Of a stretch of DNA of 64,000 bases, positions 1 through 64,000 are shown one piece after another. Numbering within the stretch: the first letter of the stretch is position 1; the number at the start of each line of letters is the position of its first letter. Source of the stretch: Octopus sinensis (lineage: Eukaryota). A program made the translations under genes and the position numbers. The notes beneath the pieces are model-generated. The model saw only the letters and a program-made list of their open reading frames with translations. It was not told where the DNA came from and did not search any database. The stretch spans positions 23,064,001 to 23,128,000 of the forward strand of contig NC_043020.1 in the NCBI RefSeq assembly GCF_006345805.1, read 5' to 3'.

Positions 1-1225
1 TGAACAGTTTCCCGTCACTTCTACTGTGCAGAAACACTCCATCATCTGATGTCTGAAAGGCATGTGACAGCAAGAGTGAGAAGAAGATGCCAAACAATGT
101 AGGAGTGAGGACACAGCCTTGCTTTACCCCGTTTTTTATTTGGAAGGCGGCTGATGTTGAACCGTTGTGCTGTATGGTGCCTTGCATGTCATCATGGAAA
201 GACTTGATGATCCTCAGCAGCTTTGGTGGACATCGATTTTTGGAGCAGGAGGAAGAGGCCTGTTCTGCTTACCGAGTCAAAAGCCTTTGTTAGATCAATG
301 AAGGCCATATATAATGGCATTTTCTGCTCTCTGGACTTCTCCTGAAGTTGGCGTATGGAGATATCATATCGATAGTTGATCTGCTTCTTCTAAAGCCCAC
401 ATGCGATTCCGGATAGATTCGAGAAGCAAGTAGTTGTAGCCTGGCCAGGATAACGCGGGCAAAGGTCTTCCAACAGTGCTTAGAAGGGATATACCACGGT
501 AATTGTTACAATCACCACGGTCACCTTTGTTTTTGTAGAGGCGTAATGATGTTGGCATCCCGCATATCCTGAGGGACTGTACCCTCTTCCCAGCACTGAC
601 ACAGAAGCTCATGAAGGTGCCGAAGCAGGATGGTGTTTTTGCCGGCTTTGATGATCTCTGAGGGGATGCCGTCTTTTCCCGGAGCCTTATTTCTTGCTAG
701 GGAGTCAACAGCCTTGGTGAGCTCTGCTATAGATGGCGGACTGTCAAGTTCGCACATGACTGGCAAGATCTTGACACTCTCGACTGCAGCCTCAGCCACT
801 GTGGTCTCCCGTGAGTAGAGATCCTGGTAGTGCTCCACCCATCTATCCATTTGCTTGCCTTGATCCCTGATGAGATCTCCAGTAGTTGATTTCAGAGGGG
901 CTGACTTAGTTGCGGATGGACCGAGGGCCTTCTTCAAACCAGCATACATCCCACGGGTGTCGCCCCTGTCAGCAGCTGACTGGATACTCTGACAGATTTC
1001 CTGCCAATACCTATTGCACAGCATCTGGCTGTCAGTTGGGTTTTATTTCGTGCCTTTCTGAGTTCTTCGAGTGACTTTGTAGAAGAGTCACTCTTGTATT
1101 GCACCAGAGCTGCACGCTTTGCTTCGATAACTGGCTCCAGCTCTGAGAGCCCAGCATTGAACCAATCTGGGTTTTGCCTTTCTCTCATGCCGAAAGTATC
1201 CAATGATGTCGTATACAAGGCTGTT
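1..1225 (-). mobile_element. RTE-clade LINE fragment (linker + N-terminal half of RT), frameshifted, 5'-truncated, runs off the window start
   Basis: ORF 521..1024 ends NKAPGKDGIPSEIIK...CWEEGTVPQDMRDANII; adjacent frames give YKNKGDRGDCNNYRGISLLSTVG and AFIDLTKAFDSV...GVKQGCVL, typical RTE RT motifs. Confidence 0.92.
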
Positions 1226-1230
1226 TATAT

Positions 1231-1262
<32 letters not shown>

Positions 1263-1263
<1 letters not shown>

Positions 1264-1564
1264 CACGTGATCACCGTAACCGACCACGCTATCAGATGTT
1301 GCTACACATCACTAGTCACACTGCGCTTCGCATTGTTTTAGCCTTCAAATGACGCCACCCGCTGGCTAAGCGAGCAGGCCAACAGAAGAAAGAGTGTGAG
1401 AAAGTTGTGGCGAAAGAGTACAGCAGGGATCGCCCCCCCCCTGCCGGAGCTTCGTGGAGGTTTAGGTGTTTTCGCTCAATAAACACTCACAACGTCCGAT
1501 CTGGGAATCGAAACCGTGATCCTACCACCGCGGGTCCGCTGTCCCACTGGACCATTGTGCCTCG
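1263..1564 (-). mobile_element. tRNA-derived SINE, family C, full length
   Basis: Reverse complement starts with a tRNA-like head (A-box-like segment, B-box GTTTCGATTCCC); homologous to 56794..57025 (+) and 24585..24710 (-). Confidence 0.85.
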
Positions 1565-1582
1565 ACACACACACACGCACAC

Positions 1583-1644
<62 letters not shown>

Positions 1645-1653
1645 AAATTCATG

Positions 1654-1715
<62 letters not shown>

Positions 1716-2408
1716 CAGATACATAGATAAACAGATATATATATATATAGAAATATAAATATAGATACATAGATACAATCATACACACATACACACACAC
1801 ACACGCAAACACATATATATATACACATACACATATACACGCGTGCATTCACACACACGTGTGTGTATGATTGTATCTATCCGTCTCTCTCTATATGTAT
1901 GTATATATCTATGTACGTGTGTGTATAGGTGTGTGTGGTGTGTGTGTCTGTGTGTCTGAATTCATACGCAGCACACAGATGCAGGTAGCTTCAGGGTAAT
2001 TGCATCGAATTCTTTTGAAAACGTTTGAAGGAAATAACAACGCGCAAGATCAAAATGCAACAACAGACGGTCTTGATTAGAACAGTTATAGAAACGGAAT
2101 TGCAAAACGACAAGCAATATGATTGGCTGTTGAAATGCCTCTATGATATGACACACACACACGCAGGCCCGATCATACAATGGCATAAATACACATATAT
2201 ATATTCATATTAAGATTTGTGTGTATCAGTATGAATATAAATAGATATAATCTACAATGTTGTGGTAATATTTCTTTGTGTAGAATTTTGGTAATGTATT
2301 CACTAATATAAAAATAGTTCCAAATTTCGGAGAAATTGTACGTAATTGTATAAAAAATAATATATATTGGCAAGGAATAGAAAAGATTCTTAATATTAAA
2401 TTTATGTC

Positions 2409-3065
2409 AAAGGCGGAAAGCAGGCAGAATGGTTAGCTCGTAGGGCAAAATGCTGAAACAGCATTTCGTCTGACTTTATGTTCTGAGTTCAAATTCCGCC
2501 GAGGACGACTCTACTTTTCATCCTTTCGGGGTTGATGAAATAAGTACCAGTTGCGTACTGGGTTCGATCTAATCGAATGGCCCCCTCCCCACCAAAACTT
2601 TCGGGCCATGTGCGTGGAGTAGAAAAGAATATTTTAAGGCAGCGAGCTGGCAGAAACGTTAGCACGCCGGGCGAAATGCTTAGCGGTATTTCGTCTGCCG
2701 CTACGTTCTGAGTTCAAATTCCGCCGAGGTCGACTTTGCCTTTCATCCTTTCAGGGTTGATTAAATAAGTACCAGTTACGCACTGGGGTCGATATAATCG
2801 ACTTAATCCGTTTGTCTGTCCTTGTTTGTCCCCTCTGTGTTTAGCCCCTTGTGGGTAGTAAAGAAATAGGTATTTCGCTCGGTTGCTAGGTTCTGAGTTC
2901 ATATTCCGCCAATAAATTCAGTACCGGGGCCAATAAATTCAGTACCAGTTGAGTACTGAGGTCGATCTAATCGACTGGCCCTCTCCCCCCAAAATTTCGC
3001 GCCTTGTGCCTAGAGTAGAAAAGATTATTAAAGGCGGCGAGCTGGCAGGATCGTTAGCACGCCTG
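2409..3065 (+). mobile_element. Cluster of tRNA-derived SINE-A: old-tail monomer, head-body-Tx1 tail-body-old tail composite, and a head fragment
   Basis: Head GGCGAGCTGGCAGAAACGTTAG with B-box GAGTTCAAATTCC; central GTCGACTTTGCCTTTCATCCTTTCGGGG...AAGTACCAG; two distinct 3' tails; junction AAAGAAATA-GGTATTTCG at about 2869. Confidence 0.9.
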
Positions 3066-3932
3066 CACATTGAATAAACGATTGATTAATGGTTAATGGT
3101 TAGATATTTAACAAATTGGCTAACGATGAAGAAGTGATATTGAACCCGTGCATGTGCTTATGATTATTATTGGCGTAATGACCGTCCCAAGACTCAGTAA
3201 TATATATGTGTGTGTGTGTGTGAGTATTTATACATGCATATATCTGTATGTAGCTTTCCACATATCTACACATACAGTAAACACACACACACACACACAC
3301 ACATACACACACATACAAATACACGCACACACAAAGGCAGGTAGGTCACTTACCGGTCTGTATAAACGCTGGCGTCACCACAATTTATGTAAAAAAAAAT
3401 GCCGGAAGCTACAGTAAACACCACAACATTCCCTTTTTCCTCCTTCCTGAAATTTACCCTAGAATTCAGCGGCATTTCATCGTCTGCAAAAATTTTCGAC
3501 GTCGTCTGCTGAAAACAAACCACGTTTTTTTGACATATTTTTGATCTGCTGCTTCCTCCATTCTCGTTGCATCGCAAATAACTTCATCATAAACTCTTGC
3601 CTTTTATTTACATTCCCATAGACCGTTTTCTTTCCAATATTAAGATCTATAAACAACCCTGTTCTTACAAAAACATATATCTTCATTGTTTCGTACATAC
3701 ATTATTTATATCTATCTTGATCTTCCGTTATAAGTTAAGAGTATATGTTTCTGTTTTCTATTTTCATGATAATGGTAAAAACCTTCCTTTTGGCAGGTGA
3801 TTATTTAATAAAAAAGGAAGAAAAAACTATATTTCTAAATTTTTTGCTACAAAACACTGTGGAGGATCATTTTCCTAGGCTGTTTATTTGTTTTCCAGAA
3901 AATGTCAAATCCATGAATGAAAGCATGTTTCA

Positions 3933-4092
<160 letters not shown>

Positions 4093-4105
4093 GCTTGTTA
4101 GCTAG

Positions 4106-4306
4106 CTACCTACCTTTTTTCTCTCTTTTTTTCTCTCCTTTTTTCTCTCCTTGTTTCTCTCCTTGTTTTTTTCTGTGTCCCTTTCTGTAGAAGAGCATAG
4201 GATCGAAACGCAAAAGTCTTTTTTTTATTCCTGAGCGTTATACTAATACATCTGTTTGTTTTGTACACCACCTGTCTTCGTCTTTTGTTTTTTTCGTAAA
4301 CTCTCC
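4106..4306 (+). mobile_element. Penelope-like terminal-repeat fragment with hammerhead-like motif (core CTGTAGA) at 4181..4216
   Basis: CTTT-CTGTAGA-A-GAGC-atag-GATC-GAAAC-GCA-AAAG; near-identical copy at 34233..34425 (-); sits in microsatellite. Confidence 0.6.
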
Positions 4307-4365
4307 TACCTATCTTCCTACCTACCTACCTACCTACCTACCTACCTACCTACTTACCTACCTTC

Positions 4366-4426
<61 letters not shown>

Positions 4427-4427
4427 A

Positions 4428-4821
4428 ATCATTGACCAAGGTTACCGTGGTCTTTTTCGTAGGCTTTTCTTCCCACGGATAAACCTTACTTGCTTTCCTC
4501 TTTACACCATATATCATAACACTGTGATACACGATCCCTATTGATCGTTTTTTCCTCTTCCCCTTTTTTTCTCCTTTTTTCTTCTTTTTTCATTTCTCTT
4601 TCCTTTTGTTCCTTTTCCTTTTCTTCTTTGTTTTATTTTTATTTATTTATTTTTTTTTTTTTTGTTCTTTTCTTCCCTTTTACGATCCCTCTTGATCGAA
4701 AACCTAGCCACCCCTTTTTTTTGTTTCTTTTGTTTTTTGTTTTTTTCATCCCCCAAAAGAAAAGCTCTACCTTGTAACTTGTCCCATCTGTGTGCAGCCA
4801 TGTGTGACCAATAAAGAAACT
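4428..4821 (+). mobile_element. 3' UTR of a Tx1-type LINE (5'-truncated) inside a (TATC)n tract
   Basis: Ends GTGTGCAGCCATGTGTGACCAATAAAGAAAC, like the 3' ends of both full-length Tx1 elements; start GACCAAGGTTACCGTGGTCTTTTCGTAGG resembles GACCAGGCTCCCGTTGGCTTTTGTAGGG in the element-1 3' UTR; (CTAT)n on both sides. Confidence 0.7.
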
Positions 4822-4842
4822 TATCTATCTATCTATCTATCT

Positions 4843-4900
<58 letters not shown>

Positions 4901-5497
4901 AACCAGTGTGTATATATAATGTGGATACATATATAGAAACGCACCCAGAGAAACATTTCCATTAAATGTGTGTGTTAAAAATATAGGGCTTCGTTAAGAA
5001 TGCCGTGAGATTGCCAGATGCAAAGTTTCGACTTGATTTGGTCTCCTCAGTGTCGACCACACCAGACGTTCTGAGCTGAACAGAATATGCATTTTTCCGA
5101 TATAGAAATCGGTAAACAAAACATACACTCATTTGAGCAAAAGCTAAAATTCAGCTTCCATTACTGTTATAAAGTAAAACATTTCGTTGCCATCTTTTAA
5201 CTTGAAAGGATTAATTTAAACTGAAGTTTTCAATAAGACTATCATAATTAATGAGTTACTCGCTGATTAGCCCAAGTCTATGGCAACAGCGTATTATACA
5301 TGTTTCTGAGCTAGGCTCTTCATTTTACTAACTTGGAAAGTTTTAATATATACATAGTATCACAAGCATCTTGTATATTCATGAAACACCAACATCATGT
5401 AACAATTGTTGTAGTCCTTTGTGTTTCATTTATTTTCAAGGCTTTGCCTACTGACATTTTGTATCTATTGCGACTTACACAATCTTCCTGCATATGT

Positions 5498-5667
5498 AGG
5501 CGTAGGAGTGGCTGTGTGGTAAAGTAGCTTGCTTACCAACCACATGGTTCCGGGTTCAGTCCCACTGCGTGGCAGCACCTTGGGCAACTATCTTCTACTA
5601 TAGCCTCGGGTCGACCAAAGCCTTGTGAGTGGATTTGGTAGACGGAAACTGAAAGAAGCCCGTCGTA
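5498..5667 (+). mobile_element. tRNA-derived SINE-B, 5' half, followed by its internal (TA/TG)n tract
   Basis: A-box GTGGCTGTGTGG, B-box GGTTCAGTCCC, then CORE-like CACCTTGGGCAA(G/C)T and GAAAGAAGCCCGTCG. Confidence 0.85.
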
Positions 5668-5673
5668 TGTATG

Positions 5674-5772
<99 letters not shown>

Positions 5773-6511
5773 TATATATATGTGTATGTATATATATATG
5801 TATGTGTATATATATATATTATGTATGTGTATATATATATGTATGTATGTATATATATATGTTTATATATATGTATATATGCGTTTGTGAGTATGCAAGT
5901 ATGTGTATTTGAGTGTGAATGTGTGTGTCTGTGTGCTCATGAGTGTGTGTGTGAATGCGTGCATATATACGTCAATACTCAGACGCATATATACATTCGT
6001 ACGCACATACATACATACTTTACATACATGCACACAAGGTCACACACATTACAGCGAAAGGAAAAGCTTGGATGTTGTTACCGCCAGAGAATATAAGGCA
6101 TACATACAATATATATCGATGGGAATGCGCACGCACACGCAAACACACAGATTGATACACACACACACACATACTCACATACATGCACATATGCACATAT
6201 GCAGTTGTTTTTCTACAGCGTTACCCACGCAAAGGATCACTTCAGATTATAAATACATAAATACACACACATACACATACAAACACAGAAACGCACACAC
6301 ACACAAATACACACACACATATTCATATAGATTGCTGCATAAACACTCTAAATATTAACTTCGCCATTAGTAGCTGTCCAGAAAGGTCATCACGTTTTAC
6401 TATATCGGAGATATGATATGGATTATGGAAAGTAATCCGTAAGAAGGATAATCCTTTAGGAAACGAATATTAGAAGTTAACCTGATGTGGAGGGCTCAAT
6501 CACAGCGAACG

Positions 6512-6650
6512 CGAAAGGAAAAACTAGAATTCTTTGTAAGCCTAGTACTTATTCTATCAGTCTCTTTTTGCCGAACCGCTAAGTTACGGAGACATAAACA
6601 CACCAGTATCGGCTGTCAAGCGACGTTGGGGGACAAACACAGACACACAA

Positions 6651-6747
<97 letters not shown>

Positions 6748-7090
6748 CAGTTAATCCAAACAAGAAAACACAAAAAAAACACGACAACGCGAGGACGTGG
6801 AACAAATATAGTATTATTGGACGCTCAGGAAAGAAGGAAAGAAGGAGGGTTTAACGTTTCGAGCGGAGCTCTTCGTCGGAAACATAGCAGAAGGAAAGAT
6901 CCAGAGAAGGGAAGACAGAGGAAAAAATTGCCAATGGTACACACGCGGTCACATTTTATATATACGACGAGCTTCTTTTAGTTTCCGTCTACCAAATCCA
7001 CTCACAAGGTTTTGGTCGGCCCGAGTTTATAGTAGAAGACACTTGCAGAAGGTGCCACGCAGTGGGACTGAACCCGGAACCATGTGGTGC
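6512..7090 (-). mobile_element. SINE-B copy interrupted by a PLE fragment in its internal microsatellite
   Basis: Head part at about 6960..7090 and 3' part at 6512..6655 match other SINE-B copies; insert 6748..6955 in between. Confidence 0.8.
6748..6955 (-). mobile_element. Penelope-like terminal repeat with minimal hammerhead motif at 6850..6882
   Basis: Minus strand TTT-CCGACGA-A-GAGC-tcc-GCTC-GAAAC-GTT-AAA: hammerhead topology, palindromic stem III (AACGTT), U4C core change. Confidence 0.7.
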
Positions 7091-7834
7091 GTAAAGAATT
7101 CAATTCTCTTAAGCAGGTAATATGAGAGCAACTTGTAACTAACATTAAAAGATTGCATTCTTGCTAGAGAGATTTTGTTTCATAATTTTATTGAACTGTT
7201 ATCGTATCGTGATTTCAATTAACGCAATCAAATCCTCATTTCATATATCGTATCACGACTTCACATAACGCTTATTGTATCATGACTTCATTTAACGCTT
7301 TTTGTCCCCTGAGATGCCACAATGGAATGGAGATTTCTGAACAAGTAAAATCAAGAAGGCGCGATGACGAGATGTTAAGAGAAGGCCATTGCATGAAGCT
7401 ATTATCAACAAGTCACATAATATGTAAAAGGACGATCGTAAATGATTTCTATTCCTGACTACGAATGGAAATGCAATTAGAAATTTCTTGACAGAATAAA
7501 TTCCCTGAATTATTATAAATTGTAAAGATCTGTCTTTAGCTATTTAGATTTACAATTATTTAGTTAATCAGAGATATTGTCCAAGAAGAATATTTGCAGG
7601 TGACAATAGGTATCTTCAAAAATCCACTTCATCACTTGCAGGTTAAAATTCCAAACACTATGTATGTAATATCAGTAATTTAACCTGCTTTATATCAATT
7701 ATTAAACTATTATTAAATTATTTGTATTCATAAATTACTGTAATAAATTTTAACTGGTTTTGAACGAAAACCAATCCAATCCAAGTTAACCTAAGTTAAA
7801 CTAAACTTTATCATACATATTTTATTTGTTATGC

Positions 7835-8700
7835 ATTGCTAATGAAATCCAGTATTATTTGCCATATCCGTTCCGCAACTCACTCCTTCAGGATGATAAT
7901 ACACTAATTCGCAGAGTTAAAGTTGTTACTGAATGGTACGAGGAACATTCTAGTGAAGCTGAACATCTCAATATTATTTCATAGCAGATCTCAATATTAT
8001 TTCATTAGCAATCCGTTCCGCAACCATAGGATGAATTAGATCAAATAAAATGCTTAAATAGTCTTCACTGTTAATTCTGCCATGAAAGGAAACCATCGGA
8101 CCAGCGGATTTCCAAGATATAGCCCCCACCCCCCAGATCATCACAGATCCTCCTCCATGTTTAACAGTTGGGAGAAGGCAGTCTAGGTCAAATGTTTCTT
8201 TTCGCTCTCTCCACATGTATACTCAGCCGGTGATGGGAAATAAGGTAAAGTATGACTCGTTAGAAAAAATAACATTCTTCCACTGCTCTAAAGACCAATT
8301 CTGTAGGTTTTTATTCCACTCTAAATGCTTTGCAACTTTATTCTTTATATTATACGCGACTTGCACAGCGGAATAAACACTTTGGAAATCGAGACGATTT
8401 CGATATCTTCCTACAGTTTTGAAGTCTTTAGCGGTGCCAAAGTAGCACTGTTATTGACAGAAGATATCCAAGTGCTTCTGATCTCTAGAAATTTTATGTG
8501 CTCCCCACTCCATTATTCATGCAGCTACTACACCAAATCAAGTGCAACTGTAACTATTTTAATGTTGCTATTCTCTGAGGATTTGTTATTTGGTCGCAGC
8601 TATGCTATTTTTCTCGCATACATCTGCCACGTGCGTGAGTAAACATATTCCACTTCTCTTTCCAGTTCACGAATGATTTAAGCATATGGCTAGCAGCTTT
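7835..8700 (-). mobile_element. Tc1-like (IS630-Tc1-mariner) transposase relic with an internal inversion
   Basis: Minus: WSLEQWKNVIFSNES...MWRE...DCLLPTVKHGGGSVMIWG...HPMVAE; the next catalytic segment LQDDNTLIRRVKVVTEWYEEHSSEAEHL is on the plus strand at 7886..7969. Confidence 0.88.
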
Positions 8701-8740
8701 TGAAAGGAGTGATAACTATTAGAATTAGAGAAAGATAGAT

Positions 8741-8776
<36 letters not shown>

Positions 8777-8789
8777 GGAAAAAGAGAGA

Positions 8790-9460
8790 GCGGATCGATT
8801 TGTTCCACTAAATCATTTAATGAGGAACTCTACCCCACCACCCCACGCTACTCTACACACACACTAGAACTGACCACTTCTCAACAACCACACCCAAACA
8901 CATACCTTCAATCGCGTCACCATACGTTATAGATGCATACACACATGCACACACTCACACACGTCAGAGTCACTAGCTCCTATTCACACAAGCACACATT
9001 TAGAGATCCACACCCCATTCTCACATATACATACACGTACGCGCCCCTTCATTTGGGATCACCAGCACTTTATTATCTCCCTTTCTTTCAAACTTTTTTC
9101 TAATCATTCACCATGTTTGACCTATAAATCTACAATTTTTTTCATTCTCTCTCTCTTTCTCTCTCTGTCTATTTTTTCTTATTCCTTTCTGTTGAAGAGC
9201 ATAGGCTCGAAATGTAAAAGACCTTTTCATTTTCCCGTGTGTCAAACTCATACACCTGCTTGTTGTTCATACACCTGTCTTCGCCTTCTGTTTTTCTATA
9301 AGTTCCAACTATATATTATACGCTCACATGATCACACCTGTTTTACCCTGCCTTAACTTCTTACTCTTTGGACTTGCATATCTTCATCTACATACCAGCA
9401 TCCACCCGGATTACCCCTGGATATACTGATTCTAGTTTCACGGATTTCACTGGATTTTTC

Positions 9461-9470
<10 letters not shown>
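8790..9470 (+). mobile_element. Probable Penelope-like 3' region with hammerhead-like motif (core CTGTTGA) at 9185..9220
   Basis: CTTT-CTGTTGA-A-GAGC-atag-GCTC-GAAAT-GTA-AAAG; downstream sequence resembles the 4106..4306 repeat; flanked by (GA)n and (TA)n. Confidence 0.5.
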
Positions 9471-9537
<67 letters not shown>

Positions 9538-9562
9538 GTATATATATATATGTATGTATGTT

Positions 9563-9606
<44 letters not shown>

Positions 9607-9644
9607 TATAGATATTGTATATAAATGCATATCTTTTATATAAA

Positions 9645-10190
9645 TACAGAGGAACTCCTTGTTAACCCTAAAATTGTGAACCTCAGGATGCCAAGCTCCT
9701 GTTAGCTAATGTTGGAATATTACAATACTATTCATCAACAACCCATCCACCATAACATAGGTGTAATTGCAAGGCTGGGAATAAGTGCCTCTTGAATGGA
9801 AACCAACCAACAACATCAACGAAACTGAGTGACACATCTGCTGACCAAGAACCTAACTACCCTATTTTGTGAACGCCTATAACCTGAAGATGACACATCT
9901 AAATATACAAGCCTGATTATAGCGTTCTACGTTTAGGAATAAATTCTGAACAATAGCGCATTTCCAGATTTTATCAATAAGCATTCTCTAATATATCTTG
10001 CCATCACAACTTAACATACAACCTCTTTACCATTCAACAGAACTCAACTTACAATAAAAAAGCCTTAATTCAGCTGAGACTATATAAAGCCTAGATAAAT
10101 TCAAAAGCATCGCAGTTCGATGATGCCTTAGCCAGCCGAAGCTTCGAAGTTACTTTCAATATTATTTTTGCTAAAGAACAATACACACAC
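9645..10190 (+). pseudogene. Degenerate Penelope-like ORF fragment (RT to GIY-YIG linker)
   Basis: 9762..9803 translates CNCKAGNKCLLNGN, matching the CNC-x4-CPLNG motif of Neptune/Naiad-type PLEs; remainder heavily decayed. Confidence 0.45.
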
Positions 10191-10449
10191 ACTCACACAC
10201 ACACATACACACACGTTTATTCACGATAAATGCAAACGAACCAAAGTTTGCTTTAGAAGCGCCGAAATGTGGTCTTCGCGATACAAATGAGATAATAATT
10301 TATTTTCAAACGCATAAACGCTGATAGTACAGTTGAGATAGGATAAAATATCCATACAAAGCGGATATATACATACATACATACATACATACATACATAC
10401 ATACATACATACATACATACATACATACATACATACATACATACATACA

Positions 10450-10485
<36 letters not shown>

Positions 10486-10520
10486 CATACATACATATAT
10501 ATATATATTATATATATATA

Positions 10521-10558
<38 letters not shown>

Positions 10559-10569
10559 TATATATATTT

Positions 10570-10832
10570 ATATAAAATAACATGTTACAATTATTCAATA
10601 GTCAAGATAAAACTCTGAGTTTCGGATGCCGAAGTGGAAATCCACAACACCATCTCTTCGGTTATCTGGCCATATAACCGAAGAGATGGTGTTATGGATT
10701 TCCACTTCGGCATCAGAAACTTAGTGTTATCTTGACTATTGAGTAATTGTAACATATTATTTTATAGATAAATTTCCTCTATTTACATAATATTGAGGTC
10801 TCTTTCTTTCTTTTGTTATCTTACAGTTTTTA

Positions 10833-10838
<6 letters not shown>
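10570..10838. mobile_element. PLE terminal-repeat insertion with inverted partial copy (about 95-bp-arm hairpin) in (TA)n; hammerhead-like motif 10605..10667 (-)
   Basis: Arms about 10573..10667 and 10675..10765 are near-perfect inverted repeats; minus arm reads AGATAA-CCGAAGA-GATG..CATC-C-GAAAC-TCAGA-GTT-TTATCT; same family at 57112..57390. Confidence 0.7.
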
Positions 10839-10884
<46 letters not shown>

Positions 10885-10888
<4 letters not shown>

Positions 10889-11226
10889 GATTGAACAAAA
10901 TGATGGAAAAACCTAGCATCATAGCCTCATAATTTTGAAATATCTATAAAACTGTCAAAAGCTTGTTTATTTTACTGTTTTTTCATTTATTATTAGTGTT
11001 GCTTAATATGTTTTGATAAAATTGCTGTTTCTTTTCAGATATCATAAAAGAAAGTTAATTAAAATTCTTTAAAATGACAGATCTATCGGACTTTCAAAGA
11101 GGTTAAATAGTTGGAGCGCGTGTGGCAGGCGCTAGCGTAACGAAAACAGCCGAAATGTTTGGTGTATCAAGAAGTACTGTCTCGAAAGTAATCACACCCT
11201 TTAAGAAAGAGGGAAAAACCTCCTCA
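10885..11226 (+). mobile_element. Tc1-like transposon 5' end (terminus plus HTH N-terminus), truncated by an RTE insertion
   Basis: Begins TA|CAG after (TA)n; from 11074 MTDLSDFQRG*IVGARVAGASVTKTAEMFGVSRSTVSKV, a Tc1 paired-like HTH. Confidence 0.85.
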
Positions 11227-12165
11227 AAACAGCTACAACAAAACACACACTAGGCATTCCACTCAGCGGTGAGCCTCGTCCTATGTTCGGGTCAAAGCAT
11301 AGAATGCAACCCCCAGTATTAGCAGGGGGACCCGACAGCATATGCTTGTTTACTCCTGCCGCATCAAGCTGGTCCCGTACCCCTTTGATCAACATCAAAT
11401 TCACTCATCCGTCCACAAACACTCCCCAAGCTTTCCTATCATTTATAAACTCTCTTGCCTCTCTCACTCCAACACCTCTAACCACCAAAGATTTCCTCAC
11501 TCCATCCATCTAAACAAACTGAGGTCTGCCTCTGGTTCTGCTGCTTACCACCACTGGCCTCATCACCCTCCTAGCCATCTGCTCCTCATCAATCTTCTCC
11601 ATGTGGTCAAACCACTTCAACGTTCGTCCATCCATTTTGGTTGTTAGTTGTTCTCTCATTCCTGTCCGCCCTTTCACCTCCTCATTCCTCATCCTGTCCA
11701 TCCGTGTCACACCAACCATAGCCCTCAAACATCCCATCTCAAACACATCTAGGTTGCCTCCTTTCCACCACTCCGCACCACACTTTTCTCTCTCATACTC
11801 AACCCTTTATCGCTCAGCATACCTTGTACAAGACCTAGTATCTTACTCCGCTCCTTCACTCTGTACTCCACTTCCTCAGCCAACCCCCGTCCGCCGTCAC
11901 ACGTGATCCCAGATACTTAAAAACACTCACCTCCTCTAACATCTCACCATTTATACTCACATCCATGTCACCAACCATTCCATCTCTCGTACCCTTAGCT
12001 ACATCCACTTTCAGTTTCCTCCTCTCACACACTCTTCCAAACTCTCCCACCAGTCTCCTCACTCGCACTTTCGAACCCGCCACCAGTGCTCTATCCTCAG
12101 CAAACAACAACTGACTCATTTACCATTTCTCTCCATTTTCCCCCACCATTTGGGTTCCCCTGCCA
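11227..12165 (-). mobile_element. RTE-clade LINE, 5'-truncated (RT C-terminus and 3' UTR)
   Basis: SQLLFAEDRALV...LEEVSVFKYLGSRVT and FEMGCLRAMVGVTRMDRMRNEEV...LKWFDHMEK...RTRGRP. Confidence 0.9.
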
Positions 12166-12404
12166 AGATACTTCTTAAAAAAATCTACTCTAATTCCATT
12201 TAGGGCTCTCAAGTTTTTGACAAGATACTAAATAGCCGTAAGTCTTTGAACCCTAAGACAGTGCAGTACCTGGTCCTTACTTTTATCAGGATGAATGGGA
12301 ATTTTAGAACTGTGAAGTGGCATTCTGTTAGGGAGTTGGTATAACTATACATGCGAAAGCTTGGTTCCAGCTCTCTTAGAAGTTCAATATGTATATCACC
12401 GCAT

Positions 12405-12636
12405 ATTTCTATTTCTTTATTTCAAGGGGCTAAACACAGAGAGGACAAACAAGGACAGACAAACAGATTAAGTCGATTATATCGACCCCAGTGCGTAACT
12501 GGTACTTATTTAATCGACCTGGAAAGGATGAAAGGCAAAGTCGACCTCGGCGGAATTTGAACCCAGAACGTAACGACAGACGAAATACGGCTACGCATTT
12601 CGCCCGGTGTGCTAACGTTTCTCCACCTCGCCGCGC
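12405..12636 (-). mobile_element. SINE-A monomer with Tx1-like tail
   Basis: Head, B-box, central domain and tail ...TGTGTTTAGCCCCTTG-AAATAAAGAAAT. Confidence 0.88.
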
Positions 12637-13320
12637 TTACCCGGATTTATATATGTAATAGATGACACTTTGTCAGACGCGTCCTGCAGCGGGATTATAC
12701 CCAGAAGCGAATTTCTTAATCGTTTAACTGCGCCTTCACGTGTGTAATCATTATTTTATCGTTTTCCTATCATGATAACATTCAAACAAGCAACGCATTG
12801 CAGTATATCTGGTTAATTTTGATTTTCCGTAGAAACGACTCTGAAAATTATATTTACAAGCAAGGAGACGTACATCATATATATATTCATGTATTCCGAT
12901 ATTCACAATTTCATGCTCGTTACTGCAAACGTATTTGCTGTGTTGAACCGCAGCAGCGCATAATTTACAGAGAAAATTATTTAACAAGTCCTATAAAAAT
13001 AAATATTAACAGAACTATCATTTGAAAGGCAGACACGAACGTTAAAGGCATAGATAACAGATTACGAGTTTATGGTTTCTCTGTCTCTAACGAGTTCTCT
13101 TCGCTATCATTGATAGTTAGGATATAACACGATTTAAAATATATCGTTTCCTCAATTCATAAATTTATACATGCCGTATCATTGTAAATATATGTGCTAT
13201 GCTGAAGTTACAGTTCTGTATAGAAATGTGCTGGCATCTTACGCTTCCTAGAATATGTATATGTAAAATTTAAAGAAGGGGTAAATGGGTCCTTCGTCAG
13301 TTTCGTAGATGAATATTGTA

Positions 13321-13440
13321 TTGGGTTGTACGGAAAGTTCGTGCCGATTTATAGTAGCTTAGCTTTCGACTTATTTTAGAACATGGTTGAGTCCATTAAA
13401 TAGAATTTGACAACACTTCCATTTAGAGCACAGTTTACGC
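13321..13440 (+). mobile_element. mariner terminal inverted repeat and adjacent end, truncated by SINE-A
   Basis: TA|TTGGGTTGTACGGAAAGTTCGTGCCGATTT matches the end of the mariner fragment at 25642. Confidence 0.6.
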
Positions 13441-13738
13441 TATCTTAAAGGCAAAGCCGACTTCGGCGGAATTTGAACTCAGAACGTAACGGCAGACAAA
13501 ATATCTATTTCTTTACTACCCACACGGGGCTAAGCACAGAGAGGACAAACAAGGACAGACAAACGGATTAAGTCGATTACATCGACCCCAGTGCGTAACT
13601 GGTACTTAATTTATCGACCCCGAAAGGATGAAAGGCAAAGTCAACCTCGACGGAATTTGAACCCAGAACGTAGCGGCAGACAAAATACCTCTAAGCATTT
13701 CGCCCGGTGTGCTAACATTTCTGCCAGCTCGCCGCCTT
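13441..13738 (-). mobile_element. SINE-A composite: head-body-Tx1 tail followed by a partial second body
   Basis: Junction AAAGAAATA-GATATTTTGTCTGCCG at about 13505. Confidence 0.88.
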
Positions 13739-14494
13739 CAATAGATAGATATTTTCTATCTATTTCTAGCAGATAAGGTGACTCTTATATAACCACTGCT
13801 GATGTATAGATACTACTATTACCTCGTTTAAGGAAAATGGCGTCGTCTTTCATAAAACAATACTTGGATACGTATTGTTTGTAGTAATGTAATTCATCAC
13901 GGCAATCCTTTTTACCATTTTTGATCGCCTGTTTAAGACTACAAGATATTTTAAACACTATATACATGCTTCAGGCCATTTCACTTCCTGACTTTGTTAT
14001 TCTCCAAGATTTGTTCTACAGAATATATGTTTCTTTTTAGTTTTATCTTCGGTTCTTTATTCTTTATTCTTTATCCTTTATTCTTTATTCTTTCTTCTTT
14101 CTTCTTATTCGCGTCGATTTATTCTGATAGGTTTGTTGCTCGATTTAAAGTGGTTTTGTTTATCACTGATTCTTTTTGTTTTTGTTGGAAGATATATGAG
14201 ATATTGGATTGTATTTAATGGAACTTTGTCTAAGAGTAAATGGCAAATTGCATGTTACATGTTTTCGTTATCAAACTAAGCAATGTAAGACAAAAAAAAA
14301 TAAAATATATGCAGAGATATTGACAGAAGGAAAAAATGGAGAAAAACATGATCACCTGGTAGATCTCGTATCTACATCTTTATTTCCAGGCCTAACAAAA
14401 TTACAGCATCGTTAGCAAAAAAGAAAACTTCTAAATTATGCAGACGCTTGACCTGCGAGAAATAGCAGCACTACAGCAAAACACACGCATAAAA

Positions 14495-14620
14495 ACACAC
14501 ATGTATACGACAGATTGCTTTCAGTTTCCGTCTTACAAATCCGCACATAAGCCCTGGGTTATAGTAGAAGATGTTTGCCCAAGGTGCCATGTAGTGGTAT
14601 TGAACCTGGAACTTCGTAGA
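14495..14620 (-). mobile_element. SINE-B fragment
   Basis: Similar to ...TTTCAGTTTCCGTC...CCCAAGGTGCCA of other copies. Confidence 0.65.
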
Positions 14621-14791
14621 AAGCAATGTATTCACATCTAGCTGTTACTGTGAGGGTCCACATGAATAAAAAAAAAAATGAAAAGACTTAAAGATGTCCA
14701 TAGGTAAAAAAAATGGTTAAAACAGACCAGAGTTGAAGTGAATGTATTGGAGAATTCTATTTCTATGCGATGATGCGAGCTGTCAGGAAAC

Positions 14792-14965
14792 TGGCGGCGT
14801 AGCTAAGGGGAGCGAGGGTTCGGTCCTCTCCTGCCGACGCTCTCATGGGAGCAGCACTTTTGGTTTTGCTGTATATGCCTGTATAGGCTTAAGGCCCGAG
14901 GGTGCCAGGTGTGAGCGTAAACTTAGGGGCCGCTTCGGGTGGCACATACTCTAGCTACTCCGCTG
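14792..14965. mobile_element. Possible MITE (hAT-like termini)
   Basis: Imperfect 15-bp TIRs TGGCGGCGTAGCTAA / CTAGCTACTCCGCTG (11/15); no TSD verified. Confidence 0.35.
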
Positions 14966-15454
14966 CATGAAACTCCTTTTCCAAGAGACAGGGGTCCCAT
15001 GTAGCCGACAGACGCATACCTTTGAATAACACTTGCACCAAATATTTTGCTCATGTGAAACACAGCATTGCTTCTATCAACTTTGCCAAGGGCGAAAAGC
15101 GACTTGTATTTGAGATAAGAGGGCATGTCCCCGTTAGCTACGGCTCTATGAAACTGCCACTAGCGGTCCCTGATATAGGAATGAAAATTAAAGTTTTGGG
15201 AAAGAAATTCTTAACCATGTTTTCCATCGCTTTTAATATGCTACACCTTGCTGTTTAACGAATCGAGCAGTTACGTGGAGATTCAATAACGTTCTATCCG
15301 TCACCGTTCTGTCAGTTTTCGGTTTTTTTCTTTAATATCTAGAACTACATTTCTCGTTGGGTCTCTTCCCAAGATTCCGAGTTCGATTCCAGGCAGTGAC
15401 CTGAATAATAATAATAACATCGAAATGAGAACCCAGGTTCGAAATTTTCCCAGG

Positions 15455-15498
15455 ACACCTGAAGAAGGCTGGAGAGTGTTTCAACCGAAACGTTGTGT
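15455..15498 (+). ncRNA. Minimal type I hammerhead ribozyme motif, canonical core
   Basis: ACAC-CTGAAGA-A-GGCTGGA gagtgt TTCAACC-GAAAC-GTT-GTGT; stem I ACAC/GTGT, predicted cleavage after GTT. Confidence 0.75.
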
Positions 15499-15778
15499 TA
15501 ACAACAAACAAGATGAACAACAAAAAAAGCTTAAGACTACAACAACAAGAACAAGAGCGAATCATGAAGGTAGTCAAGCCCAAGGCTACACCAAGCATAA
15601 TTGGTGGATCAGCAAATATTATTACCCCATCCTCATCTTCATTACTAGGTGCACATCACAAGACCTAATAATTTAGGTCTAGTGTAAATAATCTAGTGCA
15701 CATCACTAGACCTGAATAATAATAATAACATTGAAAAATACCTTAGGAATGAGAACCCAGGTTCGAAATTTCCCCAGG

Positions 15779-15822
15779 ACACCTGAAGAAGGCAGGAGAG
15801 CGTATTGGCCGAAACGTTGTGT
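15779..15822 (+). ncRNA. Minimal type I hammerhead ribozyme motif, canonical core (second copy)
   Basis: ACAC-CTGAAGA-A-GGC...GCC-GAAAC-GTT-GTGT. Confidence 0.72.
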
Positions 15823-15863
15823 TAACAACAAACAAGATGAGGACAAATGTAAATAATGTAAAT

Positions 15864-16326
<463 letters not shown>

Positions 16327-16696
16327 AATTATGTAAATAATATTTCAGTTATAATTAAAACATTATACGTTTTCGTGTGTAAGAACTGAGCATATTTCGT
16401 ACGATTTTTGAGCGTTGTTTTTGAGGACTGGCGTGAAACGATTCTGACTATAGTTATCTATGTTGATGACGTGCAAGGAGAAAACAAACCTTTGGCCGAA
16501 AGTAAATACAAAGACACCAGCAACCTTACGTATTTTTTGCTTTTTAAACCGTCTTGAAAGAGACTTCGAATTTTAGAACTTTAGGACGTTATCTGTATAT
16601 GAATATTTTTGATAAAAAACCTCCACTTCATTTCACAAAATATTTTATTCCGGAGGAAGTTGTAAACGATATCTAATCCATCTGCATTCAACAGAG

Positions 16697-16738
16697 TTAA
16701 TAATAATGGTAATAATAATAATGATGATAATAATAATA

Positions 16739-16804
<66 letters not shown>

Positions 16805-16849
16805 TTAATAATAATAATACTAATAATGATGATGATGATGATGATGATG

Positions 16850-16899
<50 letters not shown>
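16697..16899. repeat. (AAT)n/(GAT)n microsatellite flanking the 3' end of Tx1 element 1
   Basis: Direct inspection; gives poly-I ORFs. Confidence 0.97.
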
Positions 16900-17179
16900 C
16901 AATTCTTTTTTATTGGCCACAAGGGCTGACACGCATGATTAAATAAAGGGACAAGACAGGGCGAAAGGTTACAAAGGGTTTTGTCCGTTTGTTAAAAAAT
17001 CCGTGTAAAAAACTTTAAAGCAATGATTATTAAAACAATGAAAAACTCCCAAAAGGGGGAGACGTCTCGAAAGGTTCCTGGTGGAAAAAACCCTACAAAA
17101 GCCAACGGGAGCCTGGTCAAAAAAAGGGGGTGTAGAGAGTCCCCTTTCTTCTCCTTTTACATTACCTTTTTCTTTGAAA

Positions 17180-20100
17180 TCACAGGCGAAACCTGAGAAC
17201 TGGTCCATTTATACAGGCCAGTCTCGCACAATTCACCCACCTTTCATAAAACTTGCTATCGGACAGCACTTTCCTCTCTAACCTCATCTTCCTTTTCAAG
17301 TGAAACTTGAAAAAGTTGATGAGGCCTTGACCAAAGAGGAAAGTGTCTGACTTTAGCCCTTTCAAACGAGTCCACCACACGACTTCTTTCCCCACAGCCA
17401 CAAGGCACAAGAAAACGGCCTCGCCCTCCTTGTTAAAGGAGGTCGGCGGGGCAATCTTCACTATGGATTCGGCCGATAGTCGGATCCGTCCTACACGTGA
17501 CAGTAGCTGTTCGACATAAACCCATATTTCAGCAATACTCGGGCACTGGACGAGTGCGTGCAGAACGGTTTCGTAGTCCTGGCAACACCTCGAGCAGGCC
17601 CGTCTGACGGCACTTCCGTGCCGGTAGAGTTTATCTCGAACAGGCAGAGCCCCTCGGTAGCACTGCCAGGCGAGAGACCTCTGGAAATTATCCATCGGCC
17701 CTGGCCCGAAAGTCCTCCCGAACAGACCGCTCAGTTCGTCGTCTTCAACGCCTAGAGTTTCCCCGAGAACGTCGTCGCATTTTTCCTCCACTAACCCTCT
17801 ATAGAACGCTAGAGTGGAGCTGTAACCGACCGCATTGCCCGCCTGGTGGAGGGCGGAGAGGGCTTGACGGCACTCGAGGTGCCAAGCGCCCTTTCTCGGT
17901 CTACGTTTGATCCAGGTCTGCAGCTCCGTCAAAGAGACGAGCTGCGGAAAATCGCGTCTGACAAAAGACGACCACACCTGTTCACCGTCTAGGAAGCGCT
18001 TGAGATGCCGCAGCCTGAGCGCATGTCTGCGCAACAGCAACCACGGCATTCCAAGGCCTCCGTTCAGCGGTCGTTGACAGCAGATGGATCGCCTGACCAG
18101 TGGCACCTGACCCTTCCACAAAAAGTCGAAGAGCAGGCGTACCAGCTTGGCCAACCAGCGGTCGGGACAAGGGACGACGGTCAAGCGGTAATAGATGACG
18201 GATGCGATGTACGCATTCGCCACCTCCGCTCGACCTTTCAGGGACAGCTTCCTCTCGGCCCATTTCTGGGTGAGACGTGCCACCCTGCTCGTCACCTCTT
18301 CCCAGTTCTTATCCACCTGGAGGTCCGGACCGAACCAGACCCCGAGCAGTTTAACGGGTCCGTCTGTCCAGCGCCCTACGACGCTGTTGGACGGCATGGG
18401 CTTGCCTCTCCAGGTGCCCAGTTGCAAGCCCACAGACTTTTCCGCGTTAATCTTTGCCCCTGTCACCGCTTCGTACTGGTTTAGCGTCTCGCCAATCAGG
18501 CCAATGTGCCTGTGGCTCGACACCACCACGGTGACGTCGTCGGCATAAGCAGACACGCTGTTTCCGCCTCCTAGATCGCGCGGGATGCCCCTCAAAGCCT
18601 CCAACTTGCGCAGTAATGGCTCGAGAGTCAAAATGTACAAGAGGGAGGAGAGAGGGCATCCTTGGCGGACCGAAAGCGAGATGTCGAACGGTTCTGAAAG
18701 GTGACCGTTCACCCGTATCACCGAGCAGATGTTGCTGTATAAAGCAGCGATCCACCCGCGGAAGACTGGACCGAAGCCGGCTGCCTCGAGGACAGCTGCC
18801 AGGTACCGATGGTCGACCCTATCGAAGGCTTTACTCTGATCCAAGTTGATCAAAGCCCCACCCGCGCCAGCGTCGTTACCCACCCTCTCTATGATGTAGC
18901 GCATGAGATGGAGGTTGTCGTGTATCGACCTGGTCGGCACGGCGCATGTCTGCGTCCCGCCAACCAGCTTGTCCACGACAAGCGCCAATCTCTTGGCTAG
19001 CACCTTGGCCAAAATCTTCAACTCTGCATTGAGCAGAGTGATGGGCCGGAAATTCCCTATAACGTCCCCCTTGTTTGGGTCCTTCTTTAGCAAAGCCACC
19101 ACCCCTCGACAAACAAAAGCAGGAATTCTCCCGTTTTGCTGCCAGTTGCAGTAGACGTTTGCCAACAGGTCCGCAAACAAGTCTGGCATTGAAAAGTAAA
19201 GCTCGTAGGGCAGACCATCCAAACCCGGCGATCTACCTCTCGTGCAACTCTTCATCGCTTCCTGTACTTCCCAGGCAGATATCGGTCCTTCGCAGCACTC
19301 TCGCGCTGTCCGAGAGTTGCGGCAGTCCGTCCAGGTACACACCGAAGTCTGTACCGTTGGTGTCCGTTCCACCGCTCGTCCCAAACAGTTGAGCAAAGCG
19401 CCGCTGAATCACCGTACACATCTGCTTCGGTTGGGTAACCTCGCGCCCGTTCTGGTCCACCAAAGACCGAATGGTTGCTCTGTTGCCTCGCTTCGCCTCC
19501 GCCACGCGGGCCCATCGAGCGGCTCTAGTCCCCTCCCCGCTTAGCGAACGTGCCTTAGCTCTGACAACGCAGCCTTCGTGTTTGGCGTCGAAGTGTTGGT
19601 CGAGGGCCAACCTTGCCGCCAACACGTCGGTCGCGATGCCAGTGTCAAGAGCCTCGTCTAGTTTCTTAACTAAATCCCGCTCTCTCTTCCTACGTTCAAT
19701 AGCTAGAGTCTTACTATACCTAATCGACTCTACTCTAATTGCTCTCTTGAGGGCAAACCACCAGTTGTTGTTGATGATTGCCCCCGTGAGCGCCCGCTTA
19801 ACTAGTAAACTAATCCGGTCTCTGTAGGCTTTGCACGCCGTTAACGACGCGTTCAGCTTCCAGTAGCCGGGTCCCTGTCTATGTAGCCTATCTAAGTCGA
19901 CCGTACAGATCACTAATTTGTGGTCCGTATATTCGACTAGGTGGAATTGTGGACACCCTACGCTGTCCTTATCCGCTGGCCTACAAAACACTCTATCTAA
20001 GTACGATCTAGACGACCCGATGCGGTTTGTCCAAGTCCACATTGGCACATTCGGGTTGTCTAGTCGAAACCTGTCGGACAGCTGAAAGCGGCCGAGTAGG

Positions 20101-20612
20101 TTGGCGAGGCTCTTGCACCCTCCCCCTCTCCTATCAGACGCTCCCCTGCCCACCCGATCGAAACGTTCGTCTAAGACAGCGTTCCAATCCCCAACTAGTA
20201 CTAGAGTGCGTGACGTTCCCAGGAAAACTTCCAGACGTTTGAAATAATCCGACTGCCCTGCTCCTGTCGGAGCGTAGGCAGCCAGCAGTCTGAAAGCACC
20301 GCCGTCACTACCGTCGACGTCGAGGACCACCAACTTACCTTCCGGATCCAAGAAGACTGTCCTTATTTTCAGGTCCAGGCCCTTCCGAAACAACACCGCA
20401 GTACCACCACCGCCCGCTCCCGGCCGACACGGAGATAGAAATATCTCGTATCCGCCGAAAAGGGCTGCGAGTTCCTGCGGGTCGGAGAGCCTGGTTTCAC
20501 TGATGGCTGCTACATCCACATCATGAAACCTCAGGTCGTTTAACAGGTGACCCTGTTTCCAAGGTGACCCGAGGCCTCTCACATTCAAACAACCGATTCT
20601 AAGATTTGCCAT
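17180..20612 (-). CDS. Tx1 ORF2: apurinic-like endonuclease + reverse transcriptase + C-terminal CCHC; one frameshift near 19310
   Basis: MANLRIGCLNVRGL...ISET...GDWNAV...SYLDR...TDHK (APE); SPGLDGLP, FRPITLLN, LDQSKAFDRVDH, VRQGCPLS, YADD (RT); CSRCCQDYETVLHALVQC. Confidence 0.93.
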
Positions 20613-20650
20613 GTTTCAAAAGTTAGGGGAAAAAAAGGAGAAAAAAGGCT

Positions 20651-22502
20651 CTACTTACTGTTGTTGGTGGTGGGGGTGGTTCCCTTGTGCTTTTGCACGG
20701 GTGCTTCAATAATATTTTTGTAAAGTTTCTGAGAGAAACTTTTCCCTAACGATCCCACATCGTTAGGGAATATTTGTTTTATTTCGTTGTAAACTGTTTT
20801 GTTTATTTTTATTGTGAGAATGTGTGCTGGTGGTGTGTTGTGTGTAGGTATTATGAAATCTGTAATGTTTGTGCTTGTTTTGTTTTTCAAATACTCAACC
20901 AGTTCCTGGTTTCTTGTATTCACTGCTGTAATCGTGTCTGTAATTGTGTCTGTGTTTGTTTGTGTCTGTGGTAGTGGCAGTAGTGGTGTCGAAAGTGTTG
21001 TTTTGTTGTTTTGTTTGTTGTTGTGAGTGTGTGTTGTTGTTGATGTTGTTGTTGATGTTGGGAAGTACTGTTTGTTCGTGCTTCCCCTGTAAATCTTTTT
21101 GTTTTTTCCTCTTTTCTTTTTTGGAGGTACTATGTTCCATTCTCCTTTGTTGGAATCAGAGCTCGCACAATCCGAGATCTCTTCATCCGGCAAAGAATGG
21201 TTGAGGGGTCTGCTTCAGTAGCAGGACGAAAAGTTTTTGGTTCCGCCGGTATCGGTGGTGCCGCTGCTCCTGTTACTGTTGATGTCGCTGCTGTCGACCT
21301 TCGAGGTACTGGTGTCGGTGTGGTTTGTGGTGGTTGTTGTGTGTTGGAGGTGGTGTTGTTCGTCTTGATGCTGGTGTTGGTGATGGTGTTGGTGGTGTGG
21401 CAGCCTTTGGTGTTTCTTGCTGTTTTTGTTGTTTCTGTTGTTGTTGCTTGTGTTGTTGTTGTTGTTGTTGTTGTTGTTGCTGCTGCCTCTTGCTGAAAGC
21501 CTCCATCCTCTTTTTGTGAATGGGACAGTCCCTCTTTAAGTGGCTTTCGCTGCTGCAGAGAAAACATTTTGGCTTTCGCCCCTCCACAGCAACGTTTAGC
21601 CTGGTGCCGTCCGGCAAACTTACGAAATCAGGGATTTTACTTATATTCTCTTGCTGAATTTGCGCAAGAAGCAGCACTCCCATCCCCAACCAGTTTTTCG
21701 CCCTCACTCTCCTGACATCTAGAATGGTGGTAGTGTCCTCTATATCATAGAGGACAGCTGCCACCAGCCATGACATATTTAGCTCAGGGGGGACGAGGTC
21801 GATTTTTATTTTTGTTACTCTTCGCCCGAGGTGGGTCGGAATTAGTAACAAATTCTCAGTTTGCAAGGGCGAAATGGCGTTCGCCCTTGCAAGCTCCTCT
21901 GTTGGGAAGCGAACCTCCACGGTTCCAAAACGCTTCCCCTTGGTTACGTAGCTCTTTTGGGCCCAAATGGGCTTTAGAGCTATCTCCAACTGTTGGGGTG
22001 TGGCATTTGTTATTCTTTTTAGTTTTCTGTCGAAAACTTTGTAAATTATTGTTTGCTTGTTGGTGCTTTCAATCACCTCTTGTGGAGTATTGAGGAAGAT
22101 ACCATTGCCATCCTTCCTTAACAATTCCTTCGCTCTTTTCACATCTTCTAGAGTTATCTTAACTTCCTCCGAAATTTGCTTCGCAGCAGAAGCAAAATTG
22201 TTGGAAGTTTTTTCTTTTATCTCCGTGTCAATGTTTGTGATGATTTTTGTATTTGTTTTTTTTTCCTCCTCCTTCCGTACCAAAGCATTAGGTGAAGGCA
22301 GAGGGGGAAAATCGAGAATTACGTCGAACGCGACGTCCTGGCTTGCATTCTCCTTTTGAACGGAGCTCGTGCTCTGCGGTTCGGAAGGAGAATCTTTGTT
22401 GCCTTTTAAGGCGTGAAGTGGGTGTTTTGTACGAGTTGTGTGTGTTTGCGGAGGGAGTGTATCTTGAAGGAAGGAACAGCCAACTGTTCGCTTCATAGCC
22501 AT
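20651..22502 (-). CDS. Tx1 ORF1 (nucleic-acid chaperone, CCHC zinc knuckle, low-complexity Q/T/P C-terminus); split over three frames
   Basis: ATG at 22502 (MAMKRTVG); GKRFGTVEVRF; VEGRKPKCFLCSSESHLKRDC; continues via ORFs 21130..21567 and 20651..21193. Confidence 0.82.
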
Positions 22503-22734
22503 GTTTTTTTTTGTTGTAATATTCAAAATGTTGAAAAATGTCAAATGTTCAAAATTTTCAAACGCAATTTCACCCCGAATGGGGCAAAATTTCGCCCAAC
22601 CGACGAGCTCCGCAAGAAGCCGGTCGGTTTGGCTACAAAAATATTAAAAAATATTCAAACCTAACAATAGATTTCCAATGAAATTGGTGTCAAATTCACG
22701 GAGCTGATTCACGTACGTCCATCGGCGTCGGAAG

Positions 22735-22735
<1 letters not shown>

Positions 22736-22812
<77 letters not shown>

Positions 22813-22830
22813 CAACAACAACAATATTAA
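22736..22830. repeat. (AAT)n(AAC)n microsatellite flanking the 5' end of Tx1 element 1
   Basis: Direct inspection. Confidence 0.97.
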
Positions 22831-23659
22831 TAAGAAGAATGAAAATAAAAACAAAAGTCTGTGTTTTTAATGGCAGCAATAATCCTGTCACAATACAAGA
22901 TCAAATCAGTGGACAAAGATGTGTGTGTGTGAGTGTGTGCGTGCGTGTGCGTATGTGTGTGTGTAAGCATCTCTCTCTCTCGTGTATAATATATATATAT
23001 ATATATATATATAAATATATCATAAATGTATGTATATATATATAAGTGTACATATATATCTATGCATATATACACGCATACATATATATCTACACAAACA
23101 CAAACACACACACACACATATGTATATATACGTGTGTATTTCTGTTTAGGTGATTGTATGCTCGTGTGTGTGGGTGTATATATAAGCGAAGTAGACGATG
23201 AGTTTTAGGAGCGTAAACAGAATGCTAGCAGACAGGCTTTGTTGTAAAGCAATGAAAATTCTTAATTACGTGTAAAGAACACGTAGCAATCAGTTGATTG
23301 TTTTCGCAGTATAGCTTCAAACGGTCTATACACACACATACATGCATACATACATACACACACACAAGTATATGTATATAATGTTTACAAATATACATGT
23401 ATATATATGCATATATATATACATATATATATATATGTATATATATATATATTATATATATATATATATAATTATATATATATATATACAACAAATATAC
23501 ATACATAGACATACATATACATATATATATACACATATATATCTAGATATATATGTATATATATTGATTATATGTAAGGCTTCTTTATAGATATACATAT
23601 AATATATTTATACATGCATGTATATATTTTATGAGATATATTATAAATATATATCTTTA

Positions 23660-23714
<55 letters not shown>

Positions 23715-24129
23715 ATATATAATATATATATATATATTATATATATACGTATATATATATATGTTATATATATATATATATACACGCACATATACATATA
23801 TATTGTATATATTTACATATATAAGCAATATATTGATGGTGATAGAAAGCGATTGTACATATAATGGCTTATTTGCGGTGTTTATAAGACCGACCTCAAA
23901 CTATTATTTGTAAAATCGTTGTTGTTCCGCTTCGTTTCATCTCTGATCAATATGTCGTTCAGCCATAACCATCTTTTTGGGGGAGGTTTTTGATTTAGAA
24001 ACCAATTCACCTGCTATTTCTAGCAAGTCGAGCGACCATTCGTGCTGCATTTTCTTGTAGAGAACAGAGTAGGCGTTTGTATAGTAGCCTGAAGGATACT
24101 TATTATGATCTATGAAAGAGCATAGTTGC

Positions 24130-24290
24130 AAGCACGGCTGTGGTATTATAGAAGCTCGTTTTGAATCTACGCGGTTCCGGGTTCAGTCTCACCCTGCGGC
24201 ACCAAGAAAGTGTCTTCGACTGTAGCTGCAGACCGACCAATGCCTGGCAGTAAATTTCGTAGTGGAAACTATAAGGAAGTATTTCGTATA
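24130..24290 (+). mobile_element. Diverged SINE-B 5' half
   Basis: GGCTGTGGT...GGTTCCGGGTTCAGTC...AGTGTCTTC...CGACCAATGCC. Confidence 0.6.
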
Positions 24291-24584
24291 TACATGCATA
24301 TCATTTCTCAGATTATTTCAAGTTTTCTTGCCAATAGAGAAAGAAACGGTTTCTAACCTCGATCCAAGGCTCCTTCATCGACATTTCAACATCAACCGAG
24401 TAATTTTGTATGAATGTATGTATATGTGCCGATTTTCATGTTTTGTTTTATGTATGTATTCTCATGCATATATTTGCACGTCTAGACATGCTCATATATA
24501 CTTAAATGATAAACCTCTAGAAAGTTTTACAGATTTTTACAGTTTCAGTGATGACTTGGATCAGCCTTCTCCTATCTTGTTTTG

Positions 24585-24776
24585 ACATCGCCGCTCACAC
24601 TGCGCTTCGCATTGTTTTAGCCTTCAAATGACGCTACCCCGCTGGATAAGGAAGCAGGCCAACATAAGAAAGAGCGAGAGAAAGTTGTGGCGAAAGAGTA
24701 CAGCAGGGATCGGCAGACGAAATACCGCTAAGCATTTCGCCCGGCGTGCTGACGATTCTGCCAGCTCGCCGCCTTG
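24585..24776 (-). mobile_element. Chimera: SINE-A head joined to SINE-C body
   Basis: Minus: GGCGGCGAGCTGGCAGAATCG...GGTATTTCGTCTGC|CG|ATCCCTGCTGTACTCTTTCGCCAC... Confidence 0.8.
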
Positions 24777-25144
24777 CGTCCGCTTATCTATTCTGGCTTT
24801 GGAAGTTTTATAGTCTAAAACTTGCACGAAACTTTACAGTTGCAAAAAGTTTTTACATATGCCAGTACGAGAAAGTTTTCTTTGTTAATAAAGTTACTTT
24901 TAGTATATTTCTCTGAACAAAAGAGAACATATCTGCTGAATTATGGAAACACGCTACCTTGACCTTTCCGTTAAGATTATCATCCATTCTAGAGAAATAC
25001 AACTAAAATGTCTTTGACACAAAAGGGAACATTTTATCAAAGAGTTGCGCTTTCTTTTGTTCAGGAAAGATGACGACGAAAACGCCAACGTGAGCGTCGG
25101 TTATTCTTTCAATACAAACAAACGACCGCCTCTAAACAATATTC

Positions 25145-25570
25145 TACAGCCATTCGGAGATGACCTTTTTCGGAATGATCAGTATTATTAAACTCAAAAA
25201 TACCAGAAACCAATTCCAGAAAGACTTAAAGAAAAATTGCTTCAATATCAATAAAAACAGTTTTGTACAATCTGATAAGGCAAAACATTGATTGGCCAAA
25301 CAAAACAACCAGACATTCCTATCTAACAGTAGTAGCACCATCTCATACAAAAAAAATATTACAGTGAATGTAAATGATACTCAATGCAGAAACGGTAAAA
25401 GATAGTAATTGATCTAGACATAATCGAGAGATTAAAAGCATTAGCTCAACAAAATTAGTGCTTTACATTTAAGGACCATAAGTCTAAATTTGTAAACAAT
25501 CTCTCATCTTGTAGACACATCAACGCCACCAAAACAAACGTCGGGATAATAAGTAAAGATATCGAGGCAA
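25145..25570 (+). pseudogene. Degenerate Penelope-like reverse transcriptase N-terminal fragment
   Basis: CFTFKDHKSKFVNNLSSCRHINATKTNVGIISKDI from 25459 matches the PLE motif CFITLKDHK.NF.NN..CRLINP.K..IG.ISK; upstream frames resemble F.DDLF.MI..IK. Confidence 0.75.
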
Positions 25571-25641
25571 GATCACTTTGGAATAAAGTTGGCCTTGGGT
25601 TTATCCTCTCCTCACCAAAAGAAAAGAACGTAAACAAACTA

Positions 25642-25930
25642 TTGGGTTGTCCGGAAAGTTCCTACCGATTTTTAAAGGAAAGAAAAAAGTCAATAAATAC
25701 TTGCCATTACATTTTAAATCAACTAAATATGAACCATTTTGTTGCACAATGCGTCTCGATCTTTCCTTTAACTTGAAAATACCCTCTTCTCAGAATTGAG
25801 GGGGTTTCATGGAAAATAATTCATCAAGGTATCTTTTTACGTCATCCAAGGAATTGAGATTTTTACCATTAAGACTATTCTGCAGAGACCTGAATAAGAG
25901 GAAATCAGAAGGAGCAATATCTGGGGCTCC
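25642..25930 (-). mobile_element. mariner (D,D34D) transposase C-terminus and 3' TIR
   Basis: Minus: PDIAPSDFLLFRSLQNSLNGKNLNSLDDVKRYLDE...EEGIFKLKER...IVQQNGSYLVD*; ends ...CAACCCAA|TA. Confidence 0.9.
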
Positions 25931-26007
25931 TTCGAAGAGACTGTCGATTAAAAATCCCCAATAGGTTGCGTTTCTCGAAGATCAGGGAGTCTCTTTAGGC
26001 CTTGTCG

Positions 26008-26405
26008 TTACTTCATATTTCTTTATTGCTCAGAAGGGGTGAAAGAAGGACAGTCAAAGGGATTAAGTCGATTGCATCGACCCCAGTGAGATGTAATCCG
26101 AAAGCATGAAGGTAAAGTCGACCTCGGCAGAATTTGAACTCAGAACGTAGCGGCAGACGAAATACCTTTTTCTATTTCTTTACCACCCACAAGGGGCTAA
26201 AGACAGAGAGGACAAACAAGGACAGACAAATGGATTAAGTCGATTATATCGACCCCAGTGCGTAACTGGTACTTATTTAATCGACCTCGAAAGGATGAAA
26301 GGCAAAGTCGACCTCGGCGGAATTTGAATTCAGAACGTAACGGCAGACGAAATACCGCGAAGCATTTCTCCCGGCGTGCTAACGTCTCTGCCAGCTCGCC
26401 GCCTT
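26008..26405 (-). mobile_element. SINE-A dimer (both units with Tx1-like tail)
   Basis: Junction AAAGAAATAGAAAAA-GGTATTTCGTCTGCCG at about 26166. Confidence 0.88.
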
Positions 26406-27399
26406 CTCGCTACTTCAGCGCCCTGAAAGGTTACGGTTTCTGTACTAGAGACATGTAATTAGGACGTCGCATTAAATAGTCGCAAACCAGATTCTTCAAA
26501 CCGTGCTAACCGGCAAGAAACATAGGAGTATACCAAGATAATATCTATCGTCTGTGGCGGCCACGCTTGGGAATCCATCCGGAAAATCTAATGAAGTTTT
26601 GTTTTTTTACACGACCACCATATGGAAGAGGTATCTGAAGACCCCAACCCCACGATTAGGAATAACGGGCGGAGAAGATGGATGGACTGTGGAGGACTGT
26701 TACTATTTCTAGCAACTAGGACGGGTGACAACGTGAAAATTTTCCTCATTGGCTTGAGCGGCGTTATGAGATAATCATAATCGAAAACCGGCAATTGTCG
26801 TGCGTTGATGACGTCAATACCCAGAAGCTGCAGTCTGTGCGTATCACTTAGGTTGACGAGGCAAGGATGGCTTCCCTTTGCAAATACCAATAGGGCACAG
26901 AAAGTGTGTCAATAGCCAGCTGGAGAAGATGTTCTCCTGGGGCTACAAGCTACAGTAACATCCACCCTTAGTGGTTAACCATATTTAGATGGCAAATATA
27001 CTTCACATTGTCGTGCAGTTACTGTCTATACCTCGTTCAGAGATAGTAAATAAATATCTCTTGAAATATCTGTTGAGAGCAGAAGATGAAGAAGGGGGAA
27101 TAGTTATTTATGTTTTGTTTTTGACTGGGGAGGATAATTAAAACCAAAAGCAACAACAACCACAAGAACAAAAATTACAACAACAACGAGGACGATGATG
27201 ATAACGAGAACAACAAAGTGATTAAAAGATGAAAATTAACAAAACAAATGGCGGCTTATGTAGTTTTATTGTGTTTGACAAAAGAATGACAAACTCTGAC
27301 AGATAAATTTTTTGACTTTTTTTGTTTTCCTTTTACGTCGGAAACACAAGATTTACTTTTTCGTTGTTACATATGATGTACAGATATAGCAACAACAAC

Positions 27400-27415
27400 A
27401 ACAACAACAGTAACA

Positions 27416-27490
<75 letters not shown>

Positions 27491-27730
27491 ACTACTACTG
27501 CTACTACTACTATAGCGTGCCAACGACAACTATGGAGTTTTGAAGTATTTGTGAATCAACGGTGTATCGCACGAATCACAGAATTCCAAGCACTGGAAAT
27601 ATTATACAAGAAAACAAAAAGAATTAATGCGATCATTGTTAGAATAAAGACAATGATAATAATAATAATAATGATAATAATAATAATAATAATAATAGTA
27701 ATAGTAATGATATTAATGATAATAATATTA

Positions 27731-27774
<44 letters not shown>

Positions 27775-27880
27775 TATTATTATCATTATTATTATTATTA
27801 TTAATATTATTATTAGTAATAATATTATTATTATCATTATTATTATCATTATTATTATTAGTAGTAGTAGTTGTAGTATC
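27400..27880. repeat. Compound trinucleotide microsatellites (AAC/TAC/TGC, AAT, ATT)
   Basis: Direct inspection. Confidence 0.95.
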
Positions 27881-28223
27881 TGTTGTTGTTTAGCTCATGG
27901 TCGACAATGAATAAACTCTGCGCCAGTGCTGACAAAATTACGTTAACCGTTGTAATCTGTGCATTTTCACATTTGTCGTCAATGCGAGACGATTTCTCGG
28001 GACGTTTACCACAGTATATATAATCACTAATTACTTCTCCTTCAATTTATTTCGCTACGGATTCATTTACGAAACAACGTTTCTGCTGCTAGCATGGACT
28101 AAAAACTTCTTATGATATTTTGAAATTGTAATAATGTCATTAATTTCTTAGTCATGATTAGCAAAAGAGAAACCCATTGGCTTTGCATATATTTTACTTC
28201 ATGGAAAAATATATATTCTTTCG

Positions 28224-28467
28224 CTCTTTTACTCTTTTACTTGTTTCAGTCATTTGACTGTGGCCATGCTGGAGCATCGCCTTTAGTTGATCGAGCAAAT
28301 CGACTCCAGGACTTATTCTTTGTAAGCCTAGTACTTATTCTATCGGTCTCTTTTGCCGAACCGCTAACTTACGGGGACAGAAACACGCTAGCATCGGTTG
28401 TCAAGCGATGCTGGTGCGACAAACACAGACACACAAACACAGACACACATACACACATACACACATA

Positions 28468-28529
<62 letters not shown>

Positions 28530-28690
28530 CGACGGACTTCTTTCAGTTTCCGTCTACCAAATCCACTCACAAGGCTTTGGTCGGCCCGGGACTATAGTAG
28601 AAGACACTTGCCCAAGGTGCCACGCAGCGGGACTGAACCCGGAACCATGTAGTTGGTAAGCAAGCTACTTACCACACAGCAACTCCTGCG
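28224..28690 (-). mobile_element. SINE-B, full length
   Basis: Reverse complement of the 15864..16326 architecture with internal (CA)n. Confidence 0.9.
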
Positions 28691-29194
28691 CAAGTATAGT
28701 GGATGTTTATCCCTATTCTGGCTATGATGGAGCAAGCTTTTGCTCAAATGTGCTGCGGTCATAGATATACCCGTATCTTAATGCTTATATGAGAAGGGTA
28801 AACTTTTGCAATGCAGAAACTCGAAAACTGCACGGATTTCAGATATGAAGAATTTGCACAAGGAACATCTAGATTACGTTTATAATTTACATATTTCTCA
28901 CGCTGGAATATTAATGCTTGATTGAATTGCATAGTGCAGAGCAGATTAATGTCAAATTGAACACATAACTGATGTCAAACTTTAACATCGCAATAATATT
29001 ATACGTAAATAATATCATACTTGAATAATTATATGCAAATCAGCCAAACGATGGGGTATTTACCTTGTCGTTCGTCGTTCTAGAATTAGCAGTCACAGAT
29101 GTTCTTCAAAATCATCTCATTCTCTTTTAAAATGGGAAGGCTCAGCAATAGAAAAGCCAACGAACATGAGCGTTGATGTACAAAAACGAAAATA

Positions 29195-29550
29195 TCTTTT
29201 ATCTTTTACTTGGTTCAGTCATTAGACTGCGGTCATGCTGGGGCATCGCCTTAAAGTATTTCTAGTCGAATGAATCGACCCTAGGATTTACTATTTAGTT
29301 TTTAATCCTAGTATTATTCTATCGGCTTCTTTTGCAAAATCGCTTTGTTACGGTGACGTAAACACACCATCACCGGTTGTCAAGCGGTGGTGGAGGACAC
29401 ACACACACACACACATACATATGCGACGGGTTTCTTTCAGTTTCCGTCTACCAAATCCACTCACAAGGCTTTGGTCGGTCCAAGGCTATAATAGAAGACA
29501 CTTTCCCAAGGTGACACGCAGAAGGACCGAAACTGGAACCATGTGTTTCA
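29195..29550 (-). mobile_element. SINE-B, diverged
   Basis: Same blocks as other SINE-B copies; an isolated head also lies at 29835..29915 (+). Confidence 0.8.
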
Positions 29551-30780
29551 GAAAAAAGCACATCCACGTCTGCTCATAACAGTAAAGTGTTTGAATATAG
29601 ATTTGTTTGTGCAGAGCAATCGATAACTTGCGACTATTTATGTGGTAGTGATAGACGATAACACACATATGGGATTTTAAGATGGATTTATCGAATTCTT
29701 ACAAAGAGAGACACATCTTGTGAGACAGTAGAGGACGTTTGGAGTCACGGATAGCAGTAGTCGAAGAAGGTCGTGATAGTACATAGCTTTTAACCTCCCC
29801 TTTCGTAAAAATCATATCTCCGAAACTCAAAGGGGAGCAGGAGTGGCTGTGTGATAAGAAGCTTTCTTCCCAACCACATGGTTCCGGGTTCAGTCCCACT
29901 GCGTGGTACCTTGGGTATCCTACATGTCGTTAAATACGGTAAATATGGGCGTTACTGATTAAATCTATGCTTGAGAGAGAAAACGAGAAAAGTTATCTGT
30001 CTTGATAGGCGTAAGTCAGTTTGGCAACCAAATTCAGAAAGAACAGAATACGTATGAAGAGAAGTGTACAGTAAAGAAAGGATTCAGAGCGGGAGGAAAA
30101 GGGAAGGAACAAAAGGAGATTGAGAGCGAGCTAGAGAGGTATAGACATACGTATAGGAAGAAAGGAGTTCCGTAGCAGCCATTTTGTTAGGCAGATTTCG
30201 ACTGCGAATCATTCCGTGCGTACCTACATCTGATGAGTGGGAACCATTAATAATATAAACTTTACATGAAACTCCGATTCATGGGAATCGTTTGCTATTG
30301 CGATCGCCATTGCAGTAGATTATACACCGTCACTATACAGTCGATTACTTACTGGGTTTTGACTAACTCACATACAGACACACATACACATATATGTACG
30401 TGTGTGTATGTGTGTTTGTGCGTGTATTTGAAAAAAAAAATTGCAAAAATTTGTAGTGTAATTTTCTTAAGTCCAAAATTATTAATTATATAAATAAACT
30501 CTTTAAACAATAACATAGCACCACACGAACTTTTTGTAAGTAAGTTTTTTTAGAAATGTGTTGATGCATAATCTCTGTTGCAGTTCTTGTTAAAGTAAAA
30601 TTTCACCCCTCCCCATATGCATATATATGTGTGTGTGAATGTCTATATCTATGTACGTATATATGTATGAATGTATCTATCTATCTATGTATATATATGC
30701 ATTTATATACATATATGTATATGTGCATATATATACATAAATAGATATATGCATATATATATACATATATCTATATGTAT

Positions 30781-30813
<33 letters not shown>

Positions 30814-31054
30814 GCATATATAAACATATATATATATATATGCATAGAAATACATATATATATATATATATATGCATATATAACATATATATATATATAT
30901 ATATGCATATATAACATATATATATATGCATATATAACATATATATATATGCATATATAACATATATATATACATATATATAATATATATATATATATGT
31001 ATATATATATCTACATATATGCATATATCTATTTAACTATCCCCCCTCTCTCTC

Positions 31055-31096
<42 letters not shown>

Positions 31097-31208
31097 CGCA
31101 TACATATCCTTATGTATATATCTATGAGTTTGTGCGTGTGTATGCATGAGTGTGCGAACTTGTGCTTGAATATACACGGACCTAGCGTTATACATGTAAC
31201 ATGTGTGT

Positions 31209-31249
<41 letters not shown>

Positions 31250-31905
31250 TGAATATATGCATAGCAGCATTTGAATTTTTTTTTCAAAACAATTCGTTCA
31301 ATATATGTGTGAATGCATAAACATGAAGGTGGATATACTTGCATACACAAAAACACAAACCGATATATTGTTATTGATAAGTTGTTTACGGACTCTGTGA
31401 CCTCCCAAATATACGTCTCTATTATGCTGATCGATAACTCAGTCCGCTTCTTTCTCTCCCTCAGCTTCTTTCCATCGCCAACATCATCACTCTCTCCATC
31501 TCAAGTCTTTGGTGTTTCTTTGTATCTCTTCATTTCCCTTCAAATTATTTTCGTCCATCGCAGTTCCACGAGCAAATTCTTAACATTTTTTTTTTACGTT
31601 TCGGTACACAAAGGATATGGAAAAATATTTTTGTTCTCTTTACTTGTAGAACGATGTGAGCAGTTGCAAATTTAAATTCTTCCTGCTCCCAACAGCATAG
31701 AAACAGGGCTAAGAAAAAAATAACTTATATTTGGCGTATGTATGTATGTATGTATGTATGTATGGATGGATGGATGGACGGATGGATGGATGGATGTGAT
31801 ATACGTATATGTATATATATTATGTATATATATACATATATGTATATGCGTATATATATATATGTATATATGTGTGTGTGTACATGTATATATATATGTA
31901 TATGC

Positions 31906-31944
<39 letters not shown>

Positions 31945-31990
31945 CATATATATGTACGTATATGTATATATATGTGAGTGTATTAGTATG

Positions 31991-32030
<40 letters not shown>

Positions 32031-32413
32031 AGTGTGTGTGTGTGCGTTTGTGAGTACGTTGGTACGCAGATGTTTCTCTGTTGTGTGTATGTGTGTCCGT
32101 GCGATCCGTGTGTGTATGTGTAATTGTGTGTGTGTAAACCCATACATGCACATACATTTATATGCCGTGGTTATAAAACAAAATACAGAAGCGAATTAAA
32201 ATTAAAACGATCCTTTTCGTCCTGTGTTCAAATTCCATCGATGCTAATATTTACTTTTTTCTCATCAGAGGCCCATAGAAAGGAATACATGTTTAGAACC
32301 GGAGGTCGATTTTCACGACTTTACCCACTCATATCCAAAAGTCTGGGTACCTCCCTACCTTTACTATTGCGGGTTACTTGATAAAATTACGGTAAATACA
32401 AGTATGAAAGTAT

Positions 32414-32808
32414 GAAGGCGGCGAGCTGGCAGAGACGTTAGCACGCCGGGCGAAATGCGTAGCCGTATTTCATCTGCCGTCAAGTTCTGAGTTCAAATTC
32501 CGCCGAGGTCGACTTTGCCCTTCATCCTTTTGGGGTCGAGAAATTAAGTACCAGTTACGCACTGGGGGTCGATGTAATCGACTTAATCCGTTTAATCGCT
32601 TGTTCTCTCTGTGTTTAGCCCCTTGTGAGTAGTAAAGAAATATGTATTTCGTCTGTCTTTACGTTCTGAGTTCAAATTCCACTGAGGTCGACTTTGCCGT
32701 TCATCCTTTCGGGGTCGATAAATTAAGTACCTGTGAAACACTGGGGTCGCTGTTATTGACTAGTCCCCTCCCCACAAATTTCAGGCCTTGTGCTTTTAGT
32801 GGAAAGGG

Positions 32809-32812
<4 letters not shown>
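32414..32812 (+). mobile_element. SINE-A composite: head-body-Tx1 tail-duplicated target-body-old tail
   Basis: Junction AAAGAAATA-TGTATTTCGTCTGTC at about 32643; second unit ends CCCCTCCCCACAAATTTCAGGCCTTGTGC. Confidence 0.9.
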
Positions 32813-32849
<37 letters not shown>

Positions 32850-33403
32850 GAGTGAGAGAGCAGTTCATGCCATCAAAGTGACACAGGGGTAAAATATACG
32901 AAGCCCAATATACCCATCATGACTACCCGTCTGATAAAGGTACACCAGGCACATGCATCACAACCATATGTGCGCGACATGGTGATCTCATATCAAGATA
33001 AACAGCATATGACCTTGCAGGTGGGGCCCAGTTAGAATTTTCTTCAGGTTGAGTAGCCCATCCCGCTCAAAAGGTCCCTGAATAAGGATTGTTTAAGGAT
33101 GTTGAAAGAACCACCTGTGTTTCCAGAGGTGAATTATTCAAACCCCAAAGAATCCCTCTCAACACATGGCTATGATGCTCCCCCACTACTTCTGCTCGTG
33201 ATCAGAGATGCACATATCGTCAGCCACTAAGGGACATGCTCAACTGGTTAAGGTCAAACAACTGACAAGCAAATCTGTGGTATTGAGCAGAATATTTGCT
33301 GTAGCCCATCTTTTATACCAAGACAAAACAATGTACATGATAACACTTCCAATCAATTAAGATCAGAAGCCATGAGAGCCACTGCCTGGTACTGCATCAG
33401 GGC

Positions 33404-33405
<2 letters not shown>
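32850..33405. repeat. Unclassified 555-bp insert between two (ATT)n tracts, probably an interspersed repeat
   Basis: Complex sequence flanked by (ATT)n on both sides; only one copy in the window, no ORF or TIR recognised. Confidence 0.4.
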
Positions 33406-33436
<31 letters not shown>

Positions 33437-33437
<1 letters not shown>

Positions 33438-34085
33438 GGCGGTGAGCTGGCAGAAATGTTAGCACGCCGAGCGAAATGCGTAGCCGTATTTCGTCCACCG
33501 TTCCGTTCTGAGTTCAAATTCCGCCGAGGCCGACTTTGCCTTTCATCCTTTCGGGGTCGATAAATTAAGTACCAGTTACACACTGGGGTCGATATAATCG
33601 ACTTAATCCCTTTGTTTGTCCTTGTTTGTTCCCTCTGTGTTTAGCCCCTTGTGAATAGTAAAGAAATAGGTATTTCGTCTGTCTTTGCGTTCTGTGTATA
33701 AATCCCGCCAAGGTAGACTTTACCTTTCTTCCTATGGAGCTGGATAAAATTAGTTGAGCACTGGAGGGGGAAGGGGGCACCAGGGGTGTGTGCGATGACA
33801 TTAACTAACCCTTTCTCCTAAAATTTCAGGCCCTATGCCTATAGCAGAAAGGAATATGACATACCTGAAGGCTGCGAGGTGGTGGAATCGATAGCGTACC
33901 GGATGAAAATGCTAATCGGCATTTCTTTCAGCTTTACGTTCTGCGTTCAGATTCCACCCTTTCATCCTCTTGTGGCCGATAAAGTTAGTACCAGTTGTAT
34001 ATTAGTGTCGATGTAATCAATTAGTTTCCTTCCCACAAATTTCAAGCTTTGTGCTTATAGTAGAAAGAAAGAAAGAAAGAAAAAA
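33437..34085 (+). mobile_element. SINE-A composite (33437..33858) followed by an older old-tail monomer (33868..34085)
   Basis: Junction AAAGAAATA-GGTATTTCGTCTGTC at about 33669. Confidence 0.87.
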
Positions 34086-34094
34086 ATTCGACAA

Positions 34095-34668
34095 ATATAA
34101 TTCTAGGTTCAATCTCACTGCGTGGCACCTTAGGCAAGTGTTGTCTGCTATAGCCTGGAGCTGACAAAAGCCTTGTGAGTGGATTTGGTAGACAGAAACT
34201 GAAAGAAGCCCGTCGTATATATATATATATATAGGGAGAGTTTACGAAAAAAAAAAACAAAAGACGAAGACAGGTTGTGTACAAAACAAACAGATGTATT
34301 AGTATAACGCTCAGGAATAGAAAAAGTCTTTTACGTTTCGATCCTACGCTCTTCTACAGAAAGGGACAGAAAGGGACACAGAAAAAACAAGGAGAGAAAC
34401 AAGGAGAGAAAAAAAGGAGAGAAGAAATGTGTGTAGTGGCTAACGATATGTATGTATATATTTGTGTGTCTGTGTTTGTCCTCCCACCATCACTTGACAA
34501 CCGACGCTGGTGTGCTTACACCCCCGTAACTTAGTGGTTCGGCAAAAGAGATCGCTAGAATCAGTACTAGACTTACACAGAATAAGTCATAGAGTCGATT
34601 TGTTCGAGTAAAGGCGGTGCTCCAGCATGGCCGCAGTCAAATGACTGAAACAAGTGAATGCGGAAAAG
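34095..34668 (+). mobile_element. SINE-B with a PLE terminal-repeat fragment (34233..34425, minus) in its internal microsatellite
   Basis: SINE-B blocks either side; insert carries CTTT-CTGTAGA-A-GAGC-gtag-GATC-GAAAC-GTA-AAAG at 34328..34363 (-). Confidence 0.82.
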
Positions 34669-35204
34669 AGTAAGTATTACGCAATGTTTAAAGAATGAAG
34701 AGAGGAAATTATGATATGCAAATATTGGAGAAATTTCTGAAGTATCTATTATAGAAGAATTTAAAATATTCTATGTAGAAGCCAAAATATGCGTAAGCTA
34801 TAATTGCTTTAAGAACCATATATATTCAACTAACATTGCGTTTTAGAAATGGTTTCGGTTTTTATCATGCAAATGTAACATTTGTAAAAAGATTTCAATT
34901 TTCAAATAATTCAGAAGATTTTTAAAGTGGTTATTCATTTGGAGTTATGATTTAATAACGTGGTTTGTTTGGCAGAATTGTAGGAGCGCCGTGCGGTAAG
35001 ATCTTTGCTTGCGAATCTTTATTACTGTGTTCAAATACTGCAGAGGTCAGCTTTGTTTTTCATCCTTTCGCGATCGATGAGGTTTAAAGCCCAAGTTGGA
35101 GGTTGATGGTATAGACGTTTCTCTCTGCCACCAAAGTTGGTGTCAATGTGCCTAAATAAGAAACCATTATGCAAATATAATATTTGTACAACATTTCGAT
35201 ACAT

Positions 35205-35575
35205 CGTTTCAGTCGTTTGACAGCGGCCATGATGGAGCACCGCTTTGAAGGGTTTTAGGACTTACTTTTTATTTTAAGCCTAGTACTTATGCTATCGGTC
35301 TCTTTTGTCGAACTGCTAATTTATGGGGAAGTAAACACACCAGCACCTGTTGTCAAGTGGCAATGGGGAGACAGACACAAAGACACCCCCCACACTCACA
35401 CACACACACGACCGACTTTTTTCAGTTTCCGTCTATCAAATCCACCCACAAAGTTTTGGTTGGCCCCAGGCTATAATATAAGACTTGCCCAAGATGCTAA
35501 GCAGTGGGACTGAGCGCAAAACCAACTGGTTGGGAAGCAAGCTTCTTACCATACAGCCACGCCTGTGCCTATATA
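35205..35575 (-). mobile_element. SINE-B, diverged
   Basis: Tail, short CA tract, CORE-like block and head recognisable. Confidence 0.8.
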
Positions 35576-35682
35576 TATATATATATACATATATAGGCAC
35601 AATGAGTTGCTATTATCTATAGGCTGAAACAGCTGTAAAGGATTTTAATAATTTATATTCATGTTTTTAATAACTGTTTGTA

Positions 35683-36570
35683 TTCTTATCCCAGAAGCGA
35701 CCAAATATCAAGTCCTGGTGGGATCTTAGGGATGCAGACACGTGCTGTACGTTTCTCTATGTGGGAGGTGTGCATAATGACTTTGCTGGTTTTGCAACAG
35801 GTCACTGAACGTTTCATAGCGAGGGTTTCTAACTTAAACAGCACGGAAATGGCGCCATATTGTTTGCCCTCGCTATGTACTCGATGTTATTTCTGACGCA
35901 TCTCAGCACCGCCTCAATATCTACTGGAGCTATTTAAAGCCGCTCATTTCGTGTCAGCTGGAATGCATCTGAAAAGCACCGTTCTCCACTGCTTCAATTG
36001 CCTCTGACGGAAATAGTTAGACTGGCCCACCTTTTCTCTTGTTTAATTAGTTTCCATGCTTGCGTTAGAATCTGTTCCCTATTTGTGAGGTCCACTGTAA
36101 AGCGTTGTTTCTTCTTTGCTGCTGCTGCGAATGGGCTTTTGCTGTTGGTAGTGTTCTCGTTGTTGTTGTTGCTGCTACTACCGCCGTTGTGGTTGTCGTT
36201 GTTCTTGTCGATGTTCCTGGTATTGGATTAATTGTTGTTGCTGTTGTCACTTTTGCTCTCGTTGTTGCTATCACTACTGACGCTGCAGTTGCTGTCTTTT
36301 TCGTGGTCGTTCTTGCTGTCACTACTACTACTGCTGCGGCTGCTGCTGTCACTATTGCAGTTGCTGTTGTCGTTGCTACCGCTGATGCTGTTTCTGCTAC
36401 TGTTGTTCTTACTGTTAGGTGGACTTTGTACCGGGACAGTCTTGTTTTTCTCCTCCTCTTCTTCCCCCGTATTGTTGCCAGTAACGGGTGGTGGTGAGAA
36501 TTTTTAGCTGTTGTCATGTTCGTAGGAGGAGTTGTTTTATCTTTCCTCAACTCTTTCAAGACGCGTTACG
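35683..36570 (-). pseudogene. Degenerate ORF1 5' part of a third Tx1-lineage LINE
   Basis: Joining two frames gives IEAVLRCVRNNIEYIA/RGKQYGAISVLFKLETLAM...SHIEKRTARVCIPKIPPGLD, aligning with element-1 LEIALKPIWAQKSYVTKGKRFGTVEVRF...THLGRRVTKIKIDLVPPELN; preceded by S/N/T-rich low complexity. Confidence 0.62.
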
Positions 36571-36822
36571 CCATTTTGTTGTGTTATATTTGATTCAATT
36601 AAGTTAAACGCTCACCGAAATTATTTGGTGAGATGAATATGGCCACTCTAGGGGCTAAACAACCATAGAAAACCAGTTACAGGTTCCTGGTGTTTCTATT
36701 AACAACTTAGAATGAAATGAATATTGTAAAACAACACCAATCCTGGTGTAAATAAATATTTTGAACTGAATTTACTTGGAGCGTTCGAAAACACTTCCGA
36801 TGTATTTCGCAGCAAATATGCA

Positions 36823-36874
<52 letters not shown>

Positions 36875-36875
36875 T

Positions 36876-36918
<43 letters not shown>

Positions 36919-36920
<2 letters not shown>

Positions 36921-37163
36921 GAGAATACTAAAAAATGAACCCGACCGCTCTCGAAAATTAATTCAAGAAAACGGAAAAATAATCCAGAATCCTTGTCCGA
37001 TATCGGATCGATCCCAAAATCTAATCCGTTCGTGCCATTCACGAGGCTACACATCCCTGGAAGTTTCAACCGAATCCATACAGCGGTTCTTCAGGTCTCT
37101 CTTGTCTACGGACAAACAAACAAGCACGACTGAAAATAATACCTCCATCTTCGCTAAGGCGGA

Positions 37164-37168
<5 letters not shown>
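36919..37168 (-). mobile_element. Non-autonomous Helentron/HINE-like element in (AAT)n
   Basis: Minus starts ATTACCTCCGCC-ttagcgaagat-GGAGGTATTATTTTC (terminal short inverted repeat), then GTTTGTTTGTCC and GGATCGATCCGATATCGGA palindromic motif typical of HINEs. Confidence 0.65.
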
Positions 37169-37215
<47 letters not shown>

Positions 37216-37619
37216 TAGATGATATGCACATTTTCAAAATAATTACGATATTGGAGTAAGATACAAAATATTTATTAATCCATTATAGAACTAAATTAGA
37301 TAATAATCTAGGTAATTAAATAATAAAATAGATAATAAAAATGTAATAAATTGTAGACTGTGCATCCTCAAATCGATTATTGAAATAGATTAAATAAGAT
37401 AATGAATTAACTAATAATATGATTACATACTAAAATAGATTATGAACAATGATAAATTACATATGTTATAAAAAAAAAACTGAAAGAAAGTATCTGAAAA
37501 CGGCACAAATATTTGTGAAATCATTGTTGAAATGAATTAGAGAAAAATAAAAAAGAAAACTGTGAGAAGCGTTTGTTTTAATCGGTACAGTTCTATTGAA
37601 TAACAGTGATATTCTGGTT

Positions 37620-37770
37620 GGGAGACTTTGCCTCCCATCCTTTCGGGGTGGATTAAATAAGTACCAGATACGCACTGGGGTCGATGTAATCGACTTAATC
37701 CGTTTGTCTGTCCTTGTTTGTCTGTCCTTGTTTAGCTCCTTGTGGGTAATAGAGAAATAAGAAATAAACG
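37620..37770 (+). mobile_element. 5'-truncated SINE-A with Tx1-like tail
   Basis: Central domain plus tail ending GTGGGTAATAGAGAAATAAGAAAT. Confidence 0.8.
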
Positions 37771-38812
37771 AAGTAAAAACTTGTTTCTTGTTATTCTATC
37801 ATACCAGAGGCGTTCTTTATAATAGGCAATAACCCTAACCTGTTTGCATCTTCTTTTACTGGATTATATAGCAGAAGGTGTTTAAGGTGGATACTGTCAG
37901 GAACCGCAAGGAATATGGTAATTTGTCGCATGTTTCCACTTATGCTGCTCCACGGTGACAAGTTCTTCTGACAAGTAGCCATTTTAAACATCACCATTGA
38001 AAAACTACTTATAGATAAACAAATACAGTGGCGTGAATAGCTTGAAGAGGTTGATATATCTTTCTATGATCTTAAAAATAAATCGAATAAAAAAACTCAA
38101 CTTTGTTTGATACGACATTGCCAAACCTGCAGAAAAACGGAATTTTCGAATACGAGATGTGATTCTCCTTGCTCTGGAAATTAGTCAAACACGAAAGTGA
38201 TGAAGTTGACAGTAAAGATCTTGAGAGGTAGAAAGTGTTGAATACAAAGGTAAGAAAAAACAGGAAAGAATATGTCAATGCATATGCTGGGAGGTTTCAA
38301 CAAGCAGAAGAAATATTTTCAGATAAGGACATACCGAAAGAGCTCAAAAATAACAAAGGATTTTCGTTTACCTTAAGTAAAAAAAAAACTCAGTTTCCTT
38401 AATTAGAAAACAGGTGTTTTGTATAGGGTTAATATGTCGGTTGATCCAGTTTCTGTTTCATTTATTTTACTTTGGGAAACGATGAACATGATTTAAAATG
38501 CATCAAACGAACTGTCGGAAAGAATTCTATGAGTTATCATTCTAAATAGTTATCACTCCAAATACTACTTATCTCTTTAAATCTTTGCGCTTCTATGGAA
38601 CATTTCCATTTCCTAAAATGCTATATTTGCATAATAAATATAAGAAGAATGAAAGAAAAATAAAAGAACTCGGGAAGCAATTCCCACGTAGGATGTTGAT
38701 TGAATATCTATTATTCTCAATAAAAAAAAAGACATTCCATATAGAGGCTTATGCACAGAATATTTTTAATTCTTTAATAAATGATATTTTCCCATTTATC
38801 AATTATTTGCAT

Positions 38813-39055
<243 letters not shown>

Positions 39056-39681
39056 ATGTTTTAAGTATCAGTGTTATTTTATATATTTATTTATTCAATT
39101 TATTTATTTTCACTTTTCATAAAGATCGCGATTCACGCTAATCTGAAAGTGAAAGTGAAAGTATTAAAAGATATGAATCCTGCTGTGAATAAATTATCTT
39201 CAGTAACTTTTGATTATTTTATTTTATTTTATTTTATTTTATTTTATTTCTATTTGATGACTTTTTTTCTCCTCCCCCTCCGCCTTTTGTTATTTAACCA
39301 GCTTTTATCCCTTTAAAATATGAATGTTAACGTTGTTTCACAGCAGAACTATTCCAAGCTCAAAACAGCAGCGAAACGAAATAAACCAATTTTAGTTATC
39401 TTTGTTAGAATATTTTTTTGAAAACGTGCTTTATATATATATATATTTTTTGTTTTGTTATCATCTTTTCTCAAAATAACTATAATGGAATAATCTCATT
39501 TATCGACAACCAAGCACAGCGTGAACCAAAGAAGGATCCTCTTGCTAGGTCGTCTCCCGTGCTAGAAATAGAAGTTATGACACCTGTCATAAACTAAACC
39601 TTATTTTCTTAAAGAAAAAGAATTATTTACTGGATTGTGTAGCCCTAGGCAGATTGTGTATAAAATGATGAAATGATAGTA

Positions 39682-40050
39682 ACTGGGAGAATCGTTAGCA
39701 CGCCGGGCGAAATGCTTAGCGGTATTTTCGTCTGCCGCTACGTTCTGAGTTCAAATTCCGCCGAAGTCGACTTTGCCTTTCATCCTTTCGGGACCGATTA
39801 AATAAGTACCAGTTACGCACTGGGGTCGATATAATCGACTTAATCCGTTTGTTTATTCTTGTTTGTCCTCTCTGTGTTTAGCCCCTTGTGGATAGTAAAG
39901 AAATAGAAATAGGTATTTCGTCTGCTGCTACGTTCCGAGTTCAAATCGACCCCAGTTACGCACTGGGGTCGATGCAATCGGCTTACTCCCTTTGTCTGAC
40001 CTTGTCTGTTCCCTCTATGTTTAGCCCCTTGTGGGCAATAAAGAAATAAG
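39682..40050 (+). mobile_element. SINE-A dimer (second unit internally deleted)
   Basis: Junction AAAGAAATAGAAATA-GGTATTTCGTCTGCTG at about 39912. Confidence 0.88.
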
Positions 40051-40547
40051 ATAGACTGTGTATAAAATGATGGGGTGATTGTTATTAGATCGTAGGTTGT
40101 TTGCTCAATGAAAGATAGACTGGGGTTAAACGATGACATACAATTTCCTCGCGTCGGCGATGACAATATGAACGCTGATAGCAAACAAGGCTGTCACGGA
40201 AATTCGGCATTTTGCTGACCTTACTAACGGCGATACAGTGAAGAAACAATTGATAAACAAAAACACACGACAACGACGATGACCACCACCACCACCACCA
40301 CCACGCCACCAAACCACCACCACCACCACACCACCACACCACCGTAGCAACCTCCAACAGCAACAACAACGCCAACACCAACACTACCAGCAAAAATAGC
40401 AACAATAACACTATTATCACCTCGGCAACACTAACAATACTACAATCAATAACATCATCATTACCACCACTACTACTACAACCACTACCACCCTGGGAAT
40501 TGATGGCCTTGTGCCAAAATTCGAAACCAATATTTATTCAATAACAT

Positions 40548-40765
40548 AGGGCGGTAAGCTGGCAGAATCGTCAGCATGCAAGACAAAGTGCTTAATGGTA
40601 TTCCACCCGTTCTGGGTTCAAATTCCTCTCAGGTCGACTTTGTCTTTCGTCCTTTTGGGGGTCAATAAAATAAGTCCCAGTTGAGCACAGGGGTCAATTT
40701 AATCGACTTACACTCTTCCCCGAATTTTCTGGCCTTGTACCAGAATTTGAAACCAAACCAATATG
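40548..40765 (+). mobile_element. SINE-A old-tail monomer, diverged
   Basis: GGCGGTAAGCTGGCAGAATCG head; CCCGAATTTTCTGGCCTTGTACC tail. Confidence 0.75.
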
Positions 40766-41487
40766 ATGATTAGCTGTTCCCCAGATCCAACCTCAACAGA
40801 GAAAAGAGAGGAGATATAAGATAAGTAAAGGTGACAAACTGTCGGAGAAAGAGAGAAGAATTTCCCTTGAAAATTCGGCAAAAGCTGAAGAGGGAATAAG
40901 TCATGTAGAGAGAGGGAGACTTGTTGTTTCCTTACGAATGTGTAAGAAGTTGACATTCTTTTGAATAGCCAATTAGAAGCTGGTGAATAAACTGCGTGAA
41001 CTTCAAGAAGAAAGAAAAAATACAAAAAAATAAGCAAAAAGCAAAACGTACCGCTTGAGGTGAATGGGTGTGATAGGTCTTGATTACAGAAGTCAACAGG
41101 TAATTTTTATCAGATGATATTTTAGCTACATTTAAAACCATTTTGCACTGAAATTACCTTTAGGTTTTCCACAGATGCATGAATTTTTTTTTTGGAAATG
41201 TCTTTATTTATTTTAAATTTTCGTTTTTTTGCCTTCCATATAATTAAATATTCGGTTTAGGCATTTTAAGGTCTTATCTTCAAATTTGCTTCTAAATTCG
41301 TCAATATTTTGATTTAAAAAACAGTATTGTTTTTATAAGCATATTTTCTTTAAGGTTACGACATATTCTAACTAAGCTGTAAACGTACATAGGAAATGAA
41401 AAAAGAAACCCCAGAAAAAACACTGACCTTTTTGATCGATGTGTTTGTGGCAACTTTACAGTAACATCACAACGATAATATATTTTC

Positions 41488-42012
41488 TTTTTTTACTTGT
41501 TTCAGTGATCTGACTGCGACCATGCTGGGGCACTGACTTGAAGTATTTTTAGTCGAGTGAATCGATCGCAGTATTTATTATTTTACTGTAAAGCCCGGTG
41601 ACTTTGCTTTTCATCCTTTCGGGGTCGATTAAATAAGTACCAGTTACGCACTGGGGTCGATATAATCGACTGAATCCGTTTGCCTGTCCTTGTTTGTCCT
41701 CTCTGTGTTTAACCCCTGGTGGATAGTAAAGAAATAGGTATTTTAGATCGAACTTAAACACATCAAAAGCGGTTGTTAAGCGGTGGCAGGGGCGGAGGAG
41801 AAACAGAGACACAAAGACGCACGCATAGATATATACTTATATACGCAAGAAGCTTCTTTCAGTTTCTGTCTACCTAATCCACTCACAAGGCTTTTGTCAG
41901 CTCGAGGCTATAGTAGAAGATACTTGCCCAAGGTGCCACGCAGTGTGACTGAACCAGGAACCATGTGGTTGAAAAGCAAGCTTCTTACCACACAGCTACG
42001 CCTTCGCCTATA
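41488..42012 (-). mobile_element. SINE-B containing a plus-strand SINE-A body+Tx1 tail (41597..41745)
   Basis: SINE-B blocks on both sides; insert ends AAAGAAATA-GGTATTTT. Confidence 0.8.
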
Positions 42013-42179
42013 CAGCAAATCTTAAATATATTCTGATTATCTTATAAGTAACCAATGCAAACCATGGGTTCCTCACCAAATCCGTACAGAAGTAGTTTGC
42101 AGATTTTTTTGCAGAAAAAGAAGCCTTTAATATAATTTTCAGTGCCATTAGTTTATCTATCTATCTATCTATCTATCTA

Positions 42180-42228
<49 letters not shown>

Positions 42229-42322
42229 CCTACTTCAGCAATGTAACTACACACGCGCTGTTGGTGATTTTTTTTCCTTCTTTGAACTTTTCCCTTTGCC
42301 CTTTTCCTTTCTGGCTAAGAGC

Positions 42323-42396
<74 letters not shown>

Positions 42397-42454
42397 GGAA
42401 GATGTGTGTATGTGTGTATATATAAGTGACAGGCCATTTAGTCGAATTCCATAA

Positions 42455-42770
42455 AAATCAGGGGAATTTGAATGTAAAGACGGAAGAAATGCCGTTTAGC
42501 ATTTCGTCCGGCGTGCTAACGATTCTGCCAGCTGGCCCCGTTTTTCTCGAAGAAAATATTGGTTTCAAATTTCAGTACAAGGCCAAAAAATTCGGGGGAG
42601 GGGTAAGTCAATTAAATCGGCCCTTGTTATCAAATGTTACTTATTTTACTGACCCTGAAAGGGATGAAAGGTAAAGTCGACATCGGCAGAATTTGAACGC
42701 AGAACATAAAGGCAAAATGCTGTTAAGCATTTTTCCAAGCGTGCTGATAATTCCGCCTGCTCATCGCCTT
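42455..42770 (-). mobile_element. Diverged SINE-A old-tail monomer plus adjacent head fragment
   Basis: Head blocks at about 42480..42540 and 42680..42770; old-type tail between. Confidence 0.7.
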
Positions 42771-42812
42771 TTTCTTGAAGAAAATATTATAATGAATTAC
42801 TGTATAAAGCTA

Positions 42813-43198
42813 AATTTTGATTTGGCAGTTTATTTCAAGATGGATAATTCTCTCTGTTATTGCGATGACATTAATGGACTTTTAACAAGTCCATTGAAGG
42901 CACGTTGTAAATGGAATGGCAACTTTTTATAGGTTCATCTCCAAGAAGTTTTATAGCTGTTTTATTACGTAATGGAACTTTGAAACCACCTACCGCCATA
43001 ACGTCTTCTAGGAATGTAATGGGATTTTATGCTGACACATAGATCCCTTTTAACGCAATTTCGTATAATAATCGCCAATCTGCCTATGGAATTTGAAGAA
43101 TGCTTAATTTAATTGCTTTGTTCATGGGGATACAAATAGGATTCATCAAGCTCTGCTACATTCTATGGTGGTGGAACAGTGGCATTATTACAGAACAT
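42813..43198 (+). pseudogene. DNA transposase relic (possibly Chapaev/CMC-like; family uncertain)
   Basis: FKMDNSLCYCDDINGLL then, after a shift, EWQLFIGSSPRSFIAVLLRNG...LIALFMGIQIGFIKLCYIL.W, matching the EWRLFIDSS.RSLKAVLLHNG...IALLMG.Q.GFTK.CC.LC.W pattern of widespread invertebrate transposases. Confidence 0.7.
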
Positions 43199-43324
43199 TG
43201 AAAGCGACGAGCTGGAAGAATCGTTGGTGCGCCAGACAAAGTACTTAACAGTATTTCTATCGTTTCCTTACAGTCTTAGATCATATCCCGACGAGGTCGA
43301 TTTTGCCTTTCATCTTTTTGATGT

Positions 43325-43702
43325 CGATTAAATATTTTTCTTTACTACCCACAAGGGGCTAAACACAGAGGGGACAAACAAGGAAAGACACACGGATTAA
43401 GTCGATTACATCGACCACAGTGCGTAACTGGTACTTAATTTATCGACCCCGAAAGGATGAAAGGCAAAGTCGACCTCGGCGGAATTTGAAATCGGAACGT
43501 AACGACGGGTGAAATACCTATTTCTTTACTACCCACAAGGGGCTAAACACAGAGGGGACAAACAAAGACAGACACACGGATTAAGTCGATTACATCGACT
43601 CCAGTACGTCACTGGTACTTAATTTATCGACCCCGAAAGGATGAAAGGCAAAGTCGACCTCGGCGGAATTTGAACTCGGAACTTAACGACAGACGAAATA
43701 CG
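43325..43702 (-). mobile_element. Two SINE-A body+Tx1-tail units: downstream part of the SINE disrupted by Tx1 element 2
   Basis: Begins with the TSD copy, then B-box, central domain, tail, junction AAAGAAATA-GGTATTTCACCCGTCG (about 43518), second unit. Confidence 0.9.
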
Positions 43703-43945
43703 AATTTCTTTATTGCCCACCGGGGGCCAAACATAGATATGGACAGTACAACTGATAGGATCAGTGAATCGATATGATTTTACATAAATGTGACATCAAA
43801 AATAAAATACAATACATAAAAATCGAATGGAATACACAGTACAAAGACAATACAAATGAAGCGATGATCAAGTTACGCTCCGATCCCACAAGCCCCGATC
43901 TACCGCTGATACCTTTTTATTTTTCCTTTTTTTTTTTTTCCTCGT

Positions 43946-46900
43946 CTATTCACACGGTTCCTTGCACGCACAACACTCGTGCAACATACTTCCATCTCTT
44001 TTGGAACGTACACTCTGACAGACACCTCTTCTCTCCAGCCACAGTTTCCTTTTCAAATGAAAAGAAAAAAAGGATCGTAAATTGTCACCAGAGATAAAGT
44101 TGCCTGTCTTAATTCCTTTTATCCTAGTCTTCCATACAGCCTCTTTTGCTATTGCTACAACCGTGAGAAAACAATTCTTACCTTCGTTCGTTAGAACTCC
44201 CGGTGGGTCAATTTTTATAATTGACTCAGTCGACAGCCGTACTCTTCCTTCGCCGGACAACAGATGTTCAGCATAAGCCCACATTTCAGTTATCTCCGGA
44301 CACTGAACAATAGCGTGAGGGACGGTTTCCCTGTCCCCCCCGCATCTTGGACAGGTCGGCGACTGACGTTTACCATGTCTTGCGAGCTTATCCCAAACGG
44401 GCAAGGCACTGCTGTTACATTGCCAGGTTAAGGACTTTTGGAAGTTGTCCAACGTTCTCAACCCGAATGTACGATGAAACAAGCTGTCCAGTTGAATAAA
44501 TCCGAGACCTAGAGTCGACCCCAGGCCATCGTCGCATTCAGACTCTACCAACCCACTATATAAAATCCGTGTGGAACCTCCACCGCTGGCGTTGCCCGAG
44601 CGCCGGAACAGCAAGAGGGCCTTACGGCACTCTTTATGCCACTCACTCGACCTCGGTCTACGAGAACACCAGGCTTCCTGTTCGCAAAAACTCTTGAACT
44701 CAGGGAACATTTGTCTGGCCAGCGGAGACCACACCCGTTCACTATCCAGGAGAATCCAGAGGTGCCTCAACCTCAACGCATGTCTGCGCATCATTAACCA
44801 AGGCATCCCTAAACTCCATTTAAAGGCTTTTGACAGCAGACAGAGCGTTTCACAAGTGGCGACCTGCCCTTCCACAAAAAGCGAAAGAGCTGTCTCTCCA
44901 ACCTGATCAACCACGAATCCGGACAGGGCACGACGGTCAGGCGGTAGGTAATGACCGATGCGATAAACACATTGGCCACTTCCGCCCTCCCTTTCAGGGA
45001 TAGCCACCGCCAAGACCAGGTCTTGACTACTGCAGCCACCCTGCTCAATACCTCCGTCCAGTTCTTCTCTCTCTGGAGGCCTGGTCCAAACCAGACTCCC
45101 AGCAACTTAACCGGTCCCTCCGTCCAGCGCCTAACAGCACTGTCTGAAGGCATCGACTTGCCAACCTAGGTGCCGAGCTGCAAGCCGACCGACTTTTCCC
45201 GGTTAATCTTTGCTCCTGCTATCTCCTCGTAAGCCTCAATAGTCTTACCTACTTCACGTAGGCGTGCCACTGTGGTTACACTGATAGTGATATCATCCGC
45301 GAAAGCCGTAACAAACTCCTCTAGTCCTGGTTCTCTCGGGATGCCACTCAACCTTTGCAGTAATGGCTCGAGAGCCATCCCATACAAAAGTGGTGAAAGC
45401 GGACATCCTTGACGAACCGAGCGTCTGATGCAGAACGGCTTCGAAAGGAAACCGTTCACCCGAACTATCGAGTCAATGTTGTGGTACAAAGCGATAAACC
45501 ACTGAGGAAGCCAAGGCCCAGGCCAAACCGCGCAAGTACAGTCGCTAGGTATCGATGGTCAACCCTATCAAAAGCTTTAGACTGGTCCAAATGCACCAAT
45601 GCCCCACCTTTGCCAGATTTATTACCAAACCTCTCTATGGTATAGCGAATAAGATGGAGGGTATCCTGAATGGTTCTGCCTGGGATGGCACATGTCTGTG
45701 CCTCCCCGACTATAACATTCGCGACACGCGCCAACCTTTTTGCTAGAACCTTGGCCAAAATCTTCACTTCTGCGTTTAACAGAGTGATGGGCCTGAAATT
45801 CTCTAGAACGTCCCCTTGTCCGGGTCCTTTCTGACCAACGTCACTACTCCCCGGCGCACAGATCTGGGGATAAACCCATTCTGTTTCCAGTTCGCGTACA
45901 CGTCAGTCAGTAGTTGCCCGAACAAGTCTGGCATACATTTATACAGCTCGTACGGAAGACCATCAAGTCCCGGTGACTTACCCGCTTTACAATCGGCCAA
46001 AGCCTCCATCACCTCCTCAGGTGTGATTGGCCCTTCGCAAGACTCCGCATCCGACCCCGAGAAGCACGGCAGCCCGGTAAGAAAGTCCTCGAGGGCTCTC
46101 CCACCACCAGGACCGCCGTCACCCCCGAACAGCTGGGCGAAGTACTCCCGAAAGACCTCACACATTTTATCGGGTTCGTTTATCAAGACCCCATTTTGAT
46201 TCGTCAAAGACCGAATAGAGGAACTATTTCCTTGCCGAGCTTCCACCACTCGGGCCCATCCAGCGGCTTTGATTCCTTCACTTCCCATTGCACGTAACTT
46301 AGCTCTGGTAATACTTCCCATGTGGTGGGCTTCAAGATGCTGGTTTAACTCCAGTCTTTTCACCCTCGCTTGGTCTGTATTACCAGTCCTCCAGGCTTCT
46401 TCTAGTTCCTTAACTAGACCATCTCCTATTTTACGTCCCTTCTTAGCTAAACTTATGCTAAACCTAATAGACTCATATTTGATGGCTCTTTTTAGGGGGT
46501 ACCACCATTTGTTATTAATGATGGTACCTGTTAATGTCCTCTGTATTAACATCTTGATCCGCTTTCTGTACTCCTCAATCGCCAAAAGGGACGTATTGAG
46601 TTTCCAGTAGCCAGATCCCTGTCTATGCAACTTATCTACCGTAAGTTTACAGGTAACCATCTTGTGGTCACTGTAGCTGACTAGAAAAAACTGTGGACAC
46701 TCAACTATGGACTTATCTTTTTCTCTAATTAAAATCCTATCTAGATATGTTCTGGTAGACCCGTCACTATTTGACCACGTCCACTGTGGAGTGTTCGGGT
46801 GCTCCAACCTATATGGATCTGCTAGCTGAAATTGACTTAGCAGATCCCGAAAGCCTGGGTTACATTTTCTGTTCATGTTCGAGTTTGAGCCAACACAATC

Positions 46901-47353
46901 TGTGTGTGCTGCACATATTGTATTAGAGTCTCCTAACACTACTAGTGAATGCGACGTGGCTAGGAACTTTCCTAGGCCACGAAAATATTCAGTTTGCGGG
47001 CCAATAATGTTTGGTGCGTAAATAGCGACCAGCCTGATTGTCTTGCCACAACTGAATGTCAAGTCGAGAACGACCAGCCTGCCTTCTGGGTCAGAAAAAA
47101 CCAACTTTTTCTCGGCTACCCGGTTTCTTTTTAGTAGGACCAACACCCCACCCCCACCTCCCGCCCGACTCGGAGAAACGTATTTCTCGTAGCCGTTCAG
47201 GAGGGGGAGCAGATCTCTTGGCCTCTTCACCCGGGTTTCCGTTGCAACAATTACATCCAAATTTCTCGACCTGATGTCATTCAGAAAGCGTCCTTGCTTC
47301 CAGCTTGACAGCAGGCCATGAACATTTAAACAACCAATGTGAATAGCCATCAC
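43946..47353 (-). pseudogene. Tx1 element 2 ORF2 (APE-RT-CCHC), several frameshifts/stops
   Basis: IHIGCLNVHGL...ATET...TYLDR...SDHK; SPGLDGLP; LDQSKAFDRVDH; VRQGCPLSP; FADD; CPRCGGDRETVPHAIVQC across ORFs 45803..47353, 45465..45767, 45166..45489, 44809..45153, 43946..45013. Confidence 0.92.
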
Positions 47354-47361
47354 TTACCTGT

Positions 47362-48887
47362 TTAATTAGGATTGTCCGGTGGAGGGGGACCCTCCACCTT
47401 TTTTTGATCCTGGGTCGGAGGTGGACGGTCTTGGGAAATAGATTTGTCAAAATCCCGTCTCACCACCGACACAGAATTATCAGGTGGAGGGGGAATCTCC
47501 ACCTTTTCCTTTTCTCGCGGGTTCGGAGCTGGTAATCCATGAAATATCGACTTGTTAAAATCTAATCTCAATGAAGATACAGTCTTTCTGTACTTATTTT
47601 GTAGAATTCTATAAGTCTTATTTGAGACTTCATATATGTCGTAATTGATAAATTCCTCTGAAAGGTTATCAATTTTTTTACAGTCTTTATGAGTTGAATG
47701 TCTCTCATGAGCTCAGTATCTTTAGTGTATACGGCTATTATGCCTTTTTCTTCTTTTTCTCTTCTGGCAGTCTTTTTTGGTCGTTGTTCTGTAGTAGTCG
47801 CCGCTCTCGGCTGGGTTGCTGGTTGTATTTTTCTTTTGTTTGTTGTTTTTTTTTCTCATCTGTTTCTTCTTTATCTTCTTCCTCTTTGTCTTTTTCTCCT
47901 CTTCCTCCTCTTCTTCATTTTCCTTGCAGTTCCTTCGAATGTGGCCTAATTGACCACATAAAAAACATCGAGGTTTTCGGCCCTCAACAAACACCACGAG
48001 GTTCTCCTCCCCTACCTCAATTGTCTCAGGAATTGTTTGAATTATTTTAGGGTCCGCTTGAATGAGAAGATTAATTGTTTGACCATCCCAGCGTGGGTTT
48101 TCCGTAGCGGTAGCCTGGAGGAGAGTAATTTTTTCTACCTCTTTGATTAGGACTGCCGCCAACAACCACATAGGTTAGACCTCTGGCGGGACCCTTGTAA
48201 TTTTTATTCGCGACGTCCTCATCCCCATATAATAGGGTATTAACTCCACGTCGTTCGTTTTCAACGTTTCAACTGAGTTCTTGTGTGCTATTTATTGGTG
48301 AACCTTACTTCCACCGTTCCGAATTTTTTTCCTCTTCTCAGAAATACTACGTCGCCCAATATTGGCTTTAAGCACTTTTCTATTTTCTCTTCTGACATTC
48401 TTTCAATTTTTCTTTTTTGTAGACAATATGTTTTGAAAATTATTGTTTTTTGCTTTTCTTCCTGTAATAACTTTTGCGGAGGTTCAATTTTCACACCGTT
48501 GTCAGTTATTTCCATCATTTTGCTGTATTTCATAATTTCGCTTTTATTCGTCGACAGTATCTGGGTTCCACCCCCAGCAGCCAACGCAAAACTTTTTTTT
48601 CCATTTTTTGGTTCTATCTGGATGCTAGGCACATCAATTATTCTCTTCGACACAATGCCTTTGTTCTCTGGCAAAGTCGGAAACTCTTCTGGTGAAAGTT
48701 CTGACGAGCTCTCAGACACATCTCCAAAAATATCAAATATATTATCCTCTCTGCTATTCCTTCTTGTAGCGGGGGAAACCCCTATTTCCTTGTCTGTAGT
48801 TGGCTCCTCGCCGGACATGTATTTCCTCCTCTCAACAGGAGAAACAAGTATTTCTGCTCCAACGGTAGGCTCCATGCTAGACGACAT
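47362..48887 (-). pseudogene. Tx1 element 2 ORF1, frameshifted
   Basis: RGKKFGTVEVRF and VEGRKPRCFLCGQLGHIRRNC (CCHC), homologous to element-1 ORF1; likely ATG at 48887. Confidence 0.82.
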
Positions 48888-49052
48888 TCTTCCCCCCCAA
48901 AGGGGGAATGAACAACGCGTGCTACCACAAGCACTAAGTGTTTTCAATTGAAAACTCCAACAGTTAAGTTATTCAACAGTTTAACAAGAAACAACAGTTG
49001 TTAACAATATTAACACCACGAAACAGCAATTCTTACTTCACGAACACATGTG

Positions 49053-49114
49053 CGACAGACGAAATACGGCTACGCATTTCGGCCGGCGTGCTAACGTTTC
49101 TGCCAGCTCGCCGA
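49053..49114 (-). mobile_element. SINE-A head (A-box part) upstream of Tx1 element 2
   Basis: Minus: CGGCGAGCTGGCAGAAACGTTAGCACGCCGGCCGAAATGCGTAGC-CGTATTTCGTCTGTCG then LINE 5' end CACATGTG. Confidence 0.92.
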
Positions 49115-49226
49115 TTAAATAAGTGTCAGCTAAGCACTGGGGTCGATGGAACTGAATATTTCCCTTCCCTACCAAATTCAGGCCTTGTGCCATACGTAGA
49201 AAGAACTATTACTGAATATTATAACC

Positions 49227-49545
49227 GGCACTCCGTCGCTTACGACAACGAGCGTTTCAGTTGACCTGATCAGTGGAACTGCCTGCTTGTTAAATTAACA
49301 TGCGAGTGGCTGAGTATTCCACAAACACGCGTATGCATAACGTCGTTCTCAGGAAGTTCAGCATGACACAGAATGTGACAAGGCTTGGACCCCGTTGAAT
49401 TACTGGTACTGCTTATTTTTGCTAGCTGATTGGACTGGAGTAATGTGAAATAAAGTGTCTTGCTCAAGGACATAACCCACCGCCGGTTTTCGAACTGACA
49501 ATCTTACGAACGTGAGATGAACAACCTCACTACTAAACCACATCA
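49227..49545 (-). mobile_element. tRNA-derived SINE, family D (CORE-like)
   Basis: Minus: degenerate A-box, B-box AGTTCGAAAACC, CCTTGAGCAAGACACTTTATTTCAC, tail TGTCGTAAGCGACGGAGTGCC. Confidence 0.7.
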
Positions 49546-49774
49546 CTCCACAGAATATTCTTTTCTGCTGCAGGCACAAAACCCGAAAATTTTGGGCAGG
49601 GGGCCAGTCGATTACATATTATACTACTACTAGATGGCACAGGGTGAAATCTGAAGGTGGACGAACTCTATACTATACTCCACTACGTTCTTAACAGAAT
49701 ATACCATAACTCTCTCTATATATATGCATATACATACATATATACACAAACACTCATATATCTATATATATATA

Positions 49775-49847
<73 letters not shown>

Positions 49848-51139
49848 CATATTCATATATTAAATGAAATAGAGAAATACAATTGACAAACTAACAATTT
49901 ATTTACATTATAATATAATATGAAAAATAAAAATTCCCTTTGAAGGAAATTTTTCCTTCGTTTGTTTTATGATAATATATGTATACATACATACATACAC
50001 TCACACACACACACACATATATATATATATACAGATAAATGAAATATAGAGATATTCTATTGACATTCAATTATTTATTTATATTACAATATTACTTTAA
50101 ATACTATGAATATAATATATAAAATAAAACATAACATAATACTATATAAATAATTATTTATATATTATATTCCTAATATTTAATGTGATATTGTAATATA
50201 AATAAATTACTGAATCTCAATAGAAAATCTATATATTTAATTTATCTTTATTATTGAATTATACCAATATTTATATGGTATCCAACCGAAGTACCAATGA
50301 ATGGATGTTTAACACACCCCTTTGAAGGGTATCTTCTCCTCAGTTTGTTACTTTATGTATATATATATATAATATATATATTATATATATATATATATAT
50401 ATGCATATATATATATATATATATATATAATTATATATATATGCGCACTCTATACGATCTCTTTACTCTTTCTTTTTTCTCTCTTTTATTCTTTCACCTC
50501 ATCTTCTCTCACTATTCTATCCTATTATTCCGTCACTCTCTCCCTCACTCCTCCTGTATTGCTCACGTGGCTCCCATGTGACCATCGGCCATCTTTCTTT
50601 CTTTCCGTTGTAGCTGGAACAAAGAAGACGTGTCCTTGTTTGTCTCCTGTCTTAGTTTGATTTACGCGTTCGCCATCACAACCTTGTTTAGGCTTAGCAG
50701 CCCTTCCTGTTTGTTTTCACTGTCCTGTTTGTGTTACCTATTTTGACCCTCTGCAAAATCCCAAATTTCATTTAATTTGCTTTGCGGGAGCAACTGTTTT
50801 ATCGAAAGCGTATCTTGTTGTTAAACGCTCGAAATACGAGACTAGAAAAACAGCCAACAACTGATGAAAGGTAGTTGTTTATGTATGTTTTGTTTTCCAT
50901 TTGTGTCTTTCGTACGTTTTTTGCTGTACACGTTTCATGACGTCCTGTGCCCATATATGCTTATATATATTTATATATATACGTATAGATGTAAGTATGT
51001 ACGTATACGTATGTATATATACATATATATATATTATTTATATTAAATATATATATGAATATATATGTTTTATAAGCATATATAACATACATATTCATAT
51101 ACATGAATAAAAATATATTTATGTATCTCTCTCCTTATC

Positions 51140-51216
<77 letters not shown>

Positions 51217-53178
51217 GTGTGTGTGTGTCTGAGCGTGTGGACTGATTTTCTACCGAATTTAGAACAAGCTCTGGAAGTTACGACATTTCGTAGTTTACAT
51301 AGCGGTATTCGTACATTACAAGTGCAATCTGTGAGGGGAACAGTAAAAATATGCAAGACTTTTCTCAAGTTCCAAATGTGAACTTGTGTGTGTGTTAACT
51401 ACACCACAAAGATGGAATGGAGTCTTGTATCTTTGTTGGAAACCGGCTCCCTCCTCAGTGGAAGATTTATAAAAATTAAGAAATAGAAGTGATATACAAA
51501 TACACCCCACTTATGTGTATATATGTATGTGTGTGTTTGTGTGTCTGTGTGTGTTTGTGTGTCTGTGTGTCTATGCATTAGAGGCAAACTAAACTGCATT
51601 TACTAAAACACGAGTGTGCACAATTATATTTAATATATTCATGCACATACAAACATGGAAAGACTTTCGTTGTAAAAATTGTCACGAGAGAGAAAGTAAA
51701 TGTTAGACACCGTATGTGAAAAACACATCACTGAATATGGCGTCATCTAATACGTGCTTCTGCATCCTTACGTTTTAACTGCTACGGAGACCGAATCCAA
51801 CGTTCATTACCTTCTAAGGATTGCAGTTCTTTTATTTAAACAGCTAATAATAAACTTACTAGCGGATTCAAAGGTTTGTCAAGCTGAAATTATTTAAATA
51901 GAGACACACTAAACAGCGTTGGTTAAAAAGGTTAAAATATACAATAATATTTAACTTGTTCACACATATATAGTCAGTACATTTTGTGTGTTTGAGCCCG
52001 TGTGATCCGTATATATTATTACCAAGAAATAAAATATATAATTTTGTTTTTGGATTTGGTTTGCACACACGGACAGGCAAGCACATAAATATGCAGGATA
52101 CGTACATACAGATGCACACACATACATACATACATACATATGCATACACGCACATATATACCTACATACACATGCAAACACACACACACACACATACATA
52201 CGTACGTGCATGCATGTATAGCTACACACACACACACACACACTGACCCACACACATGCGCGCAAACAAACAAAAAGGAACGCAGTGTAAATAACGGACA
52301 GAGTCAAGACTATTGAAAAGTTTGCAAGACGCAACGAAAATTTTAGGAAAATAAAAATAAGAAAAGAGTGGAAATTTTACCGGTGAGTGTGTTAAATAAT
52401 AAGGCACTAAAAGAAAATGACTCTCCCCAGACACAACAAAATATATAATGTTTGTATCTAAAAAACTGCGATACGATGGGAAAAAGTTAATTCTTAGATT
52501 TCGAAGCATAACTGCATCTCTGATGAAAGCAAAGCAACGCTATACGTTTCGTCTCCAGCAATTATGAACTACAGAGACAAGTAAAAAAACATTTCGTATT
52601 TTCTATTATAAAATAAAAACAGGTGTTTTTAAGTTCAATTCAATGTTACTATGTTGAGAGCTAGCTTTGAAAACGATGTTAAATATTTATAATATCATCC
52701 ATCATTAGTTTTACTTGCGAAAAGATACAGATTGCTACCGGGAGACTACTGCTAAGCAAAACTTCTTGAAACATTAAAAGAACCAAAAAAAAAAAAAAAT
52801 AATAAATAAAAAAATAAAACAAAGAACATGAAAATAAAATAAAAAATACTTTGCCATTTAGTTCCAAACTGTATATTCTCAATGAAGGCAAAAGTTTAAT
52901 TTGCGCTTTTTTTAGTTATTGAAATGCGTCCATGCTTTAATTGTTTGAAGTCTCGGACACCTTTTGTCAATTTGGTTGAGCTGCTGAGTTGTATGTTGTC
53001 AAGCGATGACGGAGACAAACATTAACATACTCATGTGTACCCAGGCGAGCACTCACATATATAGGCACGGACGTAGGTGTGGCTGAGTGGCAAGAAGCTT
53101 TTGACCGGCCCAAAGCCTTGTGAGTGAATTTGGTAAATAGAAATTGAAAGAAGCCCGTCGTATATATATGTATGTATA

Positions 53179-53237
<59 letters not shown>

Positions 53238-53605
53238 AACGGCAGTTTGTCTGTGCGTTTTCTGTGTGTCTGTTTTCTCGTACCCTCACTCTGACCACGG
53301 CTTTCAACCGATTCTGATGAAACTTGACACACACATAGCCCAATGTCATAATTCAAAACTAACGCAGCGAAAATTTTGAAAAGTTCCCCCAGTTCTGAAA
53401 AAAATCGATAAATTCGACATGGGGTCGAGAATCAGAAACCCAAACCACAGACCGTCTAGGGGACGCAACTCCACCTTTTTTAACTCAAAAAAATTTACCA
53501 TAATTTTTTTTCCATTTTTTTTGCTATTTTTTGGCTATAACTCTCTAAAAATGCTTTATAGTTATTTCCCTTACAAACCTGAGCAACGCCGGGCGATACT
53601 GCTAG
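53179..53605 (+). mobile_element. Non-autonomous Helitron inserted in the microsatellite of a deleted SINE-B (53063..53162)
   Basis: A|TC...TATATAAACGGCAG 5' end; subterminal hairpin CCTGAGCAACGCCGGG; 3' end CTAG|T. Confidence 0.8.
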
Positions 53606-53690
53606 TATATATATAAATATATATATTATTTTCGATTTGTTTTGCTGCGCCTCTGTTCTGTTTTTGTTCTGCCAACGGAATTCCTATTTC

Positions 53691-53770
53691 TTCCTGAAGA
53701 GAAAGACACAATATGGTCTCCTTATTCAATCGGAATTTGGTAAATTGTGGCTTTCGAAACACGTGTAGAA
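53691..53770 (+). ncRNA. Minimal hammerhead ribozyme motif, canonical core, in a probable PLE terminal repeat
   Basis: TTC-CTGAAGA-GAAAG-ACACAAT...ATTGTGG-CTTTC-GAAAC-ACGT-GTA-GAA; palindromic stem III ACACGTGT; followed by AATAAA. Confidence 0.68.
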
Positions 53771-53989
53771 TGCAATAAAAGGATTTCTGTTCAATCTTCG
53801 TTCAACTCCATTTCTTCAATTCACTAATAATATTAAAATTCAATTATCCGCACCAACGCACGGTTGCAACACCATATGGTTGTACCTCCAACCGTGCTTC
53901 TTCTGCTGTGATTTTTGCTACAAGGTATCGGTTAAACTTTTGATTAATCTGCAACAAGATTATTCATCTTTCTATTTCACCAAATATAA

Positions 53990-54055
<66 letters not shown>

Positions 54056-54442
54056 TCTTTACTCTCTTTTATTTGTTTCAGTCATTTGACTGCGGCCATG
54101 CTGAAGCACCGACTTTAATCGAGCAACTCGACCCTGGCACTTATTCTTTGTAAGCCAGTACTTATTCTATCGGTCTGTTTTGCCGAAGCAAAACACACCA
54201 GCATCGGTTGTCAAGCAATGCTAGGGGGACAAACACAGACACACAAACACACACACGCATATATACACATATATACGACGGGCTTCTTTCAGTTTTCGTC
54301 TATCAAATCCACACACAAGGCTCTGGTCGGCCCGAGGCTATAGTAGAAGACACTTGCCCAAGGTGCCACGTAGTGGGACTGAACCCGGAACCATCTGGTT
54401 GGTACGCAAGCTACTTTACCACACAGCCACTCCTGCGCCTAT
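54056..54442 (-). mobile_element. SINE-B, near full length
   Basis: Tail ACTCTTTACTC, 3' block, CA tract, CORE-like block and head. Confidence 0.88.
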
Positions 54443-54466
54443 GTATAATATATATATATATATGTA

Positions 54467-54497
<31 letters not shown>

Positions 54498-54512
54498 GTT
54501 TATATATATATA

Positions 54513-54596
<84 letters not shown>

Positions 54597-55161
54597 ATGT
54601 ATGTATGTATATGAATATATATATATATATACATATACACAGCATCCAGTTACCAGATGAATATATATAGATATACACACCCTCACACACACTCATAATT
54701 ATATATGTGTGCCGGACGATGTAGCTTTGAGGATGTGACCAGGTATAAAGTACGAAACACCTGTGAACAAATGAGGTCAATATCGAGTCTTTCCCTCTTA
54801 TATATACTCTTTATATATACTCTTCACCTTTATGATTATGGGGCGGTGTGTGGGGGGGGGGACGAATGGTGTCTATACTGTACAAGTGTTTGCTTCTCGA
54901 ACGTTGGTGTGGAAATGAACATTACACATTCTACGAAAATGGCTTAAATTTGCGATTGCGTTCCATCAATATTTCAGAGAAAAAAAATGAACTAAACGAA
55001 AGCTGAAGAACTGACGCCAATATGGAATAAAGGCAAATAAGATTTTCTTCTATACGATATTGGTGAGTTTATTGTCAACGAGACGACACAAAATTTATGA
55101 CTGACGCCTAAGGCAGAAAGTGTGACTTATATTTTCTTAATATCAACTTTTCCTGTCTAAT

Positions 55162-55605
55162 GAAGGTGGCAAGCTGGCAGAAACGTTAAAACGCCGGGCG
55201 AAATTCCTAGCGGTATTTCGTCTGCCGCTACGTTCTGAGTTCAAATTCCGCCGAGGTCGACTTGGCCTTTCATCCTTTCGGGGTTGATTAAATAAGTACC
55301 AGTTACGCACTGGGTTCCATGTAATCGACTTAATCCGTCTGTCTATCCTTGTTTGTCCCCTCTATGTTTAGCCCCTTGTGGGCAATAAAGAAATGTTAGT
55401 ATGTCGGGCGAAATGCTTAGCGGTGTTTCGTCTGCCGCTACGTTCTGAGGTCAAATTCCGCCGAGGTCGACATTGCCTTTCATCCATTCGGGGTCGATAA
55501 ATTAAGTACCAGTTAAGCACTGGGGTCGATGTAATCAACTTAATCCGTTTGTCTGTCTTTGTTTGTCCCCTCTGTGTTTAGCCCCGTGTGGGTAGTAAAA
55601 AAATA
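55162..55605 (+). mobile_element. SINE-A dimer with atypical junction
   Basis: AAAGAAAT joined to GTTAGTATGTCGGGCGAAATG (about 30 nt upstream of the usual site). Confidence 0.88.
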
Positions 55606-55756
55606 TATAGGACAAAGAAGTCAGCACTTAACAATATTTCTCCAAAAATTTCCTAAGAAAGGGGTCTAAGATCAAAGTATTGAAATATCAGGAAGAACTG
55701 CTAACCTGTATTTTTAAAACATGCATCATTTTGAGTTTGAAAAATTATAAAACACA

Positions 55757-55810
<54 letters not shown>

Positions 55811-56361
55811 GCACACACATATTATTTTATGCGTAAATACGAAGAAAACATATTTACATTTTTCCAAGACGAGAGAAAGAATCTTCTTTTTATCAAGATC
55901 AGACATTAGCAATATACAAATACAAATAAAACAGATGGATTCTGTAAGAAACACGTCTTAATAAATCTTAAGACACTTGGGGGTGGGGTGGGGTCAATAT
56001 AACTCGAAGTAATATAATTGAAAATTCGAAGAGATTTACATTCATATCAAAACCTAAGAAAGCAAATATAATTACTGAATCAGAAAAATTATAACAATGC
56101 GACGAACATGAAACGAGCGTTGCACGGTTTCTTCTCGCTGGAAATCAAAGACACTACAATAATTTTTTCCATTGTTTTTGCTTATGAATTCAATGAAGTG
56201 GTCTCGTATGTTAATACGAAGTAGACAATGGAATAATAAGTATGTATGCATATATATATAACAGATATATATATAACAGATGCAGCACTAAGTTTTGTCA
56301 ATGAACAGGTCGCGGTCTCAAAGCGATGAAAATATTTTGACAAATTAAATTTAAATGTATT

Positions 56362-56590
56362 TCTTTACTGCCCACAAGGGGCTAAACACAGAGAGGACAA
56401 ACAAGGACAGACAAAGGGATTAAGTCGATTACATCGACCCAGTGGGAAACTGTTACTTTATTTATCGACCCCGAAAGGATGAAAGGCAAAGTCGACCTCG
56501 GCGGAATTTGAACTCAGAACGTAACGACAGACGAAATACGGGTACGCATTTCGCCCGTCGTGCTATCATTTCTGCCAGCTCGCCGCCTTG
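56362..56590 (-). mobile_element. SINE-A monomer with Tx1-like tail
   Basis: Complete head to GTGGGCAGTAAAGAAATAC, flanked by unrelated AT-rich DNA. Confidence 0.9.
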
Positions 56591-56705
56591 AAGTGAATCT
56601 AACGGTTTTTGTGTGTTTCTTATAAACACCCTCCTCGCTGCAATTGTTTCCGTTCCAGCACACGATCTCAGATCAGGTCACTTGCTATGCAAGTACATCT
56701 CCGTA

Positions 56706-56793
<88 letters not shown>

Positions 56794-56795
<2 letters not shown>

Positions 56796-57025
56796 TCGAG
56801 GTGCAATGGCCCAGTGGTTAGGGCAGTGGACTCGCGGTCGGAAGATCGCGGTTTCGATTCCCAGACCGAGCGTTGTGTGTGTTTATTGAGTTAAAACACC
56901 TAAAAAAAGCTCCACGAGGCCCTGGCAGGGGGTGGTGGCGACGCCTGTTGTACTCTTTCGCCACAACTTTCTCTCACTCTCTCTTCCTGTTTCTTCAGTA
57001 ACGCTGCGATGGACCGGCGTCCATG
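56794..57025 (+). mobile_element. SINE-C, internally deleted/3'-variant
   Basis: GGTGCAATGGCCCAGTGGTTAGGGCAGTGGACTCGCGGTCGGAAGATCGCGGTTTCGATTCCC tRNA-like head. Confidence 0.85.
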
Positions 57026-57073
57026 CTTTCTTTGTATCGTCTATCTGGATGTTTTGTGTTCTGTCCCACTTTG

Positions 57074-57111
<38 letters not shown>

Positions 57112-57116
<5 letters not shown>

Positions 57117-57390
57117 TAAAAACGGTAAAATAACAAAAGAAAGAAAGAGACCTCAATATTATGTAAATAGAGGAAATTTATCTGTAAAATAATATGTGAC
57201 AATTATTCAATAGCCAAGATAAAACTCTGAGTTTCGGATGCCGAAGTGGAAATCCACAACACCATCTCTTCGGTTATCTGGCCATCTGAAAAACGCTATG
57301 AAAAGATACCGTTATATAAAGGGAAATTACTCAGAGTTTTATCTTGGCTATTGAATAATTGTAACATATTAATTTACAGATATATATATA
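57112..57390 (-). mobile_element. PLE terminal repeat with inverted partial copy; hammerhead-like motif 57213..57283 (-)
   Basis: Same family as 10570..10838; GCC-AGATAA-CCGAAGA-GATG..CATC-C-GAAAC-TCAGA-GTT-TTATCTTGGC; inverted arm about 57336..57390; in (TA)n. Confidence 0.7.
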
Positions 57391-57411
57391 TATATATATA
57401 CATAGAGCCTT

Positions 57412-58088
57412 CTTTCACTTCCCATTGGCTCTGGTCGACTCGAGTCTATAGTAGAAGACACGTAACCAAGGTGCCACGTAGTGGGATGAACCCAGAACCA
57501 TGTGATTGGGAAGCAAGCTTCTTACCACAGAGCCACGCCTGCGCCTATAACCATTTGCCTCCAGTATCTTTCTATCTGATTTAGTTTTGTGGCATGTGAT
57601 ATAATGCTGTGCAATAGCTCCATGTTGTAAATGCATAATAGGCCTACTTGAGAGTGTTGTAGTAGTCTGTCCAACGGAACAACTGAACCGCTAGATTACG
57701 GGAACGGAAACGCACCGATATCGGTTGTCAAGCGATGGTGGGGGTCCAAACACAGACACTCACACACACATACATACATAACACATACAACATACATACA
57801 TACATACATACATACATACATACATACATACATGATGGCTGCCCCCTGGTTATCGAGTATGGCCATTGCACGAATCTTAACTGTTATTGGTGCTGTGATC
57901 GAATGTGACTTTTTAGCCCAGCTAAAGATCTACAATATTTTGTACAGAATTGGCAACTAAAACCTTTACCGGTAATAGCCGGCTGTAGTTGTAACTGGGC
58001 TTCATGTACCTTTGCATGTCGTTTAAGTCATCCTGCCGAATTACACTCTCTTCCACATGCCTGACATACATACACATACATACATACA

Positions 58089-58120
<32 letters not shown>

Positions 58121-58300
58121 CATATGTACGACTGGCTTCTTTCAGTTTCCGTCTACCAAATCTACTCAGAAGGCTTCGGTCGGCTTTAGTCGAACCGAGG
58201 CTATAGTAGAAGACATCTACCCAAGGTGCCACGTGGTGGCACTGAAACGGGAACGATGTGGTTTGTAAGCAAGCTTCTTACCACATAGCTACTCCTGCGC
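57412..58300 (-). mobile_element. SINE-B pieces: 5' half at 57412..57550 and a copy at 57715..58300 split by an RTE fragment
   Basis: Standard SINE-B blocks around an (ATAC)n tract. Confidence 0.78.
57831..58066 (-). mobile_element. 3' end of an RTE-type LINE encoding two C2H2 zinc fingers, in (ATAC)n
   Basis: 58066..57884 translates CQACGRECNSAG*LKRHAKVH...FSCQFCTKYCRSLAGLKSHIRSQHQ*; short 3' UTR follows. Confidence 0.75.
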
Positions 58301-58381
58301 ATATATAAATAAATATACATGCGGATATTTTTATTGGTATACATACATAATAGATACATACATACATGCATTAATACATAC

Positions 58382-58432
<51 letters not shown>

Positions 58433-58554
58433 TATATATATAGAAATTCGGGGTGAGTACTTGATAATTATAAGCACCTGTGTATACCGTTTGGTGGTGT
58501 AGGTGGTGGAGTAAATTGATCAAAATAAAATAAAAACATGATGCGAAGGATTCA

Positions 58555-58632
58555 GCGGTACATATGTTTCGGGCCTTTATTAGACAGATTTATAACAATG
58601 CATAATGTATGTCTGTGGCCTTCTTCAGCCGC
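58555..58632 (-). ncRNA. Minimal hammerhead ribozyme motif, canonical core (left arm)
   Basis: GCGG-CTGAAGA-A-GGCC-ACAGA...TCTGT..GGCC-C-GAAAC-ATAT-GTA-CCGC. Confidence 0.75.
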
Positions 58633-60490
58633 GCACAACAGCTTCCACAAGGACATGTGTGTACATCAAAAATTCTTGGTTGGGGATGCAAATCCTCTCA
58701 TTCACGTACGACATAATGCGGCAGCAGCATAGAGTTGAAGCGTCCATCTCTTTCTTCTCTCAATGTAGAATGAGGAAAATTGGATGTTGAGGTAATGTAA
58801 ATAAATAAATACATATATAGAGGTGAAGATGGAGGGGCGAGAGTTCGGGACGAGGGATAAAAAATGTATAAAAAGTGTAAGTATAGAATAATATAAAAAT
58901 GTAGAGGATAAAGGGTTGTAAGTAGATGTAAAGGGGGTATAAAGAAATATAAAGTAAAAATAGAAATAGAAATAAAAGTAAAAAAACCTGATAAAAACAT
59001 GATAAAAGTGTAAAAGAATGTAAAGATAAGGGATGTATAGAGGTTATGGACCAAGCATGGTGGTCAGGAGATTGATAAAATTTAGATGTAGAATTGTCAG
59101 TACATCAACAGTTTCGTCTGGGGACTTAATGCGTTGTAAATCAGAGCTGATGAGCATTTAATCTGGTTCCTTGAATTAAATGGACTTCTAGTACATACAT
59201 ATCATCATGGATATATACACCCACATACACGCGTACATATACGCCTCCAAGCCTATAAGCATACACACGCACTCGCGTGTAAACACGTACATAAACACAC
59301 ACGCACCCACACGCACGCGCGTACACACACATACATACAACAGAATATCCGCATATATACACGGACATTACGCGCGTACACGCTCACATGTATATACGCG
59401 CGCCCATCACTACATACACACGTATATGCCCACGCCTCTAGGTCCAGGTATAAGATATTAAAGGATGTGTATAAGAACGTATGTAAAGAATCCCGTACTC
59501 ATGTCAATACGCGCACGCACACACGGCTGTGTGTCCGTATGTGCGTGCACATATACACTCATATACACACACAGAGACACACGCGCACATGGGTATAGCT
59601 ATAAGATATCGAAGTATGCATGTACATATATGCGCGTGCATATGTATGTATGCGTATACACACGTACGCGGACGCTCGTATATCAAAAGGTGGATCCATA
59701 GGTAAGTAAATATAAACATATATAGAGGTGTAAAGCGATAAGTTAGGGGTAAGAATGAGGGTAAGGGTAAAGATTAGAAATAAAAAATACAGTATAAAAT
59801 AAGAAATACAATGTTATAGTTAGAAATGAAGTATAAGAATTATAAAAATTATAAGAGTTAAGGTAAGGGATGAAAATGAAAATGAGAATAATGGAAGTAG
59901 AATAAAATAAAAAAAAAATAAAATAAAAATAATAAAAAAAATGGAAGTAGGATAAAAGTAAAAATAAAAGTAAAATAAAAATAAAATAAAAAAGATAAAA
60001 ATATAATTTTGTAAAGTTTAACATGAGATGAAGGTGGTTGAAAGTTAGAGGTGTGTGTTAAACGTAGGGGCGGGCGGGGGGAACTGAAAATTGGAAGGGT
60101 GGGAAGTGGAGTTTGGCGGTGTGCGTTCAACATCTGAGTTAGAAATGTGAAAGGGTATAGATATAGGGGATTAAAGAGACTACATAGGGAGGATATGGGT
60201 GTAGGAGAAGAAATATTTAGGGAAAAGAAGTCATATATGGGAGACAAAATTTGTATATATAGGGGGAAAATGCAGGGAACCCTATATGCACGTACACACC
60301 CACCACACACACACCACACACACGCACATGTACATATATATGTATATGTACACATACGTACACGTATGTGCAATACATACGCACACCACACACATACACA
60401 TATACACGCACATATAGGAAAGCGGGATGTGCTGGAGCCGACAGGTTGCACCGGGTGGGAGGAAATTGCATGGGGGAGTTGGTATAAGAC

Positions 60491-60709
60491 CTAAGCATTG
60501 TAGTATTTGAAAGTATTAATAAGTTTATGTATACAGGATGGTTTGAACTCTGACCTTTTGTTAATAAGATTGTGTTTGTCTTTGAATTTCAAGATGTTAA
60601 GGAGTTCTACACAGCATAGTTGGCATCCTGCTCTATTATTTAAATAAGGTGCAGCTGATCCGATGATGGACCATCTGAGTTTGAAGCCTATGCATTTGTC
60701 TTTTAATTC
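60491..60709 (-). pseudogene. C-terminus of a Neptune/Naiad-type PLE GIY-YIG endonuclease
   Basis: ELKDKCIGFKLRWSIIGSAAPYLNNRAGCQLCCVELLNILKFKDKHNLINKRSEFKPSCIHK matches LK...I...I.W.I...A.PY.....C.LC..E..I......L.NKRSE....C.H. Confidence 0.82.
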
Positions 60710-61106
60710 CCCCCTTATCTTTACATTCTTTTACACTTTTATCATGTTTTTATCAGGTTTTTTTACTTTTATTTCTATTTCTATTTTTACTTTATATTTC
60801 TTTATACCCCCTTTACATCTACTTACAACCCTTTATCCTCTACATTTTTATATATTCTATACTTACACTTTTTATATTTTTTATCCCTCGTCCCGAACTC
60901 TCGCCCCTCCATCTTCACCTCTATATATGTATTTATTTATTTACATTACCTCAACATCCAATTTTCCTCATTTACATTGAGAGAAGAAAGAGATGGACGC
61001 TTCAACTCTATGCTGCTGCCGCATTATGTCGTACGTGAATGAGAGGATTTGCATCCCCAACCAAGAATTTTTGATGTAACACATGTCCTTGTGGAAGCTG
61101 TTGTGC

Positions 61107-61184
61107 GCGGCTGAAGAAGGCCACAGACATACATTATGCATTGTTATAAATCTGTCTAATAAAGGCCCGAAACATATGTACCGC
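61107..61184 (+). ncRNA. Minimal hammerhead ribozyme motif, canonical core (right arm)
   Basis: Identical motif on the plus strand; stem I GCGG/CCGC, palindromic stem III ACATATGT. Confidence 0.75.
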
Positions 61185-61222
61185 TGAATCCTTCGCATCA
61201 TGTTTTTATTTTATTTTGATCA

Positions 61223-61270
<48 letters not shown>

Positions 61271-62112
61271 AAATATATAAATATTCATATACGTGTATAT
61301 GTATACGTATGTATGTATGTAGAGGGAGAGCGGTGAGAGAGAGAGCACTATCTTTCAATCGCTCTCTCTCTCTCTCTCTCTCTCTGTCTTTATCGCTCTC
61401 CCTCTTGAGTGAATGAGTAAATGCGAAATCAATTTTCATCAACTTGTGAAGCTAAAACATGATTTCAATAAACGAATAAGACAAACAGCAGAGTTTGAAA
61501 TCATATATCATTTGGATTTATCAAAAAGACAACTGAAATACAAACACATTTACTGTCGGTGGCGAACAGTATAGCCATCCCCGCCTCAACACACAAGTAC
61601 ACATACATATACAAACATCATACGTGCATATATATATATATATGTATACGTACAAACGCACGGAAAACGTTATGTAGTGTTCTGGTGTATATAATATTGC
61701 TAAATTTACATTATATCATATTTAATATCATTTCTTGCGCAGTATTTAATTTAATGCAGGTTTCCACAATAACAATAAGTAATAACAGATTTTTGATTTA
61801 ATAATAACTGAACAACGGCAACAAAATAGTTTAGCAAGCGAAAAAGCAGAAGTGAAACTTTATCCGTTTTCACGTCAATAGCTGATGGAGCGATCATAAT
61901 ACAGCGATGTTTGAATACAGTTGATGCGAATACGTCTTTGTGTGCTTCGGTTATCGTTTTAATCTTTTACTCTTTACTCTTTTACTTGTTTACGGCCATG
62001 CTGGGGCACCACATTGAGGAATTTTTACACGAACTATTCGATTCCAGTTTCGTATTTGTTTTAGGTTTTGAGATTGGTACTTATACTATCGGGAACTAAA
62101 AGAAAACCGTCG

Positions 62113-62148
<36 letters not shown>

Positions 62149-62210
62149 TGTATGTATGTATGTATGTATGTATGTATGTATGTATGTGTGTATGTATGTA
62201 TGTATGTATG

Positions 62211-62768
62211 TCAGGTCACTTTCGAGTGCTACTGGTAACATGTAACCCAGTACAACCTGTTGCATGGTCGGGTCGTCGGCGACTAAACCGGCAACCCCAC
62301 CAAGCTTGGCTTGGTGAGGAGGGTGTTTATTGGACACCCTGCGGGAGGAAAAACAAAACTCGTCAAAGGGCGGAGGAACTTTTGAGAGTCAACGGCCATC
62401 CAATAAATAAATGTCTTAAATGTATCATGCGGGGGGACATAGAAATAATCGGACTGAATACCCGATCGCGCGGTTAAACCATTGGGAGTGAAGGACTCTT
62501 AGCCTTTGTTAGGGCATCCTTCTAGGAGAAGGTAACTCGGGTAACTGGGATAACTCCGATATAAAACCTGCGACTCAGTGGTTACCGATGATGTGGACTT
62601 ATTCTTCTTTTCGGATTATGACTGCTGTTGCTTAGTGAGTGGGATTGACTCAGTGCACAGCCTTTCCTCACTTTAAAAAAAATCTTCTTGCACAGGCATT
62701 GCATGATAACAATATTGATTAAGCTTCGTGCAATGACCATACTCGATAACGAAGGGGCAGCCACCATG
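62211..62768 (+). mobile_element. Probable non-autonomous RTE derivative (5' UTR-like body + RTE 3' tail) in (TATG)n
   Basis: Last 50 nt are 45/50 identical to the tail of the RTE fragment at 57831..57880; TAGGAGAAGGTAACTC resembles RTE 5' UTR motifs; no ORF. Confidence 0.62.
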
Positions 62769-62777
62769 TATGTATTG

Positions 62778-63122
62778 TTAAAGGAGCACCACCTTTAGTC
62801 GAGCAAATCGACCCCAGGACTGTTCTTTGTAAGCCCAGTACTTATTCTATCGGTCTCTTTTGCCGAACCGCTAAGTATGTAGACACACCAGCATCGGTTG
62901 TCAAGCGATGTTGGGGGGACAAACGCAGACACACAAACATACATATATACATATACATATATACGACAGGCTTCTTTCAGCTTCCGTCTACCAAATCCAC
63001 TCACAAGGCTTTGGTCGGCCCGAGGCTATAACAGAAGACACCTGCCCAAGGTGCCACGCAGTGGGACTGAACCTGGAACCATGTAGTTCGTAAGTAAGCT
63101 ACTTACCACACAGCCACTCCTA
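62778..63122 (-). mobile_element. SINE-B, near full length
   Basis: Standard blocks. Confidence 0.88.
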
Positions 63123-63190
63123 CATAAACAGCCAGAAGACATGCCGCTAAGCATTCCTGTCAGGCGTGCTAACGAATCTGACAGCTCACC

Positions 63191-63292
63191 ATGATGATGA
63201 TGATGATGATGATGATGAATATGATGAATATGATGATGATGATGATGATGATGATTTGGATCACGTCGACGACGACAATAATAATAATAATG

Positions 63293-63352
<60 letters not shown>

Positions 63353-63385
63353 TAATAATAATAATAATGATAATAATAATATAGT
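63191..63385. repeat. (GAT)n(AAT)n microsatellite
   Basis: Direct inspection; gives poly-D/N ORF. Confidence 0.97.
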
Positions 63386-64000
63386 TTTTAATATAATTCA
63401 AAAGCGTACGGTTTTTATACATTCTTCTCTCCAAATATTTTCACAGCAAAACGATATTTTCTTTTAATTTCCAAAATAGTTGCCCGAAGAGTTTATCCAA
63501 ATTCTGTGATTGCTTAGTTTCCATCAAGTTGGAAATTGAACAAATTCTTAGTAGATTATGATTGTACTTCATTAGCGTTGTATGTCTGAACACAAGACGT
63601 AGTTAATTACTGGTGGAATATAACTGTGGTAGCATAACGAACGAAGTTAATAAAAAAAAATTATGTAAACGAGGTGTGTGTGGGTTGTGTGTGTGCGTTG
63701 TTGTTGTTGCTGGTGTTTCGGCGTGTGACTTCACAAGTGTACACACACACATGTGTGTGTGTGTGTATGCGTGGGTGTTTGTGATTGTGTGCATATGTAT
63801 ACATGTACTCACATGCACCCACACACATTCGCAAATATATGTATATAGAAAACAGAGAGAGAGAGAGAAAGATATGTGCCAGTACTTATGTATATTAGTT
63901 TAAATGTAAATCTATTTATCTCTCTCTCTCTCTTTCTATCTATCCATCTCAGTATATACTTATACACGCAGACACATATATATACACACATGCATATATA

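What the first reader, a model, noticed from the sequence alone, without database searches (positions are those of the whole stretch)
2635..3028. SINE-A arrays look like self-targeted insertion with 'tail conversion' (first of seven instances)
Seen: SINE-A has two tails, an old one (...CCCCTCCCC AAAATTTCAGGCCTTGTGCC...) and a Tx1-like one (...TTTAGCCCCTTGTGGG(C/T)A(A/G)TAAAGAAATA). At about 2869, 13505, 26166, 32643, 33669, 39912 and 43518 the Tx1-like tail is followed directly by (G)GTATTT(C/T)GTCTG, a duplicate of the head segment between A and B boxes, then another body; at 2869, 32643 and 33669 the array ends in the old tail. This is the nucleotide where LINE element 2's TSD starts. Inference: a Tx1-tailed SINE RNA is reverse transcribed at this site in a resident SINE-A and its 5' end joins by homology, so the host A box plus the new B box rebuild a Pol III promoter that now transcribes a Tx1-tailed copy. 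That would be a homing-like, self-amplifying SINE. I cannot check whether it is already published.
Basis: partly seen in the sequence, partly recalled or inferred. Interest (0 to 1): 0.85.

Follow-up and report, generated by a model that had tools for sequence, protein, structure and literature searches.

The report
SINE that inserts into its own head
In this cephalopod-like genome window a short retroposon and the long element that copies it land again and again at one exact nucleotide inside older copies of the same short retroposon. This builds nested arrays, which is a new twist on a known kind of site-specific retrotransposon.

Summary
Eight of the 16 LINE2-type tails in the window (seven SINE-A, one LINE2) are followed, always in the same orientation, by the same point of a SINE-A head (…GCTTAGC|GGTATTTCGTCTG…). 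LINE2 is an L1/Tx1-type element on the minus strand at about 49052-43703. It sits at that site with a clean 16-bp target-site duplication, CGTATTTCGTCTGTCG. It also shares its last 50-75 nt with the SINE.

The downstream units are heterogeneous: old tail in A, E and F, a CAAT-tail subfamily in D and G, and the beta subfamily in H. In A and F they are far more diverged than the upstream units. One dimer master or local duplication therefore cannot explain the set. Arrays D, G and H carry duplications around the whole array, so the insertions are internal to a resident copy.

In A and F, and weakly in E, the head of the upstream unit is the young type, not the old host's head. The newcomer replaces host bases 1-49. 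It does not borrow the host's A box.

Best reading: site-preferential target-primed reverse transcription, with the 5' end resolved by homology, as proposed for R2. The closest precedent is Tx1-Mar with SINEU-3 in crocodilians. The new feature is that the SINE is its own target. Evidence comes from one 64-kb window only.

The parts
2636..2868 (+). Array A, upstream unit A1: a complete young SINE-A with LINE2-type tail (alpha subfamily).
   Evidence: 1/49, 0/16 and 3/100 mismatches to the young consensus.
2869..3028 (+). Array A, downstream unit A2: an old host remnant that starts at head base 50 (GGTATTTCGCTCGG) and ends in the old tail.
   Evidence: 26% diverged in bases 66-165.
13447..13738 (-). 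Array C: C1 (13738-13506, complete) followed by C2 (13505-13447, head bases 50-108, then cut off). Both copies of the target carry the TATTTTG variant.
26016..26405 (-). Array D: D1 (26405-26167, tail plus extra GAAAAA) followed by D2 (26166-26016; CAAT-tail subfamily, internal deletions). The whole array is flanked by TGAAGTA[G/A]CGA.
32415..32812 (+). Array E: E1 (32415-32642) followed by E2 (32643-32812; old tail, then (ATT)n).
33437..33860 (+). Array F: F1 (33437-33668) followed by F2 (33669 to about 33860; strongly decayed, old tail). A further full old-type unit starts at 33866.
39683..40048 (+). Array G: G1 (39683-39911; 5'-truncated at about base 13, tail plus extra GAAATA) followed by G2 (39912-40048; CAAT tail, 52-nt deletion). 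The whole array is flanked by an imperfect ~21-nt duplication (2 mismatches) with an exact 16-nt core, TGTGTATAAAATGATG.
49053..49111 (-). Array H, host head fragment (bases 8-66). It ends in CGTATTTCGTCTGTCG, the upstream copy of LINE2's target-site duplication.
43703..49052 (-). LINE2: a 5.35-kb L1/Tx1-type LINE with ORF1-like, APE, RT (broken) and zf-RVT parts. Its 3' end, ...GGCCCCCGGTGGGCAATAAAGAAAT, shares about 50-75 nt with the SINE-A tail.
43337..43702 (-). Array H, units H1 (43702-43519; begins with the downstream copy of LINE2's duplication) and H2 (43518-43337). They are 94% identical to each other. The array including LINE2 is flanked by TATTTAATCG.
55163..55606 (+). Array I: I1 (55163-55394) followed by I2, which starts at head base 18-23. 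This is the one tail-to-head junction not at the preferred site.
41600..41745 (+). Copy L: a 5'-truncated SINE-A whose tail is followed by GGTATTTT and then unrelated DNA. It is either a target mimic or an 8-nt read-through from a source copy that sits in an array.
24711..24775 (-). Orphan SINE-A head that stops exactly after base 66, the same point as LINE2's 5' junction. It is joined to the 3' part of a different SINE.
12409..12639 (-). Stand-alone young SINE-A (B), used as a monomer reference. A second one (J) lies at 56358-56589 (-).

Best explanation
SINE-A copies with the LINE2-type tail are mobilised by the LINE2 family, an L1/Tx1-type element with an APE endonuclease.

Shown:
- The endonuclease prefers one site inside SINE-A itself, between the putative A and B boxes. 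It nicks the bottom strand between ...GCTTAGC and GGTATTTCG....
- For LINE2 the top-strand nick is 16 nt downstream.
- Roughly half of the insertions seen here are at this site, always in the host's orientation.

Inferred:
- Reverse transcription is primed at the nick. The tail therefore abuts host base 50, sometimes after one slipped GAAATA or GAAAAA repeat.
- When the template is LINE2 RNA there is no homology upstream. The 5' end joins at the top-strand nick and gives a 16-bp duplication.
- When the template is SINE-A RNA, the 3' end of the cDNA is complementary to the host's own head. It anneals there, as proposed for R2 RNAs that carry upstream 28S sequence.
- Second-strand synthesis then copies the cDNA, and host bases 1-49 (or up to 65) are replaced rather than duplicated.
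- The product is a complete young SINE-A in the exact frame of the old one, followed by a headless remnant of the host (base 50 to the end) that lacks the A box.
- Repeating the process gives trimers, and LINE2 itself can land in such arrays.
For: Site preference:
- 8 of 16 LINE2-type tails are followed by head base 50-52, all in the same orientation.
- LINE2 has a perfect 16-bp duplication starting at that base.
- LINE2 and the SINE share their 3' 50-75 nt.
- The three occupied old-type hosts have GTATTTCG, while the five unoccupied old-type copies have GCATTTC or GTATTCC (Fisher P = 0.018).

Independent events:
- The downstream units are of three kinds.
- In bases 66-165 they are 13-32% diverged, against 2-8% for the upstream units.
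- A2, E2 and F2 are only 57-68% identical to each other, while A1, E1 and F1 are 89-92% identical.

Insertion inside a resident copy:
- Whole-array duplications flank D, G and H.

Homology-based 5' end:
- No array shows host[1-66] followed by a new full head.
- The upstream units begin at the SINE's normal 5' end.

Precedents:
- Tx1-clade elements and partner SINEs share a target inside another transposon, and tandem SINE insertions sandwich a duplication (PMC4494074).
- cDNA annealing to upstream target DNA has been proposed for R2 (PMC6895275, citing Fujimoto 2004 and Eickbush 2000).
Against: - There is only one window and one LINE2 copy. No same-species DNA could be fetched, so there is no genome-wide histogram and no filled/empty alleles.
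- The duplicated segment (bases 50-65) is not conserved between the two units in A, E, F and H (11-12 of 16). In C, D and G it is consensus-like and barely informative.
- D and G have the same subfamily pair. Their downstream units are as similar to each other (88-93%) as their upstream units are (90-94%). These two could therefore be copies of a dimeric source.
- H1 and H2 share private variants and could be a local duplication.
- Replacement of the host head is inferred from sequence type, not observed.
- Half of the tails are at unrelated sites, so the specificity is a preference.
Confidence: 0.68

Rival explanations
1. One reading: the insertion is at this site, but the host's head (A box) is kept and only bases from about 67 onwards are new. 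The promoter would then be a host/newcomer hybrid.
For: It is the simplest outcome if the host's top-strand end (bases 51-66) primes on the cDNA. In C, both copies of the target share the TATTTTG variant. In D, bases 50-65 are identical and the units differ from base 67 on.
Against: In A, F and (weakly) E the upstream unit's bases 1-49 and 50-65 are of the young type, although the host remnant is old-type and 13-32% diverged (P = 7e-6, 4e-4, 0.04). E1 and F1 carry GCCG where their hosts carry GTCT.
Confidence: 0.15
2. Dimeric or trimeric source genes: one or a few arrays arose once and were then retrotransposed as whole units. The fixed junction would be inherited rather than re-created.
For: Whole-array duplications in D, G and H fit this as well. 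D and G share the alpha-then-CAAT-tail combination with similar divergence in both units. The young consensus contains no T4 stop, so Pol III could read through a dimer.
Against: At least five different unit combinations occur in 64 kb. A2, E2 and F2 are much more diverged from each other than A1, E1 and F1 are. LINE2 itself sits at the site with its own duplication. Each source would still need the same junction to arise.
Confidence: 0.12
3. Local tandem duplication or unequal crossing-over of a 185-bp unit (base 50 to the tail).
For: H1 and H2 are the most similar pair of units in the window (94%) and share two private variants.
Against: In A, E and F the two units have different tails and very different ages. 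The same breakpoint at unlinked loci would not be expected. LINE2's duplication lies at the same base.
Confidence: 0.04
4. The downstream unit is the newcomer: a copy 5'-truncated at base 50 (for example from a cleaved RNA) that landed behind the tail of a resident element.
For: Old-tail units in this window are often followed directly by another unit, so landing next to tails does happen.
Against: The downstream units are the older ones. They have no duplications of their own. Three of them carry a different tail, which implies another partner. LINE2's duplication shows that the cut is in the head, not in the tail.
Confidence: 0.03

Closest known systems
Tx1-Mar LINEs and SINEU-3 in crocodilians (Kojima 2015, PMC4494074); also Xenopus Tx1L in Tx1D
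   Same: An L1/Tx1-type LINE with an APE endonuclease inserts at one site inside another abundant transposon with a fixed ~16-bp duplication. The partner SINE shares that target. Sequential insertions give tandem copies.
   Different: Here the target is the SINE's own head, so the RNA being inserted is homologous to the target. As a result the 5' junction is seamless and the host's first 49 bases are replaced, instead of two full copies sandwiching a duplication. The preference is about 50% in this window, against 90% for SINEU-3. The SINE tail is clearly shared with the LINE here.
R2 and R1 integration assisted by target sequence carried on the RNA (PMC6895275; Fujimoto 2004 and Eickbush 2000 as cited there)
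   Same: cDNA whose 3' end is complementary to DNA upstream of the nick can anneal there and complete the 5' junction by homology.
   Different: In R2 the upstream sequence comes from co-transcription with 28S rRNA. Here it is intrinsic to the SINE. R2 uses a restriction-like endonuclease, not an APE one. Nothing was tested biochemically here.
Microsatellite-targeting Tx1-clade families Kibi and Koshi (cited in PMC4494074)
   Same: The second LINE in the window (LINE1) is flanked by (ATT)n on both sides, and a relative elsewhere also ends in (ATT)n. This shows that site-specific behaviour runs in this LINE group.
   Different: The target is different, and LINE1 is not the partner of the arrays in question.
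Dimeric SINE families such as Alu-type dimers
   Same: Two SINE-related units lie head to tail.
   Different: Those are fixed fusions amplified from a master. Here the downstream unit varies in family and age from locus to locus.

Membership tests
Target-specific L1/Tx1-type LINE with partner SINE | ORF2 with APE endonuclease, reverse transcriptase and a C-terminal zinc-binding domain | tested here: met
   Pfam finds Exo_endo_phos, RVT_1 and zf-RVT in LINE1, and Exo_endo_phos and zf-RVT in the broken LINE2. The best solved relative of LINE1's RT is human L1 ORF2p, E = 5e-39. LINE2 is 54-64% identical to LINE1 at the protein level in the RT region.
Target-specific L1/Tx1-type LINE with partner SINE | Placement in the Tx1 clade by RT phylogeny | not tested
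Database relatives carry no informative names.
Target-specific L1/Tx1-type LINE with partner SINE | LINE copies at one target sequence with a constant duplication | tested here: inconclusive
   The single LINE2 copy has a perfect 16-bp duplication, CGTATTTCGTCTGTCG, in a SINE-A head. No further LINE2-family copies could be found.
Target-specific L1/Tx1-type LINE with partner SINE | SINE shares the LINE's 3' end | tested here: met
   The local alignment covers the last ~75 nt and is near-identical over the last ~30.
Target-specific L1/Tx1-type LINE with partner SINE | SINE shares the LINE's target preference | tested here: met
   7 of 15 SINE tails abut the same base as the LINE2 tail, in the same orientation.
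tRNA-derived SINE (SINE2) | Head recognisable as a tRNA, with A and B boxes | tested here: inconclusive
   A B-box-like GAGTTCAAATTCC and A-box-like motifs are visible upstream of base 50 (sequence reading). However, ARAGORN found no tRNA and Rfam found no match at E <= 5.
Dimeric SINE family from one master | Both units co-diverge, and the same unit pair occurs at all loci | tested here: not met
   There are five unit combinations. A2, E2 and F2 are 57-68% identical to each other, against 89-92% for A1, E1 and F1. This remains possible for the D/G pair only.
Local tandem duplication | Units within an array are of the same age and subfamily | tested here: not met
   Downstream units are 13-32% diverged, against 2-8% for upstream units, and the tails differ in A, E and F. 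H1/H2 is the only pair that fits.
Homology-assisted 5' integration (R2-like) | Template RNA carries sequence identical to DNA upstream of the nick, and the 5' junction is seamless | tested here: met
   SINE-A RNA contains bases 1-49 by construction. There is no duplicated head in any of the seven arrays, and the outer duplications are preserved in D, G and H.
Homology-assisted 5' integration (R2-like) | Demonstrated cDNA-target annealing intermediate | not testable with these tools
   This needs biochemistry or a retrotransposition assay.

The most novel reading that the evidence does not exclude
SINE-A and LINE2 would form a retrohoming-like system in an animal genome. The SINE's own head is the landing pad. 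Each hit overwrites the promoter end of a resident (often older, differently tailed) copy with a fresh complete copy through cDNA-templated repair. Copies that sit in arrays would be the best sources, because read-through RNA carries GGUAUUU..., which pairs with the nicked target strand; copy L, with tail + GGTATTTT, would be a footprint of such an RNA. One SINE subfamily would then spread by converting its relatives at little cost to host genes. This could help explain the very large SINE load of octopus genomes.
Probability: 0.3. Interest if true: 0.72.

Novelty: new variant of a known kind. Interest (0 to 1): 0.58.

Why it matters
Site-specific LINEs usually live in rRNA, snRNA or microsatellite targets, or in another transposon. 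A SINE that is both passenger and landing pad of its LINE has several consequences:
- It offers a simple route to safe, very high copy numbers.
- It explains why repeat annotators see 'dimers' and truncated units in octopus-type SINEs.
- It provides a natural case in which the poorly understood 5' completion step of target-primed reverse transcription is forced to use homology.
- It warns that SINE age landscapes and subfamily counts in these genomes are distorted by nested, head-replacing insertions.

Tried and rejected
External data (all led nowhere):
- An exact-protein look-up of a window ORF found nothing.
- SINE-A core patterns in metagenome, viral and prokaryote collections gave nothing or chance hits.
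- Protein searches found only LINE1-family relatives, on short contigs or in Argonauta hians, and no LINE2-family relative.
- The 22-kb Argonauta locus has related tails and SINE bodies but a different head, so it could not test the junction.

A correction to my own early reading: I first took the sequence after the SINE-A head at 24711 to be LINE1's 5' end. It is the 3' part of another SINE. LINE1 really starts near 22735, inside (ATT)n.

Rejected ideas:
- Pairing between the RNA tail and the nicked strand as the cause of the site choice. The strand ends ...GAAATACC, which has the same sense as the tail GAAAUA, so it is not complementary (sequence reading).
- RT template switching between two SINE RNAs, for the same reason.

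Uninformative tests:
- tRNA and Rfam searches on the head were negative.
- Conservation of bases 50-65 between the two units of an array told nothing, because the segment is near-consensus everywhere.
- The apparent excess divergence of G1's head (8/46) is an alignment artefact from 12 non-SINE bases.

Full-text searches found no description of this behaviour in octopus repeat papers. Repbase reports and subscription journals could not be searched.

Full report
**What is there**

The window is rich in a ~233-bp SINE, called SINE-A here, with head AAGGCGGCGAGCTGGCAGAAACGTTAGCACGCC... BLAST of two copies against the window finds about 25 copies or fragments.

- an old tail, ...CCCCTCCCC..AAATTTCAGGCCTTGTGCCTAGAGTAGAAAAGAATATT, often running into (ATT)n;
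- a younger one...TGTTTAGCCCCTTGTGGG(T/C)A(G/A)TAAAGAAATA.

The composition, the SINE sequences and the best protein relatives point to an octopod genome. The relatives include Argonauta hians at 67% identity and cuttlefish. The species itself is not in the searchable collections.

**The observation**

A pattern search finds 16 young-type tails. I aligned what follows each tail to the SINE-A consensus:
- Eight are followed, after 0-6 nt of slipped tail repeat, by consensus base 50-52 (GGTATTTCGTCTG...).
- One is followed by head base ~23 (55394).
- One is followed by GGTATTTT and then unrelated DNA (41737).
- Six are followed by unrelated DNA.

All eight are in the host's orientation. Against the 18 target motifs in 128 kb of both strands, P is about 2e-27. 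Seven of eight SINE-to-SINE junctions fall in one 3-nt window (P about 5e-13).

**The LINE**

On the minus strand, from about 49052 to 43703, lies a 5.35-kb element, LINE2.
- It has an ORF1-like frame, an APE endonuclease domain, a disrupted RT and a zf-RVT domain.
- It is 66% identical in DNA, and 54-64% in protein, to a second and more intact element, LINE1, over the RT region.
- LINE1's RT is closest to human L1 ORF2p among solved structures.
- LINE2's last ~75 nt align with the SINE-A young tail and are nearly identical over the last 30. LINE2's family is therefore the SINE's partner.
- Upstream of LINE2's 5' end is a SINE-A head fragment that ends ...GCCGTATTTCGTCTGTCG. Its 3' tail is followed by CGTATTTCGTCTGTCG TTAAG..., the rest of a SINE-A. 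This is a perfect 16-bp target-site duplication that begins at the same base as the seven SINE junctions.

So the machinery nicks the bottom strand before base 50-51 and, for the LINE, the top strand after base 66.

I could not test whether these LINEs belong to the Tx1 clade proper.

**Independent insertions or one inherited dimer?**

I split each array into an upstream and a downstream unit.
- Upstream units and stand-alone copies are 88-97% identical to each other in bases 67-165. They differ from their consensus at 2-8%.
- Downstream units differ from that consensus at 26% (A2), 13% (E2), 32% (F2), 13% (D2) and 17% (G2).
- Downstream units are of three kinds: old tail (A, E, F), a CAAT-tail subfamily (D, G) and the beta subfamily (H).
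- A2, E2 and F2 are only 57-68% identical to each other, while A1, E1 and F1 are 89-92% identical.

A single dimer master, or local duplication, would make both units equally old and equally related across loci. That is not seen.

Two caveats remain:
- D and G have the same pair of subfamilies with similar divergence in both units. They could be two copies of a dimeric source.
- H1 and H2 (94% identical, with two shared private changes) could be a local duplication.

Arrays D (TGAAGTA[G/A]CGA), G (an imperfect ~21-nt repeat with an exact 16-nt core, TGTGTATAAAATGATG) and H (TATTTAATCG, spanning head, LINE2, H1 and H2) are flanked by duplications of the whole array. The outer ends are therefore those of one resident element, and the rest came in later or together.

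If the host's head were kept, bases 1-49 of the upstream unit should look like the host. Old-type heads differ from the young consensus at 11-14 of 49 positions.
- A1 differs at 1/49, E1 at 2/49 and F1 at 5/49.
- In E1 and F1, bases 50-65 also carry the young GCCG rather than the host's GTCT.
- Taking each host's own divergence as the expectation gives P = 7e-6 (A), 0.04 (E) and 4e-4 (F).

No host head lies upstream either. A1 abuts the tail of another element, E1 abuts unique DNA and F1 abuts (ATT)n. So the complete upstream unit is new, and host bases 1-49 have gone. The new copy brings its own A and B boxes. What remains of the host lacks the A-box region.

**Mechanism**

Shown:
- the site;
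- the orientation;
- the shared tail;
- the LINE duplication;
- the older, headless downstream units;
- the seamless 5' ends;
- the preserved outer duplications.

Inferred: after priming at the nick and copying the SINE RNA to its 5' end, the cDNA's 3' part is complementary to the host's own head and anneals there. The top strand then primes from that point, and the host's first 49-65 bases are displaced and lost.

This is the logic proposed for R2. There the RNA carries upstream 28S sequence, and the cDNA is thought to hybridise to the upstream target to form the intermediate for second-strand steps (PMC6895275, with Fujimoto 2004 and Eickbush 2000 cited there).

LINE2 RNA has no such homology. 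It joins at the top-strand nick and leaves the 16-bp duplication.

An orphan SINE-A head at 24775-24711 stops after base 66 and is joined, with a 2-nt overlap, to part of another SINE. It may be a further use of that top-strand nick.

**Sequence requirement**

The three old-type hosts that were hit have GTATTTCG. Five old-type copies that were not hit have GCATTTC or GTATTCC (Fisher P = 0.018).

The target lies in the 3' arm of a predicted hairpin, GGCGAAAUGC/GGUAUUUCGUC (z = -1.9, weak).

Direct pairing of the RNA tail with the nicked strand cannot explain the choice, because the two have the same sense. A read-through RNA from a copy already sitting in an array would pair perfectly. Copy L (tail + GGTATTTT, which ends in a T4 run) is compatible with such an RNA having been inserted elsewhere. 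This is speculation resting on one copy.

**Comparison with known systems**

Tx1-clade LINEs are known for fixed targets: Tx1D, U2 genes and microsatellites. In crocodilians, Tx1-Mar LINEs and SINEU SINEs share a site inside the Mariner-N4_AMi transposon, with a 16-bp duplication and tandem SINEU-3 copies sandwiching it (PMC4494074). The present case works the same way, except that the SINE is its own target. That changes the product: a seamless replacement plus a remnant, instead of two full copies around a duplication.

I found no description of this in the octopus repeat literature I could search. Repbase reports and closed journals were out of reach.

**Limits**

- Only one 64-kb window and one LINE2 copy were available.
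- There are no population data and no same-species sequence.
- Subfamily calls rest on a dozen copies.
- The head-replacement step and any 'drive' are inferences.

**Verdict**

The pattern is real and non-random. It is best explained by site-preferential retrotransposition into the SINE's own head with a homology-resolved 5' end. It is a new variant of a known kind and is worth a genome-wide follow-up.

Noticed in passing
window 16910-22735 (-), with (ATT)n at 16744-16899 and 22736-22807; L007 1990-2105: LINE1, a more intact relative of LINE2 (APE, RT, zf-RVT), is flanked by (ATT)n on both sides. A relative on a metagenome contig also ends ...GGCCAATAAAAGAAATC(ATT)n. It looks like a microsatellite-associated LINE. 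The old SINE-A tail also runs into (ATT)n, so this family may be the old tail's partner.
   Followed up: partly
window 24595-24775 (-); also 1316-1583 (-) and 56790-57075 (+): A SINE-A head ends exactly after base 66 and continues as the 3' part of a different tRNA-like SINE ('SINE-B'), with a 2-nt overlap. It is either a chimeric element or the 5' junction of a lost insertion at the same site.
   Followed up: partly
window 2632/2635, 3028/3029, ~33860/33866, 42595/42536 (-): Old-tail SINE-A units are followed directly by a complete SINE-A head four times. This is a second kind of head-to-tail array, with its junction at the element ends.
   Followed up: no
window 32850-33405: A 556-bp segment with no other copy in the window sits between two (ATT)n tracts, between arrays E and F.
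   Followed up: no
window 41737-41745: Copy L has its tail followed by GGTATTTT and then unrelated DNA. This is either an 8-nt read-through from a source lying in an array, stopped at a T4 run, or a target-like site.
   Followed up: partly
window 37624 and 41600: Two 5'-truncated young SINE-A copies both appear to start at the same base (GACTTTGCC, about base 98). The upstream bases may be decayed SINE sequence.
   Followed up: no
L001 (Argonauta hians) 1470-3260 and 12250-12660: Argonauta carries SINEs with a related body and tail (GGCCNTTGTGGCTAATAGAGAAATCTATT) but another head, and LINE 3' ends with the same motif. One small SINE is fused into the head of a larger one.
   Followed up: partly
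window 5660-5880, 9460-9630, 10360-10890, 23390-23820, 30610-31130, 54440-54670: Many TA- and TG-rich microsatellite or minisatellite tracts share 72-83% identity with one another across the window.
   Followed up: no
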